Part shown: in pieces, positions 1 through 64,000 of the stretch | How the letters are laid out: every line of letters begins with the position of its first letter | Position numbering within the stretch: the first letter of the stretch is position 1 | Source of the DNA: Alphaproteobacteria bacterium | Lineage (GTDB): Bacteria; Pseudomonadota; Alphaproteobacteria; Rs-D84 | Reading direction: 5' to 3' | DNA length: 64,000 nucleotides | Assembly: GCA_017472065.1 (NCBI GenBank) | Contig: JAFURB010000017.1 | Span: forward strand, 5,887 to 69,886 | Program-made: the position numbers and the translations under genes | The notes under the pieces: generated by a model | Databases searched by the model: none | What the model was told of the DNA's origin: nothing | What the model saw: only the letters and a program-made list of their open reading frames with translations

Positions 1-2815
1 CACACGCGACAATATAGTATCTGAAAAAAACATAACAATTCCTGAAAATGGACTAAACCTGCCAATTGCAACCGATGTACCAGGTACATATTTTGTACAA
101 ATTATTGATACAGGTGGCAAAATATTATCTAACATCAAATACTTTGTCGCAGACAGCACCAACACATCCATGTCAACGACCACAAACGCAGAACTGGAAA
201 TCAAATTAAATTCAAACAAATATGCACCAGGTGATAAAATCTTGGTTAATATTGTTGCACCATACAGTGGTCACGGCCTTATCACGATTGAACGCGATCA
301 GGTATATGGATACAAATGGTTTACAATATCTGGCACTGCATCAACCCAGGAAATCGTATTACCATCTGATTTCGAAGGTACCGGATACATAAACGTATCA
401 TTTGTCCGCGACATAAATTCACGCGACATATTCACCGCACCATACACATATGCCGTCGCCCCATTTAGTACAGATGTATCAAATCGAACAATTGATGTTA
501 AATTATCTGCACCTGAAATAATCCGTGATAACAAATTAACTATTGAATACGAAACAAATAAGTCCGGACGTATTATGATTTTCGCCATTGACGAAGGTAT
601 ATTGCAGGTTGCGAAATATAAAACCCCCAACCCATTAAAATACTTTTTCAAGAAATCTGCACTGGCGGTGGAAACGTTCCAGATATTATCGCTGTTATTA
701 CCTGAATATAAAATTCTGCGCGAATTTGCCAAGACTGGTGGTGGCGATTATGCCGGTTCTGAATCAGAACTATCCGCGGCATTGGTAAATCCATTTTCGC
801 GTCGCACATCTGCGCCTGTTGCATTCTATTCTGGCATATTGGACACATCTGCGAACATACCTGCAAATGTGACATTTAATATCCCAGAAACATTTAACGG
901 CGCATTGCGGATATTTGCCGTTACCACAAACGATAATTCAATGGGTGGCGCAGAAACCACCACAACGGTACAAAGCCCATTGGTCATATCCACATCCGCC
1001 CCAACATTTGTTGCACCAAACGACATGTTCAATGTTAACACAGTTATAACAAACATGACCAATATAGGTGAATCTGCAAATATCCAGGTTGATGCAGTCG
1101 TGTCCAACAACCTGATTCTGGAATCAGATGCCAGCATCCAAGAACCCGTTGCCACAGATGCCCAGCACCTGTTTACATTTCGCGCCCAGGCAACTGATAA
1201 CCTGGGCGGTGGCGATATAACCATAAACGCCATGGCATTAAACGACAACGGCATGGCATTAATTAACCGTGCAATGACATCTGACATATCTGTACGACCG
1301 GTAACGCCATTTATATACAAAACAACCGCCGGCGTATTATCAGACACAGACACAAAAATTTCTGATTTCTATGTTGATTTATTTACTGATAAATCACAAA
1401 AAAATCTGTACATTTCCACAACGCCATTTATTTATGCGCGCCCACTGTTTAATTATCTGGCAAACTATGATTACCCATGCACCGAACAACTGGTATCGGG
1501 CGCGATTCCATACGCCACCGCCCCAGATAATTCAATCATGGGAACCAACTATGACATATCCGTTAAAAAGGTTGCAGATACCATAAACACACTAAAAAAT
1601 CGCCAGACCCAGGACGGTGCATTTGCATTATGGCCAAATACAAAAACATCTGCAAACACACCTGTATCCCCAGACACAGTATATTTAACCGCATATGTTG
1701 TAAACTTTTTGAATATGGCCCAATCAAATGGATTTATGGTGCCTGATAACATGCTGGGGCGTGCGCTGGATTTCTTGCGTGATTTTGCATCCAATACAAT
1801 AACAGACGACGAACACGCGCGTGCATTTGCCTATGCAATATATACCATCACATCAAACGGATATGTAACAACGGCATATATTGATAAATTCCAAGAATAC
1901 GCAGACAAAAACATGCGCGACTGGCAAACAACAATATCTGGTCCATACATCGCCGCCAGTTACAAGATGATGAAGCAAATAGACCGTGCGAACAAGTTAT
2001 CGAACATGTACCAAATGTCTAAGTCCAAGAAGTTCAAGTATTCAACAATGTTCACCAACAATGTCGCAGACGATGCCGCATACCTGTACATATCAAACAA
2101 ATACTTTGATATGCCGATTGAAAACATTGGCACTGCGATACATGAATACATAAATTCTGGCAACTATGATGCATACACCGCCGCCAGGGTATTTATGGCA
2201 CTGGCCGGCGCGCGTTCTGGTATGGCAACACCATCAAACATCACCATACAATCAGGTGACACAACATTGCCCCACGCTATTACCGATGGCATACTAACAG
2301 TATCAATACCAACAGATGTCAAAAAATTAAAAATCAAATGCCCATCATGCCATGATATGGCCCTGTACTATGCGATATCCCAACAAGGATTTGCGCGTCA
2401 TATATCAGATACATCAAACGGCATTGAAATCACACGTGAATACTTTGATGAATCTGGCAATCGTGTAACAACCGCGATGTTGGGCGATATTGTTAATGTA
2501 AAAATTACTGTCCGTGCCCGCAATACGAACTATATGCCAAATGTCGCAATTGTTGATTTGTTACCTGGTGGTTTTGTTGCCGAAGATATATCTGGCACAG
2601 ACCTAGAATTTTCTGAAATTCGTGAAGACCGGGTTGTAATATACACCAACCTGACGCGCCAAGAATCTGTATTCACATATCGCGCCCAGGTAACATCTGG
2701 CGGAACATTTGCGATTGCCCCAATACACGCAATGTCCATGTACAACCCGTCCATATCGGCCACAGACACACCATCTGCCAACATATTCCAGGTATTCAAT
2801 GCGCCAAATGAATAA
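1..2815 (+). CDS. alpha-2-macroglobulin family protein (5' end outside window; about 937 codons visible)
   Basis: Frame of ORF 170..2815 stays open back to base 2, so the gene is cut by the window edge. Thioester motif C-T-E-Q (YPCTEQLVS) at 1478..1489. Stop overlaps the start of the downstream pbpC-like gene. Confidence 0.8.
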   Translation, partial: TRDNIVSEKNITIPENGLNLPIATDVPGTYFVQIIDTGGKILSNIKYFVADSTNTSMSTTTNAELEIKLNSNKYAPGDKILVNIVAPYSGHGLITIERDQVYGYKWFTISGTASTQEIVLPSDFEGTGYINVSFVRDINSRDIFTAPYTYAVAPFSTDVSNRTIDVKLSAPEIIRDNKLTIEYETNKSGRIMIFAIDEGILQVAKYKTPNPLKYFFKKSALAVETFQILSLLLPEYKILREFAKTGGGDYAGSESELSAALVNPFSRRTSAPVAFYSGILDTSANIPANVTFNIPETFNGALRIFAVTTNDNSMGGAETTTTVQSPLVISTSAPTFVAPNDMFNVNTVITNMTNIGESANIQVDAVVSNNLILESDASIQEPVATDAQHLFTFRAQATDNLGGGDITINAMALNDNGMALINRAMTSDISVRPVTPFIYKTTAGVLSDTDTKISDFYVDLFTDKSQKNLYISTTPFIYARPLFNYLANYDYPCTEQLVSGAIPYATAPDNSIMGTNYDISVKKVADTINTLKNRQTQDGAFALWPNTKTSANTPVSPDTVYLTAYVVNFLNMAQSNGFMVPDNMLGRALDFLRDFASNTITDDEHARAFAYAIYTITSNGYVTTAYIDKFQEYADKNMRDWQTTISGPYIAASYKMMKQIDRANKLSNMYQMSKSKKFKYSTMFTNNVADDAAYLYISNKYFDMPIENIGTAIHEYINSGNYDAYTAARVFMALAGARSGMATPSNITIQSGDTTLPHAITDGILTVSIPTDVKKLKIKCPSCHDMALYYAISQQGFARHISDTSNGIEITREYFDESGNRVTTAMLGDIVNVKITVRARNTNYMPNVAIVDLLPGGFVAEDISGTDLEFSEIREDRVVIYTNLTRQESVFTYRAQVTSGGTFAIAPIHAMSMYNPSISATDTPSANIFQVFNAPNE

Positions 2816-5177
2816 GATTTTTAACCACATAAAATCATATTACAATCGGCATAAACGGCTATGTAACATTGTTGGAATCATCGTTATTGTTTATATGACA
2901 ATACGCGTATTTTTTACACCACCCTTGCTATCGGGCATAGATTTTTCACACGCATACTATGATCGTAATGGCAACCTGATGCGATTAACATTATCCAGCG
3001 ATGATAAATTTAGACTATTTACCCCGATTGATAAAATCAGTCCAGACCTGATACGCGCCACTGTTTTATACGAAGATAAATACTTTTATACCCACCCAGG
3101 CATCAATCCAATATCATTAATACGGGCCACACGCAATTATGTGTCTGGCAACCCTGACACCCCGGGCGCATCCACAATCACAATGCAGGTTGCCCGACTA
3201 AAATACAATTTAGACACAAAAAATCTAAAAGAAAAACTGGTACAAATTGCCGCGGCAATTTACATTGACATGTTTTATTCCAAGGCTGAAATTATGGAGG
3301 CCTATTTGAATCTTGCCCCATATGGTGGCAATATCGAAGGGGCCGCCGCCGCATCATTAATATACTTTCAACGCCCTGTCCACGACATATCAACAATTGA
3401 ATCCATTACACTGTCAACAATTCCCCAGAATCCGCGCAAACGCGGTCTGAACACCCCGGACGGCATGGCCACAATGGCCAAGATGCGAACAAATCTTGTT
3501 GATCGCTGGGTTGCTAAATACCCAGACGACGAAAAATTAACAACATTAAACACGATGCCACTAAACATATATGGCATCCGTGATTTACCATTTGATGCGC
3601 CACATTTTATAAACCACGAAATTCGCACCCCACAAACAAGCCAATATACAGTAACCACAACATTGGACATAGAATTACAAAAACGCATGGAACGAACGAT
3701 GCGCGCACAAATAGACAACCGCAAGGCATACGGCATACATAATGCCGCCGCAATATTAGTTAACTATAAAACAATGGATGTTCTGGCACACATTGGTTCT
3801 GTTGACTATTTTGATAAATCCATATACGGTCAAAACGATGGTGTTCATGCCCGACGCAGTCCCGGTTCAACATTAAAGCCATTAATATACGCCACCGCGA
3901 TTGATATGGGTCATATACACTCTATGACATTACTAAAAGATTCCCCGATTAATTTTGGTGTATATGCCCCAGAAAATTCAGACAGTGGTTTTTATGGCCC
4001 TGTATTGGCACGTGATGCACTGACCCACTCGCGCAATATACCTGCGATACACCTGGTCCAGAAAATTGGCATAAATAATTTTTACAGAATACTAAACAAA
4101 TCGGGCGTATCTGGGTTAAAGCATCCATCACACTATGGTATATCAATCGCCCTTGGCGGGGCCGAGGTTTCAATGTTCGAACTGGCCGACATTTACGCAA
4201 CGATGGCCAACCTGGGCCACCGATATGAAATTCGCACCCACCTGAATACACCACAAAAAACAATCGACAAAATTCTGTCCCCGGAATCATTTTTCATGAC
4301 ACTGGATATGCTGGCCCGACAAGACGACACAAAAAAACACATCCCATTTACCACCGCCAAGAAAAATAATATCCGCCATTATTGGAAGACCGGCACATCA
4401 TCATCGTTCCGCGATGCATGGACCGCCGGGATATTTGGGGACTATGTATTAATCGTATGGGTTGGTAATTTTGACGGCACCCCAAACAATGCGTTCAGTG
4501 GCGCCCGCACCGCGGTCCCGATATATTTTGCACTGGCCGACACAATTGCCCAATACAATTTAGATATTGGCACCCCGGTAACAAACAACAATTTCATGCG
4601 CGATGATTTGAACATTACAACTGTTGACATGTGTGACAAGGTTGGCGGCATCGCCGGCCCACACTGTCCCAGAACAATTTCTGCATATTTCATCCCAGGT
4701 GTTTCCCCCATTGACACATCCCCAATATATCGTGCGGTTGCAATTGATAACGCCACTGGTCGTCGCGCATGCACAAACAATCCGCGCACCACCCATTACC
4801 AGGTTTACGAATTCTGGGATGCAGAATTTCTGGACATGTTTCGACGCGCCGGCATTACACGCAACACCCCACCACCATTTATGCCGGGATGCGATTTAGA
4901 TAATATCCATGATACAACAAACACCCCATACATCGTATCACCCGCCGCCGACACAAAAACCGTTATCGTATCAGACGATGACTTTGCCCCCATATCATTT
5001 ATGGCTGTGTCGCAAAACCCATCTGTAAAAATTTTCTGGTTTCTAGATGATAAAGTACTGGGAACGACAAAATCAGGCGAAACATTAATCCACAATACCC
5101 CAATCGGCACACATACCGTCCGCATATCAACCGACGACGGCACCGGCACATCATCAGATTTTACAGTAACAAAATAA
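2808..5177 (+). CDS. pbpC: penicillin-binding protein 1C (bifunctional transglycosylase/transpeptidase)
   Basis: GT51 motif RATVLYEDKYFYTHPGINP. Transpeptidase motifs STLK, SRN, KTGT. ATG at 2808 (ATGAATAA overlap with the upstream stop) preferred over the ORF-track start 2709. Confidence 0.85.
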   Translation: MNKIFNHIKSYYNRHKRLCNIVGIIVIVYMTIRVFFTPPLLSGIDFSHAYYDRNGNLMRLTLSSDDKFRLFTPIDKISPDLIRATVLYEDKYFYTHPGINPISLIRATRNYVSGNPDTPGASTITMQVARLKYNLDTKNLKEKLVQIAAAIYIDMFYSKAEIMEAYLNLAPYGGNIEGAAAASLIYFQRPVHDISTIESITLSTIPQNPRKRGLNTPDGMATMAKMRTNLVDRWVAKYPDDEKLTTLNTMPLNIYGIRDLPFDAPHFINHEIRTPQTSQYTVTTTLDIELQKRMERTMRAQIDNRKAYGIHNAAAILVNYKTMDVLAHIGSVDYFDKSIYGQNDGVHARRSPGSTLKPLIYATAIDMGHIHSMTLLKDSPINFGVYAPENSDSGFYGPVLARDALTHSRNIPAIHLVQKIGINNFYRILNKSGVSGLKHPSHYGISIALGGAEVSMFELADIYATMANLGHRYEIRTHLNTPQKTIDKILSPESFFMTLDMLARQDDTKKHIPFTTAKKNNIRHYWKTGTSSSFRDAWTAGIFGDYVLIVWVGNFDGTPNNAFSGARTAVPIYFALADTIAQYNLDIGTPVTNNNFMRDDLNITTVDMCDKVGGIAGPHCPRTISAYFIPGVSPIDTSPIYRAVAIDNATGRRACTNNPRTTHYQVYEFWDAEFLDMFRRAGITRNTPPPFMPGCDLDNIHDTTNTPYIVSPAADTKTVIVSDDDFAPISFMAVSQNPSVKIFWFLDDKVLGTTKSGETLIHNTPIGTHTVRISTDDGTGTSSDFTVTK

Positions 5178-5187
5178 ACAAAACCTA

Positions 5188-5215
5188 TTGACAATCAATA
5201 TTTTTGTACTATATT
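5188..5215 (+). promoter_or_regulatory. sigma70-type promoter TTGACA-N16-TATATT
   Basis: ctaTTGACAatcaatatttttgtacTATATTatc. Confidence 0.5.
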
Positions 5216-5248
5216 ATCATACAATAATAACAAATCCCAGGGGACACC

Positions 5249-5620
5249 ATGAACAAGAAAACACCCAAAATACATGTTGCAGGCACAACTATATACCTGT
5301 TTGATTCTATAATCACCCAGGATATATTACACATAAATCGCCTGAACGCAGCGATTAAGATTGCGATTGAAAACGCAAAATCCGCAAACAATAAAACCTT
5401 AACAATATATGTTGATTGCCCAGACACGGTTATTGACGAACGTTTTCAGCCAACATTGACCGCCATATACAATGCGGCCCAATCTGGCATCAATTTAAGC
5501 ATATGCAACGCATCAAACCAAGAATCAACATATGTACGCGTTTTGGAATCGATTAGCGAACTATCAAAAACACCCGAACCATCAAACAGTCCATTTCGCA
5601 AATATATGAAACAGCATTAA
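5249..5620 (+). CDS. hypothetical protein (123 aa)
   Basis: ORF with an AGGGGA RBS, preceded by a TTGACA-N16-TATATT promoter and followed by a stem-loop terminator. No motif recognised. Confidence 0.6.
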   Translation: MNKKTPKIHVAGTTIYLFDSIITQDILHINRLNAAIKIAIENAKSANNKTLTIYVDCPDTVIDERFQPTLTAIYNAAQSGINLSICNASNQESTYVRVLESISELSKTPEPSNSPFRKYMKQH

Positions 5621-5646
5621 AAAACGGGGTCACCCCCGTTTTTTTA
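5619..5646. terminator. bidirectional intrinsic terminator
   Basis: A6-acgggg-tcac-ccccgt-T7; lies between convergent genes. Confidence 0.75.
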
Positions 5647-7071
5647 TTTTTTATCTGCCTTTGAATTATTCTCTGCTTTTGATTTATCATCGGCCAATGC
5701 ATCTGTGGGACTAACATTTGCACGCGATTGCATTTTTGACATTGCAATAACCATATCCATCGCGCGTTGCAATTGATAATCCAACGCATCTTTTTCTTCA
5801 TCGGTTAATTCTTCTGTTTTTTCATCAGATTCCGCATCGTCATCATCAGTTTTCTTTTTATCTTTTTTCTTTGCCTGATCATTTTTCAAAGAATTCTTAA
5901 ACGATGCTTCGGAATACATGCTTTCCTTTTTTTCCAGAACTTCTACCTTGGAATGTAAAACCTCTACATCGGGGGTAATACCTTCGTTCTGAATAGACCG
6001 TCCCGACGGCGTATAATAACGTGCAATCGTGATATGAATTGCCGTTCCATCCCCCAGTGGTTTTTGTTGCTGAACACTGCCCTTGCCGAACGATTGTGAC
6101 CCCATAACCAATCCGCGCCCATTATCCTGAATTGCGCCGGCAACAATTTCCGACGCCGATGCCGACCCATGGTTGATCAGCACCACAACTGGTTTTCCAT
6201 TTGTTAAATCGCCGGGCTTGGCGAAATTTCTTTCAATATCGGCTTTGTCTTTGCCACGGGTTGAAACAATTTCCCCCCCATCCAAGAACGCATCCGACAC
6301 ATCAATCGCCGCGGTTAAATATCCACCTGGATTATTACGCACATCCAGAACATATCCCGCCACCTTTTTCTTTTCTAATTCTGTGATTGCCTTTTTCAAA
6401 TCGCGTGCAGTTGTCACACCGAAATCAGAAATTCTGATGTATCCAATTTTTGGGGTATCTTTATCATCTGGGTCGGCATCCGCCATTGTTTTTACATCAT
6501 GTTTTACCGATTCCACCTTGATAATTGCGCGTTTCAAGGTCAGATTTTTTTCTTCGCCATCTGATATAATGGTTAACTTTACCTTGGTCCCGGGGCGCCC
6601 CTTCATCTTTTTTACCGCCTGATTTAATGTTAAATCAAACACCTGTTCACCATCAATATGTGTGATATAGTCCCCGGCCTTAATCCCTGCTTTATCTGCC
6701 GGGGTATCGTCAATTGGTGAAATGACACGCACCGCGCCACGATCACTGGTAATTTGAATCCCCAGTCCCCCAAATTCACCATGCGATTTATCATTAAATT
6801 CTTTGAAATCATCCGCCGACAAATACGAAGAGTGCGGATCCAACGCCCCCAACATACCGTTCATGGCGGCTTCTAACATCTTTTTTTCATCGGCTTCTTC
6901 GACAAAGTTATCGCGAGCCACCTCGAAAACCATGGCCAGTTTTTTCAGTTCTTCATAAATCTGTTCATCCGTCAGATGAACAACAGGCTCTTCCTTTTTT
7001 TTGTTTTTCGGTGCCGCATCCACCACCATCGGCATTGCCAGCATTGTCAAAATCATAAGTTTTTTCAACAT
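5644..7071 (-). CDS. ctpA: carboxy-terminal processing peptidase (S41 family, PDZ domain) with K/D/E-rich C-terminal tail
   Basis: PDZ-like ADKAGIKAGDYITHIDG. S41 motifs GSASASEI and GKGSVQ. Signal peptide MLKKLMILTMLAMPMVVDA from ATG 7071 with an AAAGGA RBS; the ORF-track start 7131 is rejected. Confidence 0.85.
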   Translation of the reverse strand: MLKKLMILTMLAMPMVVDAAPKNKKKEEPVVHLTDEQIYEELKKLAMVFEVARDNFVEEADEKKMLEAAMNGMLGALDPHSSYLSADDFKEFNDKSHGEFGGLGIQITSDRGAVRVISPIDDTPADKAGIKAGDYITHIDGEQVFDLTLNQAVKKMKGRPGTKVKLTIISDGEEKNLTLKRAIIKVESVKHDVKTMADADPDDKDTPKIGYIRISDFGVTTARDLKKAITELEKKKVAGYVLDVRNNPGGYLTAAIDVSDAFLDGGEIVSTRGKDKADIERNFAKPGDLTNGKPVVVLINHGSASASEIVAGAIQDNGRGLVMGSQSFGKGSVQQQKPLGDGTAIHITIARYYTPSGRSIQNEGITPDVEVLHSKVEVLEKKESMYSEASFKNSLKNDQAKKKDKKKTDDDDAESDEKTEELTDEEKDALDYQLQRAMDMVIAMSKMQSRANVSPTDALADDKSKAENNSKADKK

Positions 7072-7159
7072 ACAACATATCCTTTCGTTCTTAATATCCC
7101 CCAGGATAACCCAAATCCGCCCCGCATTCAACCCGATTTTATATAAAACACCCTAATAC

Positions 7160-7187
7160 TTGACATTTTATATTTTTGTACTACAAT
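7160..7187 (+). promoter_or_regulatory. sigma70-type promoter TTGACA-N16-TACAAT
   Basis: acTTGACAttttatatttttgtacTACAATtcaaattATG. Confidence 0.5.
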
Positions 7188-7194
7188 TCAAATT

Positions 7195-8244
7195 ATGAAA
7201 GATATCAGTACTGTAAATTTTATAAAGATACCGCTTGATAATCCAAACATACTGGAACACCCAACCAGTATGGATTTGTCACGCCCGTGCATATTGATAT
7301 TAGGTGGCGAAAACACAAATACACAAGAGTGGGCACGAAATTACTGTATTACAATTGCAAAAACACTGTACTTAAATGGTATTCAAGATGGCTTAGATAT
7401 ATATTCCGCCTGTTATAAATTACGTGATCGCAACAGCGACTTGGATCGCTTAAACCTGTTTCGTGAATTTCGCGACACCAAAAGCCTATTTGATTACGGT
7501 AACGGTTTAACAATGACCGATATCACATATATGAACCAATCTTATCCGTTAAGCAACACATACCCCAATTATATATATGATGTTCTTAACTTTGCATTTA
7601 TTCCCCGCTTGATTGGACGTAACGAGCAAATGATACAAACAAAGAAAATCAAAGAAAATTTCAGAAATATGATAGTGTACACACATTGTCATGGTACATA
7701 TGTGTTGCGAATGATAGAAAAATATCTAAACCAAGAATCTAACAAATTCACATACAGTTTACAAGATATGTACGAAATAGAAAAAAGCATACTGGCAATA
7801 AACCACGCACCATTTGCACCACTGGAACAATGCAAATTTTCCGCTCTGTCATTTACCAGCGCATCTGATTCGCAGATAAATTATTACAATGAACTCAGTT
7901 ACTATATGCGAATATCACCAGAAAGTTTCAAGCCAGCATTTTTTGGACCAAAATTCGGCAATGTGATGATAACAAGCCAAATAAAAGAAGATATAACCAA
8001 AGAACACAGTCAGGTCGGTCTTAGTGGCGACCCCAGAGATGAACATATGCTAACAGAAAACGGACAAATATTATTCGCCACAGAACGCAACGCATTACTA
8101 GAAGGAACGCGCGCTATGCTTGCGGGAAAACCGATTCCAGCAATACCCAAACTAATACACACACCCGACGACGAGTTTGATTTCAATTATTTCAAAGCTC
8201 TTGGTCAGCAAATATGCATAAAACTGGGTATAAAAACACGTTAA
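7195..8244 (+). CDS. hypothetical cytoplasmic protein (349 aa), apparently leaderless mRNA
   Basis: Long ORF. TTGACA-N16-TACAAT promoter ends 7 nt before the ATG. No signal peptide and no motif recognised. Confidence 0.65.
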   Translation: MKDISTVNFIKIPLDNPNILEHPTSMDLSRPCILILGGENTNTQEWARNYCITIAKTLYLNGIQDGLDIYSACYKLRDRNSDLDRLNLFREFRDTKSLFDYGNGLTMTDITYMNQSYPLSNTYPNYIYDVLNFAFIPRLIGRNEQMIQTKKIKENFRNMIVYTHCHGTYVLRMIEKYLNQESNKFTYSLQDMYEIEKSILAINHAPFAPLEQCKFSALSFTSASDSQINYYNELSYYMRISPESFKPAFFGPKFGNVMITSQIKEDITKEHSQVGLSGDPRDEHMLTENGQILFATERNALLEGTRAMLAGKPIPAIPKLIHTPDDEFDFNYFKALGQQICIKLGIKTR

Positions 8245-8410
8245 CACAGGATAACATCTTATTCATGGTCGTGAAACATATATCGCAGATTTTGGGCCAG
8301 ATTTCGTTATAAACGCCCATTGCCACCGGCATTGAAAACAACGCGAACAAGGTTGCATTTATGCGAAACCAAATCGAAACATTTAGAAATATAGAACGCC
8401 AGTTCACAAA

Positions 8411-8437
8411 ATAATCCCGGCATCACCGGGATTTTTT
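8411..8437. terminator. bidirectional intrinsic terminator
   Basis: atcccgg-catca-ccgggat followed by T8. Confidence 0.7.
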
Positions 8438-9301
8438 TTACAACAAACCAAACTTAGTTATATAATTAAATGATATTCCAATAATGAAATTACTGCCATA
8501 AACATCAACCCCACGGGCGCGGGCGCGACGATATTGTACATATGGCCCCATCGTCAAATCACCCCACAGGTTTGTATCCAAACGCGCAACCGCACTTAAA
8601 TCACGTTCCAAATCAGTTGGCACATATAACGAATAACTTAGATATTCACGATAGTATCCATTTGACGAAAATTTTACACCATCACGAATCTGGTATTCCA
8701 ATCGCCAACCAATTTCCGCCGCCAATTTTGATGTCTTTTCGTCGGCATATGTAAAATCATATTCATACACACCGGTCAAATAAAGACTCTTAATAACCTT
8801 GTTATCAAACAACGACAAACCAGCATTGGCACGAACAATATTTTGACGCGGCGCATCACCGGATGCGATAAATTCTGTGTCATATGCGGCACGAACCGTC
8901 GGACCAAATTTGAACCCAGAAAATTCCCAACATCCATATTCCAAATTACTGGACAATAAAATATCGTCTGCATTTTCACTGGATGTAACCTCGCCTTCGG
9001 CTGGCTTCAGTTTTGTTTCCCCATATTCCATAAACAGCGAATTATCCCACTGGAAACGATTTTTCTTGTATTCCAACGCGGTATCAAAAACACCCTTGAT
9101 AAAATCCTGGCTGTCCGCGTTCAGGGCCGAAACCGGCGAATCCTTGTATTCTATGGCATGACGAACCTGGGTTTGGGACAATTCCAAACCAATACGACGC
9201 ACGGATAAAACCAGACTGTCCGCATCCGCCGAATTTGCTTCATCCGCAAACGATACACACGGCAACATTGCCGCAAATAAAATAAACGACACTTTTTTCA
9301 T
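8438..9301 (-). CDS. putative outer-membrane beta-barrel protein
   Basis: Signal peptide MKKVSFILFAAMLPCVSFA. Alternating amphipathic strands rich in Y/F/G. ATG 9301 with an AGGGG RBS preferred over GTG 9307. Confidence 0.6.
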   Translation of the reverse strand: MKKVSFILFAAMLPCVSFADEANSADADSLVLSVRRIGLELSQTQVRHAIEYKDSPVSALNADSQDFIKGVFDTALEYKKNRFQWDNSLFMEYGETKLKPAEGEVTSSENADDILLSSNLEYGCWEFSGFKFGPTVRAAYDTEFIASGDAPRQNIVRANAGLSLFDNKVIKSLYLTGVYEYDFTYADEKTSKLAAEIGWRLEYQIRDGVKFSSNGYYREYLSYSLYVPTDLERDLSAVARLDTNLWGDLTMGPYVQYRRARARGVDVYGSNFIIGISFNYITKFGLL

Positions 9302-9324
9302 AAACACACCCCTAAGTATTTAAC

Positions 9325-9939
9325 CTATTTCCAAATACGCAATGCACCATCCATATTTGAATAATGCCATCCCGCTTCACGCACCGCAATTGTAAACGCG
9401 CCACGCGACGACATTGGCAAATCAACCATTAAACGATTACCTTGAACATTACGAATCGCAATATTGATATTTTCACGTCCCGCAATCTGATTTAATTCAA
9501 TCCAGTTTTCAATCGGATTTTTCATTTCAGCCCACACAACAAACCGATTCGTATCATCGCCACTGGGCAACCAATTCTGTATGGCATTTTCCGCCATCCA
9601 CGCACGCGCCGCCACATCATCAATGACCATAGTAATTTTTGCAGAATATGTCGTATCAGATGTTTGTTCCCCGTCAATTTCAGTTGATGCAATCAAAGAA
9701 TTCAACGCATCATTGTCCATCGCCCCCAGAACCGTCACCAACGCACCACGGTCCGAATATTGTCCCAAAACATCGGAAATGATTTGACGACGCGCCTCGG
9801 CCATGGCCATATTCTTGGCCGCAGCGGCGGTTTCACTGGTTATATTAATTGATGCAGAACCGCGCAAATCCACGGCAAATGCCGTGGACACAAAAATCGC
9901 GCAAAATACACTAAACAGCCATTTCATGTTGCGTATCAT
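9325..9939 (-). CDS. exported hypothetical protein (204 aa)
   Basis: N-terminal signal peptide (WLFSVFCAIFVSTAFA). Tightly spaced between two OMP genes on the same strand. Confidence 0.6.
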   Translation of the reverse strand: MIRNMKWLFSVFCAIFVSTAFAVDLRGSASINITSETAAAAKNMAMAEARRQIISDVLGQYSDRGALVTVLGAMDNDALNSLIASTEIDGEQTSDTTYSAKITMVIDDVAARAWMAENAIQNWLPSGDDTNRFVVWAEMKNPIENWIELNQIAGRENINIAIRNVQGNRLMVDLPMSSRGAFTIAVREAGWHYSNMDGALRIWK

Positions 9940-9945
9940 AACACC

Positions 9946-11526
9946 CTAGAATTTAATATTCAACCCAACACGAACCCCCAACGACTTAAAGAAGGAATCA
10001 ATTTCATCATCAATTGTATCCTTCCACCCATTGGAACGAACCTGATTAATATAAACCGCATCTGGATCTGGGGCATATTCTATGCCATCCTGAACAAAAC
10101 CATTTAACATATAGTTTTCACCATATTCCACCCCAAATTCAGCATTATACCCGGCCAACAAAGAATCATACAGCGCCTGATAATATTCTGGATTCAGATA
10201 TGTTGTCGCATCTGCACCACCAACACTGTAATAATCATATGTGATACCCAGTGTCAACGCAACTTTATCCGTCAGTGCTGTGCGCCAATTCGCCCCCAGT
10301 CCCAGGTGGAACGCACTGCCAAATCCCGCTTCGTCTTCAATTGATTTTGGATGTTGCCACTCGCTACGATATGGTTGATCGGCGGTTGCATTATACGATG
10401 GCAATCCTAATTCCACGCGGGCCGTTACTGCATTATTTTGATTAATATCATACAGCATATCAAACGCCAAATATGGCCCCGTCCATGTTACTTCATAAGA
10501 GTGACTAATATCTGATTGATGGAAATAAAATGACTCCATTGTATCCACATAGTCCCCATTTGCATTATCCAATGGGATACCAACAACATCCGCATAACTG
10601 TCACCGTTTATATCAATATATTCAAACTGTCCAAATGTATATTGAACCACGGTATCATCACCAGAACCCAAAACCTTAAAGAACGCAATTGCAGGCCAAC
10701 ACTGGGTCATACCACCATCGGTAATACACCCGTTATTTCCATCAATTGTATCAATTTTCATACCGTAATTATTAGATGTTTCCACCTTATACTTCAAATG
10801 TCGCCAACCAATCGATGGTGTAATTTTAACCTTGCCCCAGGTAAAGAAATCCTTTAATCCAATTCCTGCACGCAATCCCAACATATCACCATCTTTGCTT
10901 TCACCAACCGACAGCGCATGCCCATATTCCATATAAGAAACATCTTTATCTGTATCATCTGGCCATATGGCAACTTCGAACCCGCCATTGGTAACATCGT
11001 CGTCAATCATCGTGCCATTACCCATCTGAATACCATATTCCAATCCGGCTTCCAGTGTTAATGCGGTATTACCTGCCATAAAGTCATATCCAGCATTTAT
11101 ATCAAAAACACCCCACGACAAATTATCATAACGCAATATAGATCCTGCACTAGCCATATCAAATTGCCACATACCCGTTTTATATGACAAGCCTGTATCT
11201 ACATGAAACCCATTTGATTTATTGGCCGCGACCGGCTGTTGCGCCGACGAACGATTTTGTTGGGCCACATTACGGGCATTTTGCCCATATCGATTTGCAT
11301 ATGACGAATACCCCGTTGTGTTATAGCCTGCCGAACTATACCGTGCCTGATTATATGCCGACACACCCGATGTACTGCGTGTTGCCGTATTTGAAAACGC
11401 CGATGAATTATAACGTGTCTGGGGCGACTGATATGTACCATTATAATATGTTCCCGCCGCATTTACCGCAACCGGCATCAAGACCAGCAAAGAACATCCA
11501 CACAAAATTTTTGACCACTTTTTCAT
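9946..11526 (-). CDS. outer-membrane beta-barrel protein (526 aa) with S/Y/N/R/Q-rich N-terminal low-complexity region
   Basis: Signal peptide MKKWSKILCGCSLLVLMPVAVNA. C-terminal ...VRVGLNIKF with terminal Phe, typical of OMPs. Confidence 0.7.
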   Translation of the reverse strand: MKKWSKILCGCSLLVLMPVAVNAAGTYYNGTYQSPQTRYNSSAFSNTATRSTSGVSAYNQARYSSAGYNTTGYSSYANRYGQNARNVAQQNRSSAQQPVAANKSNGFHVDTGLSYKTGMWQFDMASAGSILRYDNLSWGVFDINAGYDFMAGNTALTLEAGLEYGIQMGNGTMIDDDVTNGGFEVAIWPDDTDKDVSYMEYGHALSVGESKDGDMLGLRAGIGLKDFFTWGKVKITPSIGWRHLKYKVETSNNYGMKIDTIDGNNGCITDGGMTQCWPAIAFFKVLGSGDDTVVQYTFGQFEYIDINGDSYADVVGIPLDNANGDYVDTMESFYFHQSDISHSYEVTWTGPYLAFDMLYDINQNNAVTARVELGLPSYNATADQPYRSEWQHPKSIEDEAGFGSAFHLGLGANWRTALTDKVALTLGITYDYYSVGGADATTYLNPEYYQALYDSLLAGYNAEFGVEYGENYMLNGFVQDGIEYAPDPDAVYINQVRSNGWKDTIDDEIDSFFKSLGVRVGLNIKF

Positions 11527-11621
11527 ATTAAACCCTTTCCCTTTAGAATTTATATCAAATAAATTATATCATAAAAAGGTTGAAAAAAAAATCTGTTATT
11601 GCAAAAATGTGACAACCTTTT

Positions 11622-11707
11622 GCGGCCATGGCGGAATTGGTAGACGCGCAGCACTAAGGATGCTGTGGACAAAATCCTTGGGGGTTCGATTCCCCCTGGC
11701 CGCACCA
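11622..11707 (+). tRNA. tRNA-Leu, anticodon AAG (A34)
   Basis: Cloverleaf GCGGCCA/TGGCCGC acceptor, long variable arm, GGTTCGATTCC T-arm, encoded CCA. Anticodon stem CAGCA/TGCTG with loop CTAAGGA, anticodon at 11656..11658. Confidence 0.85.
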
Positions 11708-11709
11708 TT

Positions 11710-11737
11710 TCATATCTCATATCTCATATCTCATATT
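11710..11737. repeat. heptanucleotide tandem repeat (TCATATC) about 4 copies
   Basis: tcatatc tcatatc tcatatc tcatatt, starting 2 nt after the tRNA-Leu 3' end and upstream of giant Cys-rich gene A. Confidence 0.8.
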
Positions 11738-11784
11738 TCGCTTGCCCCGATTTTCTGAAATTTGCTACACTATCACACATAAGG

Positions 11785-14700
11785 ATGAAGGGAATTAAGA
11801 TAATTTTTGCCGTATGCCTTGCGTTGCTTGGGATTAGTGACGCGTGGGCCACGGATTCTGATGACGCAGTACGCGCCGCTACGCGTCGTGGTGAAACAAA
11901 TACGGTTACATCTGCACGCAAAAAAACTAATACCCCGGCGGTTTCATCAAATGTAAATGCGGTCACACGCGTTACAAATGCAACCGCAAAACAGGCACAA
12001 ACAATGCGCGAACGCGCAACAACACCCCGCACTGGCAATAATGTGTTAACACGCACATCAACGCCACAAAATAATAAACAGGTATCTGCCCGCACAGCAA
12101 CCAACATATCGTCACGCGCAACGACAACCGATGGCACAAAAAAAACAACCACATCACGACACGCATCGCCTGCGCGCGCCGCGACACGCACACCAACAAC
12201 CACCATCCGAACCAGCACGGCTGCACGCAACGCATCGCGTCGCACATCAATCGCACGCAGTGCCACAACCGACACCGCAAATCTGCGTGATGTGGTAATG
12301 AACGCAAATCACAAAGAATGTCGCGATGTCTTTTACAATTGTATGGATGAATTCTGCGCGAACAAAGACAGTCAACTAAAACGTTGTGCATGTTCGTCAC
12401 GCCTGCATGAATTTGACGGCATAAAAAAACAATTGGCCGTCGTCGAAGATAAAATGTTGGATTTTTCCCAACGTCTTTTAACGGTCAGTATGGATGCCGA
12501 AGATGCGGCCGCCCTGAACATCGCCACCGAAGGGGAACTGGCATTTAACCAAAAAGATACATCCGAATCAAAAAAATTATTGGATGAAATTGCAAAGAAA
12601 TTAAACACTAAATTTGATGACGATTCATTTGACAGAAACCTGACCGCAATATCATTGTCCTTGAACGAAGATGCGGCATTTGACAATGTTGATTCTTTGA
12701 TGGGGGCATCTACGACATTAAAGACCGGCACTGAATTACATGCGGCGGCCCTGCCGGTGTGTCGCGAAATGGCGGCCGAGGTTTGCACCCCCGACCAACT
12801 GGCCATTGCCGAAAGCGGTTATAAAATGATGATTGAACAAGACTGTAATACGGTAAAAAAATCGTATCAATCCCAAACAGATGCCGCCCGCACCAAGGTT
12901 ATGGAAAGCAGCGCGTTACTGGACATGTCGCGCCTAAACACATACCAAGATAGAAATTCAGACGACATATTAACATGCAAACGCAAAATGCTGGATATGT
13001 TAAGTGACACATCGGTCTGTGGTAAAAACCTGGCAAAGTGCTTGGATACAACGGGGCAATATATCAACCCATCAACCGGCGATGCGTTTTTAACCACCAA
13101 TTTGGCAAATCTAAGTACACTTATTAAACGACCAGATGCAAATAACACATGGACCAGCATGCCTGGCAACGAACGTTTTGTGCAACACTTAAATTCAAAA
13201 AAGACATATCTGGAACCTGCGATGGAACATTGCCAAGACATTGCAGATTCTGTGTGGGACGATTTTATCGAAGATGCGTTGGCACAAATAAAACTGGCCC
13301 AGGATGCCAAACTAGAAGAAGTTCGCCAATCATGCACCACACTTACCACACAATGTTTATCTGACACTGCTAAATCATTAACAGATTTTGATGCACGCGC
13401 CCTGTCAACATTTGGTGTTATCGCAGATATGACTGTAAACGCCATGTGTGCTGATGTAAAAACTGCATGTACTGCATTACTGGAAACAACCGGTGGCGGC
13501 ACAGATTGGGCGGGTGGCATGACAGAAATCGCCACCGACACAACATATGAGACAATAATTCAGACATGCCGCGAGGTTGGCCGTGCATGCATTGTTCAAA
13601 ATTGCCGTTCCATTTCTGGCAACTTTGGTCTGTGTGAAAACATTGAAACATCCGTTAATCGCAAGGCAATTATTCGTGGCACATCCTGCTGGGACGATGT
13701 TTTGAAATGCGTTGCCGATGCCGGCGCCGATTCGATTGAAAAAATTACAGCGCAATTGTCATCACGCAAAATCATCCCCGGTCCAGAAAACATTATCAAC
13801 GACGGCGATGAAATTATATCAACAACAACACCGCTTTATTCATTTTATAGTGAACTCTACGACATAACCATTGATGGTAAAAAATATGCTGCCCTGTCAA
13901 GCGACATCAGTGGCAACGGATACGATATTGCCAACTGCAGAATTTCTGGTGTAACCGTCACGGACGATAACGGTAATGAAACAAAATATGAACCAATGCG
14001 TTGTGTATACGACATGTGTGTTGCCAAGGGACAATGTGCCACAACCTATAATGACACATCAACCAAATGCAAAACATGTCGCATTGCCGAACGTATTTGG
14101 GGACATTGCGAAATGGATCCAATAACCCAATTACCTGGTGCAGACGAACACAATCAAATCTTGGCCCCATCTAATCGTGACGAAACAACATTATTATATT
14201 GGTTTGCACTAAATACCGGCACGGAAAATATGGCTGACTCTTGTCGCGACACATCATGCGGCCCCGGCGAAATGTTTAGCGCCACAAAAAATCAATGTAT
14301 CTCTGTCGAAGCAATCAGTAACGATGGCACCGAATGCGAATCCAGAAATCGTATCGCCGTCCCAGGTGCCCAGACAAATTGTTGCAGTGCAACATCAAAA
14401 GATTCGTGGGGCAATTGCTGTGGTGGTGTATTAAAAACACAAATCGCAGGATTCGATGCATCTATAACAGATTCGTATTTTGCCACACTGGACAAAACAC
14501 AAACAACAAACAACAACTACAAGATATGTATCCCAAGTGAGACACAAATCAATTTTGTTGTACAATTTGCCCCATCGGATACCACATATTATACGCTTGG
14601 TCGAAATATACTTGTATGTCTGGGTGATTTATCTGATGGTGGCGATACAAGTGGTGCGTTCCCATCGGGCGACACAATTGAATGTAACGGTCAATACATG

Positions 14701-14919
14701 GTTATAAACCTAGATTCTGGCATGTATTATGCCCCAACCCCATCTGCCCCGTCACCAAACATGTCATACAAAATTGATAATGGTTCGACAACATGCACCC
14801 TTGGGTATGACACATCAACCAACACATGGACATGGACACAAAGTGGTACCGGCGAAACATCATGCACGACATCAATGCCATCCGCAAATGATGGTTGGGG
14901 ACTAATGATACAATACTAG
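11785..14919 (+). CDS. giant secreted cysteine-rich protein, paralog A (1044 aa)
   Basis: Signal peptide MKGIKIIFAVCLALLGISDAWA. T/S/R/A-rich spacer. Signature CRDVFYNCMDEFCANKDSQLKRCACSS at 12319..12393. The ORF-track start 11665 lies inside the tRNA and is rejected. Confidence 0.8.
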   Translation: MKGIKIIFAVCLALLGISDAWATDSDDAVRAATRRGETNTVTSARKKTNTPAVSSNVNAVTRVTNATAKQAQTMRERATTPRTGNNVLTRTSTPQNNKQVSARTATNISSRATTTDGTKKTTTSRHASPARAATRTPTTTIRTSTAARNASRRTSIARSATTDTANLRDVVMNANHKECRDVFYNCMDEFCANKDSQLKRCACSSRLHEFDGIKKQLAVVEDKMLDFSQRLLTVSMDAEDAAALNIATEGELAFNQKDTSESKKLLDEIAKKLNTKFDDDSFDRNLTAISLSLNEDAAFDNVDSLMGASTTLKTGTELHAAALPVCREMAAEVCTPDQLAIAESGYKMMIEQDCNTVKKSYQSQTDAARTKVMESSALLDMSRLNTYQDRNSDDILTCKRKMLDMLSDTSVCGKNLAKCLDTTGQYINPSTGDAFLTTNLANLSTLIKRPDANNTWTSMPGNERFVQHLNSKKTYLEPAMEHCQDIADSVWDDFIEDALAQIKLAQDAKLEEVRQSCTTLTTQCLSDTAKSLTDFDARALSTFGVIADMTVNAMCADVKTACTALLETTGGGTDWAGGMTEIATDTTYETIIQTCREVGRACIVQNCRSISGNFGLCENIETSVNRKAIIRGTSCWDDVLKCVADAGADSIEKITAQLSSRKIIPGPENIINDGDEIISTTTPLYSFYSELYDITIDGKKYAALSSDISGNGYDIANCRISGVTVTDDNGNETKYEPMRCVYDMCVAKGQCATTYNDTSTKCKTCRIAERIWGHCEMDPITQLPGADEHNQILAPSNRDETTLLYWFALNTGTENMADSCRDTSCGPGEMFSATKNQCISVEAISNDGTECESRNRIAVPGAQTNCCSATSKDSWGNCCGGVLKTQIAGFDASITDSYFATLDKTQTTNNNYKICIPSETQINFVVQFAPSDTTYYTLGRNILVCLGDLSDGGDTSGAFPSGDTIECNGQYMVINLDSGMYYAPTPSAPSPNMSYKIDNGSTTCTLGYDTSTNTWTWTQSGTGETSCTTSMPSANDGWGLMIQY

Positions 14920-14927
14920 GACACAAA

Positions 14928-16298
14928 ATGAAGCATTTAACATACGCAACTATTTTTGTACTGATGACAATGCAACCGTTGATGGCAGCAACCAATACAT
15001 CTTGCGAAAGCATTAACACAGAACACAACAGTTGTGCAAGTATCGCAGGCTGTATGGCCGACCAAGAAAATCCTGGCACATGTATGGCATGTCCAGCTGG
15101 TAAATACGGTGCCGGGTGTACAAAATCATGCACCGCACATTACACATATAATTCTGGATGCGACGGGTGTGAATGGGGATACACAGGCGAAGGTTTTATA
15201 GATAACACTTGCTCTTGGTATGCGAATTGTCCTGCTGGATACTATTGGTCTGATGATTCTGGATGCCAGCCATGCGCTTCTGATGAATTTACACCAGACA
15301 AAACCGAAGTTGAATATTGGGGCGAAGAAATCACAAACACAGGCTACGTTTCATGCCAGAAATGCGGTGCATACTCAACAGGTATAAAACGCTACAATAC
15401 CAGCGATTCTGGTGGATGCAAATGCAACTTGGGATACCATGTACCAAATTCCAGGGAAGATGATAAAGAAACCTACACCGGTGAAGATTGTGTTCCCGCT
15501 ACATACCGAATCAGAATTTATAAAAATCATCCAGAGAATGAAAATGACGACGAATACATCACACTGTACGTGCGTTATGGAAAAAACGGCTTTGTCCAAG
15601 GCACCCCAACCGACGACAACAACCGTGATTCTTGGTTTGAATCAGCCTCTAAAACAAACGTCGTGCCAAATATTGATGATGGTACAAATTATAAATACCA
15701 AATAAATGAATACACAGACACCAAATGCGGTGTTGACGACTGTCCAGAAGACCCCACACTAATGCCTGGTGATGTTTATTCCGCACCCATCACGGACTTT
15801 ACAAGCGATACAGATTTGTATGCATGCTATAAGACAAAAACATATTCCATTATGTATCTCAGTGACCCCCAATCAACTGGCACACACCAAATTAGTCAAC
15901 TTACATATAACACACCACTACAATCAGCCATGGATATAGAAGATGTTTATGAACACGCCCCACATTTTTACGATCGGTGGGATGGAAAAATATTTTCGCA
16001 TTGGTCATGCCATGCATCAACATGTGATGACACAGAAATACACCCCGGCGATCCAATTCCAGAACCAAACGCCCCATACCCACAAACCCAATTAATCGCG
16101 GTTTTGAAAGACTGCGGTACTGGAAAGTATTGCAAAAACAATGAAGAAGATTACTGTCCCGCCGGCACAACAACCCTAATCACAACCGCGACCAGCGAAG
16201 CAGCATGCAAATTAACCAACAAAACAAAGTTCAAAGATAATACAGACCTGATTTTTAGTTTACCTATTTCAGATTCTACAACGATTTCTATAAAATAA
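14928..16298 (+). CDS. secreted cysteine-rich repeat protein (456 aa), partner of paralog A
   Basis: Starts 8 nt after the stop of A. Signal peptide MKHLTYATIFVLMTMQPLMA. Motifs CMACPAGKYGAGC, NCPAGYYW, CQKCGAYSTG, CPAGTTTLITTATSEAAC. F-x-x-W repeat resembling Listeria-Bacteroides-type repeats. Confidence 0.75.
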   Translation: MKHLTYATIFVLMTMQPLMAATNTSCESINTEHNSCASIAGCMADQENPGTCMACPAGKYGAGCTKSCTAHYTYNSGCDGCEWGYTGEGFIDNTCSWYANCPAGYYWSDDSGCQPCASDEFTPDKTEVEYWGEEITNTGYVSCQKCGAYSTGIKRYNTSDSGGCKCNLGYHVPNSREDDKETYTGEDCVPATYRIRIYKNHPENENDDEYITLYVRYGKNGFVQGTPTDDNNRDSWFESASKTNVVPNIDDGTNYKYQINEYTDTKCGVDDCPEDPTLMPGDVYSAPITDFTSDTDLYACYKTKTYSIMYLSDPQSTGTHQISQLTYNTPLQSAMDIEDVYEHAPHFYDRWDGKIFSHWSCHASTCDDTEIHPGDPIPEPNAPYPQTQLIAVLKDCGTGKYCKNNEEDYCPAGTTTLITTATSEAACKLTNKTKFKDNTDLIFSLPISDSTTISIK

Positions 16299-16325
16299 AT
16301 CCCACATTTTGTGGGATTTTTTTTC
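16299..16325. terminator. bidirectional intrinsic terminator
   Basis: atcccac-atttt-gtgggat followed by T8; lies between convergent genes. Confidence 0.75.
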
Positions 16326-16326
16326 G

Positions 16327-16848
16327 TTAAAACAATCTAATCGTTTCAATTGCGCTTTTTATTGCCTGCATCTGCAGCGGCCCAAATCGCCCCAGAACCC
16401 AATCCGCTGGATTCATCGGCAAATCAAAATCACGTGGATGACCGATACCAATTCTTATTCGTTTATAGTCACGCCCGATATTTGCATCAATTGATTTTAT
16501 ACCGTTATGACCGGCACTGCCACCACCAGTCTTTTCGCGTATATTTCCAATTGCCAAATCCATATCATCATGAATTACGATAACATTTTCAACTGGCACC
16601 TTGTAAAATGTCATCAATGCCAATACCGCAACCCCACTGTTATTCATATATGTTTGCGGTTTAACAAAAATCACACGCACCCCGTCCATATTCGTCGCAT
16701 ACACGTGTGCATTTTTTTCCTTTTTCCATGTTGCATCATCACCGGCCAAATAATCCACCGCCATAAATCCAACATTGTGACGCGTGTTCGTATATTCCGT
16801 CCCGGGATTACCCAGTCCAACGACCAAAATCGGTTTATTTTCTTGCAT
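16327..16848 (-). CDS. pth: peptidyl-tRNA hydrolase
   Basis: LVVGLGNPGTEYTNTRHNVGFM N-terminal signature; size 173 aa. Confidence 0.9.
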   Translation of the reverse strand: MQENKPILVVGLGNPGTEYTNTRHNVGFMAVDYLAGDDATWKKEKNAHVYATNMDGVRVIFVKPQTYMNNSGVAVLALMTFYKVPVENVIVIHDDMDLAIGNIREKTGGGSAGHNGIKSIDANIGRDYKRIRIGIGHPRDFDLPMNPADWVLGRFGPLQMQAIKSAIETIRLF

Positions 16849-16895
16849 ATCAATAACTCTTTTTTTTATTATAATATCACAGAAAGGAGCAAAAT

Positions 16896-17447
16896 ATGAA
16901 AATAAAATCCATCGCTTTTCTTAGCACGGCCACAATCATGATGATGACAGGCCACGCAAACGCCAATTTATTATTTGATATTTATGGTGGCGCGACCATG
17001 GGTGTTGGCGCATCTGCGCGATTATTGGACGACCATTTCTATGACCACGGCGCACAAAGTTATGGCGCGTTATTTGGTGTTGACCTGCCCCTGTTCCGGG
17101 TCGAAGCCGAATATAACTACCTGAGCGGTCATGACACAAAAATCAATCTGGGCATGGTAAATGCATATTTCAAGATTCCAACCCCGGTATTAAAGCCATA
17201 TTTTGGTGCTGGTATTGGTACAACATTTGATTCTAAATTTGAACCATCGGTCGGTTCTGCGATTACGATGGACGATGTCATCACATACCAAGGTATGTTG
17301 GGATTAACCCTGGATTTACCAGTTATTCCGGTCAAATTCGACATCGAAGGTCGCATTTTATACGCCAACAATGTGTACAAAGTTATCGATGATGCCGTCG
17401 ATGTTATGCATTATGATGCGCGTGTAAAACTGCGCTATATATTCTAA
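16896..17447 (+). CDS. small outer-membrane beta-barrel protein (8-strand OmpA-like/Omp25-like)
   Basis: Signal peptide ending HANA. Ends RVKLRYIF. AAAGGAG RBS. Confidence 0.65.
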   Translation: MKIKSIAFLSTATIMMMTGHANANLLFDIYGGATMGVGASARLLDDHFYDHGAQSYGALFGVDLPLFRVEAEYNYLSGHDTKINLGMVNAYFKIPTPVLKPYFGAGIGTTFDSKFEPSVGSAITMDDVITYQGMLGLTLDLPVIPVKFDIEGRILYANNVYKVIDDAVDVMHYDARVKLRYIF

Positions 17448-17473
17448 GGGCTTGGTATTATTCGGGGTAAAAT

Positions 17474-20242
17474 ATGCTGACGTTAATTGATGGCAATTCA
17501 TTGTTATTTCGTGCTTATTACGGTGTACACAGTCGCCTGACACGAACCGACGGTACGCCAACCGGCGCTGTTTATGGTTTTTTGAACATGATTTTGCCTA
17601 TTTTATCTGCCGCAAAGACAGACGATAAATTCGTGTGCATCTTTGATGCATCGCGCACTACATTTCGTATGGATATTTACCCCGAATACAAAGCCAACAG
17701 AAGTGAGACACCTGCGGACTTGATATCGCAATCATTATTGGTGCGCGAATGCCTGGCTGCATTGGGCATGCCGGTTCTATGCATCCCCGGGGTCGAAGCA
17801 GACGATGTCATCGCAACATTGGCGAAAAATAACTGCAATACCCCCCGCGCCACCCGAATAATCACCAGTGACAAAGACTTGATGCAACTGGTATCGGACT
17901 GTGTATTTTTATACGACGGGATGAAGGGCATTGAAATACACACCCCCCAGGTTCTGGAAAAATTTGGTGTTCGCCCAGACCAGGTTATTGATGTTCAATC
18001 CCTTATGGGCGATTCATCTGATAATGTTCCAGGCGTCCCTGGGATTGGTCCCAAAAAAGCCACCGAATTAATCAACCAATTCGGCAATCTGGATAATTTG
18101 TATGCAAACCTGAACGATGTAAAAAATGAACGCATACGCGGTCTGTTACGCGACAACCGCGAAATGGCATATATTTCCAAACAATTGGTTACATTAAAAT
18201 CAGATGTTGATTTAGACAAATTAACTATTAACCCATTTGTGTTTAATACACCAGGCGCACTGGATTTTGTAAAAAATAAAATAGAAAGCAATTCTTTGGC
18301 GACAAAAATCGAAAAATTGTTTCCAATTGAAAAATTCAGCCCCACAACCGACATATTTTCATACAAAAAATCTGTGTGTGATGTACCACCCCAACCGACC
18401 ACATTACCCACACCACCGAAACGCGAAATAACATACGAAACAATAACAACACCCGACGAACTTGATAAATTCTTGGGGCGCGTATCGGGTGCAATTGCGA
18501 TTGATACCGAAACCACCGGACTAAATCCAATGACCGACAAAATTGTTGGCATATGTATCGCGGCCGATGACACACATGGGGCATATATTCCAATTCGTCA
18601 TCGTTCAACCGCCAACGATTTGTTTGGTGGTGATGTACCTGCCCCGAACCAGTTATCAATTGACACGGTATATAAAAAAATCTGGCCAATATTTACCAAC
18701 ACAAACATTGTAAAGGTTGGACACAACCTGAAATACGATTTTCACATCATGGAAAACGAAGGCTGGGACACAACAAAAATCCGCCCATTTGATGACACGA
18801 TGCTGTTGTCATACATATTGCACGGAACATTGCATGGGCATGGCTTGGATGAACTGGCACTGAAATATTTGAACCATGAAAATATTAAATTTGCATCCCT
18901 GTTCGCGCCAAAAACGCGCGATGCCGACATGCATTTTGACATGTTGCCGATTGATGCAGCAACCCCATATGCCGCCGAAGATGCTGTAATAACAATGGCA
19001 CTTTATAGCCACATGCGTCCACAACTGGATTCAAATGACAAACTGCACCAATTGTATGAAACATGTGATTTGCCATTGATGCCAATTTTGATGAAAATGG
19101 AACGCAATGGTGTAATGGTCGACCGAAACAAGTTACAACAATTATCCACTATCTTTCATGACCAGTTAACAACACTGCAAAATGAAATCTGGGAACTAGC
19201 CGGTCACGAATTTAATATCGCCAGTCCAAAACAACTGGGCACCATTTTATACGATGAAATGGGATTACCAGCGAACAAAAAACGTTCCACCGATGCAGAT
19301 TCATTAAACGAACTGATTGACAACCATCCAATTATCGAAAAAATACTAAATTGGCGCTCTATTGCAAAGCTAGCCGGAACATACGCAGACGCATTACCGC
19401 GCCAAATTGCAGCCGACGGCCGTATTCATACCACATATCTGCAAACCAGTACCAACACCGGCCGCCTGTCCAGTCGCGATCCAAACCTGCAAAATATTCC
19501 AATAAAGACCAAATTGGGCGAAGAGATTCGCAAATGCTTTGTTGCGCCAACGGGTCGCACCCTGATATCGGTTGATTATTCCCAGATTCAGTTGCGTCTG
19601 CTGGCTGATGTTGCAAACATCGCTACTTTCCGTGAAACATTTATCGCCGGCACCGACATTCACGAACAAACCGCCCGTAAAATTTTTGACATTGCATCTG
19701 ATGCGCCCGTACCGCGTGATTTGCGCCGTGCGGCCAAGACGGTCAACTTTTCAATCATATATGGAATTTCATCATTTGGTCTGGCTGGACAATTGGGAAC
19801 ATCGCGCGCCGCAGCCCAGAATATAATCAACACATATATGTCTGGCTTACCCGAAATCCAGGAATATATCGATGCAACAAAACAGTTTGCATCAGAAAAT
19901 GCATGTGTTTATACCCCATGGGGTCGTCGCATAGAATTGCCAGAGGCACGCAACCCCCGCATGCGCGCATACGCGATGCGTGCGGCAATCAACGCCCCAA
20001 TCCAGGGATTCGAAGCAGATCTGATGCGGCGCACAATGGTTGAAATCGATAAAAATATAATCCAACCGAATTCAAACCAAATCCGCATGATTATGCAGGT
20101 TCATGATGAAATCGTATTTGAATGCAACACAGAATCCGCCGACACATTTGCGAAACAAATTAAATCTGCCATGGAAAATGTCACCAAGTTATCCGTACCA
20201 TTGGTGGCCGAATATGTAATTGCACCGGTCTGGGGGAAATAA
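17474..20242 (+). CDS. polA: DNA polymerase I
   Basis: 5'-nuclease N-terminus MLTLIDGNSLLFRAYYG. 3'-5' exo region. Pol motifs DYSQIQLRLLA and QVHDEIVFE. Confidence 0.95.
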   Translation: MLTLIDGNSLLFRAYYGVHSRLTRTDGTPTGAVYGFLNMILPILSAAKTDDKFVCIFDASRTTFRMDIYPEYKANRSETPADLISQSLLVRECLAALGMPVLCIPGVEADDVIATLAKNNCNTPRATRIITSDKDLMQLVSDCVFLYDGMKGIEIHTPQVLEKFGVRPDQVIDVQSLMGDSSDNVPGVPGIGPKKATELINQFGNLDNLYANLNDVKNERIRGLLRDNREMAYISKQLVTLKSDVDLDKLTINPFVFNTPGALDFVKNKIESNSLATKIEKLFPIEKFSPTTDIFSYKKSVCDVPPQPTTLPTPPKREITYETITTPDELDKFLGRVSGAIAIDTETTGLNPMTDKIVGICIAADDTHGAYIPIRHRSTANDLFGGDVPAPNQLSIDTVYKKIWPIFTNTNIVKVGHNLKYDFHIMENEGWDTTKIRPFDDTMLLSYILHGTLHGHGLDELALKYLNHENIKFASLFAPKTRDADMHFDMLPIDAATPYAAEDAVITMALYSHMRPQLDSNDKLHQLYETCDLPLMPILMKMERNGVMVDRNKLQQLSTIFHDQLTTLQNEIWELAGHEFNIASPKQLGTILYDEMGLPANKKRSTDADSLNELIDNHPIIEKILNWRSIAKLAGTYADALPRQIAADGRIHTTYLQTSTNTGRLSSRDPNLQNIPIKTKLGEEIRKCFVAPTGRTLISVDYSQIQLRLLADVANIATFRETFIAGTDIHEQTARKIFDIASDAPVPRDLRRAAKTVNFSIIYGISSFGLAGQLGTSRAAAQNIINTYMSGLPEIQEYIDATKQFASENACVYTPWGRRIELPEARNPRMRAYAMRAAINAPIQGFEADLMRRTMVEIDKNIIQPNSNQIRMIMQVHDEIVFECNTESADTFAKQIKSAMENVTKLSVPLVAEYVIAPVWGK

Positions 20243-20305
20243 TTTTTCTTTACCATTTTTTACAATAACGATTTGAAATTAGTGCAAATAAACCTAAAAA
20301 ACAAT

Positions 20306-20335
20306 GTCGAAAACAAACGGTGATTTGTTTTCGAC
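20306..20335. terminator. 12-bp perfect hairpin (gtcgaaaacaaa-cggtga-tttgttttcgac), part of duplicated upstream module copy 1
   Basis: Perfect inverted repeat. The T-tract (attgtttttt) follows on the minus strand. It may also end polA transcription. Confidence 0.5.
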
Positions 20336-20348
20336 TTCCTTTACACGC

Positions 20349-20415
20349 ATTTTATCCCAGTTTTTAGCCCCCTGTCAACCCGATTTTATGCCGAATCCAA
20401 AGGACCGTTTTCCTA
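20349..20415. promoter_or_regulatory. conserved upstream module copy 1 (about 67 nt, near-identical to 41527..41593 reverse-complemented)
   Basis: attttatcccagtttttagccccctgtcaacccgattttatgccgaatccaaaggaccgttttccta. On the minus strand it contains TTGACA (20373..20378), an 18-nt spacer and TAAAAT (20349..20354). Confidence 0.6.
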
Positions 20416-20445
20416 TCAATGTAAAAAATTCAGAAAGGGGGAAAA

Positions 20446-21228
20446 ATGAAGAAATTATTGTTATTTAGTTGCTTATTACTAATCTCATTATCGGCAAATG
20501 GCGCCACATCTGTAACATTATATGTTGCTGCAAACTGTGCAACCACCTCTAATAGTGCTGCCCAGGGTTTTTGTGACGGAACCTACTCTGCTTGTTCTTC
20601 ATCGGGACCAAATGTAGTCGCTGGTACCTCATATTCCAGCTATATTAACTGTGGTCGTATTTATAGTGAATCACTTGGCAGATACGCAATTCTATGTTTT
20701 GATGCCAATACCACTGATAGCACTGCTTCCACGAAATTATGCAATTGGTTTGCGGGCGATGGTGGTTGCAACGATAATTACCTGGGTACAACACCAACAG
20801 GTGTGTCATTTATGGGCAGTGCAATTGGCAAAACTGTCACGGTATACCCCGATCAAATAGAATGTTGCCAAACATGTACTGGATATACATATACAACATA
20901 TTTAAGTGGATCTGTAGAGAGACAGCAAAAAAACACCTGTTCAACTGATGGTACATGTGCAGGTTCAACCGTAGCCGCGTATGGTTCTTATTACTGCGAT
21001 AATGGATATTATAGCGCCAATGGCACCGCAACGGTCAACAACACATCCAATCCAAACAACCTGCAATGCACATCATGCGCCAATCTGCAAAGTGGATTGA
21101 CCCAAGATGACGTGTCCAGCCCCCAGAAATCAACATCACCAACCGATTGTTATATTCCATCTGGACATCCATTGACTGATTCTTTGGGTACATATGAATA
21201 TACCAGCAATTGCAATTATTCATCATAA
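20446..21228 (+). CDS. secreted cysteine-rich protein (260 aa)
   Basis: Signal peptide MKKLLLFSCLLLISLSANGA. GGGGGA RBS. Many Cys (CTSCANLQSG, CDNGYYSANG). C-terminus homologous to that of 40514..41506. Confidence 0.75.
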   Translation: MKKLLLFSCLLLISLSANGATSVTLYVAANCATTSNSAAQGFCDGTYSACSSSGPNVVAGTSYSSYINCGRIYSESLGRYAILCFDANTTDSTASTKLCNWFAGDGGCNDNYLGTTPTGVSFMGSAIGKTVTVYPDQIECCQTCTGYTYTTYLSGSVERQQKNTCSTDGTCAGSTVAAYGSYYCDNGYYSANGTATVNNTSNPNNLQCTSCANLQSGLTQDDVSSPQKSTSPTDCYIPSGHPLTDSLGTYEYTSNCNYSS

Positions 21229-21232
21229 ATAT

Positions 21233-21268
21233 AAAAATCCCCCCAGGAAGGAATGGGGGGGATTTTTC
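21233..21268. terminator. bidirectional intrinsic terminator
   Basis: atcccccc-aggaaggaat-ggggggat flanked by A- and T-tracts; lies between convergent genes. Confidence 0.7.
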
Positions 21269-21289
21269 AGCCAATGCGACAAGTGGGTT

Positions 21290-22561
21290 CTATGCCGCTT
21301 TTTTGGCATCTGCCAAGATTTCAACCGGTGGCTTTTTTCCACAAACCACATCTGCATCGATAACGATTTCAACCAAATCTTCGTTATCTGGTGCATCAAA
21401 CATCGGTTGCATCAAAACACGTTCCAGAATACCGCGCAGACCGCGTGCGCCTGTTTTACGCGCAACGGCCATCTTCGCAATTTCACGCAATCCGTCATCA
21501 GTTATGGTCAATTTAACATCGTCCATTTCCAGCATTGCTACAAACTGCTTTACAACTGCATTTTTCGGTTCTGTTAAAATTTTCACCAACGCATCTTCGT
21601 CCAATTCGCGCAGTGTCGTAATCACCGGCAAACGCCCAACCAGTTCTGGGATAATTCCAAATTTCACCAAATCTTCGGGTTGAACATCGCTAATATAACT
21701 TTTTTCTTCGCGTTCTTTTTTGGATTCTACATTTGCCCCAAATCCAATTCCACGGCGTGCAGACGAACGATTTGCAATAATCTTGTTTAATCCATCAAAC
21801 GCCCCGCCACAGATAAACAGAATCTTGCTGGTATCTAATTGCACGGTTGCTTCGCCTGGGTGTTTGCGCCCTGCGCCACCGGCTGGAACATTTGCAACGG
21901 TGCCTTCGATTAATTTTAATAATGCCTGTTGAACCCCTTCGCCGGAAACATCACGGGTCAGCGATGGATTTTCAGATTTTCGTGAAATCTTGTCAATTTC
22001 GTCGATATAGATAATTCCACGCGATGCACGTTCCACATCAAAATTGGCATTTTGCAGCAAACGCGTCAAAACACTTTCCACATCGTCGCCGACATATCCA
22101 GCCTCGGTCAATGTGGTTGCATCTGCGATTGCGAACGGCACATCTAAAATGCGCGCCAATGTCTGGGCAAACAATGTTTTACCGGTACCCGTTGAACCGA
22201 CCAACAAAACATTAGACTTTTGAATTTCAACATTTGATGCAGATGCCACACTGTGCCGTTTATAGTGATTATAAACCGCCACCGACAGTGTGCGTTTTGC
22301 TTCGTCCTGGCCAATGATATAATCGTTCAAGAAATTATATATCTGGCGCGGGGTTGGCAACTTTGCCGCATCACGATTAATTTCATTTTTAACATCATCA
22401 GCCATGATATCATTGCACAGGTTAATACACTCGTCACAGATGCACACATTGCGTCCACTGACCAGTTTTTTAACCTCGTACACGGCCTTGCCACAGAAAC
22501 TACAGAATTGATTATTATTTTCTGCCTGTGTTGGTGTTGATGTTACTTTATCGTCACTCAT
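21290..22561 (-). CDS. clpX: ATP-dependent Clp protease ATP-binding subunit ClpX
   Basis: N-terminal zinc finger CSFCGK...CICDEC. Walker A GSTGTGKT. Confidence 0.95.
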
Positions 22562-22575
22562 CGTACTAAATCCAA

Positions 22576-23163
22576 TTACTTACGTTCCAAAATACCGTCG
22601 ATTAAACCGAAATCTTTTGCCTCTTGCGGACACATCCAGTTATCGCGTTCCATTGCCTCGAACAGTTCTTTTTCTTTTTTACCTGTAAACTCGGCCATCT
22701 GTTTAATCAATGTCTTTTTATTTTTCTGATACTGGGTCAGGCGAATTTCCATATCTGTGATCTGCCCTTCTGCGCCGGCCAATGGCTGATGAATCATGAT
22801 CTGTGTATTTGGCAATACGAAACGTTTGCCCTTTTCACCGGCGGCCAACAAAACAGACCCCATTGATGCAACCAGTCCCATACCAATTGTTGATACCGGT
22901 GCCTTGATATATTGCATAGTATCCATAATTGCCCAACCGGCGGAAACATCACCACCCGGCGAATTTATATACATTGAAATTTCCGCATTTGGATTTTCAG
23001 ATTCCAAGAACAGCAACTGGGCCACAATACTGTTTGCCATCGTGGGCTCAATCTCTCCGCCCACCACAATAATACGATCACGCAACAGCCGGGAATAAAT
23101 ATCAAACGAACGTTCCCCGCGTGGTGATTCTTCGATAACCATTGGTATTAATGCCATAACCAA
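22576..23163 (-). CDS. clpP: ATP-dependent Clp protease proteolytic subunit
   Basis: [31 protein letters not shown] (catalytic Ser) and MIHQP (His). Confidence 0.95.
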
Positions 23164-23397
23164 TTTCCTTTTTTGTTCACAAGTTAAAGTATATCACACA
23201 AAAACCCGATTCGCGAATTTTACAATATATATATAATGTTTTTATATTTTTTCAACCCTATACACAATTGACAAAAAACACACATCCCGTACAGACATTA
23301 TAAAAAGCACTTGATTTTTGTGAAAAATTGTTCATAATTGGACACGTTCCTGCTAATAACAATGGTGTTATTGGCTATTAAGACCAAAGGAAATAAA

Positions 23398-23736
23398 ATG
23401 GCTTACTACGAAAGTGTCTTGGTTTTCCGCCAGGACCTGACCGAACCGCAGGTAAAAGAAAAAGCGGCTAAATTTAGCGAAATCATCAAAGAATTGGGCG
23501 GTGATGTAAAATCCACAGAATTCTGGGGTTTGAAAAACTTGGCCTATATCATTCGTAAAAACCGCAAGGCACACTATGTCATGCTGAATATCGAATTAGA
23601 TGGTTCACAAATCAACGAATTGGAACGTCGCGCCCGTATTGACGAAGACGTTATCCGTTTCTTGAATGTCCGTGTTGACGAATTGTCATCAACACCTTCT
23701 ATCATGATGAAAAAGAATACAGAGGAGGCAGAATAA
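23398..23736 (+). CDS. rpsF: 30S ribosomal protein S6
   Basis: [14 protein letters not shown]... from ATG 23398 with an AAAGGA RBS; the ORF-track start 23338 is rejected. Confidence 0.9.
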
Positions 23737-23963
23737 TGGCAGTCCGTGCAGCAATTTATCGTAAAAAATCTAACCCATTAAAGGGCAAGGTTATCGATTA
23801 CAAAGATATCAAAACATTGTCACATTATATCACAGAACGTGGTAAAATCGTGCCATCACGCATCAGCGGTGTTTCCCAGAAAGATCAACGCGCATTGGCG
23901 ACTGCCATCAAACGCGCACGTCATTTGGGCTTGATGCCGTTCGTTCGCAACAATTTGGGTTAA
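23736..23963 (+). CDS. rpsR: 30S ribosomal protein S18
   Basis: [39 protein letters not shown]; ATAATG overlap with rpsF. Confidence 0.9.
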
Positions 23964-23994
23964 TCCCTAACTTATAAAACAATAAGGACAGATT

Positions 23995-24594
23995 ATGAAA
24001 GTTATCTTGACAGAAAAAATTAACAAACTGGGTAATATCGGCGACACAGTCGAAGTAAAGACAGGTTTTGCACGTAACTATCTGTTACCAAACGGCAAAG
24101 CAATGCGTTTCACACGTGAAAACGTTGCCCTGTTCGAAGCAAAGAAAGCCGAATTGACAGCCCGCCAAGAAGCGGCCAAGAAATCAGCAGAATCAAATGT
24201 TGATGCAGTTAAAAATGCAAAACTGCACATGATTCGCCAGGCTGGTGACACAGGCCAATTGTATGGTTCTGTATCAACACGTGACATCGCACGCATGTTA
24301 AAAGAAGTTGCCGGTGTTTCTGTTGAATCCGCCCAGGTTATGTTGGGTGCGCCAATTAAATCTGTTGGTGCGTTTGACACAAAAATCGCATTACATGCAG
24401 ATGTTATCGTTCCGGTTAAGATTTATGTCGCTCAAACCCAGGACGAAATCGATGCATTGGTTGCAGGTAAAACTTTGACATTCGGCACCAAAAAGGTTGA
24501 AGAAGTCGAAGAAGCCCCAGCAGCAGAAGCAGCAACTGAAGAAGTTGCCGCCGAAGATGTTGCCGAAGCAACCACTACAACAGATGCAGAATAA
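23995..24594 (+). CDS. rplI: 50S ribosomal protein L9 with acidic C-terminal extension
   Basis: MKVILTEKINKLGNIGDTVEVKTGFARNYLLPNGKA. Confidence 0.9.
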   Translation: MKVILTEKINKLGNIGDTVEVKTGFARNYLLPNGKAMRFTRENVALFEAKKAELTARQEAAKKSAESNVDAVKNAKLHMIRQAGDTGQLYGSVSTRDIARMLKEVAGVSVESAQVMLGAPIKSVGAFDTKIALHADVIVPVKIYVAQTQDEIDALVAGKTLTFGTKKVEEVEEAPAAEAATEEVAAEDVAEATTTTDAE

Positions 24595-24617
24595 TTTTTC
24601 TGTAAATCAAATAAAAA

Positions 24618-24641
24618 ATCCCGGCAACGCCGGGATTTTTA
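24618..24641 (+). terminator. intrinsic terminator after rplI
   Basis: atcccggc-aac-gccgggat followed by T5. Confidence 0.75.
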
Positions 24642-24661
24642 TTAAACAGAATAGTTTAGAT

Positions 24662-24719
24662 AAAAACGAAACCGATGGCGAAGTGTACAAACGCTACATG
24701 AGCCATCGGTTTCGTTTTT
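24662..24719. terminator. long hairpin (about 17-bp stem, 22-nt loop) downstream of clpB
   Basis: aaaacgaaaccgatggc ... gccatcggtttcgtttt with T-tracts on both strands. Confidence 0.65.
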
Positions 24720-24743
24720 AGATGAATTATTATATTTAATTTT

Positions 24744-26801
24744 TTACCCGACAGTTAATTCTTTGCCTTTTACATCGATAAAGACGGTACTGCCTTCGCC
24801 AATTGTCCCGTTCAGGATTAAATCAGCCACCTTGTCTTCGACCGCGGTTGTAATTAATCGTTTTAATGGACGCGCACCGAACACGGCATCATATCCATTA
24901 TCCCCCAACCACTTAATCGCCTTGTCAGTGATATTCAGTTCAATTCTGTGTTCTGCCAAACGTTTTTCCAGTCCACGCAATTGGATTTTGACAATCCCTG
25001 ACATAACATCTTTGCCCAACGGGTTAAAGAATACGATTTCATCGATTCGATTTATAAATTCAGGACGGAAATTGTGCTTTACCGCATCCATATCCGGCAG
25101 GTTGCTGGTCATGATAATAATTGTGTTGGTAAAATTCACAACATGTCCCTGGCCATCGGTCAAGCGCCCATCATCCAGAATCTGCAAAAATACATTAAAC
25201 ACATCTGGATTTGCCTTTTCGATTTCATCGAATAATAAAACCTGGTACGGGCGACGGCGCACACTTTCGGTCAGCACCCCACCCTGTTCATATCCGACAT
25301 ATCCTGGGGGACTGCCAATCAGGCGTGAAACAGAATGTGGTTCCATATATTCACTCATATCGATTCGCGTCATTGCCGTATCGTCATTAAACAGATATTC
25401 TGCCAGGGCCTTTGCGACCTCGGTCTTGCCAACGCCGGTGGGGCCTAAGAACATAAAACTGCCCGATGGGCGGCGCGGATCGGATAATCCCGCACGGGAA
25501 CGGCGAATCGCACGCGCAACAACCCCCAATGCATGATCTTGGCCAACGACGCGTTTACGCAATTCATCTTCGATATTTAGTAATTTTGACTGTTCTTCGA
25601 TACTTAATCTGTCTGCCGGTACACCAGTCCATTTACTGACAACCGCCGCAATATGTTCTGGTAACACAGTCTTATATTCGCGCGATTCCGCGTTCATTTT
25701 TGCAATTTCTTCTTCCAATTCTGGAATTTTGCCATATTGCAATGCCGATGCCTTTTCATAGTCACCATTTCGCATGGCGGTTGCAACCTCGGCCTTGGCC
25801 GCATCCAGTGCCGCCATCGCATCCGACAGCCCACGCATCTTTTGCTGATCCGCGCGCCACGCAGCGGTTTGCGTTGCCGATTCGTTTTCTAATTCCGCAA
25901 TCAGTTTTTCTAAATCTTTCAGTCGTTTTTTCGATTCGTCATCTTTTTCTTTTTTCAACGCCTGTTGTTCTATTTTCAGTTGCATTAAATGTCTGTCAAC
26001 TTCATCCAGACGTTCTGGCTTTGATGCGATTTCGATTCGAACACGGGCCGCCGCTTCGTCGATTAAGTCAATTGCCTTGTCCGGCAAGAAACGATCTGTA
26101 ATATACCGATTCGATAACTTTACCGCCGACACCAGCGCACTGTCCGCGATTCGCACCCCATGATGGCCTTCGTACTTTTCTTTTAATCCACGCAGGATTG
26201 AAATCGTATCATCAACGGTCGGTTCATCAACATAGACCGGTTGAAAACGACGCGCCAACGCTGGATCTTTTTCAATATATTGACGATATTCATCCAATGT
26301 TGTCGCACCCAAACAATGTAATTCCCCACGTGCCAACATCGGCTTTAACAGGTTTCCGGCATCCATACTGCCTTCACCTTTGCCGGCACCAACCAATGTG
26401 TGTAATTCATCAATAAACAGAATAATTTCACCATTTGAATCTTTGACGGCTTTCAAGATTGCCTTTAATCGGCCCTCGAATTGGCCACGATACATTGCAC
26501 CCGCCATCAACGCCCCCATATCCAGGGACAATAACTTTTTCTTTTGCAGATTTTCCGGCACATCACCCATAATAATGCGCGTAGCCAGCCCTTCGATAAT
26601 GGCGGTTTTACCCACCCCCGGATTACCAATCAAAACCGGGTTATTTTTGGTTCTGCGTGTTAAAACCTGAACCGTGCGTCGAATTTCATCTTCGCGCCCG
26701 ATAACAGGGTCTAATTTTCCATCCGCCGCCAGTTTTGTAAAATCCGTTGTATAACGTTCAATTGCCTGCTGGGGCGTTTCTTGCATTTCTTCTGGATTCA
26801 T
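24744..26801 (-). CDS. clpB: ClpB-type disaggregase lacking the N-terminal domain (685 aa)
   Basis: Two AAA+ modules ([16 protein letters not shown]) with a coiled-coil middle domain. The first Walker A Lys is at residue 65. Confidence 0.9.
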
Positions 26802-26833
26802 TTTGTATCCTTTTATTTTTTCTTTTACCCCTT

Positions 26834-26861
26834 ATATAGTGCCAAAAATCCCCCTTTCAAG
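26834..26861 (-). promoter_or_regulatory. candidate RpoH (sigma32)-type promoter of clpB
   Basis: Minus strand reads CTTGAAA-N15-CTATAT, about 30 nt upstream of the clpB ATG. Confidence 0.4.
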
Positions 26862-26937
26862 ACACAGGAACCAATCCCCCACCCCCACTTGCACCATGCA
26901 TAAAATTATACTATGCTGAAGTTATACGGGGGTGCAT

Positions 26938-28383
26938 ATGACAAATTTTTCCACATCTGATATTCAACAAATCGAATCGCATGGCCTGACGATTGATACA
27001 ATAAACAAACAATTAACAGACTTTCAAAATGGCTTTCCATATTCAAATATTGTATCTGCGTGTATCATTGGCAACGGCGCATTTAATTATGACGACCAAA
27101 TGGATAAATACATCGATATTTACAACCACGATTGCAATAAATACCGCATTGTAAAATTTGTACCTGCATCCGGTGCCGCCACCCGTATGTTCAAAGATTT
27201 ATTTGAATATTTATCCACGGGCCAAATGAATAAAACGACCCAAAACGTCCTGGATAACATTGAAAAATTTGCGTTTTGGGATGATTTGAAAAAAATATTG
27301 CCAAACAACGCAACCGACACTGATAAAATCAAATACCTGGTCACAGAAATCGGTCTTAATTATGGCAACAAACCCAAGGGATTATTACAGTTCCACAAAT
27401 ACCAAAACGAATCGCGCACCGCCATCGCCGAACATTTAATCGAAGGTGCGCTGTACGCACGCGCAAATGATACAGTCCGGATTCATTTCACCGTATCCCC
27501 CGAACACATGAACGGATTTCAAGAATTATTAGATAACCTGGTTCCAACATACGAAACAAAATTTGGCATCAAATACGAAATTTCTATGTCCACCCAGAAA
27601 AAACATACCGACACAATCGCGGTGAACATGGACAACACACCATTTCGCAACGAAGATGGCACATTACTGTTTCGACCGGCCGGCCACGGCGCATTAATTG
27701 CAAACCTGAACGATATTGACGCGGACATAGTCTTTATAAAAAACATTGATAATGTATGCCCAGATCATATGCGCGCCGACACCGTCACATATAAAAAATT
27801 AATCGGTGGCATCTTGATTGATATAAAAAATAAAATATTCGAATATTTACATGCACTGGATTCTGGTACCGCAGATATCAATGAAATATCTAAATTTGTA
27901 AAAGATACCCTGAATATCACATTGCACAGCACACCAACCACCGATACATTGTACGCGATATTAAACCGCCCAATTCGCATATGCGGTATTATCAAGAATA
28001 CCGGTGCACCCGGTGGCGGTCCGTTCTTGGTCCGCGATGCCAGTGGTCTGATAAGTCCGCAAATCGTTGAACCGGGTCAAATTGCGCCTGAAAAAATATC
28101 TATTCTGCACGATGGCGAATATTTCAGTCCAACCGACATCGCATGCTATATACGCGATTACCGCGGTTGTAAATTTAACTTGATTGAACATGTGGATGAA
28201 ACCGCCGGATTTATCAGCACTAAATCCAAAAATGGTCGCGATCTGCGCGCTATGGAACGTCCGGGTCTGTGGAACGGTGCAATGGCAAAATGGAACACAA
28301 TATTTGTCATAACACCATGCACCACATTTACCCCGGCCAAGACGATTATCGATTTAATAACGCCCGACCATTTGGCAAAATAA
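26938..28383 (+). CDS. DUF4301-like protein (sugar-nucleotidyltransferase-like)
   Basis: N-terminus SDIQQIESHGLTIDTINKQLTDFQNGFPY and KFVPASGAATRMFKDLF resemble my memory of the DUF4301 family. ATG 26938 with a GGGGG RBS preferred over GTG 26932. Confidence 0.5.
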   Translation: MTNFSTSDIQQIESHGLTIDTINKQLTDFQNGFPYSNIVSACIIGNGAFNYDDQMDKYIDIYNHDCNKYRIVKFVPASGAATRMFKDLFEYLSTGQMNKTTQNVLDNIEKFAFWDDLKKILPNNATDTDKIKYLVTEIGLNYGNKPKGLLQFHKYQNESRTAIAEHLIEGALYARANDTVRIHFTVSPEHMNGFQELLDNLVPTYETKFGIKYEISMSTQKKHTDTIAVNMDNTPFRNEDGTLLFRPAGHGALIANLNDIDADIVFIKNIDNVCPDHMRADTVTYKKLIGGILIDIKNKIFEYLHALDSGTADINEISKFVKDTLNITLHSTPTTDTLYAILNRPIRICGIIKNTGAPGGGPFLVRDASGLISPQIVEPGQIAPEKISILHDGEYFSPTDIACYIRDYRGCKFNLIEHVDETAGFISTKSKNGRDLRAMERPGLWNGAMAKWNTIFVITPCTTFTPAKTIIDLITPDHLAK

Positions 28384-28463
28384 GAAAAAAGTGAAAAGAT
28401 TACTTGACTTTTCTGTATTTTTGTTATAAATTTAGGCACGCTATTAATCAAAGGTAAAGTATT

Positions 28464-28832
28464 ATGCCACGTATATGTAAAGTTACAGGTAAGAAAACAG
28501 AAGTTGGGATGAACGTTTCTCACTCTGAACGTCATACAAAACGTACATTCTTGCCAAATCTGCAAAAATTAAAGTTCCACAGTGAAATCTTGGGCCGTGA
28601 TTTTTCATTGCGTATTTCGACCGCTGGTCTGCGTACATTGACAAAGCATGGCGGTTTGGACGGTTATGTAATGTCTAAACCAGTTTCCCGTTTGACAGAC
28701 GAAATGGCTGCAATCAAGAAAGCCATTGAAAAGAAAATTGGCAAAGCGGAAAAACCAGCCAAAAAACCAGCGCACAAAGCGAATCGCAGTGCACGCCTGG
28801 TAAAAAAAGTTGAAGCAAAGAAAGCCGCTTAA
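28464..28832 (+). CDS. rpmB: 50S ribosomal protein L28 with K/A-rich C-terminal extension
   Basis: MPRICKVTGKKTEVGMNVSHSERHTKRTFLPNLQ. Confidence 0.9.
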   Translation: MPRICKVTGKKTEVGMNVSHSERHTKRTFLPNLQKLKFHSEILGRDFSLRISTAGLRTLTKHGGLDGYVMSKPVSRLTDEMAAIKKAIEKKIGKAEKPAKKPAHKANRSARLVKKVEAKKAA

Positions 28833-28854
28833 ATTTTGCGACTTTTGATGTGAC

Positions 28855-28939
28855 GGCCCCGTGGCGGAATTGGTAGACGCGCTTGACTCAAAATCAAGTT
28901 CAGCAATGAGTGTCGGTTCGAGTCCGACCAGGGCCACCA
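28855..28939 (+). tRNA. tRNA-Leu (CAA)
   Basis: GGCGGAATTGGTAGACGC D-arm, anticodon loop CTCAAAA, long variable arm, CGGTTCGAGTCCGAC T-arm, encoded CCA. One C-A mismatch in the acceptor stem. Confidence 0.85.
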
Positions 28940-28945
28940 GATAAA

Positions 28946-28976
28946 TAAAAAATATCCCCTTGTGGGATATTTTTTA
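28946..28976 (+). terminator. intrinsic terminator after tRNA-Leu
   Basis: atatccc-cttgt-gggatat followed by T6. Confidence 0.7.
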
Positions 28977-29036
28977 TTTATATTGTCATTTCTGGGCGGA
29001 CGAAGAACCGACCGGTTAGGGGCCGTCAACAACCAT

Positions 29037-29062
29037 ATAAAAAAACCGCCCAAAAGGGCGGG
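29037..29062 (-). terminator. intrinsic terminator of the TM2-domain gene
   Basis: ccgccc-aaaa-gggcgg with the T-tract on the minus strand. Confidence 0.7.
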
Positions 29063-29067
29063 ATTGT

Positions 29068-29379
29068 TTATCTAAATATCTTTTTCGGTTCATTAATATT
29101 AACAATACCAACAATAAAGTCTATCAATGCCCAGATGCAAACAATAATACCTGGAATTATTAACAACCACCCAATTGTCCCCATCAATAACATCGCAACA
29201 CCTTCGCCGGAACGGCCCGCATAGAATTTATGCACACCCCATGTCCCCAAGAAAAACGCCAGCAAAACATACGCAACCATTGACTTTTCCGAACTTGCCC
29301 CCTGGTACCCACATTTTGGGCATGCCTTGGCCCGATCTGAATGTTTTGCACCACAATCACGACAGTAAATCATCGCCAT
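29068..29379 (-). CDS. TM2 domain membrane protein with N-terminal zinc-ribbon
   Basis: CRDCG...CPKCG zinc ribbon, then GTWGVHKFYAGRSGEG TM2 signature. ATG 29379 has an AAGGA RBS. Confidence 0.75.
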   Translation of the reverse strand: MAMIYCRDCGAKHSDRAKACPKCGYQGASSEKSMVAYVLLAFFLGTWGVHKFYAGRSGEGVAMLLMGTIGWLLIIPGIIVCIWALIDFIVGIVNINEPKKIFR

Positions 29380-29439
29380 ATCAAAATCCTTTTTGTTAAA
29401 AACATACAAATTATAACCTAAATCCGTCTTTAATCCTAC

Positions 29440-29468
29440 AAAAAAATCCCCCGATTGGGGGATTTTTC
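29440..29468. terminator. bidirectional intrinsic terminator downstream of rpsU
   Basis: A6-atccccc-gatt-gggggat-T5. Confidence 0.7.
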
Positions 29469-29472
29469 TGAA

Positions 29473-29679
29473 TTAGAATCCGAAAACCATACGCTGTTTC
29501 GATTGACGTTTCTTTTCGTTGCGAACGGCTTCTTCCTTCAAACGTTTGCGTTTTGTTGTTGGTTTTTCATAACGCTGACGTTCCTTCATTTCGCGGTACA
29601 GACCCTCTTTCTGAGATTTACGTTTTGCAACGCGCAGTGCCTGTTCAACGTTATTATCGCGAACCAGAACTTTCACCAT
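29473..29679 (-). CDS. rpsU: 30S ribosomal protein S21
   Basis: [41 protein letters not shown]. Confidence 0.9.
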
Positions 29680-29754
29680 ATGTATTCACCCCCTTTAACG
29701 CATTTTTTTGTTTTTATTGTAAAAGGGGATTTACATCCCCCTTTCCCTTTGTCT

Positions 29755-29830
29755 TGGTGGAGCCAATCAGACTCGAACTGACGACCCCCTGCTTGCAAAG
29801 CAGGTGCTCTACCAACTGAGCTATGACCCC
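29755..29830 (-). tRNA. tRNA-Ala (UGC)
   Basis: GGGGTCATAGCTCAGTTGGTAGAGC, anticodon loop TTTGCAA, G3:U70 pair, encoded CCA. Confidence 0.9.
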
Positions 29831-29914
29831 AAAACTTTGCACTTTCTTTCCTGAAAGCGAACGAATTTTATACATTATTTACACAAATGTCAACAGAAAA
29901 TTGCACTTTATTTA

Positions 29915-29943
29915 TTGACAAATATTTTTTTGTCTCCTAGAAT
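29915..29943 (+). promoter_or_regulatory. sigma70-type promoter TTGACA-N17-TAGAAT
   Basis: The -10 element ends 9 nt before ATG 29953, giving a near-leaderless transcript. Confidence 0.5.
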
Positions 29944-29952
29944 TACAACATT

Positions 29953-30903
29953 ATGCATTCAAGATATCAAATTCCGGCAAATTTTTACGAACTTTTGCCA
30001 GAATTAAAAGATAAAACTTTTAAGTGGCGCCTGGAATACAGTTCGCGTTCCGAAAACGCGACCATTGGCTATATTACCCATTATAGCCCCATTATGGACA
30101 ATGATAAAAAGCCCAACGGAAATATTATATTGGCACCGGGCCTGGCCAGCAATGCCGACATTGAACCAATGCAGTCTATTACATATTGGGCATTAACCAA
30201 ACGGTTCAATGTGTATGCAATAACGACCTTTCTGGGTGATTTCAAGCCTGAAATCACACATGAATTGGCCACACAAAATACATTTTCAGAATTTATCACC
30301 CTTATGGATATGGGCATCGATATTATCGAAGAACAATGTCACAATCAATGGACATGCCTTATTGGTCATTCTGTTGGTGCCACGGGTGCAATTGAAATAT
30401 TCAACAAGCGTATCAAGGATAAAAAGTCACCGCGTCTGTCCGCTGTAATTCTATTTGCACCATACACAACACCCCAATGGCACGAATATATAAAATCAGT
30501 TTATAAAAATCGCAACTGTCCCCCGGACATAACCGACCAAGAATTTAATAAAACACCAATGGGAATAATCAGCCCACACGACATTTGGTACAGCAAACAA
30601 AAACGCCACATAACAATATATCCAACATTTTACGACGATGCAGACAATGCAGAATTCAGGCCAGATTTAATGGCGCAATATAATGTTCCGTTTACAATTG
30701 TGGGTGGCGGCCGCGATAAAAAGTCCCCTGTGGAAATGCTACGCAATATTCACAGCACCCTGGCATCTGGTCCAAACGGACATTTATTCAAATATGTTGA
30801 ATTTCCAAACAGCAAACACTCGTTCATTGACCAGCATCGCGATTATAATGCGATAATAAACCTAATCAAATCCCAGCACATAAAAAAGCCACGCACCAAA
30901 TAA
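29953..30903 (+). CDS. alpha/beta hydrolase
   Basis: Nucleophile elbow LIGHSVGATG (G-H-S-x-G); size 316 aa. Confidence 0.7.
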   Translation: MHSRYQIPANFYELLPELKDKTFKWRLEYSSRSENATIGYITHYSPIMDNDKKPNGNIILAPGLASNADIEPMQSITYWALTKRFNVYAITTFLGDFKPEITHELATQNTFSEFITLMDMGIDIIEEQCHNQWTCLIGHSVGATGAIEIFNKRIKDKKSPRLSAVILFAPYTTPQWHEYIKSVYKNRNCPPDITDQEFNKTPMGIISPHDIWYSKQKRHITIYPTFYDDADNAEFRPDLMAQYNVPFTIVGGGRDKKSPVEMLRNIHSTLASGPNGHLFKYVEFPNSKHSFIDQHRDYNAIINLIKSQHIKKPRTK

Positions 30904-30944
30904 CACTGGACAGATTTTTACCCACAACCTATAATAGAATCACT

Positions 30945-32774
30945 ATGGCAAAGAAAAAAAATTTTATTGAAAAGATTAAATCTTTAATCAAAGGTGACCG
31001 TGACAACGGTCGCATTAAATGGTCTCTTTATGGTCGTGTATGGCGTGAAATCGGTCAACCATATCTGAAATGGTTAATCGCGGGCGTTATATTTACTATT
31101 CTTGCCGCCAGTGCCGAGGCATACACCATCACCTTGGTTCAACAGGTGGTGGACCAGGCATTTATTAACAAAAGCATGACCGCTATTTATTTCCTGGGGG
31201 CCCAGGTAATTATCGCATTTGGTGCCAAGGGCGCATTTACATATGCCAAGGCCCTGATTATGTCCAAGGGCGGACTGTTGGCACATGCCAATCTGCAGAA
31301 AAAGATTTACAATCACATGACACACATGAATCTGGCACGGTTCTATGGCGATGGGATTGGAAAAAATCTGAACTATTTTACAGTACAATCAAATGCGGTA
31401 TTAAGTTTGGTAACCAGCACTGTTATCAAGGTGGTTCAAAATGTCGCAACATTGGCCATGACATTGGCATTGATGTTCTATTATGCCCCCCAGATGTGCG
31501 TGGTGTTACTGTTTCTAACACCTGCAATTATGATACCAATGGTGTTAATTATGCGTAAACGTCGCAAATTATCCCGTCAATCATTTGGTATTGCAAATGA
31601 TGTCGCCCAACAATTAAACCAAACATTACACGGCATCAAAACGATCCAGGCATTTGCCAACGAAGAACGCGAAGCCAAAAATTTTGAAACAGTACTGAAC
31701 AATTCTGTTGTTAATTCATATAAAAGCACCCAGGCCAATTCACTGCGTTCACCATTAATGGAATTTATGATTTCAATCGGACTGTGCATTGCAATGATTA
31801 TGGGTGGACATTTTATTGCCAGTGGTGCCATAACAACCGGTGATTTCACAGCATTTTTATTGGCATTAACCGCGGCATACAAACCTGCAAAAAGCATCAC
31901 CAACACCGGCGATACATTACAGCACGGATTACTGGCCGCAGAAATATTGTTCGCATTTCTGGACAGCAAACCAGACATCACCGATGCCGATGACGCCATT
32001 GAATTAAAATCACAAAAATTATCTGTGGCATTTGACAATGTATCGTTTGAATACAACCCCGGTGAACCTGTACTGCAAAACATCAATCTAAATATCCCGG
32101 CGGGTCGGGTATGCGCCCTGGTTGGTCCATCGGGTGGTGGAAAAACAACAATGTTTAACCTGTTGGAACGGTTCTATGAACCACAATTTGGTAAAATTAC
32201 AATCAACCGTCGCGACATTCGCAAATACACACTGAAGTCACTGCGTCAAAACATAGCCGAAGTTTCCCAGGATGTATTCTTGTTCAATGGCACAATTGCC
32301 GACAATATAAAATACGGCCATGCCGACGCAACCGATGAAATGGTAATGGCGGCGGCCCGTGCCGCCAACGCACACGATTTCATCATGGAATTCCCAGATG
32401 GGTACAACACATGTGTTGGGGAACGCGGCGGTCTGCTATCTGGCGGTCAAAAACAGCGAATCGCAATCGCCCGTGCAATATTAAAAGATGCACCAATCCT
32501 GTTACTGGACGAAGCAACATCCGCACTGGACACACAAAGTGAAAAATTAATCCAAGGCGCATTAAAAGATTTAATGCATGGTCGCACAACATTTGTGATT
32601 GCCCACCGTCTGTCCACGATTTTAGATGCCGACATAATCTGTGTAATCAAAGACGGTCGTATCGTCGAAATGGGAACGGATGCCGAATTGTGCGCGCTGG
32701 ACGGGGAATACAAACGTCTGCGTGATATTCAGTTCAAAACCAAATCAACAAAACGCGCACAGTCCAAGAAATAA
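30945..32774 (+). CDS. ABC transporter permease/ATPase, MsbA-like exporter
   Basis: Six-TM N-terminal half. Walker A GPSGGGKTT, signature LSGGQKQRIAIARA, Walker B ILLLDEATSALD. Confidence 0.85.
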   Translation: MAKKKNFIEKIKSLIKGDRDNGRIKWSLYGRVWREIGQPYLKWLIAGVIFTILAASAEAYTITLVQQVVDQAFINKSMTAIYFLGAQVIIAFGAKGAFTYAKALIMSKGGLLAHANLQKKIYNHMTHMNLARFYGDGIGKNLNYFTVQSNAVLSLVTSTVIKVVQNVATLAMTLALMFYYAPQMCVVLLFLTPAIMIPMVLIMRKRRKLSRQSFGIANDVAQQLNQTLHGIKTIQAFANEEREAKNFETVLNNSVVNSYKSTQANSLRSPLMEFMISIGLCIAMIMGGHFIASGAITTGDFTAFLLALTAAYKPAKSITNTGDTLQHGLLAAEILFAFLDSKPDITDADDAIELKSQKLSVAFDNVSFEYNPGEPVLQNINLNIPAGRVCALVGPSGGGKTTMFNLLERFYEPQFGKITINRRDIRKYTLKSLRQNIAEVSQDVFLFNGTIADNIKYGHADATDEMVMAAARAANAHDFIMEFPDGYNTCVGERGGLLSGGQKQRIAIARAILKDAPILLLDEATSALDTQSEKLIQGALKDLMHGRTTFVIAHRLSTILDADIICVIKDGRIVEMGTDAELCALDGEYKRLRDIQFKTKSTKRAQSKK

Positions 32775-32789
32775 AATTGATATGTCCCA

Positions 32790-33161
32790 ATGATAAAGCA
32801 ATTAACCGAACACGACATATGCGAAATGATTGGATGCGAATTTTCACCTGATGAAAATTCCACCCGAAGACGCGTGCGTTCTGAACTGCATTTATCCACA
32901 CGGATTCCACACACCGCCCCCACCCCACCAAATCACGCAACACTAGACCTGCATCAATATACCGAAGAACAAGCCTGGTCGGCAATAATGGAATTAGCAA
33001 CATCTGGTACACGCACCGCAAACATCATCACCGGGGCCAGTGGCATACTGCGCCAAAAATTTCCACAATGGGCAACCAACAGCATTCTGGCCCCATATAT
33101 AGTATCTTTTTCACCCATTAATAACGGCAGTTTTTCTGTAAAATTCAAAAAGCACCCCTAG
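32790..33161 (+). CDS. Smr domain protein
   Basis: LDLHQYTEEQAWSAI...NIITGASGILRQ resembles the Smr/MutS2 C-terminal domain. Confidence 0.6.
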   Translation: MIKQLTEHDICEMIGCEFSPDENSTRRRVRSELHLSTRIPHTAPTPPNHATLDLHQYTEEQAWSAIMELATSGTRTANIITGASGILRQKFPQWATNSILAPYIVSFSPINNGSFSVKFKKHP

Positions 33162-34189
33162 TACGACGAACACCACCCCGTACATCCCGGGAAATTTTCT
33201 TGTAGTGCCTGGTTATCCCCTGCAAATGGTTTTAAGCGCTTGCTGGTGATACCAGATTTGAAACAATAATTTGCGCCCAAATAATTTGTACCACGCGTTG
33301 ATGCGGCAACCGCGGAATTTGAATCAACAATCGGTGCAACATATGCCCCCAGTGGATCCACCTTAATATCGTCAAAACGCAATTCATAATGCAGATGTGC
33401 GCCACCACTGTTCCCGGTATTTCCAGCCTTGCCAATTAATTGTCCCTGGGAAACCTGTTGACCCTTTTTTACATCTATTTTGCTAAGGTGTGCGTACACG
33501 GTCGTCGCTGTTTTATCCGTACTGCTGAACGCGTGTTGAATTTTTACCACATTTCCATACCCACCATTTTTGCCAGCTTCTATAACAACCCCGTCGGCGG
33601 TGGCATATAATGGTGTCCCCTGTGATGCCTTGATATCCAGTCCCCTATGATACCTTGACCCCGTTCCATTTGATGTCCGCGGTGGTCTTCTTTCGCCGAA
33701 ATCAGAACCAACCTTAACATTGCCACCAACAGGTGGTCTAAAAAATGTACTGACAGCCGAACCTGGTGCTGTTGTCTGGGGCACAGATTGTGCCGGTGGT
33801 CGTTGCGGTAATGTTATACCACCTGCCAATGGTGGTGTCTGTTGATTTGTTGTGGCGGGCTGTGGTTGCGCGGGCTGTGGTTGTGATTGTGCCTGCACCT
33901 GCTGTTCTTGTACAATTGCCTGTTGCAGTTGATTTGATGCCTGGGCCATTAATTGTTCTTCTTCGGCCAATGTAATTCCCTGATATGCACATCCTGAAAC
34001 GCATCGACCATTTTCATCGTATTCCACACCAACATCATCATATCCATCGGCTAAAACCTCTAGTCTGCTGGTAAAAGATAAATCAGAAAAAGTACCTGGA
34101 AATTTCTGTGCCTGCAGAAATCCCGCCGCCCCAGCATTTTCAACCATTAAATAAATCGTCGGTAAAAATAGCGCGCCATACCACTTCAT
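33158..34189 (-). CDS. M23 family metallopeptidase with Q/P-rich linker
   Basis: HRGLDIKASQGTPLYATADGVV and GNSGGAHLHYELR; signal peptide. Confidence 0.85.
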   Translation of the reverse strand: MKWYGALFLPTIYLMVENAGAAGFLQAQKFPGTFSDLSFTSRLEVLADGYDDVGVEYDENGRCVSGCAYQGITLAEEEQLMAQASNQLQQAIVQEQQVQAQSQPQPAQPQPATTNQQTPPLAGGITLPQRPPAQSVPQTTAPGSAVSTFFRPPVGGNVKVGSDFGERRPPRTSNGTGSRYHRGLDIKASQGTPLYATADGVVIEAGKNGGYGNVVKIQHAFSSTDKTATTVYAHLSKIDVKKGQQVSQGQLIGKAGNTGNSGGAHLHYELRFDDIKVDPLGAYVAPIVDSNSAVAASTRGTNYLGANYCFKSGITSKRLKPFAGDNQALQENFPGCTGWCSSY

Positions 34190-34219
34190 AAATGAAAGTA
34201 TATCATAAAAAACGCTTAA

Positions 34220-35332
34220 TTAAAAAATAACTTTGACATTAAATGCCGCGGTCTGGGCCAGATAGTCTGAACGCACATCTAATTTATATTCCAACCCCAT
34301 GCCCAAGAAACTATAAAACACATCTAACCCCACTGCCCCCGACAAAGAAAATTCACTTGGGGTTACAATTGGTATCATATATTGTCCACCCCCGACAACA
34401 TTTACATGCATATCATCGGTACCATTGCTGATAAAATCGTATCCCGCCCCCATGGAAATCCGCGGTCGCAGTGCAAACCCCAGGCTAACAAAATCCGCTG
34501 CCATATGGGCGCGCGCACCAACCGTCATTGTATTATACCACCACCGTCCAAATTCCTGGGCGGCATCATCGGTATGCTTTTCAGACATAATTCGTGAATA
34601 TCGCATAAACAATTGCGGAACAACACTAAATCTATTTCGACGCATTTGAATCCCGGTATTTATTTGCCCGGATATAAAGTCAACATCATATGCCGCCGAA
34701 TTTTCCACCCCGGCGATTACCTTGTCTAATTCCCAGTTTATCCGCCCACCATTTATCCCCACATTAATAAAAGCACCCGATTTACCCATGTATTTAGAAA
34801 ACAATGTCACACTGTTGCCTGTACCATCAACATCAACAACCGTATCCCGGCTGTTCAAATCAGAATATGTGTACGACATCCCAATGGCCAAACCATCACT
34901 GACAAATCCATACCCATGCATGGATGCGCCCTGACGACGCATTTTGAAAAAGTCATTATTGTTTGAATCAAACTTGTCATATACGGCAAAAACATCTGCA
35001 TCCAGATTAATTGGTGCCGCCCTTTCCCGCCGTCCTGGCAACGGCACATTAACCGCATCATATGAATTAGAAATCATTGACAGTGTTTCAAACATATTCA
35101 TACCGGTATCATTGTATGCCAACTGCGACACCATATTGTAAAAAGCCCCAATATTATTTTCCCGTGCATCATCGATATTGGCGGCAATTACCGCCCCTGT
35201 GACTGATTTAGACAACACATCTCCCCATGCATTTTGTGCGGCAACCAGATATTCGCGCCCCGCCCATGCGTTACCATCACCAATCAGAACACATCCGGCC
35301 CCAACCACAAAAAATTTACAGAATTTTTTCAT
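34220..35332 (-). CDS. autotransporter-type outer-membrane beta-barrel protein (short passenger)
   Basis: Signal peptide MKKFCKFFVVGAGCVLIGDGNAWA. Beta-domain-like strands. Ends AAFNVKVIF. Confidence 0.7.
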   Translation of the reverse strand: MKKFCKFFVVGAGCVLIGDGNAWAGREYLVAAQNAWGDVLSKSVTGAVIAANIDDARENNIGAFYNMVSQLAYNDTGMNMFETLSMISNSYDAVNVPLPGRRERAAPINLDADVFAVYDKFDSNNNDFFKMRRQGASMHGYGFVSDGLAIGMSYTYSDLNSRDTVVDVDGTGNSVTLFSKYMGKSGAFINVGINGGRINWELDKVIAGVENSAAYDVDFISGQINTGIQMRRNRFSVVPQLFMRYSRIMSEKHTDDAAQEFGRWWYNTMTVGARAHMAADFVSLGFALRPRISMGAGYDFISNGTDDMHVNVVGGGQYMIPIVTPSEFSLSGAVGLDVFYSFLGMGLEYKLDVRSDYLAQTAAFNVKVIF

Positions 35333-35419
35333 AACATATTCCAACTTTTTATGTTAATAATCATACCATCACGCATATATCACATGCACCAGGAACCATT
35401 TGCTAAGGGGATACAAACA

Positions 35420-36001
35420 ATGGCAACACTACATTTTCATTATGGCGTTATGAGCAGTTCTAAATCCGCCCGCCTAATTATCAATGCGTACAATTACAAT
35501 CAAAACGGCATCCAGACCCAGGTTATTAAACCATCATTTGACACACGATTTTCATCAGACACGGTCAAATCCCGGATTGGAATTGAAACACCGGCGATTG
35601 CCATGCCAAATTTAGATAATTTCACACCTGCGCCGAACACGCGTGTACTGCTGGTGGACGAAGTTCAGTTTTTTTCGCCATCTGATATTGATAAACTGGT
35701 TCGAATCGCCGACGACATGAATATCCCAGTTATGTGCTATGGTTTAATGAGTGACAGTAACGAACAAATGTTCCCTGCATCCAAACGGTTGATAGAGGTT
35801 GGTGCCGAATTACACCTGCACGAATCCAGTTGTCAAATAAATGGATGCATGGAATTGGCAACGCATCACCTGCGCTTTGACAAAGACGGCCACGTCATCC
35901 GCGCGGGCGATCAATTCGCCCTGGGGGATTCAAACTATAAATCCGTCTGCCGCGAACACTATAACATGCCGTACCACGGCATAGGTCAAAAAACCAAATA
36001 A
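35420..36001 (+). CDS. tdk: thymidine kinase (E. coli type)
   Basis: MATLHFHYGVMSSSKSARLI... aligns by eye to E. coli Tdk YYSAMNAGKST. C-terminal Cys cluster CQINGC...CREHY. The ORF-track start 35234 is rejected. Confidence 0.8.
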   Translation: MATLHFHYGVMSSSKSARLIINAYNYNQNGIQTQVIKPSFDTRFSSDTVKSRIGIETPAIAMPNLDNFTPAPNTRVLLVDEVQFFSPSDIDKLVRIADDMNIPVMCYGLMSDSNEQMFPASKRLIEVGAELHLHESSCQINGCMELATHHLRFDKDGHVIRAGDQFALGDSNYKSVCREHYNMPYHGIGQKTK

Positions 36002-36020
36002 CAAACACACAAATAAAAAA

Positions 36021-36040
36021 CCGACCAATTGGTCGGTTTC
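36021..36040 (+). terminator. intrinsic terminator after tdk
   Basis: ccgacc-aatt-ggtcgg followed by TTTC. Confidence 0.6.
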
Positions 36041-36047
36041 AAATTCG

Positions 36048-36124
36048 TGGCGCATCCAGAAGGATTCGAACCCTCAGTCTTCTGATCCGTAGTCAGATGC
36101 TTTATCCAGTTAAGCTATGGATGC
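36048..36124 (-). tRNA. tRNA-Arg (ACG)
   Basis: GCATCCATAGCTTAACTGGATAAAGC, anticodon loop CTACGGA, GGTTCGAATCC T-loop, encoded CCA. Confidence 0.9.
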
Positions 36125-36201
36125 AACGGATTGTTATTTTATATCATTTTATTCCAAATGCAAGCAAAAATAATATTTTTATACACATAAAAATTTTCAT
36201 A

Positions 36202-36230
36202 TTGAAAACTATTACATTTTTTAATAGCAT
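36202..36230 (+). promoter_or_regulatory. sigma70-type promoter TTGAAA-N17-TAGCAT
   Basis: Lies in an AT-rich spacer upstream of the structured leader. Confidence 0.4.
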
Positions 36231-36236
36231 TATTTA

Positions 36237-36466
36237 CGAACTAACAGGGATGTTGGTTCGGGGCCTTCATAAGCCCGGTTCATTCGGTGCGGTTTGCATC
36301 GTTAAGTCCGATTATGGTGCGGATTGCACCGTTATTTGCCCTGGCACACGTTGGTCGGGGGGCCGTTGGTATATATAATACGGGGAACCGAAAAACCAAC
36401 GGGATCAATAATGAACTGATTTTATGAACTCCCCGACCGCCAAGATTTTCCCTGGTGGTTTTTTTA
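36237..36466 (+). promoter_or_regulatory. candidate structured 5' leader / riboswitch-like RNA ending in an intrinsic terminator
   Basis: Nested helices ggtcgggg (36353..36360)/ccccgacc (36431..36438) and ccgttggt (36363..36370)/accaacgg (36395..36402). Twin hairpins ggtgcggtttgcatc and ggtgcggattgcacc. Terminator accgcca-N10-tggtggt followed by T7 (36436..36466). Confidence 0.45.
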
Positions 36467-36485
36467 TATACAACTGGGGGAAAAA

Positions 36486-37283
36486 ATGAAAAAAATAATA
36501 GCCACCATAGCCATGTGCGCCTTATCAAGTTCGGCGATTGCTGATTTTCTGACAGGCACAGATAATCGCTGTTTTATAGATACTAGCGGTTGGAACGAAT
36601 CTTGGTTTTGCGGTAAATCCGATGACAAATGTGCCGACAAAAAAGCGACTGGCGGGTACCGTAATCCGCATTATTTATATCACGGCGAATATTTTACAAA
36701 AGATTCGACCAGATATTATTGCTGCAACGGCACAACTGATGAAATCGGCAGATTTGTCAAAGCATCTAGCTTTAACAAAACAGAAACCATCACCGTACAA
36801 CTAGACGGTGGCGGAAAATGTAACTATAGCCGCAAAACAGACATTTGTGGCAATATCATCAAAGACGAGAAATGCACCACACCCGATAAATGCCCTGCCC
36901 AAACAATACTACGCAATGGACAATGTGTCACACCATGCATTGATGGATATGTATTTGAAAGCGCAACATTAAATCGATGTATTGAATGCCCAGATTCACA
37001 AACCCAAGGCATCCAAGGCATCGGCTATGACAAAAAATGCATACGATGTAAATCCACAGAAATCCTGAACAAAGATACATGGAAATGCGAAGATCCAGAA
37101 GCCCAAAAGAAACAATTACAAAAAGATGTTGCCACTGGTAAAAAAATAGCTATATCTCGTGGAATAATGGAACAGTGCTGGCAGTGCCCAGATTCTAATT
37201 TATATAAAGATTGTGTAAAAAGCCTGGCCAAACAGCAAGAACTATCAGATGCCATAAAAACAAAATGTAAAATCAGTGAATAA
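36486..37283 (+). CDS. secreted cysteine-rich protein (265 aa)
   Basis: Signal peptide MKKIIATIAMCALSSSAIA. GGGGGA RBS. Motifs CIECPDSQTQG, CIRCKSTE, CWQCPDSN. Confidence 0.75.
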   Translation: MKKIIATIAMCALSSSAIADFLTGTDNRCFIDTSGWNESWFCGKSDDKCADKKATGGYRNPHYLYHGEYFTKDSTRYYCCNGTTDEIGRFVKASSFNKTETITVQLDGGGKCNYSRKTDICGNIIKDEKCTTPDKCPAQTILRNGQCVTPCIDGYVFESATLNRCIECPDSQTQGIQGIGYDKKCIRCKSTEILNKDTWKCEDPEAQKKQLQKDVATGKKIAISRGIMEQCWQCPDSNLYKDCVKSLAKQQELSDAIKTKCKISE

Positions 37284-37290
37284 AAAATCC

Positions 37291-37326
37291 AAGGTCGGGT
37301 TCAAAATATGCCCGACCTTTTTTCTT
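37291..37326 (+). terminator. intrinsic terminator
   Basis: aaggtcggg-N11-cccgacctt followed by a T-tract. Confidence 0.7.
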
Positions 37327-37350
37327 TTGTTGAACACAAATAGATTTCTA

Positions 37351-37599
37351 TTACCGTACCAAATGTGGGCATTTGAATTGACTGATACAGCCCAACGCCC
37401 TGTCATACGATGCACAAATTGCACATGCCGATGACGGACTGCGAACCTCGGCCGAAACATCAGACATACTTGCCACATCTTGAGCAGCAGAATCTGCCGC
37501 CGCATCAACAGCCAGCGCACTATCCATTGCCGATCTGTGCCAAACCTTATTAGCGGCAACCGGCGCATTATCTTCGATAATATGACTTTCAATATACAT
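37351..37599 (-). CDS. small hypothetical protein (82 aa) with Cys-containing C-terminus
   Basis: AAGGA RBS 7 nt upstream of the ATG. Consensus promoter TTGACA-N16-TATATT on the minus strand (37632..37659). Confidence 0.5.
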   Translation of the reverse strand: MYIESHIIEDNAPVAANKVWHRSAMDSALAVDAAADSAAQDVASMSDVSAEVRSPSSACAICASYDRALGCISQFKCPHLVR

Positions 37600-37631
37600 A
37601 ATAAATCCTTTGTTTTATTTCTGTTGACAAA

Positions 37632-37659
37632 AATATAGCGCAATATTTTATTTTGTCAA
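37632..37659 (-). promoter_or_regulatory. sigma70-type promoter TTGACA-N16-TATATT
   Basis: Minus strand reads gcTTGACAaaataaaatattgcgcTATATTtttg. Confidence 0.5.
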
Positions 37660-37737
37660 GCATTTTTGTGTTTTTTATTTTCGCCTTTATATAAATCAAA
37701 TTCCCATAACATTTCCATTTGATGCTTTTCCCAACAA

Positions 37738-37760
37738 AAAACCCGCCATGTGGCGGGATA
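37738..37760 (-). terminator. intrinsic terminator of the ppiD-like gene
   Basis: cccgcc-atgt-ggcggg with T6 on the minus strand. Confidence 0.7.
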
Positions 37761-37763
37761 TTA

Positions 37764-39179
37764 TTATTTTGCGAACACACGCTTGTACACTTTTTCATTT
37801 ATGCGTACTGGATATTCACGAACCAAGAACGAATTATAATCATCCATTAATGCGCGCGACGATGCATCCTTTAATTCCTTGGTTAATGCATCCATTTTCT
37901 TGGTATCAACAGATGGCATCTTTTCCCCATTTACACGCAATACATAAAACGCCTTGTCCCCCGGGACAATTGTATTTGTTTCAACTGGGTTATTAAATGC
38001 CGCGTTCAACACCGCAACCGGCGCGCCCGATGCACGTGAAACATTTGCCGCGGATTTTTTGCCCACAAATTTACCATCTTTGTTCAAATCGACCAAGATT
38101 TCATTTGCACGAACATATGCCTGCTTTTTCTGTTCCGCGCGTTTCCAGTCCGCTACCAAATCTTTTTTAACAGATTCAAATTCCTGGGCATGTTCTGGTG
38201 CGATATTGTCAACACGCGCGATTACAAAACCACGTGGTGTTTCAATCATTTCGCTTTCCAAACCTGCATCCATATCAAACAGTGTCGCAATCATTTTATC
38301 TGTCAAGATTTCATCGTTTGGACGCTTATCGACACTGAACGGCTTTAACGCAACATATTTTGCATTATGCTTTTTCGCAGTGCTTTCAAATGTTTCACCG
38401 GCGATAATATCATCTTCGACCTTAATCGCGGTTTCATATGCCGCATCATATTCATCTGGCTTGGACATATCAGCCGGCACCAAGACATATGATATTGTTC
38501 TAAATTCTGGAACAATACGCGGATTCTGTGCATAGAACGAACGCAATTGTTCATCTGATGGATTTGCAACCTTGAAATCATCATATTCAATTGTTGCATA
38601 TTCGATATCACGTGTTGCATATCGTGCATTATATGCCGCCCGTACTGCAAACGCTGGCACATCCATCGGCGCAGAAACCGCACCCAACACCATCGAACGC
38701 AGAACTTGGGATCGCAGGATTGCCGCAAACTGTGCCTCTGTATATCCGGAATTATTCAATACATAGTCAAACAGATATGTAGAAAACTGACCATTTTCCT
38801 GAAATTCTGGGAAAGAACGGATTTCGCGTGCGATTCGTGCATCCGACACCGCAAACCCCAAATCATCGGCACGATTTTCTGCCATGCGTTGCGTGGTCAG
38901 GTTTGATAACACGCGTGCCGCCAATTGATCTGCGACAATTGGGTCGGTATAAACTGCGCGTTGTTCTTCACGGCTCATCGCGGCCATTTCACGATTGCGT
39001 TCCATTGAAAACTGCTGATATGTGATTTCACCATTTCCAACATGAATCAGTGTGTTATCACCGGCAAAATTGCCAAAAATCCACTCGGCAACACCCCAGC
39101 CCACAAATGAAAACGCCAACAAAGTAATTAAAAATTTCGCCAACGGTTTTTCCGCTGCATTACGTAAATATTCTAGCAT
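37764..39179 (-). CDS. PpiD-like membrane-anchored periplasmic chaperone
   Basis: MLEYLRNAAEKPLAKFLITLLAFSFVGWGV N-terminal anchor. Architecture resembles E. coli PpiD. ATG 39179 preferred over the ORF-track start 39248. Confidence 0.7.
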   Translation of the reverse strand: MLEYLRNAAEKPLAKFLITLLAFSFVGWGVAEWIFGNFAGDNTLIHVGNGEITYQQFSMERNREMAAMSREEQRAVYTDPIVADQLAARVLSNLTTQRMAENRADDLGFAVSDARIAREIRSFPEFQENGQFSTYLFDYVLNNSGYTEAQFAAILRSQVLRSMVLGAVSAPMDVPAFAVRAAYNARYATRDIEYATIEYDDFKVANPSDEQLRSFYAQNPRIVPEFRTISYVLVPADMSKPDEYDAAYETAIKVEDDIIAGETFESTAKKHNAKYVALKPFSVDKRPNDEILTDKMIATLFDMDAGLESEMIETPRGFVIARVDNIAPEHAQEFESVKKDLVADWKRAEQKKQAYVRANEILVDLNKDGKFVGKKSAANVSRASGAPVAVLNAAFNNPVETNTIVPGDKAFYVLRVNGEKMPSVDTKKMDALTKELKDASSRALMDDYNSFLVREYPVRINEKVYKRVFAK

Positions 39180-39247
39180 TTTGTCCCCTTTTGCGTTACC
39201 ATAGCAAAACAAAATACGAAAAATCAACGAAAAAAAGGGGAATTTCA

Positions 39248-39952
39248 ATGAAAATTATTGCAGGAAACTGGAAAATGAACGGTTCGCGTGCCGCATTGGT
39301 TGAAATGGTCACCGGATTGCAAGAAATTGAAACAAATAACACGATTATTCTGTGTGTTCCATATACTATGCTGGGACTGACCACGGGTCGCGTTGCGATT
39401 GGCGCCCAGGATGTAAGTGCCCACACCCACGGCGCATACACCGGCGAAGTATCCGCGCAAATGATTGCAGACACCGGTGCAAAATATGTAATCGTCGGTC
39501 ACAGTGAACGTCGCCAATATCACGAAGAAAGTAACAGCATCGTTCGCGACAAAGCGACACGTGCCCTGGCAAATGGATTGATTCCAATTATCTGTGTTGG
39601 CGAAACAATGGATGAAAAACAGGCCGGCAAAACAATGGCTGTTATCGAATCGGGTGTACGCGAATCTGTCCCATCAGATGTCAGCACCCCTATCATCATC
39701 GCATACGAACCGCGTTGGGCAATTGGCGCAGGTCTGACACCAACAGAATCAGAAATCGCCGATGCACACGCATTAATTGCCAAAACATTGGCCGACATGG
39801 GCCTGGCCGGGACACCAATATTATATGGCGCATCGGTCAAGGGAACAAATGCCGCCGAAATTATGTCTATTCCAAACGTAGATGGCGTATTGGTTGGTGG
39901 CGCATCCTTGAAATGCGACGATTTCATACCTATAATAACCAGTGTTAAATAA
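39248..39952 (+). CDS. tpiA: triosephosphate isomerase
   Basis: MKIIAGNWKMNGS, VGHSERR, AYEPRWAIG. Confidence 0.95.
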   Translation: MKIIAGNWKMNGSRAALVEMVTGLQEIETNNTIILCVPYTMLGLTTGRVAIGAQDVSAHTHGAYTGEVSAQMIADTGAKYVIVGHSERRQYHEESNSIVRDKATRALANGLIPIICVGETMDEKQAGKTMAVIESGVRESVPSDVSTPIIIAYEPRWAIGAGLTPTESEIADAHALIAKTLADMGLAGTPILYGASVKGTNAAEIMSIPNVDGVLVGGASLKCDDFIPIITSVK

Positions 39953-39981
39953 TTCTATACTTGTAACAAAATGGAATTGAT

Positions 39982-40488
39982 ATGCACAAAGAAGAAGATA
40001 AATCTGTTGAAATAGAATCTGTATCGGTTGATGAAACACCAGCCAACGAAAACAACATCAATGTTGATATTGAAAAGTTACAAAATCAATTGGCTGAAAT
40101 GAACGACAAATACCTGCGTATGGCGGCGGAATTGGAAAACACCCGTCGCCGTGCGGCATTGGATGCCGAATCACGTGCGCGCAACCGCGCCATGGGGGTT
40201 GCCGAAAAAATATTGCCAGTAATGGATGCAATTGATGCCGCCTTGAAACACAGCCCCGATGATGACGGCATAAAATCAATGGCACGCGCCATGGAATCTG
40301 CATTTGCACAAATCGGTATCGTAAAAATAGAATCTATTGGCGAACAATTAAATCCAATGTTTCACAACGCGATTCAAGTTGTCGATATGCCCGATAAAAC
40401 AACCAACACAATTGTTGATGAAATGCAAACTGGATATATGTTTGGTGATACATTACTGCGAACCGCAATGGTGGTTGTTGCAAAATAA
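39982..40488 (+). CDS. grpE: nucleotide exchange factor GrpE
   Basis: Coiled-coil DKYLRMAAELENTRRR and C-terminal beta domain. Confidence 0.9.
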   Translation: MHKEEDKSVEIESVSVDETPANENNINVDIEKLQNQLAEMNDKYLRMAAELENTRRRAALDAESRARNRAMGVAEKILPVMDAIDAALKHSPDDDGIKSMARAMESAFAQIGIVKIESIGEQLNPMFHNAIQVVDMPDKTTNTIVDEMQTGYMFGDTLLRTAMVVVAK

Positions 40489-40518
40489 AAAACCGGCAAT
40501 GCCGGTTATTTTTTTATT
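40487..40518. terminator. bidirectional intrinsic terminator
   Basis: A6-aaccggc-aat-gccggtt-aT7; lies between convergent genes. Confidence 0.75.
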
Positions 40519-41506
40519 TTACATACGAACAGTTACCGGTTAATTCAAATGTCCCCGTTGAATCATAAAATGTACCCGGTTTCAGATAGCATTCTGTTAT
40601 TGCCGTCGCCCCCGATGTGGCGGTTGTTCCATATGTATATGATGTAAGTTCTGAATTTAGCCATCCAAGTGTTGATGAATTTGGACAACGTGTACATGTG
40701 CTGGTACTGCCATTTGAATAATATCCGCTACTGCATTCCCATGCACAACTGTTTTCGGTGGTGTATTGGGCGCCGGTGGGCGCACTGGTGCATGCGGTAC
40801 ACCCCTCGTTATTGGCACCGGTTGCCGTACCATAATAGCCCACCCCACATGAATACCCAGTTGAAGTACACGCCGTCCTTGCATCATTCACAACATAACC
40901 ACTTTGACATGCAACAACAACACAACGCGTACCATATCCATCAACCCCCTTATAATTACTGCAATATTTAGATGTCAAATATGAAGCCTGCACCCCTGTC
41001 GAACCATTACAACCACTGGTCGCTGTACTAGAATCTTCAAGACAATAAATCTGACCATCAATTGTTGCACTAAATGTACGACATTGGTTGGTTGAACTGC
41101 ACAATTCATAAGATGAATCACCACCACCGGATGACCCACCACCGGATGACCCAGTGGTACATGTCGAATAATCCGCCGCACCACTAACACACGAACATTC
41201 ACCATTTGTCTTTGATGTATCTGGATTGTTGGAACATTTGCACGAGACACACGCACATTGATTATACAAGTAATATGTACCAGAAGAACCAGTGGCCGTA
41301 TCACTGGCTGTAGTCAGATCCGGTTGTGTTGACGGACATGTGGTACACGAACACGCATTGCCCGATACATGGGTAGACTCCTCGGAATATGCACTGCATA
41401 TTACATCCGGGAATAGGTTTTTACACGCCGTATCATGCGTGCCAGCTATCACATTGCCCGCCATAAATAAATTACACATCAAACCAAAAATTAAGATTTT
41501 TTTCAT
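40514..41506 (-). CDS. secreted cysteine-rich repeat protein (330 aa)
   Basis: Signal peptide MKKILIFGLMCNLFMAGNVIA from ATG 41506 (GGGGGAGG RBS). CTACTSAPTGAQY, CSSGYYSNGSTSTCTRCPNSS. The ORF-track N-terminal extension to 41638 is a read-through of the conserved upstream module. Confidence 0.75.
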   Translation of the reverse strand: MKKILIFGLMCNLFMAGNVIAGTHDTACKNLFPDVICSAYSEESTHVSGNACSCTTCPSTQPDLTTASDTATGSSGTYYLYNQCACVSCKCSNNPDTSKTNGECSCVSGAADYSTCTTGSSGGGSSGGGDSSYELCSSTNQCRTFSATIDGQIYCLEDSSTATSGCNGSTGVQASYLTSKYCSNYKGVDGYGTRCVVVACQSGYVVNDARTACTSTGYSCGVGYYGTATGANNEGCTACTSAPTGAQYTTENSCAWECSSGYYSNGSTSTCTRCPNSSTLGWLNSELTSYTYGTTATSGATAITECYLKPGTFYDSTGTFELTGNCSYVK

Positions 41507-41526
41507 GTTGCCTCCCCCAATTTTTT

Positions 41527-41593
41527 TAGGAAAACGGTCCTTTGGTTTCGGCATAAAATCGGGTTGACAGGTGGCTAAAAACTGGGATAAAAT
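41527..41593. promoter_or_regulatory. conserved upstream module copy 2 (reverse complement of 20349..20415, 2 mismatches seen)
   Basis: The plus strand contains TTGACA (41564..41569), an 18-nt spacer and TAAAAT (41588..41593), pointing away from the Cys-rich gene. Confidence 0.6.
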
Positions 41594-41606
41594 ACCATTG
41601 CAAGAT

Positions 41607-41636
41607 GTCGAAAACAAATCACCGTTTTTTTTCGGC
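41607..41636 (+). terminator. hairpin of module copy 2 (gtcgaaaacaaa-tcaccg-ttttttttcggc) followed by a T-tract
   Basis: Same 5' arm and loop as copy 1. The 3' arm is diverged (one G.U and one mismatch). Followed by attattttttt. Confidence 0.45.
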
Positions 41637-41728
41637 ATTATTTTTTTGCGTTTTTACAACTGTTTTCAATGCATTAACAAGAAAAAACACATTTTGCTTT
41701 TTTTTGATAAGATAAATAAAAGTTTATA

Positions 41729-42005
41729 TCAAAGTTCAAAGTGCAAAGTTCAAAGTGCAATTGTGGAAAAATTAAACACTATCGTCATACCGGCGAAGGC
41801 CGGTATCCACTGTGTTGTTCTTAATTTCGAAACTGGGTGGAATACAATGGACCCCGGCCTAGCATCACCCACAAAATTTTTAATTTTGCAGGCCTCGAAC
41901 GCCGGGGTGACGGCTTTAAGAGTTTCTTAGATAAACTTTCATTTATCAAAGTATTAATTAATAGAATCCACAATTGCACTTTGAACTTTGCACTCTGAAC
42001 TTTGA
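41729..42005. repeat. MITE-like element with 38-bp terminal inverted repeats
   Basis: Left arm tcaaagttcaaagtgcaaagttcaaagtgcaattgtgg (41729..41766). Right arm 41968..42005 is its reverse complement with 1 mismatch. Arms are built of heptamer repeats. Interior has GC-rich palindromes (ataccggc-gaa-gccggtat; ccccggc...gccgggg). Confidence 0.55.
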
Positions 42006-42036
42006 AAAAAAATCCCTGCAATTGCGGGGATTTTTT
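42004..42036. terminator. bidirectional intrinsic terminator downstream of nrdG
   Basis: A8-atccctgc-aatt-gcggggat-T6. Confidence 0.7.
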
Positions 42037-42736
42037 ATTCACGCCATGTAACAGATTGAAACATAGAATTTATTTTTTCACGCATCGCACCGTCATTAAA
42101 AAACTGTTCCCGTGATGCAGAATCTGTTTTGTGTGCCGCATCTTCGAAATGTGGAATATATTTTTGAATTGCGATATCCGATACTCCACGTTCGTTTAAT
42201 ATTTCTGCAATTTTAATTAAATCTGATTTATCGATAAAACGCGGATCGCATGTGATTCGAACCTCAAAATCTTTGCCGGTTGCCAACCACACATCCAATG
42301 ATTTTATCATATTGTCATATGCAATATGTTGTCCGGTCAGGTCCGGATATTTTTCACGCATCGCTTTGAAATCCAACCCAATCCAATCAACCAAATCCGC
42401 CGCACGGCGCAATGTGTCTGGATAAAAACCATTGGTGTGCAAACCGATTTTGAATCCAATTTCCCGAACACGACGCATATATTCGATTGTTGCATCGCCC
42501 TGCATCAATGCTTCACCACCGGAAAAAACGACCGCTTCCAGTTTGCCGACACGCGATTGCAACCAATCAAACACGCGTTCGGGATCATATTCGCCATCAT
42601 GTGGGGTTAATAAATGGGGATTGGAACAATACGCACACCGCAATGGACATCCAACCAAGAACAGCACAGCCGCCAATTTCCCAGGATAATCGATTGTAGT
42701 GAAAGAAACCAATCCCCCAATTTGTACAGATTTCAT
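42035..42736 (-). CDS. nrdG: anaerobic ribonucleoside-triphosphate reductase activating protein (radical SAM)
   Basis: GCPLRCAYCSNPHL (CxxxCxxC); lies downstream of nrdD. Confidence 0.85.
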   Translation of the reverse strand: MKSVQIGGLVSFTTIDYPGKLAAVLFLVGCPLRCAYCSNPHLLTPHDGEYDPERVFDWLQSRVGKLEAVVFSGGEALMQGDATIEYMRRVREIGFKIGLHTNGFYPDTLRRAADLVDWIGLDFKAMREKYPDLTGQHIAYDNMIKSLDVWLATGKDFEVRITCDPRFIDKSDLIKIAEILNERGVSDIAIQKYIPHFEDAAHKTDSASREQFFNDGAMREKINSMFQSVTWRE

Positions 42737-42746
42737 GATCTTAAAC

Positions 42747-42926
42747 TTACGCCGCTTTCTTTAACAGTTCAGCATGTCTGCAACCCGTGGTCAAGCAGTT
42801 TGATTCAGTAAATGTTTTACGTTCACAGAATTCAGAATATTTGCCAATATTAAAGTTTGATACAGGGCGAATAAAACCCATTGATCTTGAAAATACTTCG
42901 CAACGTGTTCTTTGGCAGTCTGTCAT
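42747..42926 (-). CDS. stand-alone glycyl-radical peptide of class III RNR (59 aa), not in the ORF track
   Basis: My translation: MTDCQRTRCEVFSRSMGFIRPVSNFNIGKYSEFCERKTFTESNCLTTGCRHAELLKKAA. It matches the NrdD C-terminal glycyl-radical region (compare EVYSRVVGY..PV..WN.GK..EF..R). GGGAGGA RBS. 10 nt upstream of nrdG. Confidence 0.7.
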   Translation of the reverse strand: MTDCQRTRCEVFSRSMGFIRPVSNFNIGKYSEFCERKTFTESNCLTTGCRHAELLKKAA

Positions 42927-42977
42927 AGTGTGTTCCTCCCTTTCTTTTTTTGCTGACTGTTTAATTGTTGTTTATTC

Positions 42978-45002
42978 TTATGCCTGATTTGCGCCGTTTT
43001 CTGCGTCACATTTCGGACAGAATTCATGTTTCCCCGGTAAATATCCGTGCTTTGGACAAATTGAAAATGTTGGTGTTAATGTCATATACGGCACCTTGTA
43101 ATTTTCAAATATCGTACGGACAATTTTCTGGGCGGCATCACCACTGGATACCGGTTCACCCATATACAGGTGCAACATCGTTCCACCAGTATATTTACGT
43201 TGTAACTCTTCCTGGTGTTCCAGGGCGACAAATGGGTCGTCGGTAAAGTTCACAGGTAACTGGGTTGAATTTGTGTAATATGGTGCGTCATGTGTTCCCG
43301 CCGTGATAATATCTGGGAAATTTTTGACGTCTGTTTTTGCGAATCGATATGAACATCCTTCGGCTGGGGTTGCTTCCAGATTATACAAGTTTCCGGTCTG
43401 TTCCTGGAAATTCGCCAGGTTTTCACGGATGAAATCCATAACATCCAGAACCAATTTTTTACCGAATACCGTTGCAATATTTTCTGCACCGTTTGTAAAG
43501 TTCAATACCATTTCATTTGCGCCATTAACACCGATGGTTGAAAAGTGATGATTCCAATCCCCCAGATAACGGCGTGTAAATGGATACAAACCACGTTCCA
43601 TATTTTTGGTGATAATCTTGCGCTTGATTTCCAGACTGTCGCGGCCCAAATCCAGTAACCGTTTCAGTTCACGGAACAATCCGTCACGGTCACCCTTGTG
43701 TATATATCCCAGGCGCGCCAAGTTAATTGTTACAACACCGATTGATCCCGTCTTTTCTGCCGAACCAAACAGTCCACCACCACGCTTTAACAATTCGCGT
43801 ACATCCAAACGCAAACGACAGCACATTGAACGAACATCGGTCGGATTCAAATCAGAATTCAAGAAATTCTGGAAATTTGGAATTCCATATTTTGCCGCTA
43901 ATTCAAACAACGGCTTTACATTTGGATGATTCCATGGGAAATCCGGTGTAATATTATATGTTGGAATTGGGAATGTAAATGGACGCCCCAATGCATCACC
44001 TTCGGTCATGACTTCGATGAACGCCTTGTTAATCATGTCCATTTCCGCCTGTAAATCGCCGTATGTGAAATCAACCTGTTTGCGGCCAATAAATGGACGC
44101 TGTTCGCGCAAATCGGTTGGGCATGTCCAATCAAATGTGAAATTGATAAATGGTGTCTGGGTTCCCCAACGACATGGCACACCACAATTGAACACCAATG
44201 TCTGCATTGCGTTTTTAACATCTGCATATGATAAATTATCAACACGAACATACGGTGCCAGGTATGTATCAACCGATGAAAATGCCTGGGCGCCTGCAAA
44301 TTCGTTCTGCAATGTCCCCAAGAAATTTACCATATGTGAAATCGCGGTTGCCATATGCTTGGCCGGTTCACAATGTAGGTATCCTGGGACACCGTTAAAT
44401 CCTTCGTACAATAATTCACGCAATGACCAACCTGCACAATATCCGGTCAACCATCCTAAATCATGCACATGAATTGCAGCATTTTTGTGCGCCTCTGCCA
44501 CGGCACGTGGATACAGATTCAACCAATATTCCGCCGTCACGCGTTCAGATGTACGCAAAATTAAACCACCAATCGAGTAACCAACATTTGCATTTTCTTT
44601 GATACGCCAATTTGAACCACCAACATAGCCTTCGATAATATCAACGGCATCAACCATCGATTCGCGAATTTCCGTGCGTTTCTGGCGATAAATAATATAT
44701 GATTCGGCTGTCTTATATGCGCCATTATCCATCAGTGTTTTGATAACCGTATCCTGGATTGATTCAACCGATGGTGTGCGCTGTGCATATTCTTCGCCCA
44801 GTGTATCCAGCACTGATTGTGTCATAGATACTATTTGTTCATGGCTTAATTCCGTTGTGACATCAACCGCGCGTTTAATTGCACTATAAATCTTTAGCGC
44901 ATTAAAGGGCACTGTTTCGCCACCGCGTTTCTGCACGGCAACCAATTTAGTTGTAAAACTTGGTGTGATTTCAATTTTTGTTTCAATCTGTGTTTCTGAC
45001 AT
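42978..45002 (-). CDS. nrdD: anaerobic ribonucleoside-triphosphate reductase large polypeptide, ends before the glycyl-radical motif
   Basis: ATP-cone VQKRGGETVPFNALKI; class III RNR body. C-terminus ends at the Zn motif ICPKHGYLPGKHEFCPKCD. Confidence 0.9.
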   Translation of the reverse strand: MSETQIETKIEITPSFTTKLVAVQKRGGETVPFNALKIYSAIKRAVDVTTELSHEQIVSMTQSVLDTLGEEYAQRTPSVESIQDTVIKTLMDNGAYKTAESYIIYRQKRTEIRESMVDAVDIIEGYVGGSNWRIKENANVGYSIGGLILRTSERVTAEYWLNLYPRAVAEAHKNAAIHVHDLGWLTGYCAGWSLRELLYEGFNGVPGYLHCEPAKHMATAISHMVNFLGTLQNEFAGAQAFSSVDTYLAPYVRVDNLSYADVKNAMQTLVFNCGVPCRWGTQTPFINFTFDWTCPTDLREQRPFIGRKQVDFTYGDLQAEMDMINKAFIEVMTEGDALGRPFTFPIPTYNITPDFPWNHPNVKPLFELAAKYGIPNFQNFLNSDLNPTDVRSMCCRLRLDVRELLKRGGGLFGSAEKTGSIGVVTINLARLGYIHKGDRDGLFRELKRLLDLGRDSLEIKRKIITKNMERGLYPFTRRYLGDWNHHFSTIGVNGANEMVLNFTNGAENIATVFGKKLVLDVMDFIRENLANFQEQTGNLYNLEATPAEGCSYRFAKTDVKNFPDIITAGTHDAPYYTNSTQLPVNFTDDPFVALEHQEELQRKYTGGTMLHLYMGEPVSSGDAAQKIVRTIFENYKVPYMTLTPTFSICPKHGYLPGKHEFCPKCDAENGANQA

Positions 45003-45025
45003 TTTACTACTCCGATACTCTTAAA

Positions 45026-45041
45026 ACACAATATATAGTGA
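45026..45041. promoter_or_regulatory. putative NrdR box 1
   Basis: acacaatatatagtga, a 16-bp AT-core palindrome-like site 24 nt upstream of the nrdD ATG. Confidence 0.5.
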
Positions 45042-45057
45042 TTATTTGTTCGATTTG

Positions 45058-45073
45058 ATAACAATATATAGTT
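45058..45073. promoter_or_regulatory. putative NrdR box 2
   Basis: ataacaatatatagtt, starting 32 bp after box 1 (about three helical turns). Confidence 0.45.
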
Positions 45074-45429
45074 TTTAGAGTTTATAAACAATCTATAAAA
45101 CGCAATTTTTTTTGTATTTTTTGCTTTACTTTTGAAAAGGCATATTTTCTGCATGTTACAGGCGTATAACAGAATCGGGCCTGTCATACGAATTTATGTT
45201 TTGTATCAATAAATTGCATTTTTTTACCTGGGAACTGATTCGGTATTTTGATAAAAACACAAAATATTGATTACAAAAAGCGAATCATACACTATATATA
45301 GACCCAACCAAAAGACACATTTACCTAAAATAGGTTGTTTTTCCCATTAAAAACGGCTACATTGTTGTTATGTCCGGTGGTAATAATGCCCCGGAACAAA
45401 CCTTAACATAAAAATAAAAGAGCATTATT

Positions 45430-47019
45430 ATGATTAAAAACATATATGAAATGCTGCATCAGGCCTGCGAAAAGAACAAAGACCGTATTTTCTTTGTCCG
45501 CGAAAATGAAACCTATGCAGATTTGTTAAGAAAGGTAAAGCAACGTGCCGTCACATTGGCAAAACGCTTTGGTATCAAAAAAGGCGATACGGTTGCACTG
45601 CTGTCGGGTAATACACCGGACTTTGTGCGTTCGTATTTTGCCATTGCATCCCAGGGCGCACGTGTTTTGATGCTGGACACAGGACTACAGACAACCGAAC
45701 ACATTAATATGATTAAGCGTACGGATTGTAAACTGGTTCTGGCACAGAAACATTATTTCATTGATGACGAATCCATCAAGATGGCTGATATCGAATCGAT
45801 TGATGACACAGATGAAAACGAATTCGTCATGGCCGATGTCGAACGCAGTGATGTTGCACAATTATCATTTACATCGGGTTCAACTGGCAATCCCAAGGTT
45901 GTTGGGTTAACACACAATAACCTATTATCATTATGTGATGGGGCACAATTTTATAAAGATGTGATTTTACCAGGATACACATTTTATGGATTCTTGCCGC
46001 TGTATCATATATATGGTGTGGTAATTAATATTATTGTGCCGGTATGCTTGCATGGAAAACTGCTGTTACAGCCGGTATTAAAACCCCAAGAATTCTTAAA
46101 AGATTTCAAACAGTATAAACCAGAAGTTATCCCCGCCGTTCCACGCATTTGGGAAGTATTCTATAAGAAAATCGTTGATGCAGCCCGTGCAAAACACGCC
46201 TGGACATTGATGCGCGTTGTTGTGTCACTGCGTCATGTATTGCGTGCAATTGGTTTGGGTGGTGTTGTAAAAAAAGTAACAAAACCAATCCACGATTTAT
46301 TTGGTGGTAATACTAAGGTTCTGGTTTCAGCCGGCGCAACATTAAAGCCATCGATTCGCAAATTCTATGAAAGATTGGGATTTGTTGTTGGTGACTGCTA
46401 TGGTTTGACCGAAACGACGGGCCCGGGCAACTTTAACTTTGCATTTCGTCGTGCCAATGGTCAAATGTATTATGCCGGTCCATTGTTGGGTAATGAATTA
46501 AAGATTCACAACCCGAACAAAGAAGGCATTGGTGAAATCTGGATTCGCGGAAACATGGTTATGCCTGGCTATATCGATAACGATGCCGCCAACGCAGATG
46601 CATTCGAAGACGGTTGGTTCAAAACCGGCGATATTGGTACATTGGATAAAAAAGGCCGTTTGATTGTAAAGGGACGTCAAAAACAGGTTATCGTTCTGGA
46701 CAGTGGTAAAAACGTTTATCCAGACGAACTGGAAGACCTTTATATGCAAAACGACGAAATCCTGGCCGCGGCGGTATTTGAATATGTGATTAAGGGGAAA
46801 ACAGTCCCATACGGTGTATTCCAGGTAAAACCAGGCACCACCATTGAACGCGTTGATTTCTTGATTAAGAAATCTAATCTGGCAATTGCCCAATATAAAT
46901 GGGTGCGTGATTTTGCCATCACCGAAGAAGAATTGCCACAAACATCCGCCAAGAAAATCAAGCACTTCGCTGTACGCGACATGCTGGATCATGGTGCGTT
47001 CACACGCGCAACCAAATAA
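45430..47019 (+). CDS. AMP-dependent synthetase / long-chain fatty-acid--CoA ligase
   Basis: AMP-binding motif SFTSGSTGNPKVVGLTH, GWFKTGDIG and C-terminal SAKKIKH. Confidence 0.8.
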   Translation: MIKNIYEMLHQACEKNKDRIFFVRENETYADLLRKVKQRAVTLAKRFGIKKGDTVALLSGNTPDFVRSYFAIASQGARVLMLDTGLQTTEHINMIKRTDCKLVLAQKHYFIDDESIKMADIESIDDTDENEFVMADVERSDVAQLSFTSGSTGNPKVVGLTHNNLLSLCDGAQFYKDVILPGYTFYGFLPLYHIYGVVINIIVPVCLHGKLLLQPVLKPQEFLKDFKQYKPEVIPAVPRIWEVFYKKIVDAARAKHAWTLMRVVVSLRHVLRAIGLGGVVKKVTKPIHDLFGGNTKVLVSAGATLKPSIRKFYERLGFVVGDCYGLTETTGPGNFNFAFRRANGQMYYAGPLLGNELKIHNPNKEGIGEIWIRGNMVMPGYIDNDAANADAFEDGWFKTGDIGTLDKKGRLIVKGRQKQVIVLDSGKNVYPDELEDLYMQNDEILAAAVFEYVIKGKTVPYGVFQVKPGTTIERVDFLIKKSNLAIAQYKWVRDFAITEEELPQTSAKKIKHFAVRDMLDHGAFTRATK

Positions 47020-47044
47020 TTGGATTGGCAATTTAGTACACAAA

Positions 47045-47072
47045 CAGACCAAGATTTTTTATTCTTGGTCTG
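47045..47072 (+). terminator. hairpin after the CoA ligase gene
   Basis: cagaccaaga-N8-tcttggtctg, with only a weak T-tract. Confidence 0.45.
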
Positions 47073-47080
47073 CTTATATA

Positions 47081-47109
47081 TTGACAAAACATTATTTATG
47101 TACTATATA
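47081..47109 (+). promoter_or_regulatory. sigma70-type promoter TTGACA-N17-TATATA
   Basis: Shares the tgtacTATAT -10 context with promoters at 5188, 7160 and 49567. Confidence 0.5.
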
Positions 47110-47135
47110 CAATAGTGTGAGTATTGGGGGTGAAA

Positions 47136-47681
47136 ATGAAAAAGGTAAAAAAGGGACGCCTGCAAAAGGCCAAAGAATTAAAAGATGCCCGTGCAATAAT
47201 GTTGCGCGCGATGATTTCGCGTGGTCGTGTCGCATCCGCATCATTGCCCCGTTTGTATGAAGCACTGCGGGCAATGGATGCGTATGAAATGACTAATCGC
47301 GTATCTGGGCTGGATAAACCCGACGCAGACGAAGATACTGCCGACACACTGCGCGCTAAAATAGAAAATGCACAAACAGATGTCGCCAATGCCGACAAAG
47401 CGGCGACCGAATTAAAAGAAATCGAACGATTCTATCGCGCATACCATATTGTTATGAATATGCCGCGTCTGAAAGATTTGCGGGCGCGCCTTAATGTTGC
47501 AAAATACTGGACCGAACAATGGCAAGAAAGAATTAACAGCCTTGCTTTAGAATCTAATATGGATATTGATGAACAATTCCAAGAAAAAGATTATCTGGAA
47601 CAAGAATATGCCAAGGCCATCGACCAGGTTAACCAGATTCAATCCCAAATAAACGAAATAACAAACGGCAAACACATGTAA
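47136..47681 (+). CDS. hypothetical coiled-coil protein (181 aa)
   Basis: ATG 47136 with a GGGGG RBS (the ORF-track start 47124 is TTG). Charged, helical-looking sequence. Confidence 0.55.
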   Translation: MKKVKKGRLQKAKELKDARAIMLRAMISRGRVASASLPRLYEALRAMDAYEMTNRVSGLDKPDADEDTADTLRAKIENAQTDVANADKAATELKEIERFYRAYHIVMNMPRLKDLRARLNVAKYWTEQWQERINSLALESNMDIDEQFQEKDYLEQEYAKAIDQVNQIQSQINEITNGKHM

Positions 47682-47682
47682 A

Positions 47683-47746
47683 AATCCCCCATCCGGGCCC
47701 CGTGCAAACAAATGTTTGCGTGGGCGGACATTCGGGGGATTTTTTT
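47683..47746. terminator. composite bidirectional terminator containing a palindromic repeat
   Basis: Outer aatccccc ... gggggatt stem with flanking A/T tracts. Inner palindrome cgtgcaaacaaatgtttgcgtg (47701..47722). Confidence 0.6.
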
Positions 47747-48917
47747 ATTCTGCCAATATTGCAATTCCAGGCAAATTGCGCCCTTCTATAAATTCCAGGA
47801 ACGCCCCACCCCCGGTCGATACATATGTCACATCATCTTTGACACCACATGCGGTCAATGCCGCAACCGTGTCACCACCACCGACAATGCTTTCCAACTT
47901 ACCTGCGCGTGTTTGTTCTGCAATGGCATTTGCAATCGCAAACGAACCATACGACCACACAGGCGTCCATTCTGCCATACCAACCGTTCCGTTCCATATA
48001 ACCGTCGCAGATTTTTTTATTTCATTAACATCGCGTTCGGTCGTTGCAATACCCGCATCAATGATTATGTCATCATCTTCTATCTGGGTAAAATCTTTGT
48101 TTACGCGTTCCGCATCGCGGGCAAATTCTTTGGCAACGCCTTTGTCCAATGGCAACAAAACTGTACAGTTCTGTTCACGCGCATATTGCAAAATTTCCAG
48201 CGCAACATCTTTTTGATCGGCTTCATACAACGAATTACCAACATTGCCACCGGTCGCATAATTAAATGTGGTCCCCAGCGCACCACCAATAATCAGTTTA
48301 TCAGATAATTTTGCCAATGCCTTTAACACACCAATTTTGGTTGAAACCTTGCTGCCGGCAACAATGGACAACAATGGTCGTTTTGGATTTTCCATAACTG
48401 CGCTAAGATGTTCAATCTCAGACGCCAACAAATCCCCCGCATATGACGGCAAAATTTCTGCGACACCAACGGTACTGGCATGGGCGCGATGTGACACGGC
48501 AAACGCATCATTTACGAACGCATCGAATCCACGGGCCAAATCTGATGCAAATGCGATATCATTTTTTTCTTCGCCCGCATAGAAACGAACATTTTCCAAT
48601 AACACAACATCACCATCATGCATATCGCGCATAAAATCTTTGTCCAGACAATCTGGGATTAATTTTACCCCCATATAATCTGCAACTGGTTTTAATGAAT
48701 ACGCCATGTTGCGTTCCCCCTTGGGCCGCCCCAAATGAGCACAAATCGCGATTCGTGCCCCCATATCGCGCAATTTATTAATTGTCGGCATACTTTGTTC
48801 AATGCGAAACGCATCTGTTATCTGTCCATCTACAATCTGGACATTAAAATCATCACGCAGCAACACATATTTTCCACGTAAATCCAATCCATTAATCGTA
48901 CGCAATTTCATTTTCAA
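47745..48917 (-). CDS. pgk: phosphoglycerate kinase
   Basis: LLRDDFNV, HLGRPKG, STGGGAFLEF. Confidence 0.95.
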   Translation of the reverse strand: MKMKLRTINGLDLRGKYVLLRDDFNVQIVDGQITDAFRIEQSMPTINKLRDMGARIAICAHLGRPKGERNMAYSLKPVADYMGVKLIPDCLDKDFMRDMHDGDVVLLENVRFYAGEEKNDIAFASDLARGFDAFVNDAFAVSHRAHASTVGVAEILPSYAGDLLASEIEHLSAVMENPKRPLLSIVAGSKVSTKIGVLKALAKLSDKLIIGGALGTTFNYATGGNVGNSLYEADQKDVALEILQYAREQNCTVLLPLDKGVAKEFARDAERVNKDFTQIEDDDIIIDAGIATTERDVNEIKKSATVIWNGTVGMAEWTPVWSYGSFAIANAIAEQTRAGKLESIVGGGDTVAALTACGVKDDVTYVSTGGGAFLEFIEGRNLPGIAILAE

Positions 48918-49515
48918 TCCTTTTCTTTATTGGCCCAAAACTTTTTCGATGATGCACCGTTATACCATATTTTTCAATTGCCTGTAAATGCGATTTTGTC
49001 GGATATCCTGCATTTTTATCCCACCCATATTCCGGGAATTGTCGTGCCAAATCCGCCATAATCCTGTCACGTGTTTCTTTGGCAACGATGGATGCGGCCG
49101 CAATTGACATGGATTTAGAATCCCCCTTTACCACCGGCATCCCCGTTAAATTATTTGGCACCCGATTACCATCCACCAAGCAATATGCGTTTTCAATCCC
49201 CAAATTTTCCACCGCGCGTTCCATTGCCCGCATAGATGCCCACAGAATATTTAATTCATCAATCTCGGTGGGACTGCACATCCCAACCGCCCACCGTGTA
49301 TTCTGGGTTATCCAGTCATACGCACACGCGCGTTGGGGTGCGGTCATTTGTTTTGAATCACGAATAATTACCGGCACATCAATGTCGTACGACGGAAATA
49401 TAACCGCCGCCGCCACCACCGGCCCACATAATGGACCACGTCCGGCCTCGTCCAGGCCAATTATCACCCTGGCCCCAGATGCAGCCTCTATTGAAAAATC
49501 AGGATTTAATTTCAT
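48892..49515 (-). CDS. rnhB: ribonuclease HII
   Basis: IIGLDEAGRGPLCGPVVAAAV and DSKQMT motifs. ATG 49515 preferred. 3' end overlaps the pgk start. Confidence 0.9.
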   Translation of the reverse strand: MKLNPDFSIEAASGARVIIGLDEAGRGPLCGPVVAAAVIFPSYDIDVPVIIRDSKQMTAPQRACAYDWITQNTRWAVGMCSPTEIDELNILWASMRAMERAVENLGIENAYCLVDGNRVPNNLTGMPVVKGDSKSMSIAAASIVAKETRDRIMADLARQFPEYGWDKNAGYPTKSHLQAIEKYGITVHHRKSFGPIKKRIENEIAYD

Positions 49516-49566
49516 AACACCCCCCAGGATATCAATTTTTTTCCACAAATAAAATACTTTTTACTA

Positions 49567-49594
49567 TTGACATTTTAATTTTTTGTACTATATT
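49567..49594 (+). promoter_or_regulatory. sigma70-type promoter TTGACA-N16-TATATT
   Basis: ctaTTGACAttttaattttttgtacTATATTaatg. Confidence 0.5.
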
Positions 49595-49640
49595 AATGTG
49601 TGACAGGGTTGAACAACAAGATAACAAAAAGGAAGAAAAA

Positions 49641-49949
49641 ATGGAAAACAAGAAACAAAAAGATTTGAAACGTGAAATGAATTTTTATTTGGCAATGGCA
49701 AAAGTGAACAAGGCGGCTAGCATGGCGGTTTATTATATAAGCTTGGCAACGCCGGTTGCGTTTTTAGGCAAAGCATTTACCGAAAAAACATTTGGTGCTG
49801 GCCTGGAAACAGCATTGGCTGGTGTGGTCATGGGCGCGATTGGTGTTGGTGCCGCCGCCGTTATTCGCCAGATGAATCCTCAAATCTTGCGTGATTATGT
49901 TGAAACACGCAATGAATTAAATGCCATGAATTCGCAAAAGGTAAAATAA
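49641..49949 (+). CDS. small membrane protein (102 aa)
   Basis: AAGGAAG RBS; two hydrophobic segments. Confidence 0.5.
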   Translation: MENKKQKDLKREMNFYLAMAKVNKAASMAVYYISLATPVAFLGKAFTEKTFGAGLETALAGVVMGAIGVGAAAVIRQMNPQILRDYVETRNELNAMNSQKVK

Positions 49950-50212
49950 TGTCAAATTTCAGCCCAAATTATAACGGAAATCAAAAACCAGGCAATAATT
50001 TGGGCCAATTCATATTGATGGCATTTATTACACTGAACGGTATATCAACGGGTAACGTTATTCGCACAGGTCGCGACATCGCCACCAATGGCGCAGATTC
50101 AAATACAATAATTGCCTTGATGTTATATCTGGGGTGCACAATATACACCGCACAGCGCGCCATCGAAATATACAAGAAAATTCACAAAAACGATAACGAC
50201 AAATCCCGTTAA
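49949..50212 (+). CDS. small membrane protein (87 aa)
   Basis: ATAATG-coupled to the upstream ORF; two hydrophobic segments. Confidence 0.5.
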   Translation: MSNFSPNYNGNQKPGNNLGQFILMAFITLNGISTGNVIRTGRDIATNGADSNTIIALMLYLGCTIYTAQRAIEIYKKIHKNDNDKSR

Positions 50213-51102
50213 ATTCGTGATATTACCATATCAACATCCGCATCCGTTGGGGTGCGGTTTATTATTACATCTGGCTTAAATTGGGTACGAAACCATGTGC
50301 GTTGCCGTTTGGCATATTGGTTTGTCTTGTTAATCCAGTCCGTAATTGCCACATCACGGGTTTCTGTACCACGCATAATTGCAACCGCCTGGGCGGCACC
50401 AATTGCCCGTCGCACATCCCAATTTGATTCAATTATTCTGGTGGCCTCGACCAATGCACCGTTATCAACCATTTCATGGATACGCGTTGCAATTCGTGAC
50501 CGCAATAAATCACTGTCCGGATTGATTAAAATCCTAACTGCATCTGGGGCAACAGCACCAACGCGTGGCGCATTTTGAAATTCTGTAATATGCCGCCCTG
50601 TTTCCAAGAAAACTTCGACCGCACGCGCAACACGTTGTGGATCCGTTGCATGGAATCCATCTGGCAACATTTCGCGCGCCACCATAATATCCGCGGCAAC
50701 CATTTCACGCGCACGCATACGATTTTCATCACTTATATCCGGCATCGGCGCAATACCATTTATAACTGCATTTATATAGTATCCTGTTCCACCAACAAAA
50801 ATCGGCACCCGTCCCGCACCACATGCCGCATCATATTCATCACGCGCCATACGAATATAATCACCAACACTAATCTGGTCCGTTAATGGCAGCACCGAAA
50901 ACAAGCGATACGGCACCCCATCGATATTATCGGTAATTTCACACCCAGCAAATGGACTGGCCGAAATATTTTCAATACCGCGATATATTTGAACACTGTC
51001 ACAATTAATAATTGTACCATTAATACGACGCGCCAAATCATGGGCAAAACCTGATTTTCCCGATGCGGTTGGACCTGTGATAATATATGCCGTCTGTACC
51101 AT
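50209..51102 (-). CDS. miaA: tRNA dimethylallyltransferase
   Basis: IITGPTASGKS P-loop and DSVQIYRG. Confidence 0.9.
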   Translation of the reverse strand: MVQTAYIITGPTASGKSGFAHDLARRINGTIINCDSVQIYRGIENISASPFAGCEITDNIDGVPYRLFSVLPLTDQISVGDYIRMARDEYDAACGAGRVPIFVGGTGYYINAVINGIAPMPDISDENRMRAREMVAADIMVAREMLPDGFHATDPQRVARAVEVFLETGRHITEFQNAPRVGAVAPDAVRILINPDSDLLRSRIATRIHEMVDNGALVEATRIIESNWDVRRAIGAAQAVAIMRGTETRDVAITDWINKTNQYAKRQRTWFRTQFKPDVIINRTPTDADVDMVISRI

Positions 51103-51194
51103 TTTAATGGATTATATCCCATAATAAATACTTGTAAATCTAAAAATTATGGTGCTAAAATAAACCCGTCCAATAAAAAAGAAAGGAAATATAT

Positions 51195-52196
51195 ATGTCA
51201 AAAGTAAGAGTAGCAATAAACGGTTTCGGTCGTATTGGTCGCTTGGTATTACGCGCTGCGCTGGAATCAGGACGTGAAGACATCGAATTTGTCGCTGTTA
51301 ACGATTTAGCCCCGGCTGAACAAAATGCATATTTATTAAAATATGATTCTGTACACGGAAATTTACCAATGGATGTAACACTGGATGGCGAATACATCAA
51401 CGTTGGGGGCCAGCATATAAAATGCATCGCCGAACGCGACCCATCAAAATTACCATGGGGCGAATTAAATATTGATGTTGTTATGGAATGCACAGGCATC
51501 TTTACCGCCGCGGACAAGGCGCGCGTTCACCTGGATGCAGGCGCGAAACGCGTATTGGTATCTGCACCATCTGCGGGCGCAGATAAAACAATCGTATATG
51601 GTGTAAACCAAGATACATTGACACCGGACGATTTAATTGTATCAAACGCATCATGCACAACGAACTGCCTGGCACCCGTGGTCAAGGTATTAAATGACAC
51701 ATTTGGTGTTATATCTGGATGGATGACAACGGTTCACGCATACACCGGGGACCAGCAGTTATTGGATAAAAATCACAAAGATTTCCGTCGCGCACGTGCC
51801 GCGGCCCTGTCCATGATTCCAACCAGCACCGGTGCCGCCAAGGCAATTGGATTGGTATTACCAGAATTAGCCGGCAAATTAGATGGCATGGCAATTCGCG
51901 TACCAACCCCAGATGTATCGGTTGTTGAATTGGTTGCGAATTTGGAAAAAGACGCAACGGTTGATGCCATCAATGCTGCAATGAAATCGGCCGAATCCAA
52001 AACATTTGGATACAACGATTTGCCATTGGTATCAATTGACTTTACCCACGATTCACACAGTTCCATTTTCGATGCTGGCCAGACCAAGGTCCTGGGCGAC
52101 AAATTGGTTCATGTAACCGCATGGTATGACAACGAATGGGGTTTCTCGAACCGCATGGGCGATACCGCGGTCGCAATGGGCAAATTAATCAAATAA
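51195..52196 (+). CDS. gap: glyceraldehyde-3-phosphate dehydrogenase
   Basis: INGFGRIGR, SNASCTTNCLAP, WYDNEWG. Confidence 0.95.
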   Translation: MSKVRVAINGFGRIGRLVLRAALESGREDIEFVAVNDLAPAEQNAYLLKYDSVHGNLPMDVTLDGEYINVGGQHIKCIAERDPSKLPWGELNIDVVMECTGIFTAADKARVHLDAGAKRVLVSAPSAGADKTIVYGVNQDTLTPDDLIVSNASCTTNCLAPVVKVLNDTFGVISGWMTTVHAYTGDQQLLDKNHKDFRRARAAALSMIPTSTGAAKAIGLVLPELAGKLDGMAIRVPTPDVSVVELVANLEKDATVDAINAAMKSAESKTFGYNDLPLVSIDFTHDSHSSIFDAGQTKVLGDKLVHVTAWYDNEWGFSNRMGDTAVAMGKLIK

Positions 52197-52222
52197 AAAT
52201 CCCCCGTTTGGGGGATTTTTTT
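52195..52222 (+). terminator. intrinsic terminator after gap
   Basis: atccccc-gttt-gggggat followed by T7; same core as 53994..54024. Confidence 0.8.
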
Positions 52223-52247
52223 ATAAAGATACAGTTTATCTTTATAT

Positions 52248-52276
52248 TTGCATAAGTAAGAATAATTCGTTATAAT
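52248..52276 (+). promoter_or_regulatory. sigma70-type promoter TTGCAT-N17-TATAAT
   Basis: atatTTGCATaagtaagaataattcgtTATAATttat. Confidence 0.5.
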
Positions 52277-52282
52277 TTATAT

Positions 52283-52515
52283 GTTGTAACCGATGGTTAT
52301 GATGGGGTGTAGAGACCCGTTGCACTAAGCGTCTGTGGAACAGTATCCAATGACGCGCCAATTGGCGTGTTTTTTAACATTTGTTTCGCAGATGAAAAAA
52401 CTCCTGATGTTTATCGTCAGGAGGGTTTGCGAATATATTGAATAAGCGACACAATTCTTAGTGATTGTCTCTAACCTCCTGACCACTCGAATATTTTCAG
52501 TGGTTTTTATTTTCG
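52283..52515 (+). promoter_or_regulatory. long 5' leader with two intrinsic-terminator-like hairpins and alternative pairings
   Basis: Terminator 1 is acgcgcc-aatt-ggcgtgt followed by T6 (52353..52376). Hairpin ctcctga-N9-tcaggag (52401..52423). cctcctga (52475..52482) is complementary to tcaggagg (52417..52424). Terminator 2 is accact-N11-agtggt followed by T5 (52481..52515). Confidence 0.45.
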
Positions 52516-52541
52516 ACCTATGACCAAAGCCAAAGGAAGGG

Positions 52542-53891
52542 ATGACAATGAAAAATAAATTATTTTTAACATCACTGGTTGCGATGACGGTTGCGTGCCC
52601 GTTGTCCAGTGTTCATGCAGAATCATTTCCATCAGATTCATTGATGCAGGAAAACAAGACATATGAATCGGCGGCAACATATTCAAACATGGGTGCATAT
52701 GACGGCGATGTGACCGCTGTGGCGGAATATGCCGACACATTGTACCAAATTGCGGCGGGAACATATCTGCCCGCGGCCAGCGAGGGCATAACCGCATCGT
52801 GTCCTGCCAACAGTTATTGCGCGGGACAAACTGATGTAAAATACAACGAAACAATCGACCAAGGATTAACATCCTGTCCGTCGGGATACCCAAATTCATC
52901 AACGGGCGCCAGTGCACAAACCCAATGTTATACGGCATGCACGGTATCGGCTGCGAACATCGCGCATGCAACGGCGGTGTCTGGCAACGATTATTATGGC
53001 ACGGGTGCGGATACATGTGCGGCGACCGCATGCGAAAACGGATACCACGTATTAAAAGACAACTTCATGATTGTTGACACAACACCATTAATACCCATTG
53101 ATTATGCTAAATCGGGTGACGGATACGCGTATGTAGATAACTATCTCCAGATTCAGAACAAAAATTTACCAGATTCTGGTTTGACCGAACGCTTTACATG
53201 GGCAGTGAATTTTGATTCTGGTACGGTATATGGGCGCGCTACTTATCAGAACTATGATAAAACCGGTGCCGTGGCAGCATTTGCCGATGTGTCAAGTGTT
53301 AGGAATGGCGAAATGGCGGTTGAAGAATACAAATCAAAACTAACGGACATCATTGGCGCGACCAAGGCGACATATATGGCGAACCTGGTAAAAGGGCTGA
53401 TTGATGGCAGCAAAACTGATCAAGACCTAACAGAAGCTCGCTATATTCTGTTTCCCGATGAAATTGATACAAATTACAACTCAGGTAGTTCTATGAATGC
53501 TTATTGCTATTGTCAAATGACCGGGTATAAACCACAAGGTGGCGAATTAAGTTCTATCACAGACACCCCATGGGTATTCAACACAACGTGCACCAATCAC
53601 AATACTTGCACACTAACATGTATAAAATTCTGTGCAGAAACAGTATATGGCTCTTATGGAGAAAACAACGATATTTTTCGTGCTGCTTTATTTGGCGCAA
53701 AGAGTTTTGTTGAAGGAGGCACATGCGAGGCTAATGAAATTAGCATCACATGGACAGACGCCACGCCAGATGACATTGCCGCGAATAACGCCGGCATGTG
53801 TACATACGGCGGTGATATTCGCACACCGGTCAAGGCCGCAACCATCCCAGGTAAGACATTCAAGGGATGGAAGTTCAGCAAAGTGAATTAA
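52542..53891 (+). CDS. secreted cysteine-rich repeat protein (449 aa)
   Basis: Signal peptide (MT)MKNKLFLTSLVAMTVACPLSSVHA. CPANSYCAG, CPSGYPNSSTGASAQTQCY. C-terminal ...GKTFKGWKF repeat-like end. Confidence 0.75.
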   Translation: MTMKNKLFLTSLVAMTVACPLSSVHAESFPSDSLMQENKTYESAATYSNMGAYDGDVTAVAEYADTLYQIAAGTYLPAASEGITASCPANSYCAGQTDVKYNETIDQGLTSCPSGYPNSSTGASAQTQCYTACTVSAANIAHATAVSGNDYYGTGADTCAATACENGYHVLKDNFMIVDTTPLIPIDYAKSGDGYAYVDNYLQIQNKNLPDSGLTERFTWAVNFDSGTVYGRATYQNYDKTGAVAAFADVSSVRNGEMAVEEYKSKLTDIIGATKATYMANLVKGLIDGSKTDQDLTEARYILFPDEIDTNYNSGSSMNAYCYCQMTGYKPQGGELSSITDTPWVFNTTCTNHNTCTLTCIKFCAETVYGSYGENNDIFRAALFGAKSFVEGGTCEANEISITWTDATPDDIAANNAGMCTYGGDIRTPVKAATIPGKTFKGWKFSKVN

Positions 53892-53914
53892 TATCACTTT
53901 TACCGACCCGCCCC

Positions 53915-53936
53915 CACGCAAACAGATGTTTGCGTG
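53915..53936. repeat. 22-bp palindrome cacgcaaacagatgtttgcgtg (second copy of the 47701..47722 element)
   Basis: Perfect 9-bp arms. Lies in a convergent intergenic region, as does the other copy. Confidence 0.6.
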
Positions 53937-53993
53937 GGTGAAACCAAGCGGGGATAACAATCCTTGCAAACAAAAAACAAAAACACTAACCAC

Positions 53994-54024
53994 TAAAAAA
54001 ATCCCCCGTTTGGGGGATTTTTTT
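53994..54024. terminator. bidirectional intrinsic terminator
   Basis: A7-atccccc-gttt-gggggat-T7. Confidence 0.8.
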
Positions 54025-56566
54025 ACATCTGGATATCTTCGCACTTTTCAACCGGTGCAGATTCTTCACAATTCATCTCGTTCTTGGCACCAATTCCCAA
54101 GAATCCCTTCTTGCTGACTGATGTGCAGTTTTTCGTAACAGTCGATACACAATAATGACAAATACGTGTATCACGGTTAAATATTGACCACATTTCACGT
54201 GTGCCACCCGGCAAATCAATTTTAACCTTGTTTGAACCCAGGCCTGTAAACGAACTGACTGCTTCACTAAACTTTGATGCACCGGCGGTTCCATCCATGG
54301 ATGCAGCCCCACTTGTACTGCCCGAACCGCGACCACCTTGGGCCAACAAACTGTTATCCAGTCCCGCACCAACATCATAACTGATTGCGTATGGTGCCGT
54401 CAGCGGTGTATCCGCCGTCACCGCCCCCAATGTCGCCCCACCTGATACCGGCATCATTTGACACATATACTGGGCAATATCCGCAGATGCATCCTTGGAC
54501 GCATCAGAAATCACCGCATTTAATTTAGCATTATAGTTATCTTGGGCCTGGCGCAGGGCCGATGTTGCAATCTGCATTTTCAATTGATTCAACAAATTCG
54601 GGAAACGACCTGTGGTCTTGGCACCTTTTTTACCTGTAATTTGTGATAAATCACGACCATTGACACAGTATTGAATTTCCGGATCCATTTCAATCATTTC
54701 AATTGTGCGATTGATTGTTCCCGCAATATTGTTCAATTCTTCTTCGATCGCAGAAATAATTCCGTCTGCATTGGCAACATCCTTGTTCTTTTCACGAACC
54801 GTTGCAATATAGTCTGCAACACCAATCTGACCTGGTTTTAACGCATCGCCATCATCCGTCACACTGGTTGATGCCATCCCCATTTTAATCGAACCAAATG
54901 AAATCATACCTGTTACACGATACACATTTCCATCTTTTTGTGAACGAATACTGCCCGTGCCGATGGTATCATCAGATGCAAAACGGTTACAGTCGGTTGT
55001 AGAACCACAAACCTCGGCCATTTTGGCATCAACTAAGTTCTGGCAATTATCCAATGCCGAATTATCAATATTCAAATACAATCCCATCAACATCGAATCC
55101 AAATCATCCATCGAGAATTTTGGATTATTCGCCTTGCACACGACTAAACTATCAATCGGACAAATATCATGGATATAGTTATAATCCATACCGATACAAT
55201 TTTGGAAATTTTCACCACAACGTGTATCCGCGGTAAAACAATCCTTAACTTCCTGGGTACACGCATCGACACGCATTGCCGCCAGTTTATCAACAACATA
55301 TCCCCAAATCAGCGGTTCCATGCGTTCACATCGATCAATTTCCACCTTGCAGAAACTGCGTGCCATATCCGGACGCGACAAACATGCATCCATCGTATCG
55401 ACACCCTTGCCAACGATATCATCTTTACACGCCGTCTGGATACAATCAGAAATATCAGTCAAACAAGACTGACGCATTTTTGATTCAACCGCGCTTTCTG
55501 CGACACGAATTGTCGGCGCCGCTTCGCGCAGAAACGCCGGCCAAACATTATTACGCACCGCCACACATTGGTCCAACACGCGTTCGCAAATTATACGCTT
55601 CGCGTTCAGCATTTCCATCGTTGATGCCGTAATATCATAGACATCAACAGTTGCAACCGTGGTACCCGCTGTACTTTCTGCGGCATTATTCTGCATATTC
55701 TCTGATGCGATTGTGGAAACACAATTTTCCCAGTTTTCACCACACGCATCTTCTGTACGCATACACTTCTTAAATTCGACCATACATTGCCCCAGATCGA
55801 ATTTATTCGCACTTTCAAAACTTTCTTTTAGTGCGGTACGAACATCAGATTCCGCATTTGCCATCGCCAGGTCAGCCTCGGCTGATTTGGTTGCGATAAC
55901 ATTTTCAAATGCTTTACAGTCCGACACAATCTGGCGCGAATACATCTGGCGCAACAATTCCAAATCAGATGAACACGACTGTGGCACCTGTTCTACGCAC
56001 AATTCTTCGGCAGCGCGGAACAACGCATCACCGGACAAATCCGCGATTGAATCAGATTCATCTTCGAAAACTTCATCTTCTTCGTATGATGTTTCAAACA
56101 TCGCCAACAAATCAGCGCGTTTTTTCGCCTTGGTATCTGTTTCTTCTAAATCATCGACACTTACAACATTTCCATTTTCGTCATATTGACGCGTTCCTTT
56201 GAAAATAATATCTGCATCTGCGCCGGCTTTAACCTTTTCAACCTCTACTGTTGCGACACGTTCGGCCTCGGCCAATTTTGATTGAATATCTGCAAACTTT
56301 TTTTCGAATTCGATTGATTTATCACTGCACGCACAACTGCCACCATTTGTGTTATCCGTGATACAAAACTGGTCCATGCACCCATAAAATGCATCATAAC
56401 ATTCCTGGTCATAAAGGCCGGTTGCCGCAACCTTAGTACGGACCGTTGTGCCTTTTTGAATTGCCGATTGTTTTGTTGTCTTTTTTGCAGCCGCCGCCAA
56501 TGCATCACCAGAATACAAAGACAGAACAGCAACCAAGGCCCCACACAGTGTGCTAAATTTTTTCAT
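54023..56566 (-). CDS. giant secreted cysteine-rich protein, paralog B (847 aa)
   Basis: Signal peptide MKKFSTLCGALVAVLSLYSGDALA. Signature CYDAFYGCMDQFCITDNTNGGSCACSD (56327..56401). Ends ...CEESAPVEKCEDIQM. Confidence 0.8.
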   Translation of the reverse strand: MKKFSTLCGALVAVLSLYSGDALAAAAKKTTKQSAIQKGTTVRTKVAATGLYDQECYDAFYGCMDQFCITDNTNGGSCACSDKSIEFEKKFADIQSKLAEAERVATVEVEKVKAGADADIIFKGTRQYDENGNVVSVDDLEETDTKAKKRADLLAMFETSYEEDEVFEDESDSIADLSGDALFRAAEELCVEQVPQSCSSDLELLRQMYSRQIVSDCKAFENVIATKSAEADLAMANAESDVRTALKESFESANKFDLGQCMVEFKKCMRTEDACGENWENCVSTIASENMQNNAAESTAGTTVATVDVYDITASTMEMLNAKRIICERVLDQCVAVRNNVWPAFLREAAPTIRVAESAVESKMRQSCLTDISDCIQTACKDDIVGKGVDTMDACLSRPDMARSFCKVEIDRCERMEPLIWGYVVDKLAAMRVDACTQEVKDCFTADTRCGENFQNCIGMDYNYIHDICPIDSLVVCKANNPKFSMDDLDSMLMGLYLNIDNSALDNCQNLVDAKMAEVCGSTTDCNRFASDDTIGTGSIRSQKDGNVYRVTGMISFGSIKMGMASTSVTDDGDALKPGQIGVADYIATVREKNKDVANADGIISAIEEELNNIAGTINRTIEMIEMDPEIQYCVNGRDLSQITGKKGAKTTGRFPNLLNQLKMQIATSALRQAQDNYNAKLNAVISDASKDASADIAQYMCQMMPVSGGATLGAVTADTPLTAPYAISYDVGAGLDNSLLAQGGRGSGSTSGAASMDGTAGASKFSEAVSSFTGLGSNKVKIDLPGGTREMWSIFNRDTRICHYCVSTVTKNCTSVSKKGFLGIGAKNEMNCEESAPVEKCEDIQM

Positions 56567-56591
56567 GCTTCTCTCCCCTTATATGCCAAGA

Positions 56592-58730
56592 TTACATATT
56601 AACATCTTCGCATGATTCAATTTCCTGGCAAAACTCTTGTTCGCCACCCGACAGCGCGCCACCAACACCGGCACCAACCGCACCAACAATACCACCAATC
56701 GCAGTTCCCCACCCGGCATTAATCATTGTTCCCGCCGCCGCGCCACCAGACAAACCGCCCGCCGCCGCTTTCAGTGCAGATGTCGCCTTGGATTCTCCAC
56801 CTGTTTCACAAACCTGTTGCATACGACAAACATGACAGTTACGCAAATCTGGTTCAAACACAACACTGCGGATATAACTGTAATTCTTGTCCGACTTGTC
56901 TGGTGTTTCCACCTTGTATGTGTTATAACAATTTGCTTCTGCTTCTTCTAAATCCTGTTGCCGTGACAATTCTGCAATTTTTGTTTCCAATGCACGCAAC
57001 GCACGATTTTCTGCACCGATACGCGCAATCATTTTGGCCGAATTAAATACAGAATCCCCCAAACTGCGACGACCTGCTGGTTTTTGACTATCCATACACG
57101 CGGCAACTGTGACATCTTTTTCAAACTGCTTAAAGAAATCATCAACGGCTGTTATCGAATTATCACGCACCGTTGCCCGCAAGGCCGCAAATCCAGATTC
57201 ATCTGATGGCAATTCCATTAACGATTCAACCGTCGAATCTGACGGCAAACATGCCATATCTGTTCCACAAACCTTACCCAACTGTTCGCCAAAATAGTTC
57301 ACACATCCCTGCATCAACTGATAGTCCATCTGTAACAACGCCGCCTGAACAATTATGTCAAATTGGCTTTCATTTTTACACGACGGGAACATATTCTGGG
57401 GACACAATGCCACAATCTCAGATGTCTTTTTCCCGACACATTCTGGTGAATTAAAGTTTTCACCACATTTGTCACGCAAACACGCATCAATATCATTTTG
57501 ACAGAATTGTGTACGCAGATAGAACAATTTATCATTTACAACCGTTTTTAATCCTGGAATCAAAGAATCACACTCGTCAATAATCGGACAAATACCAGCC
57601 GCAACATTAACATCTGACAAACACGCAGAATTTGTTTCCGTAGAACAACTGTCTTCCAAACAAACCTGAATTTGGGCCAGACATGTCTGGCGACGATATT
57701 TATCTGCATATTTGGCGGCATCAACCAATATCGCTTCTGATTCCGCTTCCCAATCTTTTAATACATATTCCCGCACCGCCATACACTGTTCCAGAACATT
57801 TTCACATGCATTTGCACGACGTCCCAACAAATCTGCATCTAAACAGTTTTCAAAGTTCGAACCACAACCACCCTTGTCCGCGATACACGACTTATACGCC
57901 AACAAACACTCGCCCTGGTTGTACTTGTTTGTTGTATCCAGCATTTCCAATCTCGCTTTGCGTACTGCGGCCTCGGCCGTGCGCTTATTGGCCTGGGCAT
58001 TAGTTTTTTGTTCATTCAAATACAAACTGTACGCCTTACAGTCGGCCGTAACCTGGCGCTGATACAGCATTTCTTCCATATCCGCCTTTTTGCCACAGGC
58101 TTCTAATTCTGCGCTGCAAAAATCTGCCGCCATAGAATACAAACCATCACCGATATAAACATCAGAATCCAGTTCTTCTTCGTCATAGTCATTATTTAAC
58201 CACTCAGAAAAACTTAACCCCGATACCCGCGAACTTTTTTTGGCCGCCTCGCTTTCACCAAACACCAACTTCGCCTTGGCCCCTAATTGCTCGCGTTCAA
58301 CCCCTTCGGTGTAAAGTTTATCGGCCTCTTCTTGAATTTTTTGAATTTCCTGTATTAAATCTTTGGATTTTTCAATATTAGATGAACACGCGCAACGATA
58401 TCCTTCGGATTCATCCAGCAAACAAAATTCATCCATACATGCACGATACGCTTCGCGACAATTTTCATTAACCTCTGGCGCGGGGGTATCATCTTCGCTA
58501 CCATCGTCACCTGGTTTTTCAACATCAGGCTTTTGTTCTGGCACCGTCACTTCGTTCTTTACAGGGACCGACACAGAAATATTTCCATTTGAATACGCAG
58601 ACAATGTCGGCATACGCGCCGCAACATTTGAACCACGATTAACACCGACACGCGCCGTTTCATCGCGCGATGCAGCCATCGCAATTCCCGGAATTACACA
58701 TAACAATGTTGCTAAAATTCTTATTTTCAT
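56592..58730 (-). CDS. giant secreted cysteine-rich protein, paralog C (712 aa) with C-terminal glycine-zipper segment
   Basis: Signal peptide MKIRILATLLCVIPGIAMA from ATG 58730. Signature CREAYRACMDEFCLLDESEGYRCACSS (58386..58460). GWGTAIGGIVGAVGAGVGGALSGG (56643..56714). Ends ...CQEIESCEDVNM. Confidence 0.8.
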   Translation of the reverse strand: MKIRILATLLCVIPGIAMAASRDETARVGVNRGSNVAARMPTLSAYSNGNISVSVPVKNEVTVPEQKPDVEKPGDDGSEDDTPAPEVNENCREAYRACMDEFCLLDESEGYRCACSSNIEKSKDLIQEIQKIQEEADKLYTEGVEREQLGAKAKLVFGESEAAKKSSRVSGLSFSEWLNNDYDEEELDSDVYIGDGLYSMAADFCSAELEACGKKADMEEMLYQRQVTADCKAYSLYLNEQKTNAQANKRTAEAAVRKARLEMLDTTNKYNQGECLLAYKSCIADKGGCGSNFENCLDADLLGRRANACENVLEQCMAVREYVLKDWEAESEAILVDAAKYADKYRRQTCLAQIQVCLEDSCSTETNSACLSDVNVAAGICPIIDECDSLIPGLKTVVNDKLFYLRTQFCQNDIDACLRDKCGENFNSPECVGKKTSEIVALCPQNMFPSCKNESQFDIIVQAALLQMDYQLMQGCVNYFGEQLGKVCGTDMACLPSDSTVESLMELPSDESGFAALRATVRDNSITAVDDFFKQFEKDVTVAACMDSQKPAGRRSLGDSVFNSAKMIARIGAENRALRALETKIAELSRQQDLEEAEANCYNTYKVETPDKSDKNYSYIRSVVFEPDLRNCHVCRMQQVCETGGESKATSALKAAAGGLSGGAAAGTMINAGWGTAIGGIVGAVGAGVGGALSGGEQEFCQEIESCEDVNM

Positions 58731-58863
58731 GATAATCCACCCTACAATAGTTTTAGTTAATTTTATCAAACATTTAGACTTGGCACAAGAAAAATAAAAA
58801 ATTCTTGCAATTTGTCCCGGGGGGCAATATCATTACCAACGGAAAAAAAACCAAGGATTTTAC

Positions 58864-59112
58864 ATGGCAAAAGATGATGTAATCGTTTTCAGTGGCACCG
58901 TCGAAGATAAATTACCCAACACAATGTTCCGGGTAAAACTTGAAAACGGCCACGAAATTTTGGCAACCGTATGCGGCAAAATGCGTAAGGCACGCATTTG
59001 GGTCAACGTCGGTGAACGTGTACGCGTTGAAATGACCCCATACGATTTGGACAAGGGACGCATTACGTTCGTTGAACGCAATCGCCCAACACCAGACCAA
59101 TCAAATCAATAA
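58864..59112 (+). CDS. infA: translation initiation factor IF-1 (with short C-terminal extension)
   Basis: [42 protein letters not shown]. Confidence 0.95.
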
Positions 59113-59141
59113 AAAAATCCCGCACAACGCGGGATTTTTTA
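59111..59141 (+). terminator. intrinsic terminator after infA
   Basis: atcccgc-acaac-gcgggat followed by T6. Confidence 0.8.
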
Positions 59142-59187
59142 TTAGTATTTTTTTACATATTTTGATATCATACACATTGTATAAATA

Positions 59188-62067
59188 ATGAAACGGATTT
59201 TGATTTTTATCATGACGTATATCGTCAGTGTCGGTATTGCCGACGCTGCTGTTCGTGATACCAATGCAATATCACGAAAATCAGCATCAACAAACAATTC
59301 TGTTGTATCGCGCACCAATACCACACAACGAACAAACGCCCGCACAACAACATCGCGAGCAACTGTATCTCGTCAACCCGATAAAAACACATCCCGCACA
59401 ACTACATCGCGTTCGCAATCCAACGTACGCACCGGGACCACATCACGCGCCGCGCGTGCAACAACTACATCACGCGCCGCCACCATGACACCGCGCACAT
59501 CAAATACAAAGGTTTCACGTTCTGCCACAAACATATCCCGCCCTGCCCGTGCGGCATCAATTACCGCATCACAATCACAGACATTTGGTACGGGATACAA
59601 CGCGTGTCGCGATGCATACTTTACATGCATGGACCAATTTTGTGCCACACAAAACGAATCGTACCGTCGCTGCACATGTTCATCACGACTGAACCAGATT
59701 AAATCCCGTGAAAACCTGTTATCACAGACGGCTGAACAATTACAAGATTTCAAAGACTTTAACCTTAGTGTGATTGATAAATCCGCCGCCGAGGTCAAGG
59801 CAATGATAAACGCCACATCGGGTGAATACATCGCATCATCATCCAGCGACAGATCTGAATCCGCGAAACAGTTATCCAGTATCGGTTCTATCCTGTCCCA
59901 GGCAAAATCAAAATCATTATCCACCGCCGGCACTGTGGATATTGGTGGTGACATTAAACAGATTTGGCAAACAACCGATCTTGCCAACGGGGCAGATATC
60001 GCGAACCTGACGGGTGAATCATTATACAATGCGGTCCATGCCCAGTGCAGTCAAATGGTGGCGGAAACATGTGAATCTAAATCAACCCTGAACATGGTGG
60101 TTTCTGCGTACGGTATGTATATCGAAAACGATTGCACCACCCTGTCAAACAGTTTGGATTCCAAAACCAATGCAGCCAAGGGTTCTGTGCGTGACACCGA
60201 ACGTGAAATGCACAACGCACGCCTTGACAACTATGATGCCCACAATTCAACATCTATTAATGATTGTGTTGCCCTGGTACGCGCAGACATAACGGCCAAC
60301 ACAGCATGCGGACCTGACTATGTACACTGTCTGGATGTAACCGGTCGATATCTAAATCGTGAAACGGGCGAACCAATTTACACATCTGAATTCTATCAAT
60401 TAAACGGCCAGATTTCATTATCTGGCAACATCCTTACCAACCAGACCAACCGCATGATTGTTGCCGAATTGAACCGCATGCGTAGTTTTGCAAATCTTAG
60501 TCTGGATACATGCCGCGATTTGGCCGACGATGTATGGGACGAATTCGTCCGCCAGGCCATAACTGAAATATACCAGGGCCAACAAGAACGCATCCGTACG
60601 GTCAAAAACGAATGCTTGGATGTTGTAAACGCGTGTTATGATGAAAAGAATCAGTCATTAAAAGACTTTAGCAATGTCAAAGAACAATTATTATTGGGCC
60701 AGCGCCTTGAACTATCCGAAGAACTATGTCGTGAAAAATTAGATGCCTGTTCCAATCTTTACGGTGGCGGTTCTGACGGCCTGCAAGAATTGCTGGTCGC
60801 GATGCACGAACTGACCGATTCCAAGATTGCCAAACAATGTCGCGTAACCCTGCAAGAATACGCGCGCGACATCTGTGCAGTCCCCAGCAACGACACCCTG
60901 CACGCATATCCATATTCATGCCGCGTATATGCCCCTGGCGAACAAAAGTATGCCCAAATCTACGCATGTAACCAACAGTTATGGTCAACCGAAACCGGAA
61001 ATTATTCATCCAGTTACATCCCACCCACAAATGACGGTAACGGTGGTTCTGGGTCAACACCGGGCATACCAACTGTATCTAATTATTCATGTCCAGCACT
61101 GCTTAGATACACCAGTTGTGCCGAAGGATATTACATGACACTGAACGGTGTATACAACAATGGCGAACCACAAATCGGCAATCAATGTACACCGTGTCCC
61201 GATGGATATACATGCGCCGGCGGCACCGCAGACAAGAAATCAATCGAACCAGACACACCCGAAAATCCGGACTCTGACACACCTGCCACAGACCTGGACA
61301 AATACGGACACGACTGCGGCGACTATGCGGGCAGTTTGTACCAACGCCTTGTTCGCTATGCAATCCAAACATGTATTCGCCCATCTGATGCGAACAGTTC
61401 GGATTACTCTTTATCCATTGATGTTTTACAAGATGTAAATGCCGTTATGGATTCAATCCGTGTTGACATGGGCAAATCATTGGCATACGAATGTGAACGT
61501 CTGGGTGGCACATGGGTTGACGCAATGTGGATTGATAACATCGACAAAGGTGAATGCAATGATCAAGTATGCATCCCAGATATAAAAGGTGCAGATAATA
61601 TCCACGACAAGACAGGCGACACACTGTACAAAAAATTCTATGATGAAACAGGCGCAAATACAAAATGGGGATATTGCAAACCAGACAATGGCACCAGCAA
61701 TGGCACTGGTTCCAACGGCGGCGATTCTGGCGGCAACAGTGGTGGCAGTTCTTTGGCCTGTACAGAAGGCGAAACATATACAATTACACTGGACAACACA
61801 ACAAACAGCGATTGTTGCCCAGAATCAGGCATATCAACCACCTCCCAAGAAGTTAGCGTTGTATGTGGCGAATTTCCAAAACTGTCGGTGATACGCGCAA
61901 CATGCACAACAAACCCCAATTGCGTATTAAGTTATTATTCAGATAACAAAACCGACCCATCTGACCCGGCCGCCATATACTTTAGCAGTAACGGAGAATC
62001 TCCTTCAATATACGGAAATGCCGCACTTAAAACAATCTATTCATATTGGGGTGAAATAGAAGATTAA
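59188..62067 (+). CDS. giant secreted cysteine-rich protein, paralog D (959 aa)
   Basis: Signal peptide MKRILIFIMTYIVSVGIADA. TTTSR-type repeats. Signature CRDAYFTCMDQFCATQNESYRRCTCSS (59605..59679). Collinear with paralog A. Confidence 0.8.
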   Translation: MKRILIFIMTYIVSVGIADAAVRDTNAISRKSASTNNSVVSRTNTTQRTNARTTTSRATVSRQPDKNTSRTTTSRSQSNVRTGTTSRAARATTTSRAATMTPRTSNTKVSRSATNISRPARAASITASQSQTFGTGYNACRDAYFTCMDQFCATQNESYRRCTCSSRLNQIKSRENLLSQTAEQLQDFKDFNLSVIDKSAAEVKAMINATSGEYIASSSSDRSESAKQLSSIGSILSQAKSKSLSTAGTVDIGGDIKQIWQTTDLANGADIANLTGESLYNAVHAQCSQMVAETCESKSTLNMVVSAYGMYIENDCTTLSNSLDSKTNAAKGSVRDTEREMHNARLDNYDAHNSTSINDCVALVRADITANTACGPDYVHCLDVTGRYLNRETGEPIYTSEFYQLNGQISLSGNILTNQTNRMIVAELNRMRSFANLSLDTCRDLADDVWDEFVRQAITEIYQGQQERIRTVKNECLDVVNACYDEKNQSLKDFSNVKEQLLLGQRLELSEELCREKLDACSNLYGGGSDGLQELLVAMHELTDSKIAKQCRVTLQEYARDICAVPSNDTLHAYPYSCRVYAPGEQKYAQIYACNQQLWSTETGNYSSSYIPPTNDGNGGSGSTPGIPTVSNYSCPALLRYTSCAEGYYMTLNGVYNNGEPQIGNQCTPCPDGYTCAGGTADKKSIEPDTPENPDSDTPATDLDKYGHDCGDYAGSLYQRLVRYAIQTCIRPSDANSSDYSLSIDVLQDVNAVMDSIRVDMGKSLAYECERLGGTWVDAMWIDNIDKGECNDQVCIPDIKGADNIHDKTGDTLYKKFYDETGANTKWGYCKPDNGTSNGTGSNGGDSGGNSGGSSLACTEGETYTITLDNTTNSDCCPESGISTTSQEVSVVCGEFPKLSVIRATCTTNPNCVLSYYSDNKTDPSDPAAIYFSSNGESPSIYGNAALKTIYSYWGEIED

Positions 62068-62123
62068 CACAATTGCGTAACAACAAAAAAAATGATAAAA
62101 TAAAACATACCATGGAAAAAAAT

Positions 62124-62825
62124 ATGAAACAGAAATTTATACTATCATTGATGTTAATACCATTTGCAACCGCATCACATGCGGCAATAAACTGGTGGGA
62201 ACAGGCAACCGTTTGTCGCCTGGATCCATCCAAATGTTACAGCAATATGGGCATCGGATATGCAATTGACGAATGGGACAGTGATGCGGACTGTCGCGGG
62301 AAAAAGATTATTTGTGGCGCGGCATTAAAACCACAATCAGACAACGATTGGTCTATGTCAAAATACGACATAAAAAGTCGCAATGGCATCAATCCAGACT
62401 TTGACATCGATGTATTAAATGGCACATGTTTTGGTGCGCGCAAAACCGTATCCAATGGTTCCCAGGCATATTATAACAATGTTCTGGTCAATGTGTTCTG
62501 TCCTGGGGTTCTGGAAAACTTTTACGATTACGACGAAATTGAAAATGTTGAAACAGGTTCTATCTTGACCAAATCCGAACAACCACGTTGTGATAAATTG
62601 GCAACATATGGATATGTAAATGTCAAGAACGGTCGCTGCTATGGCAAACAATATTCTGAATCAGAATACTACATTGATTGTTCGCGCGGCGACAATGATG
62701 TACGTTTGGTTATCTTAAACGGTGCCGAATACACAGATCACAATGACAACAGCCCACGCACCCCCAACGATGCGGATGCTATATTTGACGAAATGCTTAA
62801 AATTGCTGCTGATTTACGAAAATAA
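62124..62825 (+). CDS. secreted cysteine-containing protein (233 aa), partner of paralog D
   Basis: Signal peptide MKQKFILSLMLIPFATASHA. Starts about 56 nt after the stop of D. ATG 62112 is an alternative start. Confidence 0.65.
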   Translation: MKQKFILSLMLIPFATASHAAINWWEQATVCRLDPSKCYSNMGIGYAIDEWDSDADCRGKKIICGAALKPQSDNDWSMSKYDIKSRNGINPDFDIDVLNGTCFGARKTVSNGSQAYYNNVLVNVFCPGVLENFYDYDEIENVETGSILTKSEQPRCDKLATYGYVNVKNGRCYGKQYSESEYYIDCSRGDNDVRLVILNGAEYTDHNDNSPRTPNDADAIFDEMLKIAADLRK

Positions 62826-62827
62826 AA

Positions 62828-62853
62828 CACCCGCCACCTGGCGGGACTTTTTA
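62828..62853 (+). terminator. intrinsic terminator
   Basis: cccgcc-acct-ggcggg followed by acTTTTT. Confidence 0.65.
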
Positions 62854-62869
62854 TAACTGCACACTGCAC

Positions 62870-62902
62870 TCAAAAAAAATCCCCGCAATTGCGGGGATTT
62901 TT
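62870..62902 (-). terminator. intrinsic terminator of the autotransporter gene
   Basis: A8-atccccgc-aatt-gcggggat-T5; nearly identical to the terminator at 42004..42036. Confidence 0.7.
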
Positions 62903-62903
62903 C

Positions 62904-64000
62904 TTAGAAATCATATCTGAACTTTAACAAACCTGTTTGCGATGTATAATCTTGGTGCAAATCCAGTTCATAGTTCAATGATACTTCTAATCCACGATAT
63001 TCCGCAGTCAGCCCGATTCCAAATTCACCCCCCAGGCGGCTCAGACGATCGACATCCACATAATATGCCGACGCACCCGGCACAACAACCGTTGCCGTCG
63101 CATCATCGGACAAGAAATCATATGTCATCGCGGCACGCATTGTTGGACTGAATTTAACCGCAGAATCCGATTCGATTGTAAATGCATATTTCAAGCCTGC
63201 AACCCCGGACAAGAAATCTGCATCCATACCTGCGATTTCACGGTTCATGACATCAACATGATCTTCCTGGGAAACATGCAGATAGCGCATCCCAAATTCT
63301 GGTGTAACACCATTTGCAAAATCATAACCGAACATTGCCTGGGCGCCATATGATTTAGTTTCATATTCATCGTTCAACAGATATCCAAATACCATTGACG
63401 CATCGGCATAGTCTGATTTTGTATAATTCAATGTTGCGTTTACATACCATGCGGCTGGCTTATACTGAGCATACATGAATATAGAATTATTTTCTACATC
63501 CATATTGCGCCCATCGGCATGGATATCAGAATTACTGAACGCATAACCACCACCGATTGTTAACACATTGTCAATCAATGTATCGCCACCGATTGCAAAC
63601 CCACGCGTATAACCATGGAATTTGTCTGCGAATTTAGACTTGTTAAACATACCCTGGGTCCAAACACCGGCACCGGTTACATCGCCACCGGCACGTCCCG
63701 TCGCACCGCCACCAATTGCAGACATACGGCCGGCCGCCATTGTGACAACCTGGTTCTGGACAGATGCCGCCACCGATTGAGATACCGGTTTTGTATCTGG
63801 GTTTGCCTTGGCCATTTCTTTTTCAACCAATGCAATATCGCCATTGTTTAACGCGGCTTGGGCGCGCAAAGAAACCTGTTGAATTGTTGCATCTGTTGAT
63901 GCGGCCAGACCTGACACAGCACCTGCGGCGGCAATCGATGCACCGGTATCCGCGGCAATCGACTGGGCATCACGTGTGGTCAATGTAGCCTTTGTATTAT
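62904..64000 (-). CDS. autotransporter beta-domain protein (5' part outside window)
   Basis: Frame remains open to the right window edge. Beta-barrel region GVWTQGMFNKSKF...GFAIGGD... ends LLKFRYDF. Confidence 0.75.
   Translation of the reverse strand, partial: NTKATLTTRDAQSIAADTGASIAAAGAVSGLAASTDATIQQVSLRAQAALNNGDIALVEKEMAKANPDTKPVSQSVAASVQNQVVTMAAGRMSAIGGGATGRAGGDVTGAGVWTQGMFNKSKFADKFHGYTRGFAIGGDTLIDNVLTIGGGYAFSNSDIHADGRNMDVENNSIFMYAQYKPAAWYVNATLNYTKSDYADASMVFGYLLNDEYETKSYGAQAMFGYDFANGVTPEFGMRYLHVSQEDHVDVMNREIAGMDADFLSGVAGLKYAFTIESDSAVKFSPTMRAAMTYDFLSDDATATVVVPGASAYYVDVDRLSRLGGEFGIGLTAEYRGLEVSLNYELDLHQDYTSQTGLLKFRYDF

Follow-up and report, generated by a model that had tools for sequence, protein, structure and literature searches.

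In Chlamydia, tandem genes encode the cysteine-rich proteins OmcB (about 60 kDa) and OmcA (about 9 kDa), which are disulfide cross-linked in the outer membrane complex. Large surface proteins are also paired with smaller ones in Mycoplasma, where a large adhesin and its operon-encoded partner stabilise each other (P1 and P40/P90 in M. pneumoniae, P140/P110 in M. genitalium), and in the S-layer of Sulfolobus, where a large lattice protein (SlaA) and a smaller stalk protein (SlaB) come from one operon. At variable surface-antigen loci, diversifying or balancing selection acts on genes whose ends are conserved and whose middle part is swapped by recombination.

Here we describe paired genes in Candidatus Enterousia (order Rs-D84), a widespread gut lineage that has not been cultured and whose genomes, of about 0.9 Mb, encode no amino acid, nucleotide or fatty acid biosynthesis (PMC12306168). 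In the genome studied (G000), about 50 of 790 crude open reading frames (~6% of genes) encode exported Cys-rich proteins, which in this lineage belong to no known family; ten of these genes lie on the contig of the window, the window being the whole stretch of 64,000 nucleotides that was analysed. Three members of a family of giant proteins (A, D and E) are each followed by a smaller exported Cys-rich protein (A', D' and E', respectively). This pattern is real, but it comprises two different things: two giants have apparently dedicated partners that are kept in about a hundred species, and a third giant has a hypervariable protein coupled to it. A list of orphan genes can hence be read as three testable modules, namely two candidate hetero-complexes, for which a contact module and free cysteines are predicted, and one candidate variable surface antigen. 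The conserved partner and the variable slot provide an internal contrast for envelope evolution in reduced genomes.

As with OmcA/OmcB, the bacterium is host-associated, neighbouring genes on the same strand encode a large and a small exported Cys-rich protein, and disulfides presumably stabilise the envelope; the porin gene beside A scores above the cut-off of the Pfam family 'Protochlamydia outer membrane protein'. However, the small gene is located downstream here and upstream in chlamydia, the partners here have 233-456 aa and are not lipoproteins, and there are several paralogous giants whose partners differ from one to the next and are unrelated. There is also no sequence relationship, as A, A', D, D' and E' have no Pfam match. 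Searches of A, A', B, C, D and D' against Pfam-A and NCBIfam gave nothing above threshold and E' had no match in Pfam, so none of them can be assigned to the chlamydial Cys-rich outer membrane protein families. The reduced genome, the large surface protein with a dedicated co-encoded accessory and the partly variable locus recall the Mycoplasma adhesins, but there is no homology, and the proteins here are Cys-rich, belong to a diderm and would form a complex that is so far only putative. With SlaA/SlaB our pairs share the order of a large exported protein followed by a smaller one, conserved as a pair; SlaA/SlaB are, however, archaeal and without homology to these proteins, and SlaB is membrane-anchored whereas D' and E' have no visible anchor. 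A', finally, resembles variable antigens in that its conserved signal peptide and 3' module enclose a 1.1-kb core whose dS is ~10-fold higher than that of the neighbouring genes. It differs from them in that the A' family and the organism are undescribed, in that A' would in this species be expressed from the transcript of a conserved gene upstream of it, and in that no silent cassettes, invertase or DGR were linked to it here.

Layout of the paired genes

An earlier note on this DNA had described a giant gene followed by a small exported partner at two places in the window, and both were confirmed with exact coordinates and one terminator per pair. Giant A (11785..14919, + strand; ATG at 11785, stop codon ending at 14919) encodes an exported protein of 1044 aa with the signal peptide MKGIKIIFAVCLALLGISDAWA and 42 Cys in its mature part. 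A tRNA-Leu(AAG) gene (11622..11707, + strand; ARAGORN and sequence) lies directly 5' of A, with a promoter-like site nearby at 11580-11608, and since no terminator separates the two genes the tRNA may share a transcript with A. A' (14928..16298, + strand; ATG at 14928) encodes an exported protein of 456 aa and 27 Cys with the signal peptide MKHLTYATIFVLMTMQPLMA, and starts 8 nt after the A stop. At the junction (14917..14930, + strand) the AGGA Shine-Dalgarno of A' overlaps the TAG stop of A and is followed by a 6-nt spacer and the ATG (tAGGAcacaaaATG), a layout typical of translational coupling. A bidirectional intrinsic terminator (16297..16322, + strand) closes both the A-A' unit and the convergent pth gene (16327..16848, minus strand), which forms a conserved border on the right-hand side of a variable slot; the segment 16297-16319 plus its T-run is the only + strand terminator-like site from the start of A to past A'.

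Giant D (59188..62067, + strand) encodes an exported protein of 959 aa and 37 Cys. Its stop codon ends at 62067, and D' (62124..62825, + strand; exported, 233 aa) starts with an ATG at 62124 after a gap of 56 nt and carries the signal peptide MKQKFILSLMLIPFATASHA. The unit is closed by an intrinsic terminator (62830..62853, + strand), of which 62830-62845 is the only + strand terminator-like site 3' of the D start, and most orthologous D' loci likewise have a terminator-like hairpin 3' of D', as judged by eye. All signal peptides and cleavage sites were assigned by eye and with a crude hydrophobicity script, with no dedicated predictor.

Both pairs thus show the usual marks of an operon, being encoded on the same strand with a short gap, no internal terminator and a single terminator at the end. 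The D-D' spacer, however, holds a promoter of its own (62073..62101, + strand: TTGCGT, 17 nt, TG-extended TAAAAT), so that a single promoter 5' of the first gene does not describe this unit. The TTGCxx-17-TGnTAnAAT layout recurs in ~26 of 30 species' D-D' spacers, and a promoter score of >=10 is reached by 43% of the spacers vs 3% of shuffles. D' is therefore more than the downstream cistron of an operon, and its expression can be uncoupled from that of D. An independent promoter, which the earlier note had named, together with uncorrelated expression, as evidence against its reading, is hence found for D', while A/A' and E/E' leave no room for an internal promoter.

A third pair, E/E', was found on another contig of the same genome (G000:C12:113227-115659 / 112024-113214, minus strand). 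E also changes the proposed relationship of A and D as closest paralogs, because the nearest relative of D genome-wide is E (36% identity, E-value 2e-105). E' has 396 aa and 22 Cys and appears to be a multi-domain, disulfide-rich protein. The gap between E and E' ranges from -25 to +22 nt among 28 species, TAATG overlaps included, and a terminator follows E'; E' is therefore close enough to E for translational coupling. No terminator is found inside the D-D' or E-E' pairs, which suggests that each is carried on one transcript.

Conservation of the D-D' and E-E' pairs

Within the genome, three of nine giant-family genes precede a same-strand exported Cys-rich gene, with a binomial probability of ~0.008 at a 5% background rate; as exported Cys-rich genes cluster, the comparative data weigh more than this figure. 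Among 121 genus genomes, a D ortholog is present in all, single-copy A orthologs in 116, single-copy D' in 87 and E' in 80. By coordinates, the D ortholog is directly 5' of D' in 84 of the 86 D'-bearing genus genomes, and the same holds for 29/29 loci fetched from other species; E is directly 5' of E' in 28/29 loci. Profile matches of D' extend to 8 of the 22 genera of Rs-D84, and among eight loci from other genera D is directly upstream in six and another giant-family member in one. The downstream neighbours of D', on the other hand, make up at least 16 clusters in the loci that were examined, indicating that the D-D' pair is kept while its flank is scrambled. Adjacency maintained in changing surroundings is hence seen for both D/D' and E/E'. 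In the fetched loci D is 40-69% identical up to about residue 830 of 959, and D' 37-67%. In none of 29 other species examined is the fourth paralog, F, followed on its strand by an exported Cys-rich gene, and F serves as a control for the D-D' and E-E' pairing. The dependence between D and D' looks one-sided: D' almost never occurs without a giant upstream, but D occurs without D' in 34/121 genomes, and in the D'-less species it adjoins clpX.

Gene-order inertia combined with the clustering of Cys-rich genes could also produce such pairings, which would then be historical accidents with no functional meaning. The genomes are small and largely syntenic, which may account for part of the conservation; exported Cys-rich genes make up ~6% of genes and cluster (ten on the contig of the window), and the A-pth-omp183-polA backbone is also conserved with no obvious functional link. 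We nevertheless consider this explanation very improbable, given the at least 16 contexts on the other flank of D', the position of D next to clpX in D'-less species, the persistence of the D-D' pair in other genera, and E-E' gaps that are too short for anything except coupled expression.

The variable slot downstream of A

The surroundings of A' show a different picture. The gene order A - [slot] - pth - omp183 - polA forms a conserved backbone, but the slot is empty in 9/30 species, including the nearest relatives of G000, and in the others it is occupied by a divergent member of the A' family, often with lipoprotein genes ahead of it. Positional relatives of A' occupy the slot in 20/29 species, and in 14/30 species other genes separate A from the A'-type gene (lipoprotein genes in 13/30). 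Mapped on the tree of 30 species, these states require at least 11 changes, and the conserved adjacency of D/D' and E/E' is accordingly not seen for A/A'. The conserved pairing that the earlier note expected in related genomes is thus found for D/D' and E/E' only, and the same division applies to its proposal that the giants work with a co-expressed accessory protein: conserved adjacency points to a dedicated neighbour for D and E, while A has a variable slot.

The slot holds seven of the ten best genome-wide A' matches, and only three relatives of A' were found among 5.8 billion proteins. The A' family consists of multi-copy, fast-evolving and lineage-specific exported Cys-repeat proteins, with an N-terminal module C..C..GC..C..CPxGxY and a C-terminal module CPAGYYC..CPAGxTS..C..F/CxLP. 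A' itself has the signal peptide and both modules, and C26, C36, C42, C52, C55, C396, G399, C410, P411, C427 and P446 are invariant between A' and 18 slot proteins (alignment A3).

Between conspecific strains A' is only 81% identical, while its flanks are 98.7-99.4% identical in an identical context. A is 98.9% identical with dN/dS of 0.23, the 8-nt A/A' junction is identical in two metagenome contigs, and conspecific D' variants share 96.6-99.1% identity. The differences are concentrated in a hypervariable core (14985..16069, + strand), where divergence is 6-23% per 100 nt vs ~1% in A and ~0% after 16070. By the Nei-Gojobori method the core has dS 0.32 and dN 0.13, while dS is 0.04 and dN 0 at the A' 3' end and dS is 0.016-0.046 in the flanks (polA, 0.046). 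With a DGR, adenine-specific substitutions, seen against a template repeat close by, would be confined to a variable region of about 100-150 nt at the 3' end. Judged on the variation pattern alone, this is not indicated as the cause here, as the variation spreads over ~1.1 kb (14985-16069), spares the 3' end and affects synonymous sites equally.

We suggest that A-A' represents a variable slot rather than a fixed partnership, with A' as the current occupant. A' would ride on the transcript of A, with its Shine-Dalgarno over the A stop and no upstream region of its own, and its core would be exchanged or diversified between strains, as is expected of an exposed, variable surface protein.

Families and predicted folds

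The earlier observation that A' and D' are not obviously homologous holds in profile-profile comparison of A', D' and E', which aligns only the signal peptides; the three are unrelated orphan families. Structure prediction, carried out on single chains only, models D' and E' as soluble beta-rich proteins. In D' (overall pLDDT 67.5) the beta-rich core is confident and a C-terminal helix is of low confidence only, with pLDDT <50 over most of 214-232. Neither this model nor that of E' (pLDDT 82.3) has a significant match to any solved structure, and the functions of D' and E' can therefore not be read from the fold.

The small proteins might be factors for assembly, export or anchoring, chaperone-like or tethering, instead of structural co-subunits. 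The one-sided dependence of D' on a giant would fit such a role, as would an excess of D' produced from its own promoter, the low-confidence helix in the D' model and the lipoprotein genes interposed between A and the A'-type gene in 13/30 species. Nevertheless, a lipobox is missing from both D' and E', neither protein matches Pfam or contains a recognisable chaperone domain, thioredoxin-like or other, and the size, Cys content and multi-domain, disulfide-rich character of E' (396 aa, 22 Cys) would be unusual for a chaperone, so that we regard this role as improbable.

A giant followed by a small gene also superficially resembles a polymorphic toxin with its immunity protein, and lipoprotein genes are frequent in the variable slot downstream of A. 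We give this reading hardly any credence: no toxin, pre-toxin or immunity domain was detected in A, A', B, C, D and D'; D (40-69%) and D' (37-67%) are both conserved, not polymorphic; the partners are large, Cys-rich and exported; and the C-terminal half of A is 37-54% identical to its better-matched orthologs with no visible sharp demarcation. Two-partner secretion (TpsA/TpsB) is likewise not indicated, as the same six proteins have no Omp85/POTRA or TPS domains and the models of D' and E' are those of soluble beta-rich proteins.

Proposed roles and the cysteines of D and D'

On balance, and with a little better than even confidence, we interpret D' and E' as dedicated accessory subunits and A' as a hypervariable co-transcribed surface protein. 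D-D' and E-E' would be old, paralog-specific two-gene modules, in which each giant has its own exported, beta-rich, disulfide-rich small protein, D' and E' being mutually unrelated. E' would be translationally coupled to E, and D' would additionally be driven by its conserved extended -10 promoter. We infer from gene order and sequence that the members of each pair are co-transcribed, form a complex and are located at the surface: the small protein and its cognate giant would come together, in the oxidising periplasm or at the cell surface, as a disulfide-stabilised envelope or adhesin complex.

Alternatively, the small proteins may be co-regulated but independent surface proteins, made together with the giants and not binding them. 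This is an unlikely explanation, although one with several observations on its side: the promoter of D', the 34/121 genomes that have D and no D', the 9/30 species that have A and no A', and the lack of relationship among the three partners. Co-regulation, however, needs no strict adjacency, and D' remains beside D in 84/86 genomes although the gene on its other side has changed at least 16 times. Moreover, E' abuts or overlaps the E stop codon, and each partner family keeps to a single paralog and is never found beside F.

The reading of D' as an accessory subunit may be extended to the cysteines. Mature D' has nine invariant Cys (21/21 species), and the Cys count of D is odd in 19/21 D'-bearing species. 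A Cys-column analysis of 41 D orthologs traces this odd conserved count (24 + 5) to a five-cysteine module (61090..61215, + strand; C635, C644, C667, C670 and C676), which every D'-bearing species has and one D'-less group lacks. We regard this module as a candidate contact or disulfide site for D', in which a free cysteine of D would be linked to the ninth cysteine of D'; the Cys count of D is still odd in 11/12 species of a deep D'-less clade, and the intermolecular disulfide is therefore weakly supported at best. More speculatively, and with considerable doubt, D and E could form disulfide-linked hetero-complexes with D' and E' as an undescribed surface structure of Rs-D84, and the A-pth slot could be an antigenic-variation locus, in which a surface protein on the transcript of A is swapped by recombination under frequency-dependent selection by phage, host or partner cell. 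In E' the count of 22 Cys is even, and this number is found in 26/30.

Gene layout of the giants and their small partners

The source genome (G000; 834 kb in 17 contigs, with the window at C10:5887-69886) belongs to Candidatus Enterousia, whose description makes no mention of cysteine-rich proteins (PMC12306168). Open reading frames were called mechanically, and signal peptides were assessed by eye and with a crude script. Two giant exported Cys-rich genes, A (11785-14919, + strand) and D (59188-62067, + strand), are each followed on the same strand by a smaller one, A' (14928-16298) after 8 nt and D' (62124-62825) after 56 nt. All four are exported and Cys-rich, which bears out the pairing described in the earlier note, and its claim of a single terminator per unit also stands: the sole plus-strand terminator-like sites are at 16297-16319 and 62830-62845, just past the small genes. 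At the A/A' junction the AGGA Shine-Dalgarno sequence of A' overlaps the TAG stop codon of A. The paralog nearest to D, proposed to be A, is instead E when the whole genome is searched (36% identity).

The giant family consists of nine genes in G000. E (contig C12, 113227-115659, - strand) has an exported ORF of 396 aa with 22 Cys, E', 12 nt downstream on the same strand, and forms a third giant/partner pair besides A/A' and D/D'. F, the other close paralog (contig C9), has no exported Cys-rich partner, and C and B are two giants arranged in tandem. As about 50 of the 790 ORFs in the crude set of G000 are exported and Cys-rich, the binomial probability of finding such a gene downstream of three of nine giants is, by our own arithmetic, about 0.008, a soft figure because these genes cluster.

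Several other elements flank the giants of the window. The stretch from tRNA-Leu(AAG) to the ATG of A (11708-11784) contains a short (CATATCT)n-like repeat (catatctcatatctcatatctcatatt); since no terminator is found between the two genes, A may share a transcript with the tRNA. Divergent from tRNA-Leu/A is a 526-aa beta-barrel gene (9946-11526, - strand) that scores above the cut-off of Pfam PF17251, 'Protochlamydia outer membrane protein' (39.4 bits against 22.4), an unexpected chlamydia-type porin family for an alphaproteobacterium with a Cys-rich envelope proteome. The best sigma-70-like match 5' of D (TTGATA-16-AATAAT, 59162-59189) ends on the ATG of D itself, and hence the real promoter or start codon of D may differ from the annotation used.

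Conservation of D/D' and E/E'

D is present in all 121 genomes of our genus sample (one per species), while D' occurs as a single copy in 87 of them, aligning over its full length at 37-67% identity; within a species, its variants are 96.6-99.1% identical. In all 29 loci fetched from other species D' directly follows the D ortholog in the same orientation, and coordinate tables place the two side by side in 84 of 86 genomes, the two exceptions involving the edge of a contig and an unresolved split between contigs. Across the order Rs-D84, the D' profile finds matches in 8 of the 22 genera, and eight loci from other genera have directly upstream a D ortholog (6), a different giant-family member (1) or none (1). 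At a locus from another genus of the family (L186, G193), two tandem giant-family genes resembling the C17 paralogs of G000 precede a D'-like gene, so D'-type partners are not limited to the D branch.

The gene on the 3' side of D' is not conserved, at least 16 unrelated clusters being represented among the downstream neighbours examined, and in the 20 D'-less genomes looked at D mostly adjoins convergent clpX-clpP, a wholly different context (clpX-clpP-pgk in L074-L093). Synteny inertia, by which neighbours simply remain neighbours, is a rival explanation for the adjacency; set against it, D' keeps its place beside D where the downstream side and the D'-less context differ, so that the pair stays together while its surroundings rearrange.

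In about 26 of 30 species the D-D' spacer (43-88 nt) contains TTGCxx and, 17 nt on, a TG-extended TAnAAT; in the window this element is TTGCGT-17-TGATAAAAT (62073-62101, + strand). Promoter scores of at least 10 are reached by 43% of these spacers and by 3% of shuffled ones, pointing to a promoter of its own for D'; two species, whose gaps measure just 9 and 20 nt, lack it. Because no terminator follows D, D' should be carried on the transcript of D and also on its own. Co-regulation without binding is another rival, in which the two proteins would be expressed together but would not bind each other.

Homologs of E' were detected in 80 of the 121 genomes, and an E ortholog lies directly upstream in 28 of 29 loci; one locus, in G015, has E' but no giant before it. 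In nearly all loci the gap is between -25 and +22 nt, TAATG overlaps included, and a terminator is usually present 3' of E' in the loci compared, so that E/E' has the predicted form of a tight operon. F serves as a negative control for partner pairing: its orthologs in 29 other species have no same-strand exported Cys-rich gene downstream, and in most of these species the next gene is convergent, beginning ...FIIAGEVSGDVLG, which we take to be lpxB.

D' and E' have the behaviour of accessory genes dedicated to their cognate giants: each is specific to one paralog, almost never occurs away from a giant, shares its orientation and is separated from it by no terminator. The fuller statement, that they are accessory subunits of envelope or adhesin complexes stabilised by disulfides, we favour by a little over even chances; the pairs being functionally linked is the safer part of it and a physical complex the less secure one. 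The closest analogues are the chlamydial OmcB/OmcA pair, mycoplasma adhesin operons and two-component S-layers, all three unrelated by sequence; family scans placed none of the proteins scanned in the chlamydial families.

Relatedness, structure and cysteines of the partners

Between D', E' and A', profile-profile comparison aligns the signal peptides only, in agreement with the earlier view that the small partners are not obviously homologous, and the three represent unrelated orphan families. No family match was obtained for A, A', B, C, D and D' in Pfam and NCBIfam, nor in the family scan of E'. When the A' family was compared with D and with A, the sole match, between D 639-684 and the CPAGYYC..CPAG module, was weak and non-significant. 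Among 5.8 billion proteins D' has 356 relatives, none with a Pfam domain and all unnamed or 'hypothetical protein [Alphaproteobacteria bacterium]' (MAGs), and 74 representatives among 1.84 billion proteins, where two long marginal matches were discarded as low-complexity or unrelated.

The D' model (pLDDT 67.5) has a confident beta-rich core at residues 40-150 (pLDDT above 85), 12 of its 13 strands within residues 46-185 and a C-terminal helix at low confidence; Foldseek against the PDB returned scattered, non-significant beta-trefoil-type matches (best E 1.3). The E' model, also beta-rich, is confident as a whole (pLDDT 82.3, pTM 0.70), and its best match among solved structures, the EGF-domain protein Pfs25, is non-significant (E 0.23). 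An origin of the partners by gene fission was rejected, as a separate signal peptide is present in every D' and E' ortholog and fused ORFs were not observed. Toxin-immunity, in which a giant toxin would be paired with a small immunity protein, was likewise rejected, as were two-partner secretion and DGR targeting, when the defining features of each were compared with these genes.

All 21 species counted have 9 Cys in mature D' (one Cys in G113 was counted as signal-peptide though the script put it in the mature protein), the Cys count of D is odd (29-37) in 19 of 21 D'-bearing species, and E' has an even 22 in 26 of 30. An alignment of 41 D orthologs has 24 Cys columns common to all. A 5-Cys module of D (C635, C644, C667, C670 and C676; CP..C..GYY..C..CP.GY.C) is found in all D'-bearing species and in one deep D'-less clade, where the count also stays odd, and is missing from a second D'-less group (24-26 Cys). 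An intermolecular D-D' bond could be formed by two free cysteines, one in this module and one in D'; since the module persists in one clade that lacks D', we regard the disulfide as a lead rather than a result. A partner acting as an assembly or anchor factor, rather than as a structural subunit, is a further rival.

A' and the variable slot downstream of A

Single-copy orthologs of A are present in 116 of the 121 genomes, within a conserved backbone of A, a slot, pth (- strand), omp183 and polA, but the slot content varies. Among 30 species the slot is empty in 9, has an exported Cys-rich gene immediately following A in 7, one to three lipoprotein genes (MKxxKxLPYxLKxxLPILG...C) and then a Cys-rich gene in 13, and another gene and then a Cys-rich gene in 1. 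Conservation of the pairing in related genomes, for which the earlier note had proposed a synteny survey, therefore holds for D/D' and E/E' and not for A/A'.

The slot proteins share N- and C-terminal Cys modules with A' around a variable middle, at 19-29% identity to it (alignment A3), and 7 of the ten best genome-wide matches of A' in other species sit in the A-pth slot, indicating that they are fast-evolving positional relatives of A'. On the tree of A orthologs the slot state has changed at least 11 times among 30 species. G000 falls in a clade with 100/99 support whose five other members all have empty slots, and either retention or re-gain of A' takes two events.

Only three relatives of A' were found among 5.8 billion proteins (97%, 81% and 32% identity), the last also 3' of an A ortholog, after a 37-nt gap. 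The 81% allele occurs on two independent metagenome contigs with identical context, including the 8-nt junction, where A is 98.9%, pth 99.4%, omp183 98.9% and polA 98.7% identical. At the nucleotide level the alleles differ by about 1% through A, by 6-23% per 100 nt over 14985-16069 and by about 0% from 16070 on, which makes A' hypervariable within the species. Nei-Gojobori estimates are dS 0.026 and dN 0.006 for A, dS 0.046 for polA, dS 0.32 and dN 0.13 (ratio 0.42) for the A' core, and dS 0.04 and dN 0 for the A' 3' end. The ten-fold synonymous excess and sharp borders of the core point to an old divergent allele introduced or maintained by recombination, and not to a burst of amino-acid substitutions. 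The pattern resembles that of exposed, variable surface proteins, and A' is better described as one of these, presumably expressed in this species from the transcript of A.

The small slot lipoproteins (MKxxKxLPYxLKxxLPILG..AG..C, 134-173 aa), whose genes separate A from an A'-type gene in 13 of the 30 species (L127-L146, e.g. L138:3692-5629), have no homolog in G000 and form a tandem triplicate in G014. At the C-terminal ends of A (14880-14919 in the window) and its orthologs (L045-L073), the empty-slot clade has an aromatic tail of beta-strand-like character (...LMIQY, ...KIRWN, ...YRITY, ...WQINY) and other clades a Cys-containing one (...NICAE, ...VCNTTTP), and A'-family proteins mostly end in ...CFTLP...IYYHGG; these tails may be sorting or docking signals.

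Follow-up and report, generated by a model that had tools for sequence, protein, structure and literature searches.

The small Cys-rich exported proteins analysed here can be compared with several described systems. One is the Pfam family Ephrin_rec_like (PF07699), formerly GCC2_GCC3. Others are the VSP (PF03302) and high-cysteine membrane proteins of Giardia, the Listeria-Bacteroides repeat (Flg_new, PF09479) with the InlB B-repeat, the small OmcA and large OmcB proteins of chlamydiae together with a porin and, at the level of expression, the invertible promoters of E. coli (fimS), Bacteroides fragilis (invertons) and Mycoplasma (variable lipoproteins). Ephrin_rec_like is described as a eukaryotic domain, and its rare bacterial cases have been ascribed to gene transfer (PMC6993872). 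The organism studied here is an uncultured, reduced-genome gut alphaproteobacterium; the genomes of these bacteria measure about 0.8–1 Mb and most biosynthesis is missing (PMC12306168). In a stretch of 64,000 nucleotides of its DNA, hereafter the window, a preliminary description had pointed out six ORFs (P1 to P6, Table 1) as exported proteins with eukaryote-like cysteine repeats.

Our analysis shows that the six ORFs encode genuine exported Cys-rich proteins of several kinds and not of one family. P1, P2, P4 and P5 appear to be built from two types of modules, namely Cys-ladder repeats of the ephrin/TNF-receptor type and beta-grasp Flg_new repeats, which also form two giant adhesin-like proteins of the same genome. 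P3 and P6 are conserved orphan envelope proteins that are not to be filed with the repeat proteins. The six ORFs should not share one label in annotation.

Table 1 Features of the six ORFs and of their upstream regions (window coordinates; residues refer to the translated proteins)
Feature	Position	Strand	Details
P1	14928..16298	+	456 aa; translation
P1 signal peptide			residues 1-21
P1 N-terminal Cys-rich repeats			residues about 22-190
P1 two Flg_new-like beta-grasp domains			residues about 186-300 and 298-397
P1 C-terminal Cys module	16110..16295	+	residues 395-456
Promoter module, copy 1	20315..20410	.	96 nt, upstream of P2; aligned with the P4 copy
P2	20446..21228	+	260 aa; translation; signal peptide, variable Cys-rich N-terminal part, CTD at residues about 184-259
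P2 CTD	20995..21222	+	hmmsearch with CTD profile
P3	36486..37283	+	265 aa; translation
P4	40514..41506	-	330 aa from MKKIL, 30 Cys; translation
P4 CTD	40520..40735	-	residues 258-329; hmmsearch
Promoter module, copy 2	41532..41627	.	upstream of P4
P5 structured leader	52248..52541	+	sequence read directly
P5	52542..53891	+	449 aa; translation; conserved N-module at residues 27-175, hypervariable indel-rich centre at about 176-315, conserved Cys-rich C-terminal part
P5 C-terminal Flg_new repeat, truncated	53739..53876	+	I400-F445, ...PGKTFKGWKF
P6	62124..62825	+	233 aa; translation

Export and cysteine content

All six ORFs translate directly without stop codons, and each of them starts like a signal peptide, in which a basic n-region is followed by a hydrophobic core and an AxA-type site, as called by our own heuristic and not by SignalP. 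Cys accounts for 5.9, 6.9, 7.9, 9.1, 3.6 and 3.9 % of the residues of P1 to P6, respectively. For ORFs of 300 aa or more, the median of the genome is 1.03 %, and the six rank between the 93rd and the 100th percentile. The description of six Cys-rich ORFs with signal peptides is therefore confirmed. The Cys-richness of P5 and P6 is only moderate. Five of the six mature proteins contain an odd number of Cys. None of the six translations holds a membrane anchor, a hydrophobic C-terminal helix or a CRGKA tail. The assignment of P5 as a lipoprotein was considered and rejected: a permissive lipobox fits P5 but not its paralogue, and both keep AxA before a conserved mature N-terminus. A Sec signal delivers a protein only as far as the periplasm of a diderm, and we identified no route by which the six would cross the outer membrane. 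That such a membrane is present is indicated by genes of the window for a SurA-like chaperone, a Pom-like porin and autotransporter beta-domains. Together with four giant genes, the six ORFs occupy 16,854 nt or 26.3 % of the window, in agreement with the share estimated before.

Every motif string quoted in the preliminary description was found in the ORF to which it had been ascribed: CMACPAGKYGAGC, NCPAGYYWSDDSGCQPC and CPAGTTTLITTATSEAAC in P1, CIECPDSQTQG and CWQCPDSN in P3, CSSGYYSNGSTSTCTRCPNSS in P4 and CPSGYPNSSTGASAQTQCY in P5. The segments GKTFKGW and FSHW, reported for two ORFs, are present at the end of P5 and, as KIFSHW, inside P1. Cysteine repeats had been claimed for all six; P6 has none of the motifs.

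Such motifs could be an accident of a composition rich in Cys, Gly, Ser, Thr and Tyr, without real modules common to the ORFs. Compared with shuffles of the single sequences, the enrichment is indeed modest, with P of about 0.002–0.007 for C-x-x-G-[YFW] in three ORFs and of about 0.0004–0.0014 for C-x-x-C-P in two, and C-x-x-C is not enriched. The six also have no direct Pfam match, and several paralogue links were dropped by the bias filters of phmmer. The stronger evidence against chance comes from the family alignments, where Cys columns are invariant among divergent homologues at 25–40 % identity. In addition, when all proteins were searched, the profile of the C-terminal domain (CTD) introduced below scored as high as 114 bits, the profile-profile matches are specific with flat controls, and the AF2 model of the CTD is confident. 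For five of the six families the conservation data refute chance, and as a general explanation we regard it as extremely improbable. In the all-vs-all phmmer comparison of candidate exported Cys-rich ORFs, the bias filters removed most paralogue links; tblastn and custom profiles were used instead.

Assignment of the modules

Direct Pfam matches, to which the preliminary description had looked first, were not obtained: scans of the six proteins against Pfam and NCBIfam gave nothing at E ≤ 0.1. In a six-frame search of the genome with PF07699 (gathering score 23.1 bits; 27 bits for PF09479), P4 scored 6.4 bits (E 8.5) and the P3 region a chance-level 11.2 bits (E 0.34). The two giant proteins of the same genome carry bona fide Ephrin_rec_like and Flg_new repeats over the cut-off, and relatives of four of the six ORFs match the repeat families. 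The Cys pattern C-x2-C-P-x-G-x-Y ... G-A-x-S-x3-C is kept across homologues of P1, P2 and P4, with invariant Cys and nearly invariant G, Y and P, and partly in the N-module of P5; it is not conserved in the P3 and P6 families. The modules are linked specifically by hhalign, with P of about 1e-5 to 5e-13 as compared with 0.3–0.9 in off-diagonal controls.

The Ephrin_rec_like and Flg_new assignment of the window genes is thus partly supported, resting on relatives, profile-profile comparison and models. The ephrin-receptor-like character is probable for P1, P2, P4 and P5 by way of relatives and profile-profile comparison, but not by direct match and not for P3 or P6. The Flg_new type is found in relatives of P1 (3 of 15, best E 5.2e-8) and P5 (one at 29.7 bits), while P1 and P5 themselves do not match. 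A furin-like nature (PF00757/PF15913) finds no support: none of the six matches and a single one of 150 CTD representatives does (Furin-like_2, E 0.0037).

Like Ephrin_rec_like and the TNFR/Eph domains, the modules show the above pattern with laddered Cys, relatives and giants pass the cut-off, and in sequence as well as in fold the closest PDB entries are TNFR domains and the cysteine-rich region of EphA4/EphA2, none of them significant. Unlike Ephrin_rec_like, the six stay below the Pfam threshold, and the CTD has an additional, conserved beta-hairpin at its end (CY.P.GTYYD..GTF.....C.Y) and is always the last part of the protein. Unlike Eph and TNFR, the proteins occur in a bacterial, Sec-exported context with no transmembrane receptor architecture. 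PF07699 is found over its cut-off in 87 of 121 related genomes (72 %); of 298 other Alphaproteobacteria 5 have it, and of 14 control genomes none.

Putative beta-grasp repeats in P1 and P5

P1 starts 9 nt downstream of a giant gene (11665-14919). Its family is fast-evolving; relatives are present in only 12 of 121 related genomes, and an alignment of 15 sequences has 14 invariant columns, mostly Cys. The two putative beta-grasp domains of P1 match Flg_new repeats in hhalign with P of 8e-6 and 4.6e-5. In the AF2 model of P1, which has a pLDDT of 63.7, these domains gave weak Foldseek matches (E 2e-3 to 5e-2, probability up to 0.97) to YwfG, the InlB B-repeat and tandem/di-ubiquitin-like folds, with no statistically significant structural neighbour in that search (best E 2e-3). 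The C-terminal module of P1 has the pattern C-x-x-G-x-Y-C ... C-P-A-G-T-T-T ... A-T-S-x3-C followed by a beta tail, and the family consensus CPAGYYC..G....CPAGTTS..GA.S...C...GTKFCD....CF.LP. On its hhalign match to the CTD profile (probability 97.9 %, P 5.5e-13), it is a variant of the CTD. It also matches the genome's own PF07699-type repeats (probability 85 %, P 5.9e-6; the reference alignment is small and has one probable false member), and PF07699 is matched by 6 of the 15 P1 relatives (best E 9.1e-6).

P5 represents a second multi-copy family with a hypervariable centre. A paralogue with 63 % identity is encoded on another contig of the genome (C16:102234-103640). Matches were found in 53 of 121 genomes and full-length copies in a subset of them; genome G055 has about five such copies, and genome G066 has several that are arranged in tandem. 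The N-module of P5 is common to the giant proteins and aligns with their PF07699-type repeats at a probability of 73 % (P 3.1e-5; same small reference alignment with one probable false member). The C-terminus of P5 aligns with the genome's own Flg_new repeats (probability 92 %, P 5.3e-7). Two P5 relatives match PF09479 with 29.7 and 26.2 bits, respectively (cut-off 27), at model positions 2-39 of 65 only; in the relative that passes, the match covers the last 40 residues.

With the Listeria-Bacteroides repeat, P1 (in two copies) and the C-terminus of P5 share Y-x-I-x-Y ... P-x-x-x-G-x-x-F-x-G/H-W. Relatives pass or come near the Pfam cut-off, and the closest folds for the P1 model are ubiquitin-like ones and the InlB B-repeat. 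The differences are that Cys interrupt the repeats and that P5, having only model positions 2-39 of 65, then ends.

A C-terminal domain common to P2 and P4

P2 and P4 have in common a module of ~70-80 residues at the extreme C-terminus, the CTD, with the pattern C..GYY...C..CP...GTT..GAT.IT.CY.P.GTYYD..GTF.....C.Y-stop. The profile matches P4 with E 2.1e-24 and P2 with E 2.3e-15, and the P2 match leaves 1 aa up to the stop. In the genome search, P2 was matched with E 6.9e-15. It ends at most 6 aa from the stop in all seven strong copies of this genome and in 146 of 150 global representatives. The shortest family members have 6 Cys and, assuming that disulfides form, probably three disulfides. 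A comparison of family size across related genomes gave 1-42 CTD copies in 86 of 121 genomes, covering 15 of 18 genera, and none in 298 other alphaproteobacterial genomes. Among 1.84 billion representatives, the CTD forms 1054 clusters at 50 % identity. A search with a typical family member gave five loci in gut MAGs labelled Rickettsiales or Alphaproteobacteria, and one labelled Muribaculaceae. The CTD family is undescribed in databases, lineage-restricted and fast-varying.

PF07699 is matched by 11 of 17 CTD segments (best E 9e-7) and 23 of 150 CTD representatives (best E 1.4e-9), and TNFR-like models are matched by 8 of the 150. In hhalign, the CTD aligns with the genome's own PF07699-type repeats at a probability of 81 % (P 1.2e-5), again with the small reference alignment that has one probable false member; controls for the comparisons with these repeats gave 0.5–0.8. 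The structure prediction proposed earlier was carried out for the last 137 residues of P4 with an alignment of 150 sequences and yielded a pLDDT of 86.8 and a pTM of 0.74. Nearly all Foldseek matches of this model are Eph ectodomains, TNFR-family receptors, thyroglobulin and the cysteine-rich domain of CaSR, and none is significant (best E 0.86, TM-scores ≤ 0.29); the best PDB sequence match is EphA4 (E 0.4). The terminal C.Y was also considered as an OMP beta-signal and rejected: instead of a barrel, the model has a small disulfide domain with a hairpin.

The N-termini of CTD proteins are unrelated to each other and range from nothing at all (proteins of 97-103 aa) through Flg_new repeats to three colipase-like domains (Pfam Colipase, E 1.7e-20, in one protein). 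The latter protein could suggest that the family consists of released effectors or host mimics, whose eukaryote-type domains bind molecules of the host or of protists in the gut and act as decoys or scavenging adaptors instead of coating the cell. Ephrin_rec_like is frequent in this lineage and rare elsewhere among Alphaproteobacteria, it is seen as a eukaryotic domain acquired by bacteria through gene transfer in rare cases (PMC6993872), none of the six proteins has a membrane anchor, and the bacteria do without fatty-acid and amino-acid synthesis (PMC12306168). However, we found neither ligand-binding residues nor a similarity to one particular receptor, with PDB sequence matches at E 0.4 or worse, and identified no secretion system for release. 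Moreover, one CTD common to dozens of proteins suits docking or sorting better than dozens of ligands. We therefore consider released effectors quite unlikely. Their possible partners would be TNF or ephrin-family ligands or, for the colipase-bearing member, pancreatic lipase.

A likeness to Giardia VSPs had also been noted. The six ORFs do not match PF03302 and have no CRGKA, but 6 of the 150 CTD representatives match at E ≤ 0.01 (best E 1.1e-6). Both systems are large multigene families whose proteins are rich in Cys (about 8 %), carry C-x-x-C and G-Y-Y motifs and combine a variable N-terminal part with a conserved C-terminus; a control over which copy is expressed is likely. In contrast to the VSPs, the CTD family belongs to a bacterium, has no transmembrane helix and no CRGKA tail, its candidate switch is DNA inversion and not RNA-based, and the coat is putative. 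One may speculate that the CTD family is a bacterial counterpart of the VSP coat, a switchable set of dozens of disulfide-stabilised proteins in which the CTD docks interchangeable passengers on the cell surface, some of them captured host domains such as the triple colipase, and that the eukaryote-type module possibly came from a eukaryotic host or gut protist. If true, the passengers would let a nutritionally dependent bacterium exploit the digestive machinery of its host or evade immunity. This is an unlikely scenario in our judgement.

Allelic variation and a candidate promoter switch

P4 consists of a variable N-terminal and a conserved C-terminal half and has paralogues in the same genome. 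Between samples, P4 forms an allelic mosaic: in the mosaic allele the variable segment shows a dS of 0.36 and a dN of 0.16 plus indels, while the last 135 codons show 0 differences. With a dN/dS of 0.44, the variable part is not above 1. Among 11 alleles, 59 of 178 N-terminal columns vary as compared with 21 of 130 C-terminal ones, all Cys are invariant and blocks are reshuffled. The repertoire at the P4 locus is thus varied through recombination between alleles. A search for the 5' junction of P4 in metagenome contigs gave 0 matches.

P2 and P4 are both preceded by a promoter module with the inverted-repeat arms AAACGGT ... ACCGTTT, which enclose TTGACA-N18-TAAAAT. At both genes the promoter points away from the gene, i.e. 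in the OFF orientation. The same 96-nt module also precedes a CTD-like gene on contig C15, and at a CTD paralogue on C11 (C11:27577-27673) its core is inverted so that the promoter faces the gene. The opposite orientations occur between paralogous loci only; at the P4 locus, 6 of 6 assemblies from different samples are OFF and the alternative orientation was not found. The exact switch pattern had 0 matches in 12 other CTD-rich genomes and is therefore species-specific. An apparent reverse match upstream of a CTD gene in genome G099 was discarded; it is a divergently oriented second leader and not an inversion. The leader of P5 contains a hairpin (CTCCTGA...TCAGGAG) followed by AACCTCCTGACCAC...GTGGTTTTT, and members of this leader family also stand before CTD genes of another species (G099).

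As in the invertible promoters named above, a short inverted-repeat segment with a consensus promoter lies directly upstream of fast-evolving exported genes, and opposite orientations exist, but here among paralogous loci. The segment of only about 85-96 nt and the uniform OFF state of the P4 locus distinguish it from those systems.

P3, P6 and the possibility of a structural envelope

P3 has 20 conserved Cys and C-x-x-C-P motifs. Its family occurs in 40 of 121 genomes, mostly with one copy, at 35-49 % identity and with 31 invariant columns; comparison with Pfam and PDB gave no recurrent match. P3 is a mostly single-copy orphan exported protein that is not demonstrably ephrin-receptor-like. 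P6, which adjoins the giant gene 59188-62067 at a distance of 56 nt downstream, is present in exactly one copy in each of 91 of 121 genomes, mostly at 40-67 % identity. It has 9 conserved Cys, and motif counts, alignment and Pfam/NCBIfam scans revealed no ephrin-type or Flg_new-type motif and no family match.

The constancy of P6 and the neighbourhood of giant genes bring to mind the chlamydial envelope. The small Cys-rich proteins and the four giant C-M-D-x-F-C proteins might form a disulfide-cross-linked complex of the outer membrane or the periplasm that provides rigidity and not variability, on the model of OmcA and OmcB with porin. As in chlamydiae, which are diderms with reduced genomes as well, a small Cys-rich gene stands behind a large one and a Pom-type porin is encoded nearby: P1 and P6 follow directly downstream of giants, at distances of 9 nt and 56 nt, and probably share a transcript with them, and a Protochlamydia-type Pom porin gene adjoins the first pair of giant and small gene. 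P6 is a strictly single-copy core gene, P3 is mostly single-copy, and the odd Cys number in five of six mature proteins would leave one Cys free for intermolecular links. Such a shell is difficult to reconcile with CTD copy numbers of 0-42 among otherwise similar genomes, natural genomes without any CTD gene appearing to exist, nor with P1 relatives in so few genomes or with unrelated N-termini and mosaic alleles. A switch-like promoter module would be unexpected for it. The CTD and P5 families are multi-copy and variable, and none of the six has sequence similarity to chlamydial Omc families, as judged from Pfam. Overall, a structural envelope seems rather unlikely to us.

Proposed role and significance

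Taken together, the explanation that we favour, with slightly better than even confidence, is that the window encodes Sec-exported, disulfide-rich proteins of several kinds, of which the variable families constitute a changeable surface repertoire. The CTD family probably forms a changeable cell surface. As read from the sequence, the proteins would be exported by Sec and cleaved by signal peptidase I. They would then fold oxidatively in the periplasm, assuming that disulfides form. The conserved CTD could serve as a common scaffold, docking or targeting unit, and the N-terminal part would be the exposed, interacting and antigenically variable surface. Changes in copy number (0-42 per genome) and, as seen for P4, recombination between alleles would vary the repertoire, probably together with on/off switching, for which the inverted-repeat-flanked promoter module before P2 and P4 is the candidate, acting by inversion. 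The most likely role is that of a variable, disulfide-stabilised surface or secreted repertoire, and the variable families most likely function at the cell surface in attachment to, or evasion of, a host, a partner cell, phage or the immune system.

Ephrin_rec_like emerges as a hallmark of a whole bacterial family, being found in 72 % of its genomes compared with less than 2 % of those of other Alphaproteobacteria. With its small size, a confident model and about 1000 clusters, the CTD lends itself to structure determination and to the building of a new family model. In some genomes, several per cent of the genes belong to this one family of small exported Cys-rich proteins, as estimated from 42 CTD matches in a genome of ~1 Mb. 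Genomes usually invest on this scale where they face a host or partner, and the CTD family is thus a lead to the lifestyle of an uncultured, widespread gut lineage.

Composition and setting of the six genes

Four of the six exported cysteine-rich proteins, here named by start coordinate (see table), namely 14928, 20446, 40514 and 52542, are modular proteins composed of ephrin/TNF-receptor-type cysteine modules and repeats of the Flg_new type (Listeria-Bacteroides repeat, PF09479). Two of them, 20446 and 40514, come from a large family that is confined to the lineage and whose members combine a conserved C-terminal module (CTD) with a variable N-terminus. The genome comprises 0.83 Mb in 17 contigs, and the window corresponds to C10:5887-69886. 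Enterousia and Rs-D84 have been described as rod-shaped gut bacteria; their genomes, below ~1 Mb, encode no synthesis of amino acids, nucleotides or fatty acids (PMC12306168).

Each of the six ORFs translates without stops and has a signal-peptide-like start by a simple heuristic, and every motif quoted in the preliminary description was found among them. Their cysteine content is 3.6-9.1 % compared with a genome median of 1.03 %, and together with the four giants (very large Cys-rich exported proteins) the six genes account for 16,854 nt of the window (26.3 %), in agreement with the first estimate of about 26 percent. Their grouping into one set of eukaryote-like cysteine-repeat proteins held only in part: indirect tests supported it for 14928, 20446, 40514 and 52542 and not for 36486 and 62124, and several families are involved. 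The six genes form no island in the window and are dispersed among the housekeeping genes polA, clpX, gap, miaA, grpE and a SurA-like gene. They are adjoined by outer-membrane genes, a Pom-type porin (Protochlamydia outer membrane protein family) and two autotransporter beta-domains with little else in their ORFs, one of which directly follows 62124 on the opposite strand. The cysteine-rich proteins are presumably exposed at the surface or released.

Coordinates of the features discussed
Feature	Location	Strand	Remarks
14928	window 14928-16298		
20446	window 20446-21228		
36486	window 36486-37283		
40514	window 40514-41506	minus	
52542	window 52542-53891		
62124	window 62124-62825		
Pom ORF	window 9946-11526	minus	526 aa; E 5.9e-10, over cut-off
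Giant gene beside Pom ORF	window 11665-14919		
Autotransporter beta-domain ORF	window 34220-35344	minus	374 aa
Autotransporter beta-domain ORF	window 62904-63983	minus	359 aa
Codons added to 40514 by gene callers	window 41507-41638	minus	44 codons (MPKKNGDLF...)
Structured leader	window 52248-52541		~200 nt; precedes 52542
Giant exported protein	C12:70000-81375	minus	3792 aa
Giant exported protein	C12:135317-143041	minus	>=2575 aa
Module before CTD paralogue	C11:27577-27673		outer flanks same, core inverted; promoter towards gene
Module before CTD-like gene	C15:10825-10921		
Variant module, different core	C17:63691-63775		precedes unrelated non-Cys-rich, Ala/Gly/Thr-rich exported protein
P0022 (locus L043)	genome G100, contig C10, ~128.0-128.6 kb		423 aa; three tandem colipase-like domains, then CTD

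The CTD family

The same CTD closes both 20446 and 40514. A profile built from 18 copies (with a 17-row alignment, A2, used in database searches) detected seven strong copies in this genome, each 0-6 residues short of the stop, and 1-42 matches per genome in 86 of 121 family genomes and 15 of 18 genera; the CTD was not found in any of 298 other alphaproteobacterial genomes. Against 1.84 billion representative proteins, the profile matched 1054 clusters at E <= 1e-3. In 146 of the best 150 of these clusters the module lies at most six residues from the C-terminus, and the 150 representatives have a median length of 208 aa and a median cysteine content of 8.3 %. The shortest members have only ~80 residues after the signal peptide, six of them cysteines. 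In longer ones, unrelated N-terminal parts precede the module; Flg_new repeats are among them, as are colipase-like domains in one species. The CTD itself would presumably act in docking or as a scaffold. Those related loci that bear names come from gut MAGs labelled Rickettsiales or Alphaproteobacteria. One CTD-family gene, which shares 57 % identity with a typical member across 108 residues, comes from a MAG named 'uncultured Muribaculaceae bacterium' (L105, CAZJGX010000008.1); probably this contig is mis-binned or mislabelled and the gene does not belong to Bacteroidota.

The colipase-like domains belong to P0022, an exported protein of another Enterousia species that matches Pfam Colipase at E 1.7e-20, and are 33-41 % identical to what we take to be the vertebrate colipase sequence. 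Colipase is a protein known from animals, and this part may therefore be a host domain captured by a bacterium that is unable to make fatty acids.

The last 137 residues of 40514, modelled from 150 homologues, gave a confident structure (pLDDT 86.8, pTM 0.74). Foldseek found no significant neighbour of this model; its non-significant list consists almost entirely of TNF-receptor-family and Eph-receptor cysteine-rich domains. Among PDB sequences the CTD profile retrieved only EphA4 (E 0.4) and thyroglobulin. In individual scans, Ephrin_rec_like (PF07699) was matched by 11 of 17 CTD segments and by 23 of the 150 full-length representatives, and TNFR-like and Giardia VSP models by fewer.

Ephrin-type modules and Flg_new-type repeats

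The preliminary description had associated the cysteine motifs with ephrin-receptor-like, furin-like or Giardia-VSP-like repeats and the GKTFKGW/FSHW segments with Flg_new-type repeats; scanned directly, the six proteins gave no Pfam or NCBIfam match at E <= 0.1. When the entire genome was searched in all six frames, Ephrin_rec_like exceeded its cut-off in an ORF >=2575 aa long and Flg_new did so nine times, mostly in an ORF of 3792 aa. These two giants on contig C12 contain 5.6-6.1 % Cys and many repeats of both types; they probably serve as adhesins and are likely the stock from which the modules of the small Cys-rich proteins were drawn. PF07699 was over cut-off in 87 of 121 related genomes compared with 5 of 298 other Alphaproteobacteria (G318, G333, G345, G361 and G386) and 0 of 14 control genomes. 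These five are mostly small genomes (1.2-1.9 Mb), which hints that the domain recurs in reduced, possibly host-associated lineages. Ephrin_rec_like is considered eukaryotic, and its rare bacterial cases have been put down to transfer (PMC6993872).

Of 121 related genomes, only 12 have relatives of 14928, which are all of similar length and 23-38 % identical. Their alignment shows N-terminal C..C..G.Y repeats, two domains with Y.I.Y ... LYA.W and GK.F..W.C, and a C-terminus of the form C.AGYYC..G....CPAGTTS..GA.S...C...GT.FCD....CF.LP. The AF2 model has a pLDDT of 63.7, with its best parts in the two central domains and at the C-terminus; among solved folds it comes closest to tandem ubiquitin-like domains, YwfG and the InlB B-repeat (E 2e-3 to 5e-2). 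Profile-profile comparison with the genome's own Flg_new repeats gave P 8e-6 and 4.6e-5, against 0.4-0.7 for control segments; within the family of 15 members, PF07699 matched six and Flg_new three. With an hhalign probability of 97.9 % (P 5.5e-13) against the CTD, the C-terminal end of 14928 represents a variant of that module.

Protein 52542 has a paralogue with 63 % identity in its own genome, and full-length relatives are multi-copy elsewhere (five in one genome; several, some of them tandem, in another). The conserved N-module of the family is common to giants of 2000-3700 aa and aligns to both C12 giants in tblastn. The centre differs by large indels, and the conserved C-part ends in ...PGKTF.GW.F. 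This end matched the genome's Flg_new repeats with a probability of 92 % (P 5.3e-7); since two relatives match PF09479 (29.7 and 26.2 bits) at model positions 2-39 of 65 only, it corresponds to a truncated Flg_new repeat.

Variation and regulatory elements

Alleles of 40514 are mosaic. In 11 alleles from public assemblies, blocks are reshuffled with all cysteines retained, and 59 of 178 N-terminal columns vary compared with 21 of 130 C-terminal ones. The allele of a second sample has an identical upstream region, a signal peptide with one synonymous difference, an N-terminal mature part with dS 0.36, dN 0.16 and two indels, and no difference in the last 135 codons. This pattern points to recombination within a variable part that is either tolerated or selected, and is not proof of positive selection.

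The upstream regions of 20446 and 40514 have a ~140-nt module in common, whose 96-nt core is flanked by inverted repeats and encloses TTGACA-N18-TAAAAT directed away from the gene (OFF). The genome holds five copies of the inverted-repeat-flanked module. As the 40514 module is OFF in six of six assemblies read and none of 12 other genomes contains its exact sequence, we only infer that it would switch 20446 and 40514 on and off. Gene callers extend 40514 because the putative switch happens to be open in frame when OFF, and the public records of 365-374 aa are therefore probably over-extended.

The leader of 52542 recurs nearly motif for motif before several CTD genes of another species (G099: L087, L090, L091, L093 and L095), with GCGAATATATTGAATAAGC..., a CTCCTGA/TCAGGAG hairpin and AACCTCCTGACCAC...GTGGTTTTT as common elements; thus, the Cys-rich families share regulatory elements. 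A second group of CTD genes in G099 has a different common upstream module of ~250 nt.

A possible structural role for the conserved members

Protein 36486 is mostly single-copy and occurs in 40 of 121 genomes with 35-49 % identity and 20 conserved cysteines, and its family had no recurrent match in Pfam or PDB. 62124 is present in exactly one copy in 91 of 121 genomes, mostly with 40-67 % identity, and contains none of the cysteine-repeat motifs. The main alternative to a variable exported family, a structural, chlamydia-like cross-linked envelope, fits these two and perhaps 14928 better than the variable families. The Pom ORF divergently adjoins the giant gene and 14928, which recalls how the porin and Omc proteins are arranged in chlamydiae. 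After predicted signal-peptide removal, five of the six proteins have an odd number of cysteines (27, 17, 29, 15 and 9), with 36486 (20) as the sole even count; an unpaired cysteine could link molecules to one another, or the assigned cleavage sites could be slightly off. The cysteines of these proteins would be expected to form disulfide bonds.

A literature search for such a family yielded nothing beyond papers that use the domain names for eukaryotes and general accounts of Enterousia genomes. A variable, possibly phase-variable exported protein family assembled from known repeat types is of a known kind. What appears new is the CTD family itself, the size it reaches in genomes this small, and the use of a eukaryote-type module throughout the lineage.

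Follow-up and report, generated by a model that had tools for sequence, protein, structure and literature searches.

Candidate miniature invertible promoter switches upstream of secreted cysteine-rich protein genes in an uncultured alphaproteobacterial lineage

Two copies of a short non-coding module stand upstream of two genes for secreted Cys-rich proteins in the stretch of DNA analysed here (64,000 nt; hereafter the window). On balance, we lean toward reading these copies as the promoter-carrying version of miniature invertible DNA switches (invertons) that would control this protein family, with both copies lying in the OFF orientation. The modules have inverted, recombination-type sites around a promoter-like segment, and their colinear homologues in public assemblies were found in two orientations.

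Results

Two copies of one upstream module

The initial annotation described a module of about 140 bp duplicated upstream of two genes, and we recovered both copies (copy A, 20266-20445, plus strand; copy B, 41676-41507, minus strand). A repeat search of the window returned them as a 150-nt inverted repeat with 83% complementary arms (20266-20415 and 41527-41676), and four sub-blocks of 18-25 nt each occurred exactly twice in the window with up to 3 mismatches allowed, where dinucleotide shuffles gave an expectation of 0.00-0.09. Pairwise alignment reproduced the 67-nt block with two mismatches (20349-20415 against 41593-41527; 65 of 67 positions identical). The hairpin reported to have an arm and loop in common was also found, as a perfect 12-bp stem in copy A (20306-20335) and, in copy B (41636-41607), with the block-adjoining arm and loop of copy A and two changes in the opposite arm. 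The 13 nt between hairpin and block, which had been called completely different, are effectively unrelated (5 of 13 identical), yet their length is fixed, and the earlier description of the G-rich ribosome-binding sites and of the start codons (20446 and 41506) is correct. Two points required amendment: the repeat is real but does not begin at the hairpin, as the similarity between A and B reaches ~40 nt farther upstream, and the adjacent proteins, although different, are not unrelated, since genes A and B form one family with a C-terminal Cys-rich domain in common. The first reading of the module was partly supported. It missed that the 67-nt block appears to contain a consensus promoter directed away from the gene, and that the hairpin probably doubles as one of two inverted recombination-type sites and as a terminator for that promoter (Table 1).

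Table 1. Positions of the features of both module copies and their genes, numbered from the first nucleotide of the window
Feature	Copy	Position	Strand	Details
Weak gene-ward sigma-70-like promoter candidate	A	20273..20300	+	TTGAAA 20273-20278, 16 nt, TAAAAA 20295-20300
A-run	A	20296-20305		Read on the minus strand, U-tract of putative outward terminator (terminator scan)
Left site M1	A	20304..20335	.	ATG + 30-bp palindrome; arms 20306-20317 and 20324-20335
Spacer of M1	A	20318-20323		6 bp, CGGTGA
7-bp core in M1	A	20315-20321		AAACGGT
13-nt spacer	A	20336..20348	.	Free sequence, fixed length
Putative outward promoter	A	20349..20378	-	-35 TTGACA 20378-20373, 18-nt spacer, -10 TAAAAT 20354-20349; 11/12 consensus
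Right site M2	A	20388..20415	.	M-box ATGCCGAATCCAAA 20388-20401, core ACCGTTT 20404-20410
Residual gene-proximal arm of M2	A	20411-20415		Only TCCTA left
Shine-Dalgarno (SD) + ATG of gene A	A	20434..20448	+	GGGGG 20437-20441, ATG 20446
Gene A	A	20446..21228	+	260-aa secreted Cys-rich protein, no Pfam match
Weak gene-ward promoter candidate	B	41640..41669	-	TTGAAA-18-AAAAAT
T-run of putative outward terminator	B	41637-41650	+	
Left site M1	B	41607..41638	.	ATG 41638-41636; arms 41636-41625 and 41618-41607; spacer 41624-41619
7-bp core in M1	B	41627-41621		AAACGGT
13-nt spacer	B	41594..41606	.	Free sequence, fixed length
Putative outward promoter	B	41564..41593	+	TTGACA 41564-41569, 18, TAAAAT 41588-41593; 11/12
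Right site M2	B	41527..41554	.	M-box 41554-41541, core ACCGTTT 41538-41532, TCCTA 41531-41527
SD + ATG of gene B	B	41504..41518	-	SD GGGGGAGG 41518-41511, ATG 41506-41504
Gene B	B	40514..41506	-	330-aa secreted Cys-rich protein, same family as A

Inverted sites flank an outward promoter in type-1 modules

We refer to the modules of the window and their closest relatives as type 1. Seven independent versions of the module were counted, in five genomic contexts (polA/clpX, grpE, nrdG, hisS and RNaseT/UvrD) and upstream of Cys-rich secreted-protein genes of three kinds; copies beyond the window lie at loci L010, L005/6, L003, L009, L012, L013, L019 and L020. Each consists of two M-box sites in inverted orientation, their M-boxes standing 84 bp apart (8 of 9 copies have a spacing of 84 nt). 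The palindrome is full at the left site, where 12-bp arms (ATGCCGAAnCnAA-type) enclose a 6-bp asymmetric spacer and make up a complete lox/FRT/dif-like pattern (12+6+12). At the right site a good inner arm and the spacer are kept, with the outer arm reduced to TCCTA except in L012; this degenerate outer arm could mean that recombination is disabled. A 7-bp core (AAACGGT/ACCGTTT) is common to both sites and invariant, so inverted repeats flank the segment in all nine copies. The core repeat has been lengthened independently to 12 bp in L013 (inward) and to 13 bp in L012 (outward).

The 82 bp between the cores contain a near-consensus sigma-70 promoter (TTGACA-18-TAAAAT) directed away from the gene. 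Both hexamers and their spacing of exactly 18 nt are kept in nine of nine copies, with 8 spacer positions varying. Promoter matches at 11 or more of 12 positions were found 14 times in the window against 1.7 expected; two of these are the promoters of the modules, and the remaining 12 lie directly upstream of genes. Judged from sequence, the outward promoter looks real. By eye, we saw no convincing match to promoters of alternative sigma factors (sigma-54, sigma-28, EcfG or sigma-32). The spacer next to the left site measures 13 nt in 8 of 9 copies and 14 nt in one, its sequence being free.

Type-2 modules invert

Modules of a second type (L008, L010 and L015-18) are colinear homologues of type 1, and the M-M spacing of 84-85 nt is kept in both module types. 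By our reading of the sequences, each of the four arms at the type-2 sites is M-like. In place of the outward promoter, the segment carries a Shine-Dalgarno sequence and an ATG on the antisense strand, so that both types hold an expression signal between their sites. The type-2 cores are matched within each copy, with compensating changes at both sites (GACGATT/AATCGTC versus GACGTTT/AAACGTC). When type 2 was inverted in silico, the SD and ATG came to stand in frame with a signal peptide in 3 of 3 copies. Among proteins from public assemblies, both predicted N-termini occurred within each of five clusters at 90% identity, and one protein (P0190) equals the predicted product of the inverted L015 module, residue for residue over 57 residues. 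Because five clusters hold both predicted N-termini, one of them exactly, we conclude that both orientations of type 2 exist in nature and that it demonstrably inverts; about one third of the informative type-2 sequences were flipped. Inversion exchanges SD, ATG and 11 codons for an SD-less GTG or TTG start, which makes type 2 a translational ON/OFF switch with no exchange of protein domains. Since the segment that flips holds the SD, the start codon and the first codons, public databases list one and the same gene with two different N-termini, which also makes gene calls inconsistent.

For type 1, we found no flipped copy in about ten DNA loci, all nine long protein calls of gene B were in the promoter-away state, and the protein clusters of gene B showed either the present orientation only or uninformative MKK starts. 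Type 1 may flip rarely or be locked. Contigs that end within the module (L002 and L020) were considered as signs of inversion and set aside, since 30-nt k-mer overlaps at the repeat explain them. No recombinase domain was found in the ~39 of some 55 window genes that were scanned, nor did the Pfam lists for the fetched loci contain one.

A model for the type-1 switch

In the OFF state proposed for both window copies, transcription from the promoter would run away from the gene and end after ~45 nt at the palindromic left site with its T-run, and the gene would be faced only by a weak upstream promoter. If the two 7-bp cores recombined, the promoter would come to face the gene, and this ON state would produce a leader of 53-63 nt with the existing SD and no terminator. 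When copies A and B were inverted in silico, the -10 element lay 69 and 59 nt before the ATG, and the leaders had neither a strong stem-loop (predicted folds of -5.5 and -7.4 kcal/mol) nor a run of more than 4 T. The flipped type-1 junctions are predicted to read AAACGGTCCTTTGG and CAAATCACCGTTTTCC, that is, GAAAAC AAACGGT CCTTTGGATTCGGCAT and GTCGAAAACAAATC ACCGTTT TCCTA. We infer that type 1 itself still flips, and that the flipping would be done by a recombinase of the tyrosine type whose gene lies elsewhere in the genome. An extension of this model is more tentative, and we regard it as quite possible without favoring it: one recombinase would drive ~85-bp invertons genome-wide, in a promoter-flip and an SD/start-flip design on the same M-box sites, giving combinatorial phase variation of the small secreted Cys-rich proteins, and the window copies would be active switches in the OFF state.

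The outward transcript and the case for a locked element

Every type-1 copy stands in one orientation and the right site has a degenerate outer arm, as would be expected if the modules were relics of invertons that are now locked. Such a relic might still act as a static control, with the outward promoter converging on a weak gene-ward one in the manner of IS10 pIN/pOUT, and with a stem-loop RNA of ~45 nt that is antisense to the mRNA over its first 35-40 nt; transcriptional interference, antisense control or both would then act without any flipping. The weak gene-ward candidate (score 8-9 of 12) is indeed conserved in position (5 of 6 type-1 versions), and as its -10 element ends 0-2 nt before M1, its transcript would overlap the outward RNA. 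The outward strand also appears to be the favored one for the hairpin. Read on this strand, M1 of copy A forms the stem-loop of an intrinsic terminator, such a stem-loop is followed by 8 T in the next 10 nt in 7 of 9 copies, and all six wobble cells of the hairpin are G:U there and C.A on the gene-ward strand, on which its tail makes a poor terminator. In addition, the outward RNA is complementary to the M-box regions with good anti-M duplex energies, although these follow trivially from the similarity of M1, M2 and the type-2 start. A role of this RNA as a trans-acting anti-M small RNA was rejected, its loops not being complementary to type-2 loops.

Nevertheless, we consider a locked relic unlikely. 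It leaves unexplained the identity of the right M-box and of the 7-bp core at 84 bp in nine of nine copies, the independent lengthening of the inverted repeat in L012 and L013, and spacers whose length is fixed as their sequence drifts. Moreover, in L012 and L013 no outward T-run follows the stem, which also counts against the switch model.

RNA readings and a static leader

The initial annotation had offered a cis-regulatory RNA as one explanation and covariation as a check, and neither found support. In Rfam, scans of the whole window at gathering score and permissive scans of both modules (E up to 10) yielded only tRNAs and chance-level matches, and a tmRNA/tRNA scan beside copy B gave nothing. 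RNAalifold returned a single invariant long-range helix with 0 covarying pairs. Across 8 sequences, 90.6% of the hairpin cells were paired, which is not above shuffles. When the gene-ward strand of both window copies and of three type-2 leaders was folded one sequence at a time, no structure recurred, with z-scores from -2.8 to +0.3, four of the five being no better than -1.75. With no covariation and no match to a curated family, a riboswitch, leader or thermometer is not supported.

These results also bear on a static leader that is read in trans. M-boxes 84 nt apart (8 helical turns) could bind a family-specific DNA or RNA regulator, or an AAACGGU-ACCGUUU helix in the mRNA could tune translation, the promoter hexamers being incidental in either case. 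The M-M spacing common to both module types, the long-range helix picked by RNAalifold and the lengthening of the complementary stretches in L012 and L013 are all compatible with this. We nonetheless hold it to be improbable. Beyond the lack of covarying pairs, of Rfam matches and of recurring gene-ward folds, a 7-bp A/U-rich helix spanning 82 nt would face competition from a local hairpin worth -13 to -16 kcal/mol, and the rest of the window shows no enrichment of M-boxes. Matches to the promoter at 11 of 12 positions are almost never incidental in this genome, and the homologous type 2 demonstrably inverts.

Spread and constraint of the module

A search for further copies, another check proposed at the outset, located the module in at least six other assemblies, which contradicts a recent duplication without function. 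A DNA pattern scan of genome contigs returned one real match and one chance match, and scans of metagenome contigs, viral contigs, plasmids and phages returned none. Positions 20373-20413 are identical (41 of 41) in copy A, L003 and L009, in genomes that differ by 14-18% at the nucleotide level (82-86% identity); between genomes with this unchanged module core, third codon positions of nrdD are only 65% identical and intergenic regions 81-86%. Hexamers, cores and spacings are invariant, and neighboring positions drift. The constraint on the module is at the nucleotide level. This agrees with the earlier statements that the non-coding sequence is under more constraint than the downstream genes and that it forms a cis-acting element common to a variable secreted-protein family. 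Gene A itself is 94.5% identical to its L010 counterpart in nucleotide sequence, against ~98% for its neighbors, and hence evolves faster.

Upstream ORFs within the module were rejected as leader peptides, because stops interrupt them in L012 and L013, a frameshift interrupts the one in L009, and their frame relative to the gene varies (0, 1 or 2); a codon-by-codon reading of A against B gave 2 synonymous and 7 non-synonymous changes. In copy B the module is by chance in frame with the gene, which is why the mechanical ORF of gene B extends to 41638. Finally, a recent, functionless segmental duplication or gene conversion between paralogues, to which the near identity of two copies in one genome and the mosaic copy at L019 (modules do recombine) might point, is very improbable given the other assemblies, the five contexts, the unchanged 41-nt core in diverged genomes and the invariance of hexamers, cores and spacings amid drifting neighbors.

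Discussion

Phase variation by DNA inversion is a main route of surface variation in gut bacteria, and inversion switches have been documented mostly in Bacteroidota, Enterobacteria and Firmicutes, with segments that mostly measure 150-1000 bp. The present data suggest that an entire family of them operates in an uncultured alphaproteobacterial lineage. The invertible promoter of E. coli, fimS, measures ~314 bp and those of Bacteroides ~170-230 bp; in Bacteroides fragilis, polysaccharide and surface-protein promoters are flipped by Mpi and other recombinases. As in these systems, inverted repeats flank a short promoter-bearing segment, the genes concerned encode surface or secreted proteins of gut bacteria, and the OFF-state read-out would be insulated by a terminator. 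Many loci also have one site type, which implies a recombinase acting in trans. In contrast to fimS and the Bacteroides invertons, the type-1 segment spans only ~82 bp between 7-bp cores, far below those sizes, and its left site, instead of being a simple inverted repeat, forms a lox/dif-like palindrome of 30 bp. The host differs as well, the flipped type-1 state was not seen in ~10 loci, and no recombinase was found among the scanned genes.

If they are what we propose, invertons of ~85 bp are smaller than any known to us. Elements of 80-89 bp with cores of only 7 bp are probably missed by repeat-based inverton finders, and for this reason a class of miniature switches may escape surveys. Among catalogued invertons, over 75% are under 300 bases (PMC11602134). 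The orientation of the modules described here is directly testable with existing sequencing reads; the loci come from runs SRR12529369, SRR32206242, DRR848996, ERR14075499, SRR17049904, SRR28221520 and ERR10692672, and from the samples that underlie ERZ28653963 and GCA_965135105.1.

Other systems share single aspects of the arrangement. Shufflons and the vsa-type switching of Mycoplasma are related recoding systems. In the vlp, vsp and vsa families of Mycoplasma, the upstream region is far better conserved than the coding sequence and is the site of switching, which proceeds by slippage in poly-A tracts or by inversions between distant genes that move a single promoter. The modules resemble these families in having a common conserved upstream region for paralogous variable genes, but there is no sequence similarity, and each gene would have a self-contained switch. 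The initial annotation's proposal of an expression-site-like cassette is not far off in spirit, but the evidence points to another mechanism, with a local invertible switch of DNA at each gene. In IS10, antisense control by RNA-OUT operates at pIN/pOUT. The modules share with it what appears to be a strong outward promoter ~60 nt inside a weak inward one, and a short predicted RNA that forms a stem-loop and is complementary to the inward mRNA at its 5' end. Unlike in IS10, there is neither a transposon nor a transposase, inverted recombination-type sites flank the arrangement, and the overlap covers only a vestigial ATG in M1, with the real SD and ATG 130-140 nt downstream. Type 2 in turn flips an SD, a start codon and first codons, similarly to the intragenic and 5'-end invertons that recode a gene, at least as outlined in PMC10028968; the type-1 copies of the window differ from those in carrying a promoter and in lying wholly upstream of the gene.

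The proteins that these modules precede belong to a secreted Cys-rich family of ~1000 clusters at 50% identity, found in uncultured rumen and gut Alphaproteobacteria. Pfam gave no match in the family except Ephrin_rec_like in one member, and a Foldseek search of an AlphaFold model (pLDDT 69.7) against the PDB gave none. A family so large, fast-evolving and unannotated suggests roles in interaction with the host or with phages.

Two Cys-rich genes share an upstream module with a wider secreted-protein family

The duplicated module that the initial annotation had placed upstream of two Cys-rich genes is real: a repeat search of the window found a 150-nt inverted repeat whose arms are 83% complementary, including a 67-nt block with 2 mismatches on pairwise alignment, and these arms lie in copies A and B of the module, immediately before genes A and B. 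Sub-blocks of 18-25 nt occurred exactly twice each in the window with 3 mismatches allowed (0.00-0.09 expected from shuffles), and no copy other than A and B was found in the rest of the window. Both genes have housekeeping neighbours (polA and clpX; grpE and nrdG), and neither product matched Pfam. Two more secreted Cys-rich genes in the window lack the module.

Features of the window and of locus L010 (a 98%-identical sister genome)
Feature	Location	Strand	Remarks
Copy A	20266-20445	+	repeat arm 20266-20415; 67-nt block 20349-20415
Copy B	41676-41507	-	repeat arm 41527-41676; 67-nt block 41593-41527
Gene A	20446-21228	+	260 aa; signal peptide, ~7-9% Cys
Gene B	40514-41506	-	330 aa; signal peptide, ~7-9% Cys
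Cys-rich genes without module	14928-16298; 36486-37283
289-bp element	41723-42011		arms 41723-41767, 41967-42011; inner piece ~41812-41843
Sites related to 289-bp element	62858-62902; L010 14194-14424; L010 20267-20369
32-nt promoter-like repeats	5185-5216; 7157-7188; 49564-49595
Hairpin, rplI-clpB	24641-24740		39-nt arms
Insertion, rplI-clpB	L010 14190-15739		1.55 kb
Type-2 module	L010 14481-14669
Bidirectional terminators	8407-62902		at least 11
Segment inverted relative to L003	42031-53994		~12 kb

Proteins A, B and other members share a C-terminal Cys-rich domain (C..C...TDCYIP.G..D..GT...NC.Y), and a family profile search returned 992 clusters at 50% identity; Pfam holds no family for them except one Ephrin_rec_like match, and a fold search gave no match. 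Gene A and its L010 counterpart are 94.5% identical overall and 96.6% at third codon positions; the changes are therefore mostly non-synonymous. The Cys-rich gene at 14928-16298 also evolves fast, with 89.5% identity to L010 where the background is ~98%.

The window derives from a MAG with locus tags IJ500, of an uncultured alphaproteobacterium living in rumen or gut. Loci of other assemblies (L003 to L020) were collected by DNA pattern scanning and from homologues of proteins A and B. The further copies that the annotation proposed to seek in related genomes were found: the type-1 module, the form with an outward promoter to which both window copies belong, occurs in 7 independent versions and 5 genomic contexts. 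It precedes orthologues of A (L010) and of B (L005, L006), A-like genes adjoining nrdG (L003) and RNaseT/UvrD (L012, L013), and a third kind of family gene, adjoining hisS (L009) and in L019; contig L020 begins with it. Orientation and distance to the family gene are constant throughout. One family member, in L014, lacks the module and is preceded by an ordinary promoter, and sequence scans of plasmids, phages, viral contigs and JGI metagenomes did not find type 1. L019 is a mosaic, with left parts A-like and right parts L009-like; modules thus recombine. The grpE locus carries type 1 in one genome and type 2, a sister module, in another.

Anatomy and constraint of the type-1 module

Read toward the gene, alignments of nine type-1 copies open with a weak gene-ward promoter candidate (TTGAAA, 16-18 nt, A-rich hexamer) at the same position in 5 of 6 versions. 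The left site follows, an M-box (ATGCCGAAnCnAA) forming a 30-bp palindrome of 12-bp arms and a 6-bp spacer, CGGTGA; then comes a 13-nt spacer of fixed length and free sequence. On the strand opposite to the gene lies a strong promoter (TTGACA, exactly 18 nt, TAAAAT), its hexamers invariant in 9/9 copies while 8 spacer positions vary. At the right site a second M-box begins exactly 84 nt after the first (8/9 copies), followed by GGACCG and TTTTCCTA, a variable stretch, the SD and the ATG of the gene. Common to both sites, in inverted orientation, is a 7-bp core (AAACGGT/ACCGTTT) that is invariant in all nine copies; two loci extended it independently, L013 to 12 bp (inward) and L012 to 13 bp (outward). 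The right site has a degenerate outer arm in which TCCTA alone is conserved, L012 being the exception.

Sigma-70 matches of at least 11/12 numbered 14 in the whole window, against 1.7 in shuffles. Twelve lie directly upstream of genes or tRNAs, so such matches are highly predictive in this genome; the other two are the outward promoters of A and B. In 7/9 copies the left palindrome and its T-run make up an intrinsic terminator of outward transcription, and all six stem wobbles pair as G:U on the outward strand, where the gene-ward strand has C.A mismatches. Judged by its sequence, the module as it stands would yield only a ~45-nt RNA, directed away from the gene.

Between the window genome and L003, nrdG and nrdD differ by 14-18%, and identity is 64-65% at third codon positions and 81-86% in intergenic sequence; positions 20373-20413 are identical at 41/41 sites in copy A, L003 and L009. 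What is constrained is the nucleotide sequence, and neither a peptide nor an RNA fold. Gene B is in frame with an ORF that begins at an ATG inside the module, which accounts for the 374-aa mechanical ORF and 366-aa gene calls. A constrained leader peptide was ruled out: depending on the copy, the module ORF is in frame 0, 1 or 2 with respect to the gene, and it carries in-frame stops in L012 and L013 and a 1-nt insertion in L009. The annotation had offered a cis-regulatory RNA or DNA element, or an expression-site-like cassette common to a variable surface-protein family. A regulatory RNA was not borne out, as the module gave no Rfam match, no covarying pair in RNAalifold and no recurring structure in gene-ward-strand folds; the idea of a cis element common to a variable secreted-protein family stands.

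The sister module is an invertible switch

Type-2 modules, which carry an SD and ATG on the antisense strand, precede other family genes (L008, L010, L015-L018). They align colinearly with type 1 and are homologous to it (the type-2 nucleotide profile matches type-1 copies at E ~3e-6). The first M-box is preceded by a clear gene-ward promoter, the two M-boxes are spaced 84-85 nt, as in type 1, and the inverted cores are matched and co-vary (GACGATT/AATCGTC in L015, GACGTTT/AAACGTC in L008). The second M-box is the start codon itself, GTG or TTG without an SD, and the pyrimidine-rich stretch before it reads as a strong SD and ATG on the opposite strand. In 3/3 copies, in-silico inversion between the cores placed SD-N6-7-ATG and 11 codons ahead of the signal peptide, in frame with it. 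Both N-termini of the same gene occur within single 90%-identity clusters of public protein collections, and the predicted inverted L015 product is identical to public sequence P0190 over 57 residues. Type 2 is thus truly invertible and toggles an SD and start codon. MAG IJD41 holds two type-2 genes, one per state, and the flipped state makes up about a third of the informative type-2 sequences.

Flipped and unflipped N-termini of type-2 genes in public protein clusters
Flipped	N-terminus	Unflipped	N-terminus
P0031, P0171	MQKSGVFNCNF-MPKIN-VGL...	P0172	MPNLN-VGL...
P0173	MQKSGIFNYEF-MPRKN-VGL...	P0036, P0174, P0184	(V/M)PNLN-VGL...
P0190	MQKTGNFLIDF-MPKKI-VGLFAAL...	P0020	MPKII-VGLFAAL...
P0194	MRKSGKLFLEF-MPNLI-VGL...	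P0023	MPKKN-VGL...
P0196	MQKSGKLFLEI-MPNLI-VGF...	P0027	MPKKN-VGF...

One nucleotide is deleted from the second core of the L010 type-2 copy (GACGATT vs AATGTC), so this copy may be unable to flip; all proteins in its cluster are called from a downstream ATG and are uninformative on orientation. Clusters P0020/P0021, P0036/P0175/P0177 and P0002/P0001 contain 3-4 different called starts for the same genes (flipped SD-ATG form, SD-less GTG/TTG, downstream ATG, in-frame module ATG), making database lengths of this Cys-rich family unreliable.

Copies A and B as probable promoter invertons

The module in the window is best explained as a miniature invertible DNA switch, or inverton, and not as a regulatory RNA. 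Type 1 retains M-box elements at type-2 spacing (the left site complete, the right without its outer arm), the identity of inverted cores between sites and, in the form of a promoter, an expression signal on the outward strand. From these shared features we infer that copies A and B are promoter invertons in the OFF state, with the promoter facing away from the gene. Inversion of the window's type-1 version is, on balance, probable, whereas that of type 2 is demonstrated.

Type 1 may flip rarely, or may be a locked derivative of an inverton that would act via convergent transcription or antisense RNA, by analogy with pIN/pOUT of IS10. No flipped type-1 copy was seen in ~10 loci, long gene-B protein calls are 9/9 in the present orientation, the outer arm of the right site is degenerate as described, and no recombinase was found among scanned window genes or fetched loci. 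The type-1 segment is very short; more than 75% of catalogued invertons are below 300 bases (PMC11602134).

After in-silico inversion of A and B to the proposed ON state, the -10 lies 69 nt (A) and 59 nt (B) upstream of the ATG, in leaders with weak predicted folds (-5.5 and -7.4 kcal/mol) and T-runs of at most 4. If A and B are OFF-state promoter invertons, helical phasing in a very small loop would explain why lengths are fixed and sequence is free, the outward terminator would serve to insulate the OFF state, and the non-palindromic gene-proximal arm would leave the ON-state leader free of a hairpin.

Neighbouring repeats and terminators

Directly adjoining copy B is a 289-bp element bounded by 45-nt inverted arms built of CAAAGTTCAAAGTGC repeats. 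The interior, which has no Rfam match, includes a long closing stem (CGTCATACCGGCG...CGCCGGGGTGACG), and a 32-nt inner piece flanked by CCACTGTG/CACAATGG is inverted between the window and L010. The element also lies upstream of the type-2 switch in L010, and most of it is missing from the orthologous locus L005. A 32-nt promoter-like repeat (CTATTGACA...TTTTTGTACTATATTA) was also found three times, with two of the copies ending only 2-8 nt before an annotated ATG; this suggests common regulation, wrongly placed start codons or leaderless mRNAs.

The window has nothing but a hairpin between rplI and clpB, and the L010 insertion at this site holds the 289-bp-type repeat element, the type-2 switch and a 345-aa Cys-rich gene, indicating that switch and gene units are gained or lost as blocks beside terminators. 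The window's bidirectional terminators are of one style (AAAAATCCC..GGGATTTTT), with two nearly identical pairs (42005 with 62872; 52195 with 53997). In L003, the 3' end of nrdG abuts that of the homologue of window gene 54023-56566, with a type-1 module and an A-like gene between them; this junction indicates that L003 and the window genome differ by an inversion with its ends at palindromic terminators.
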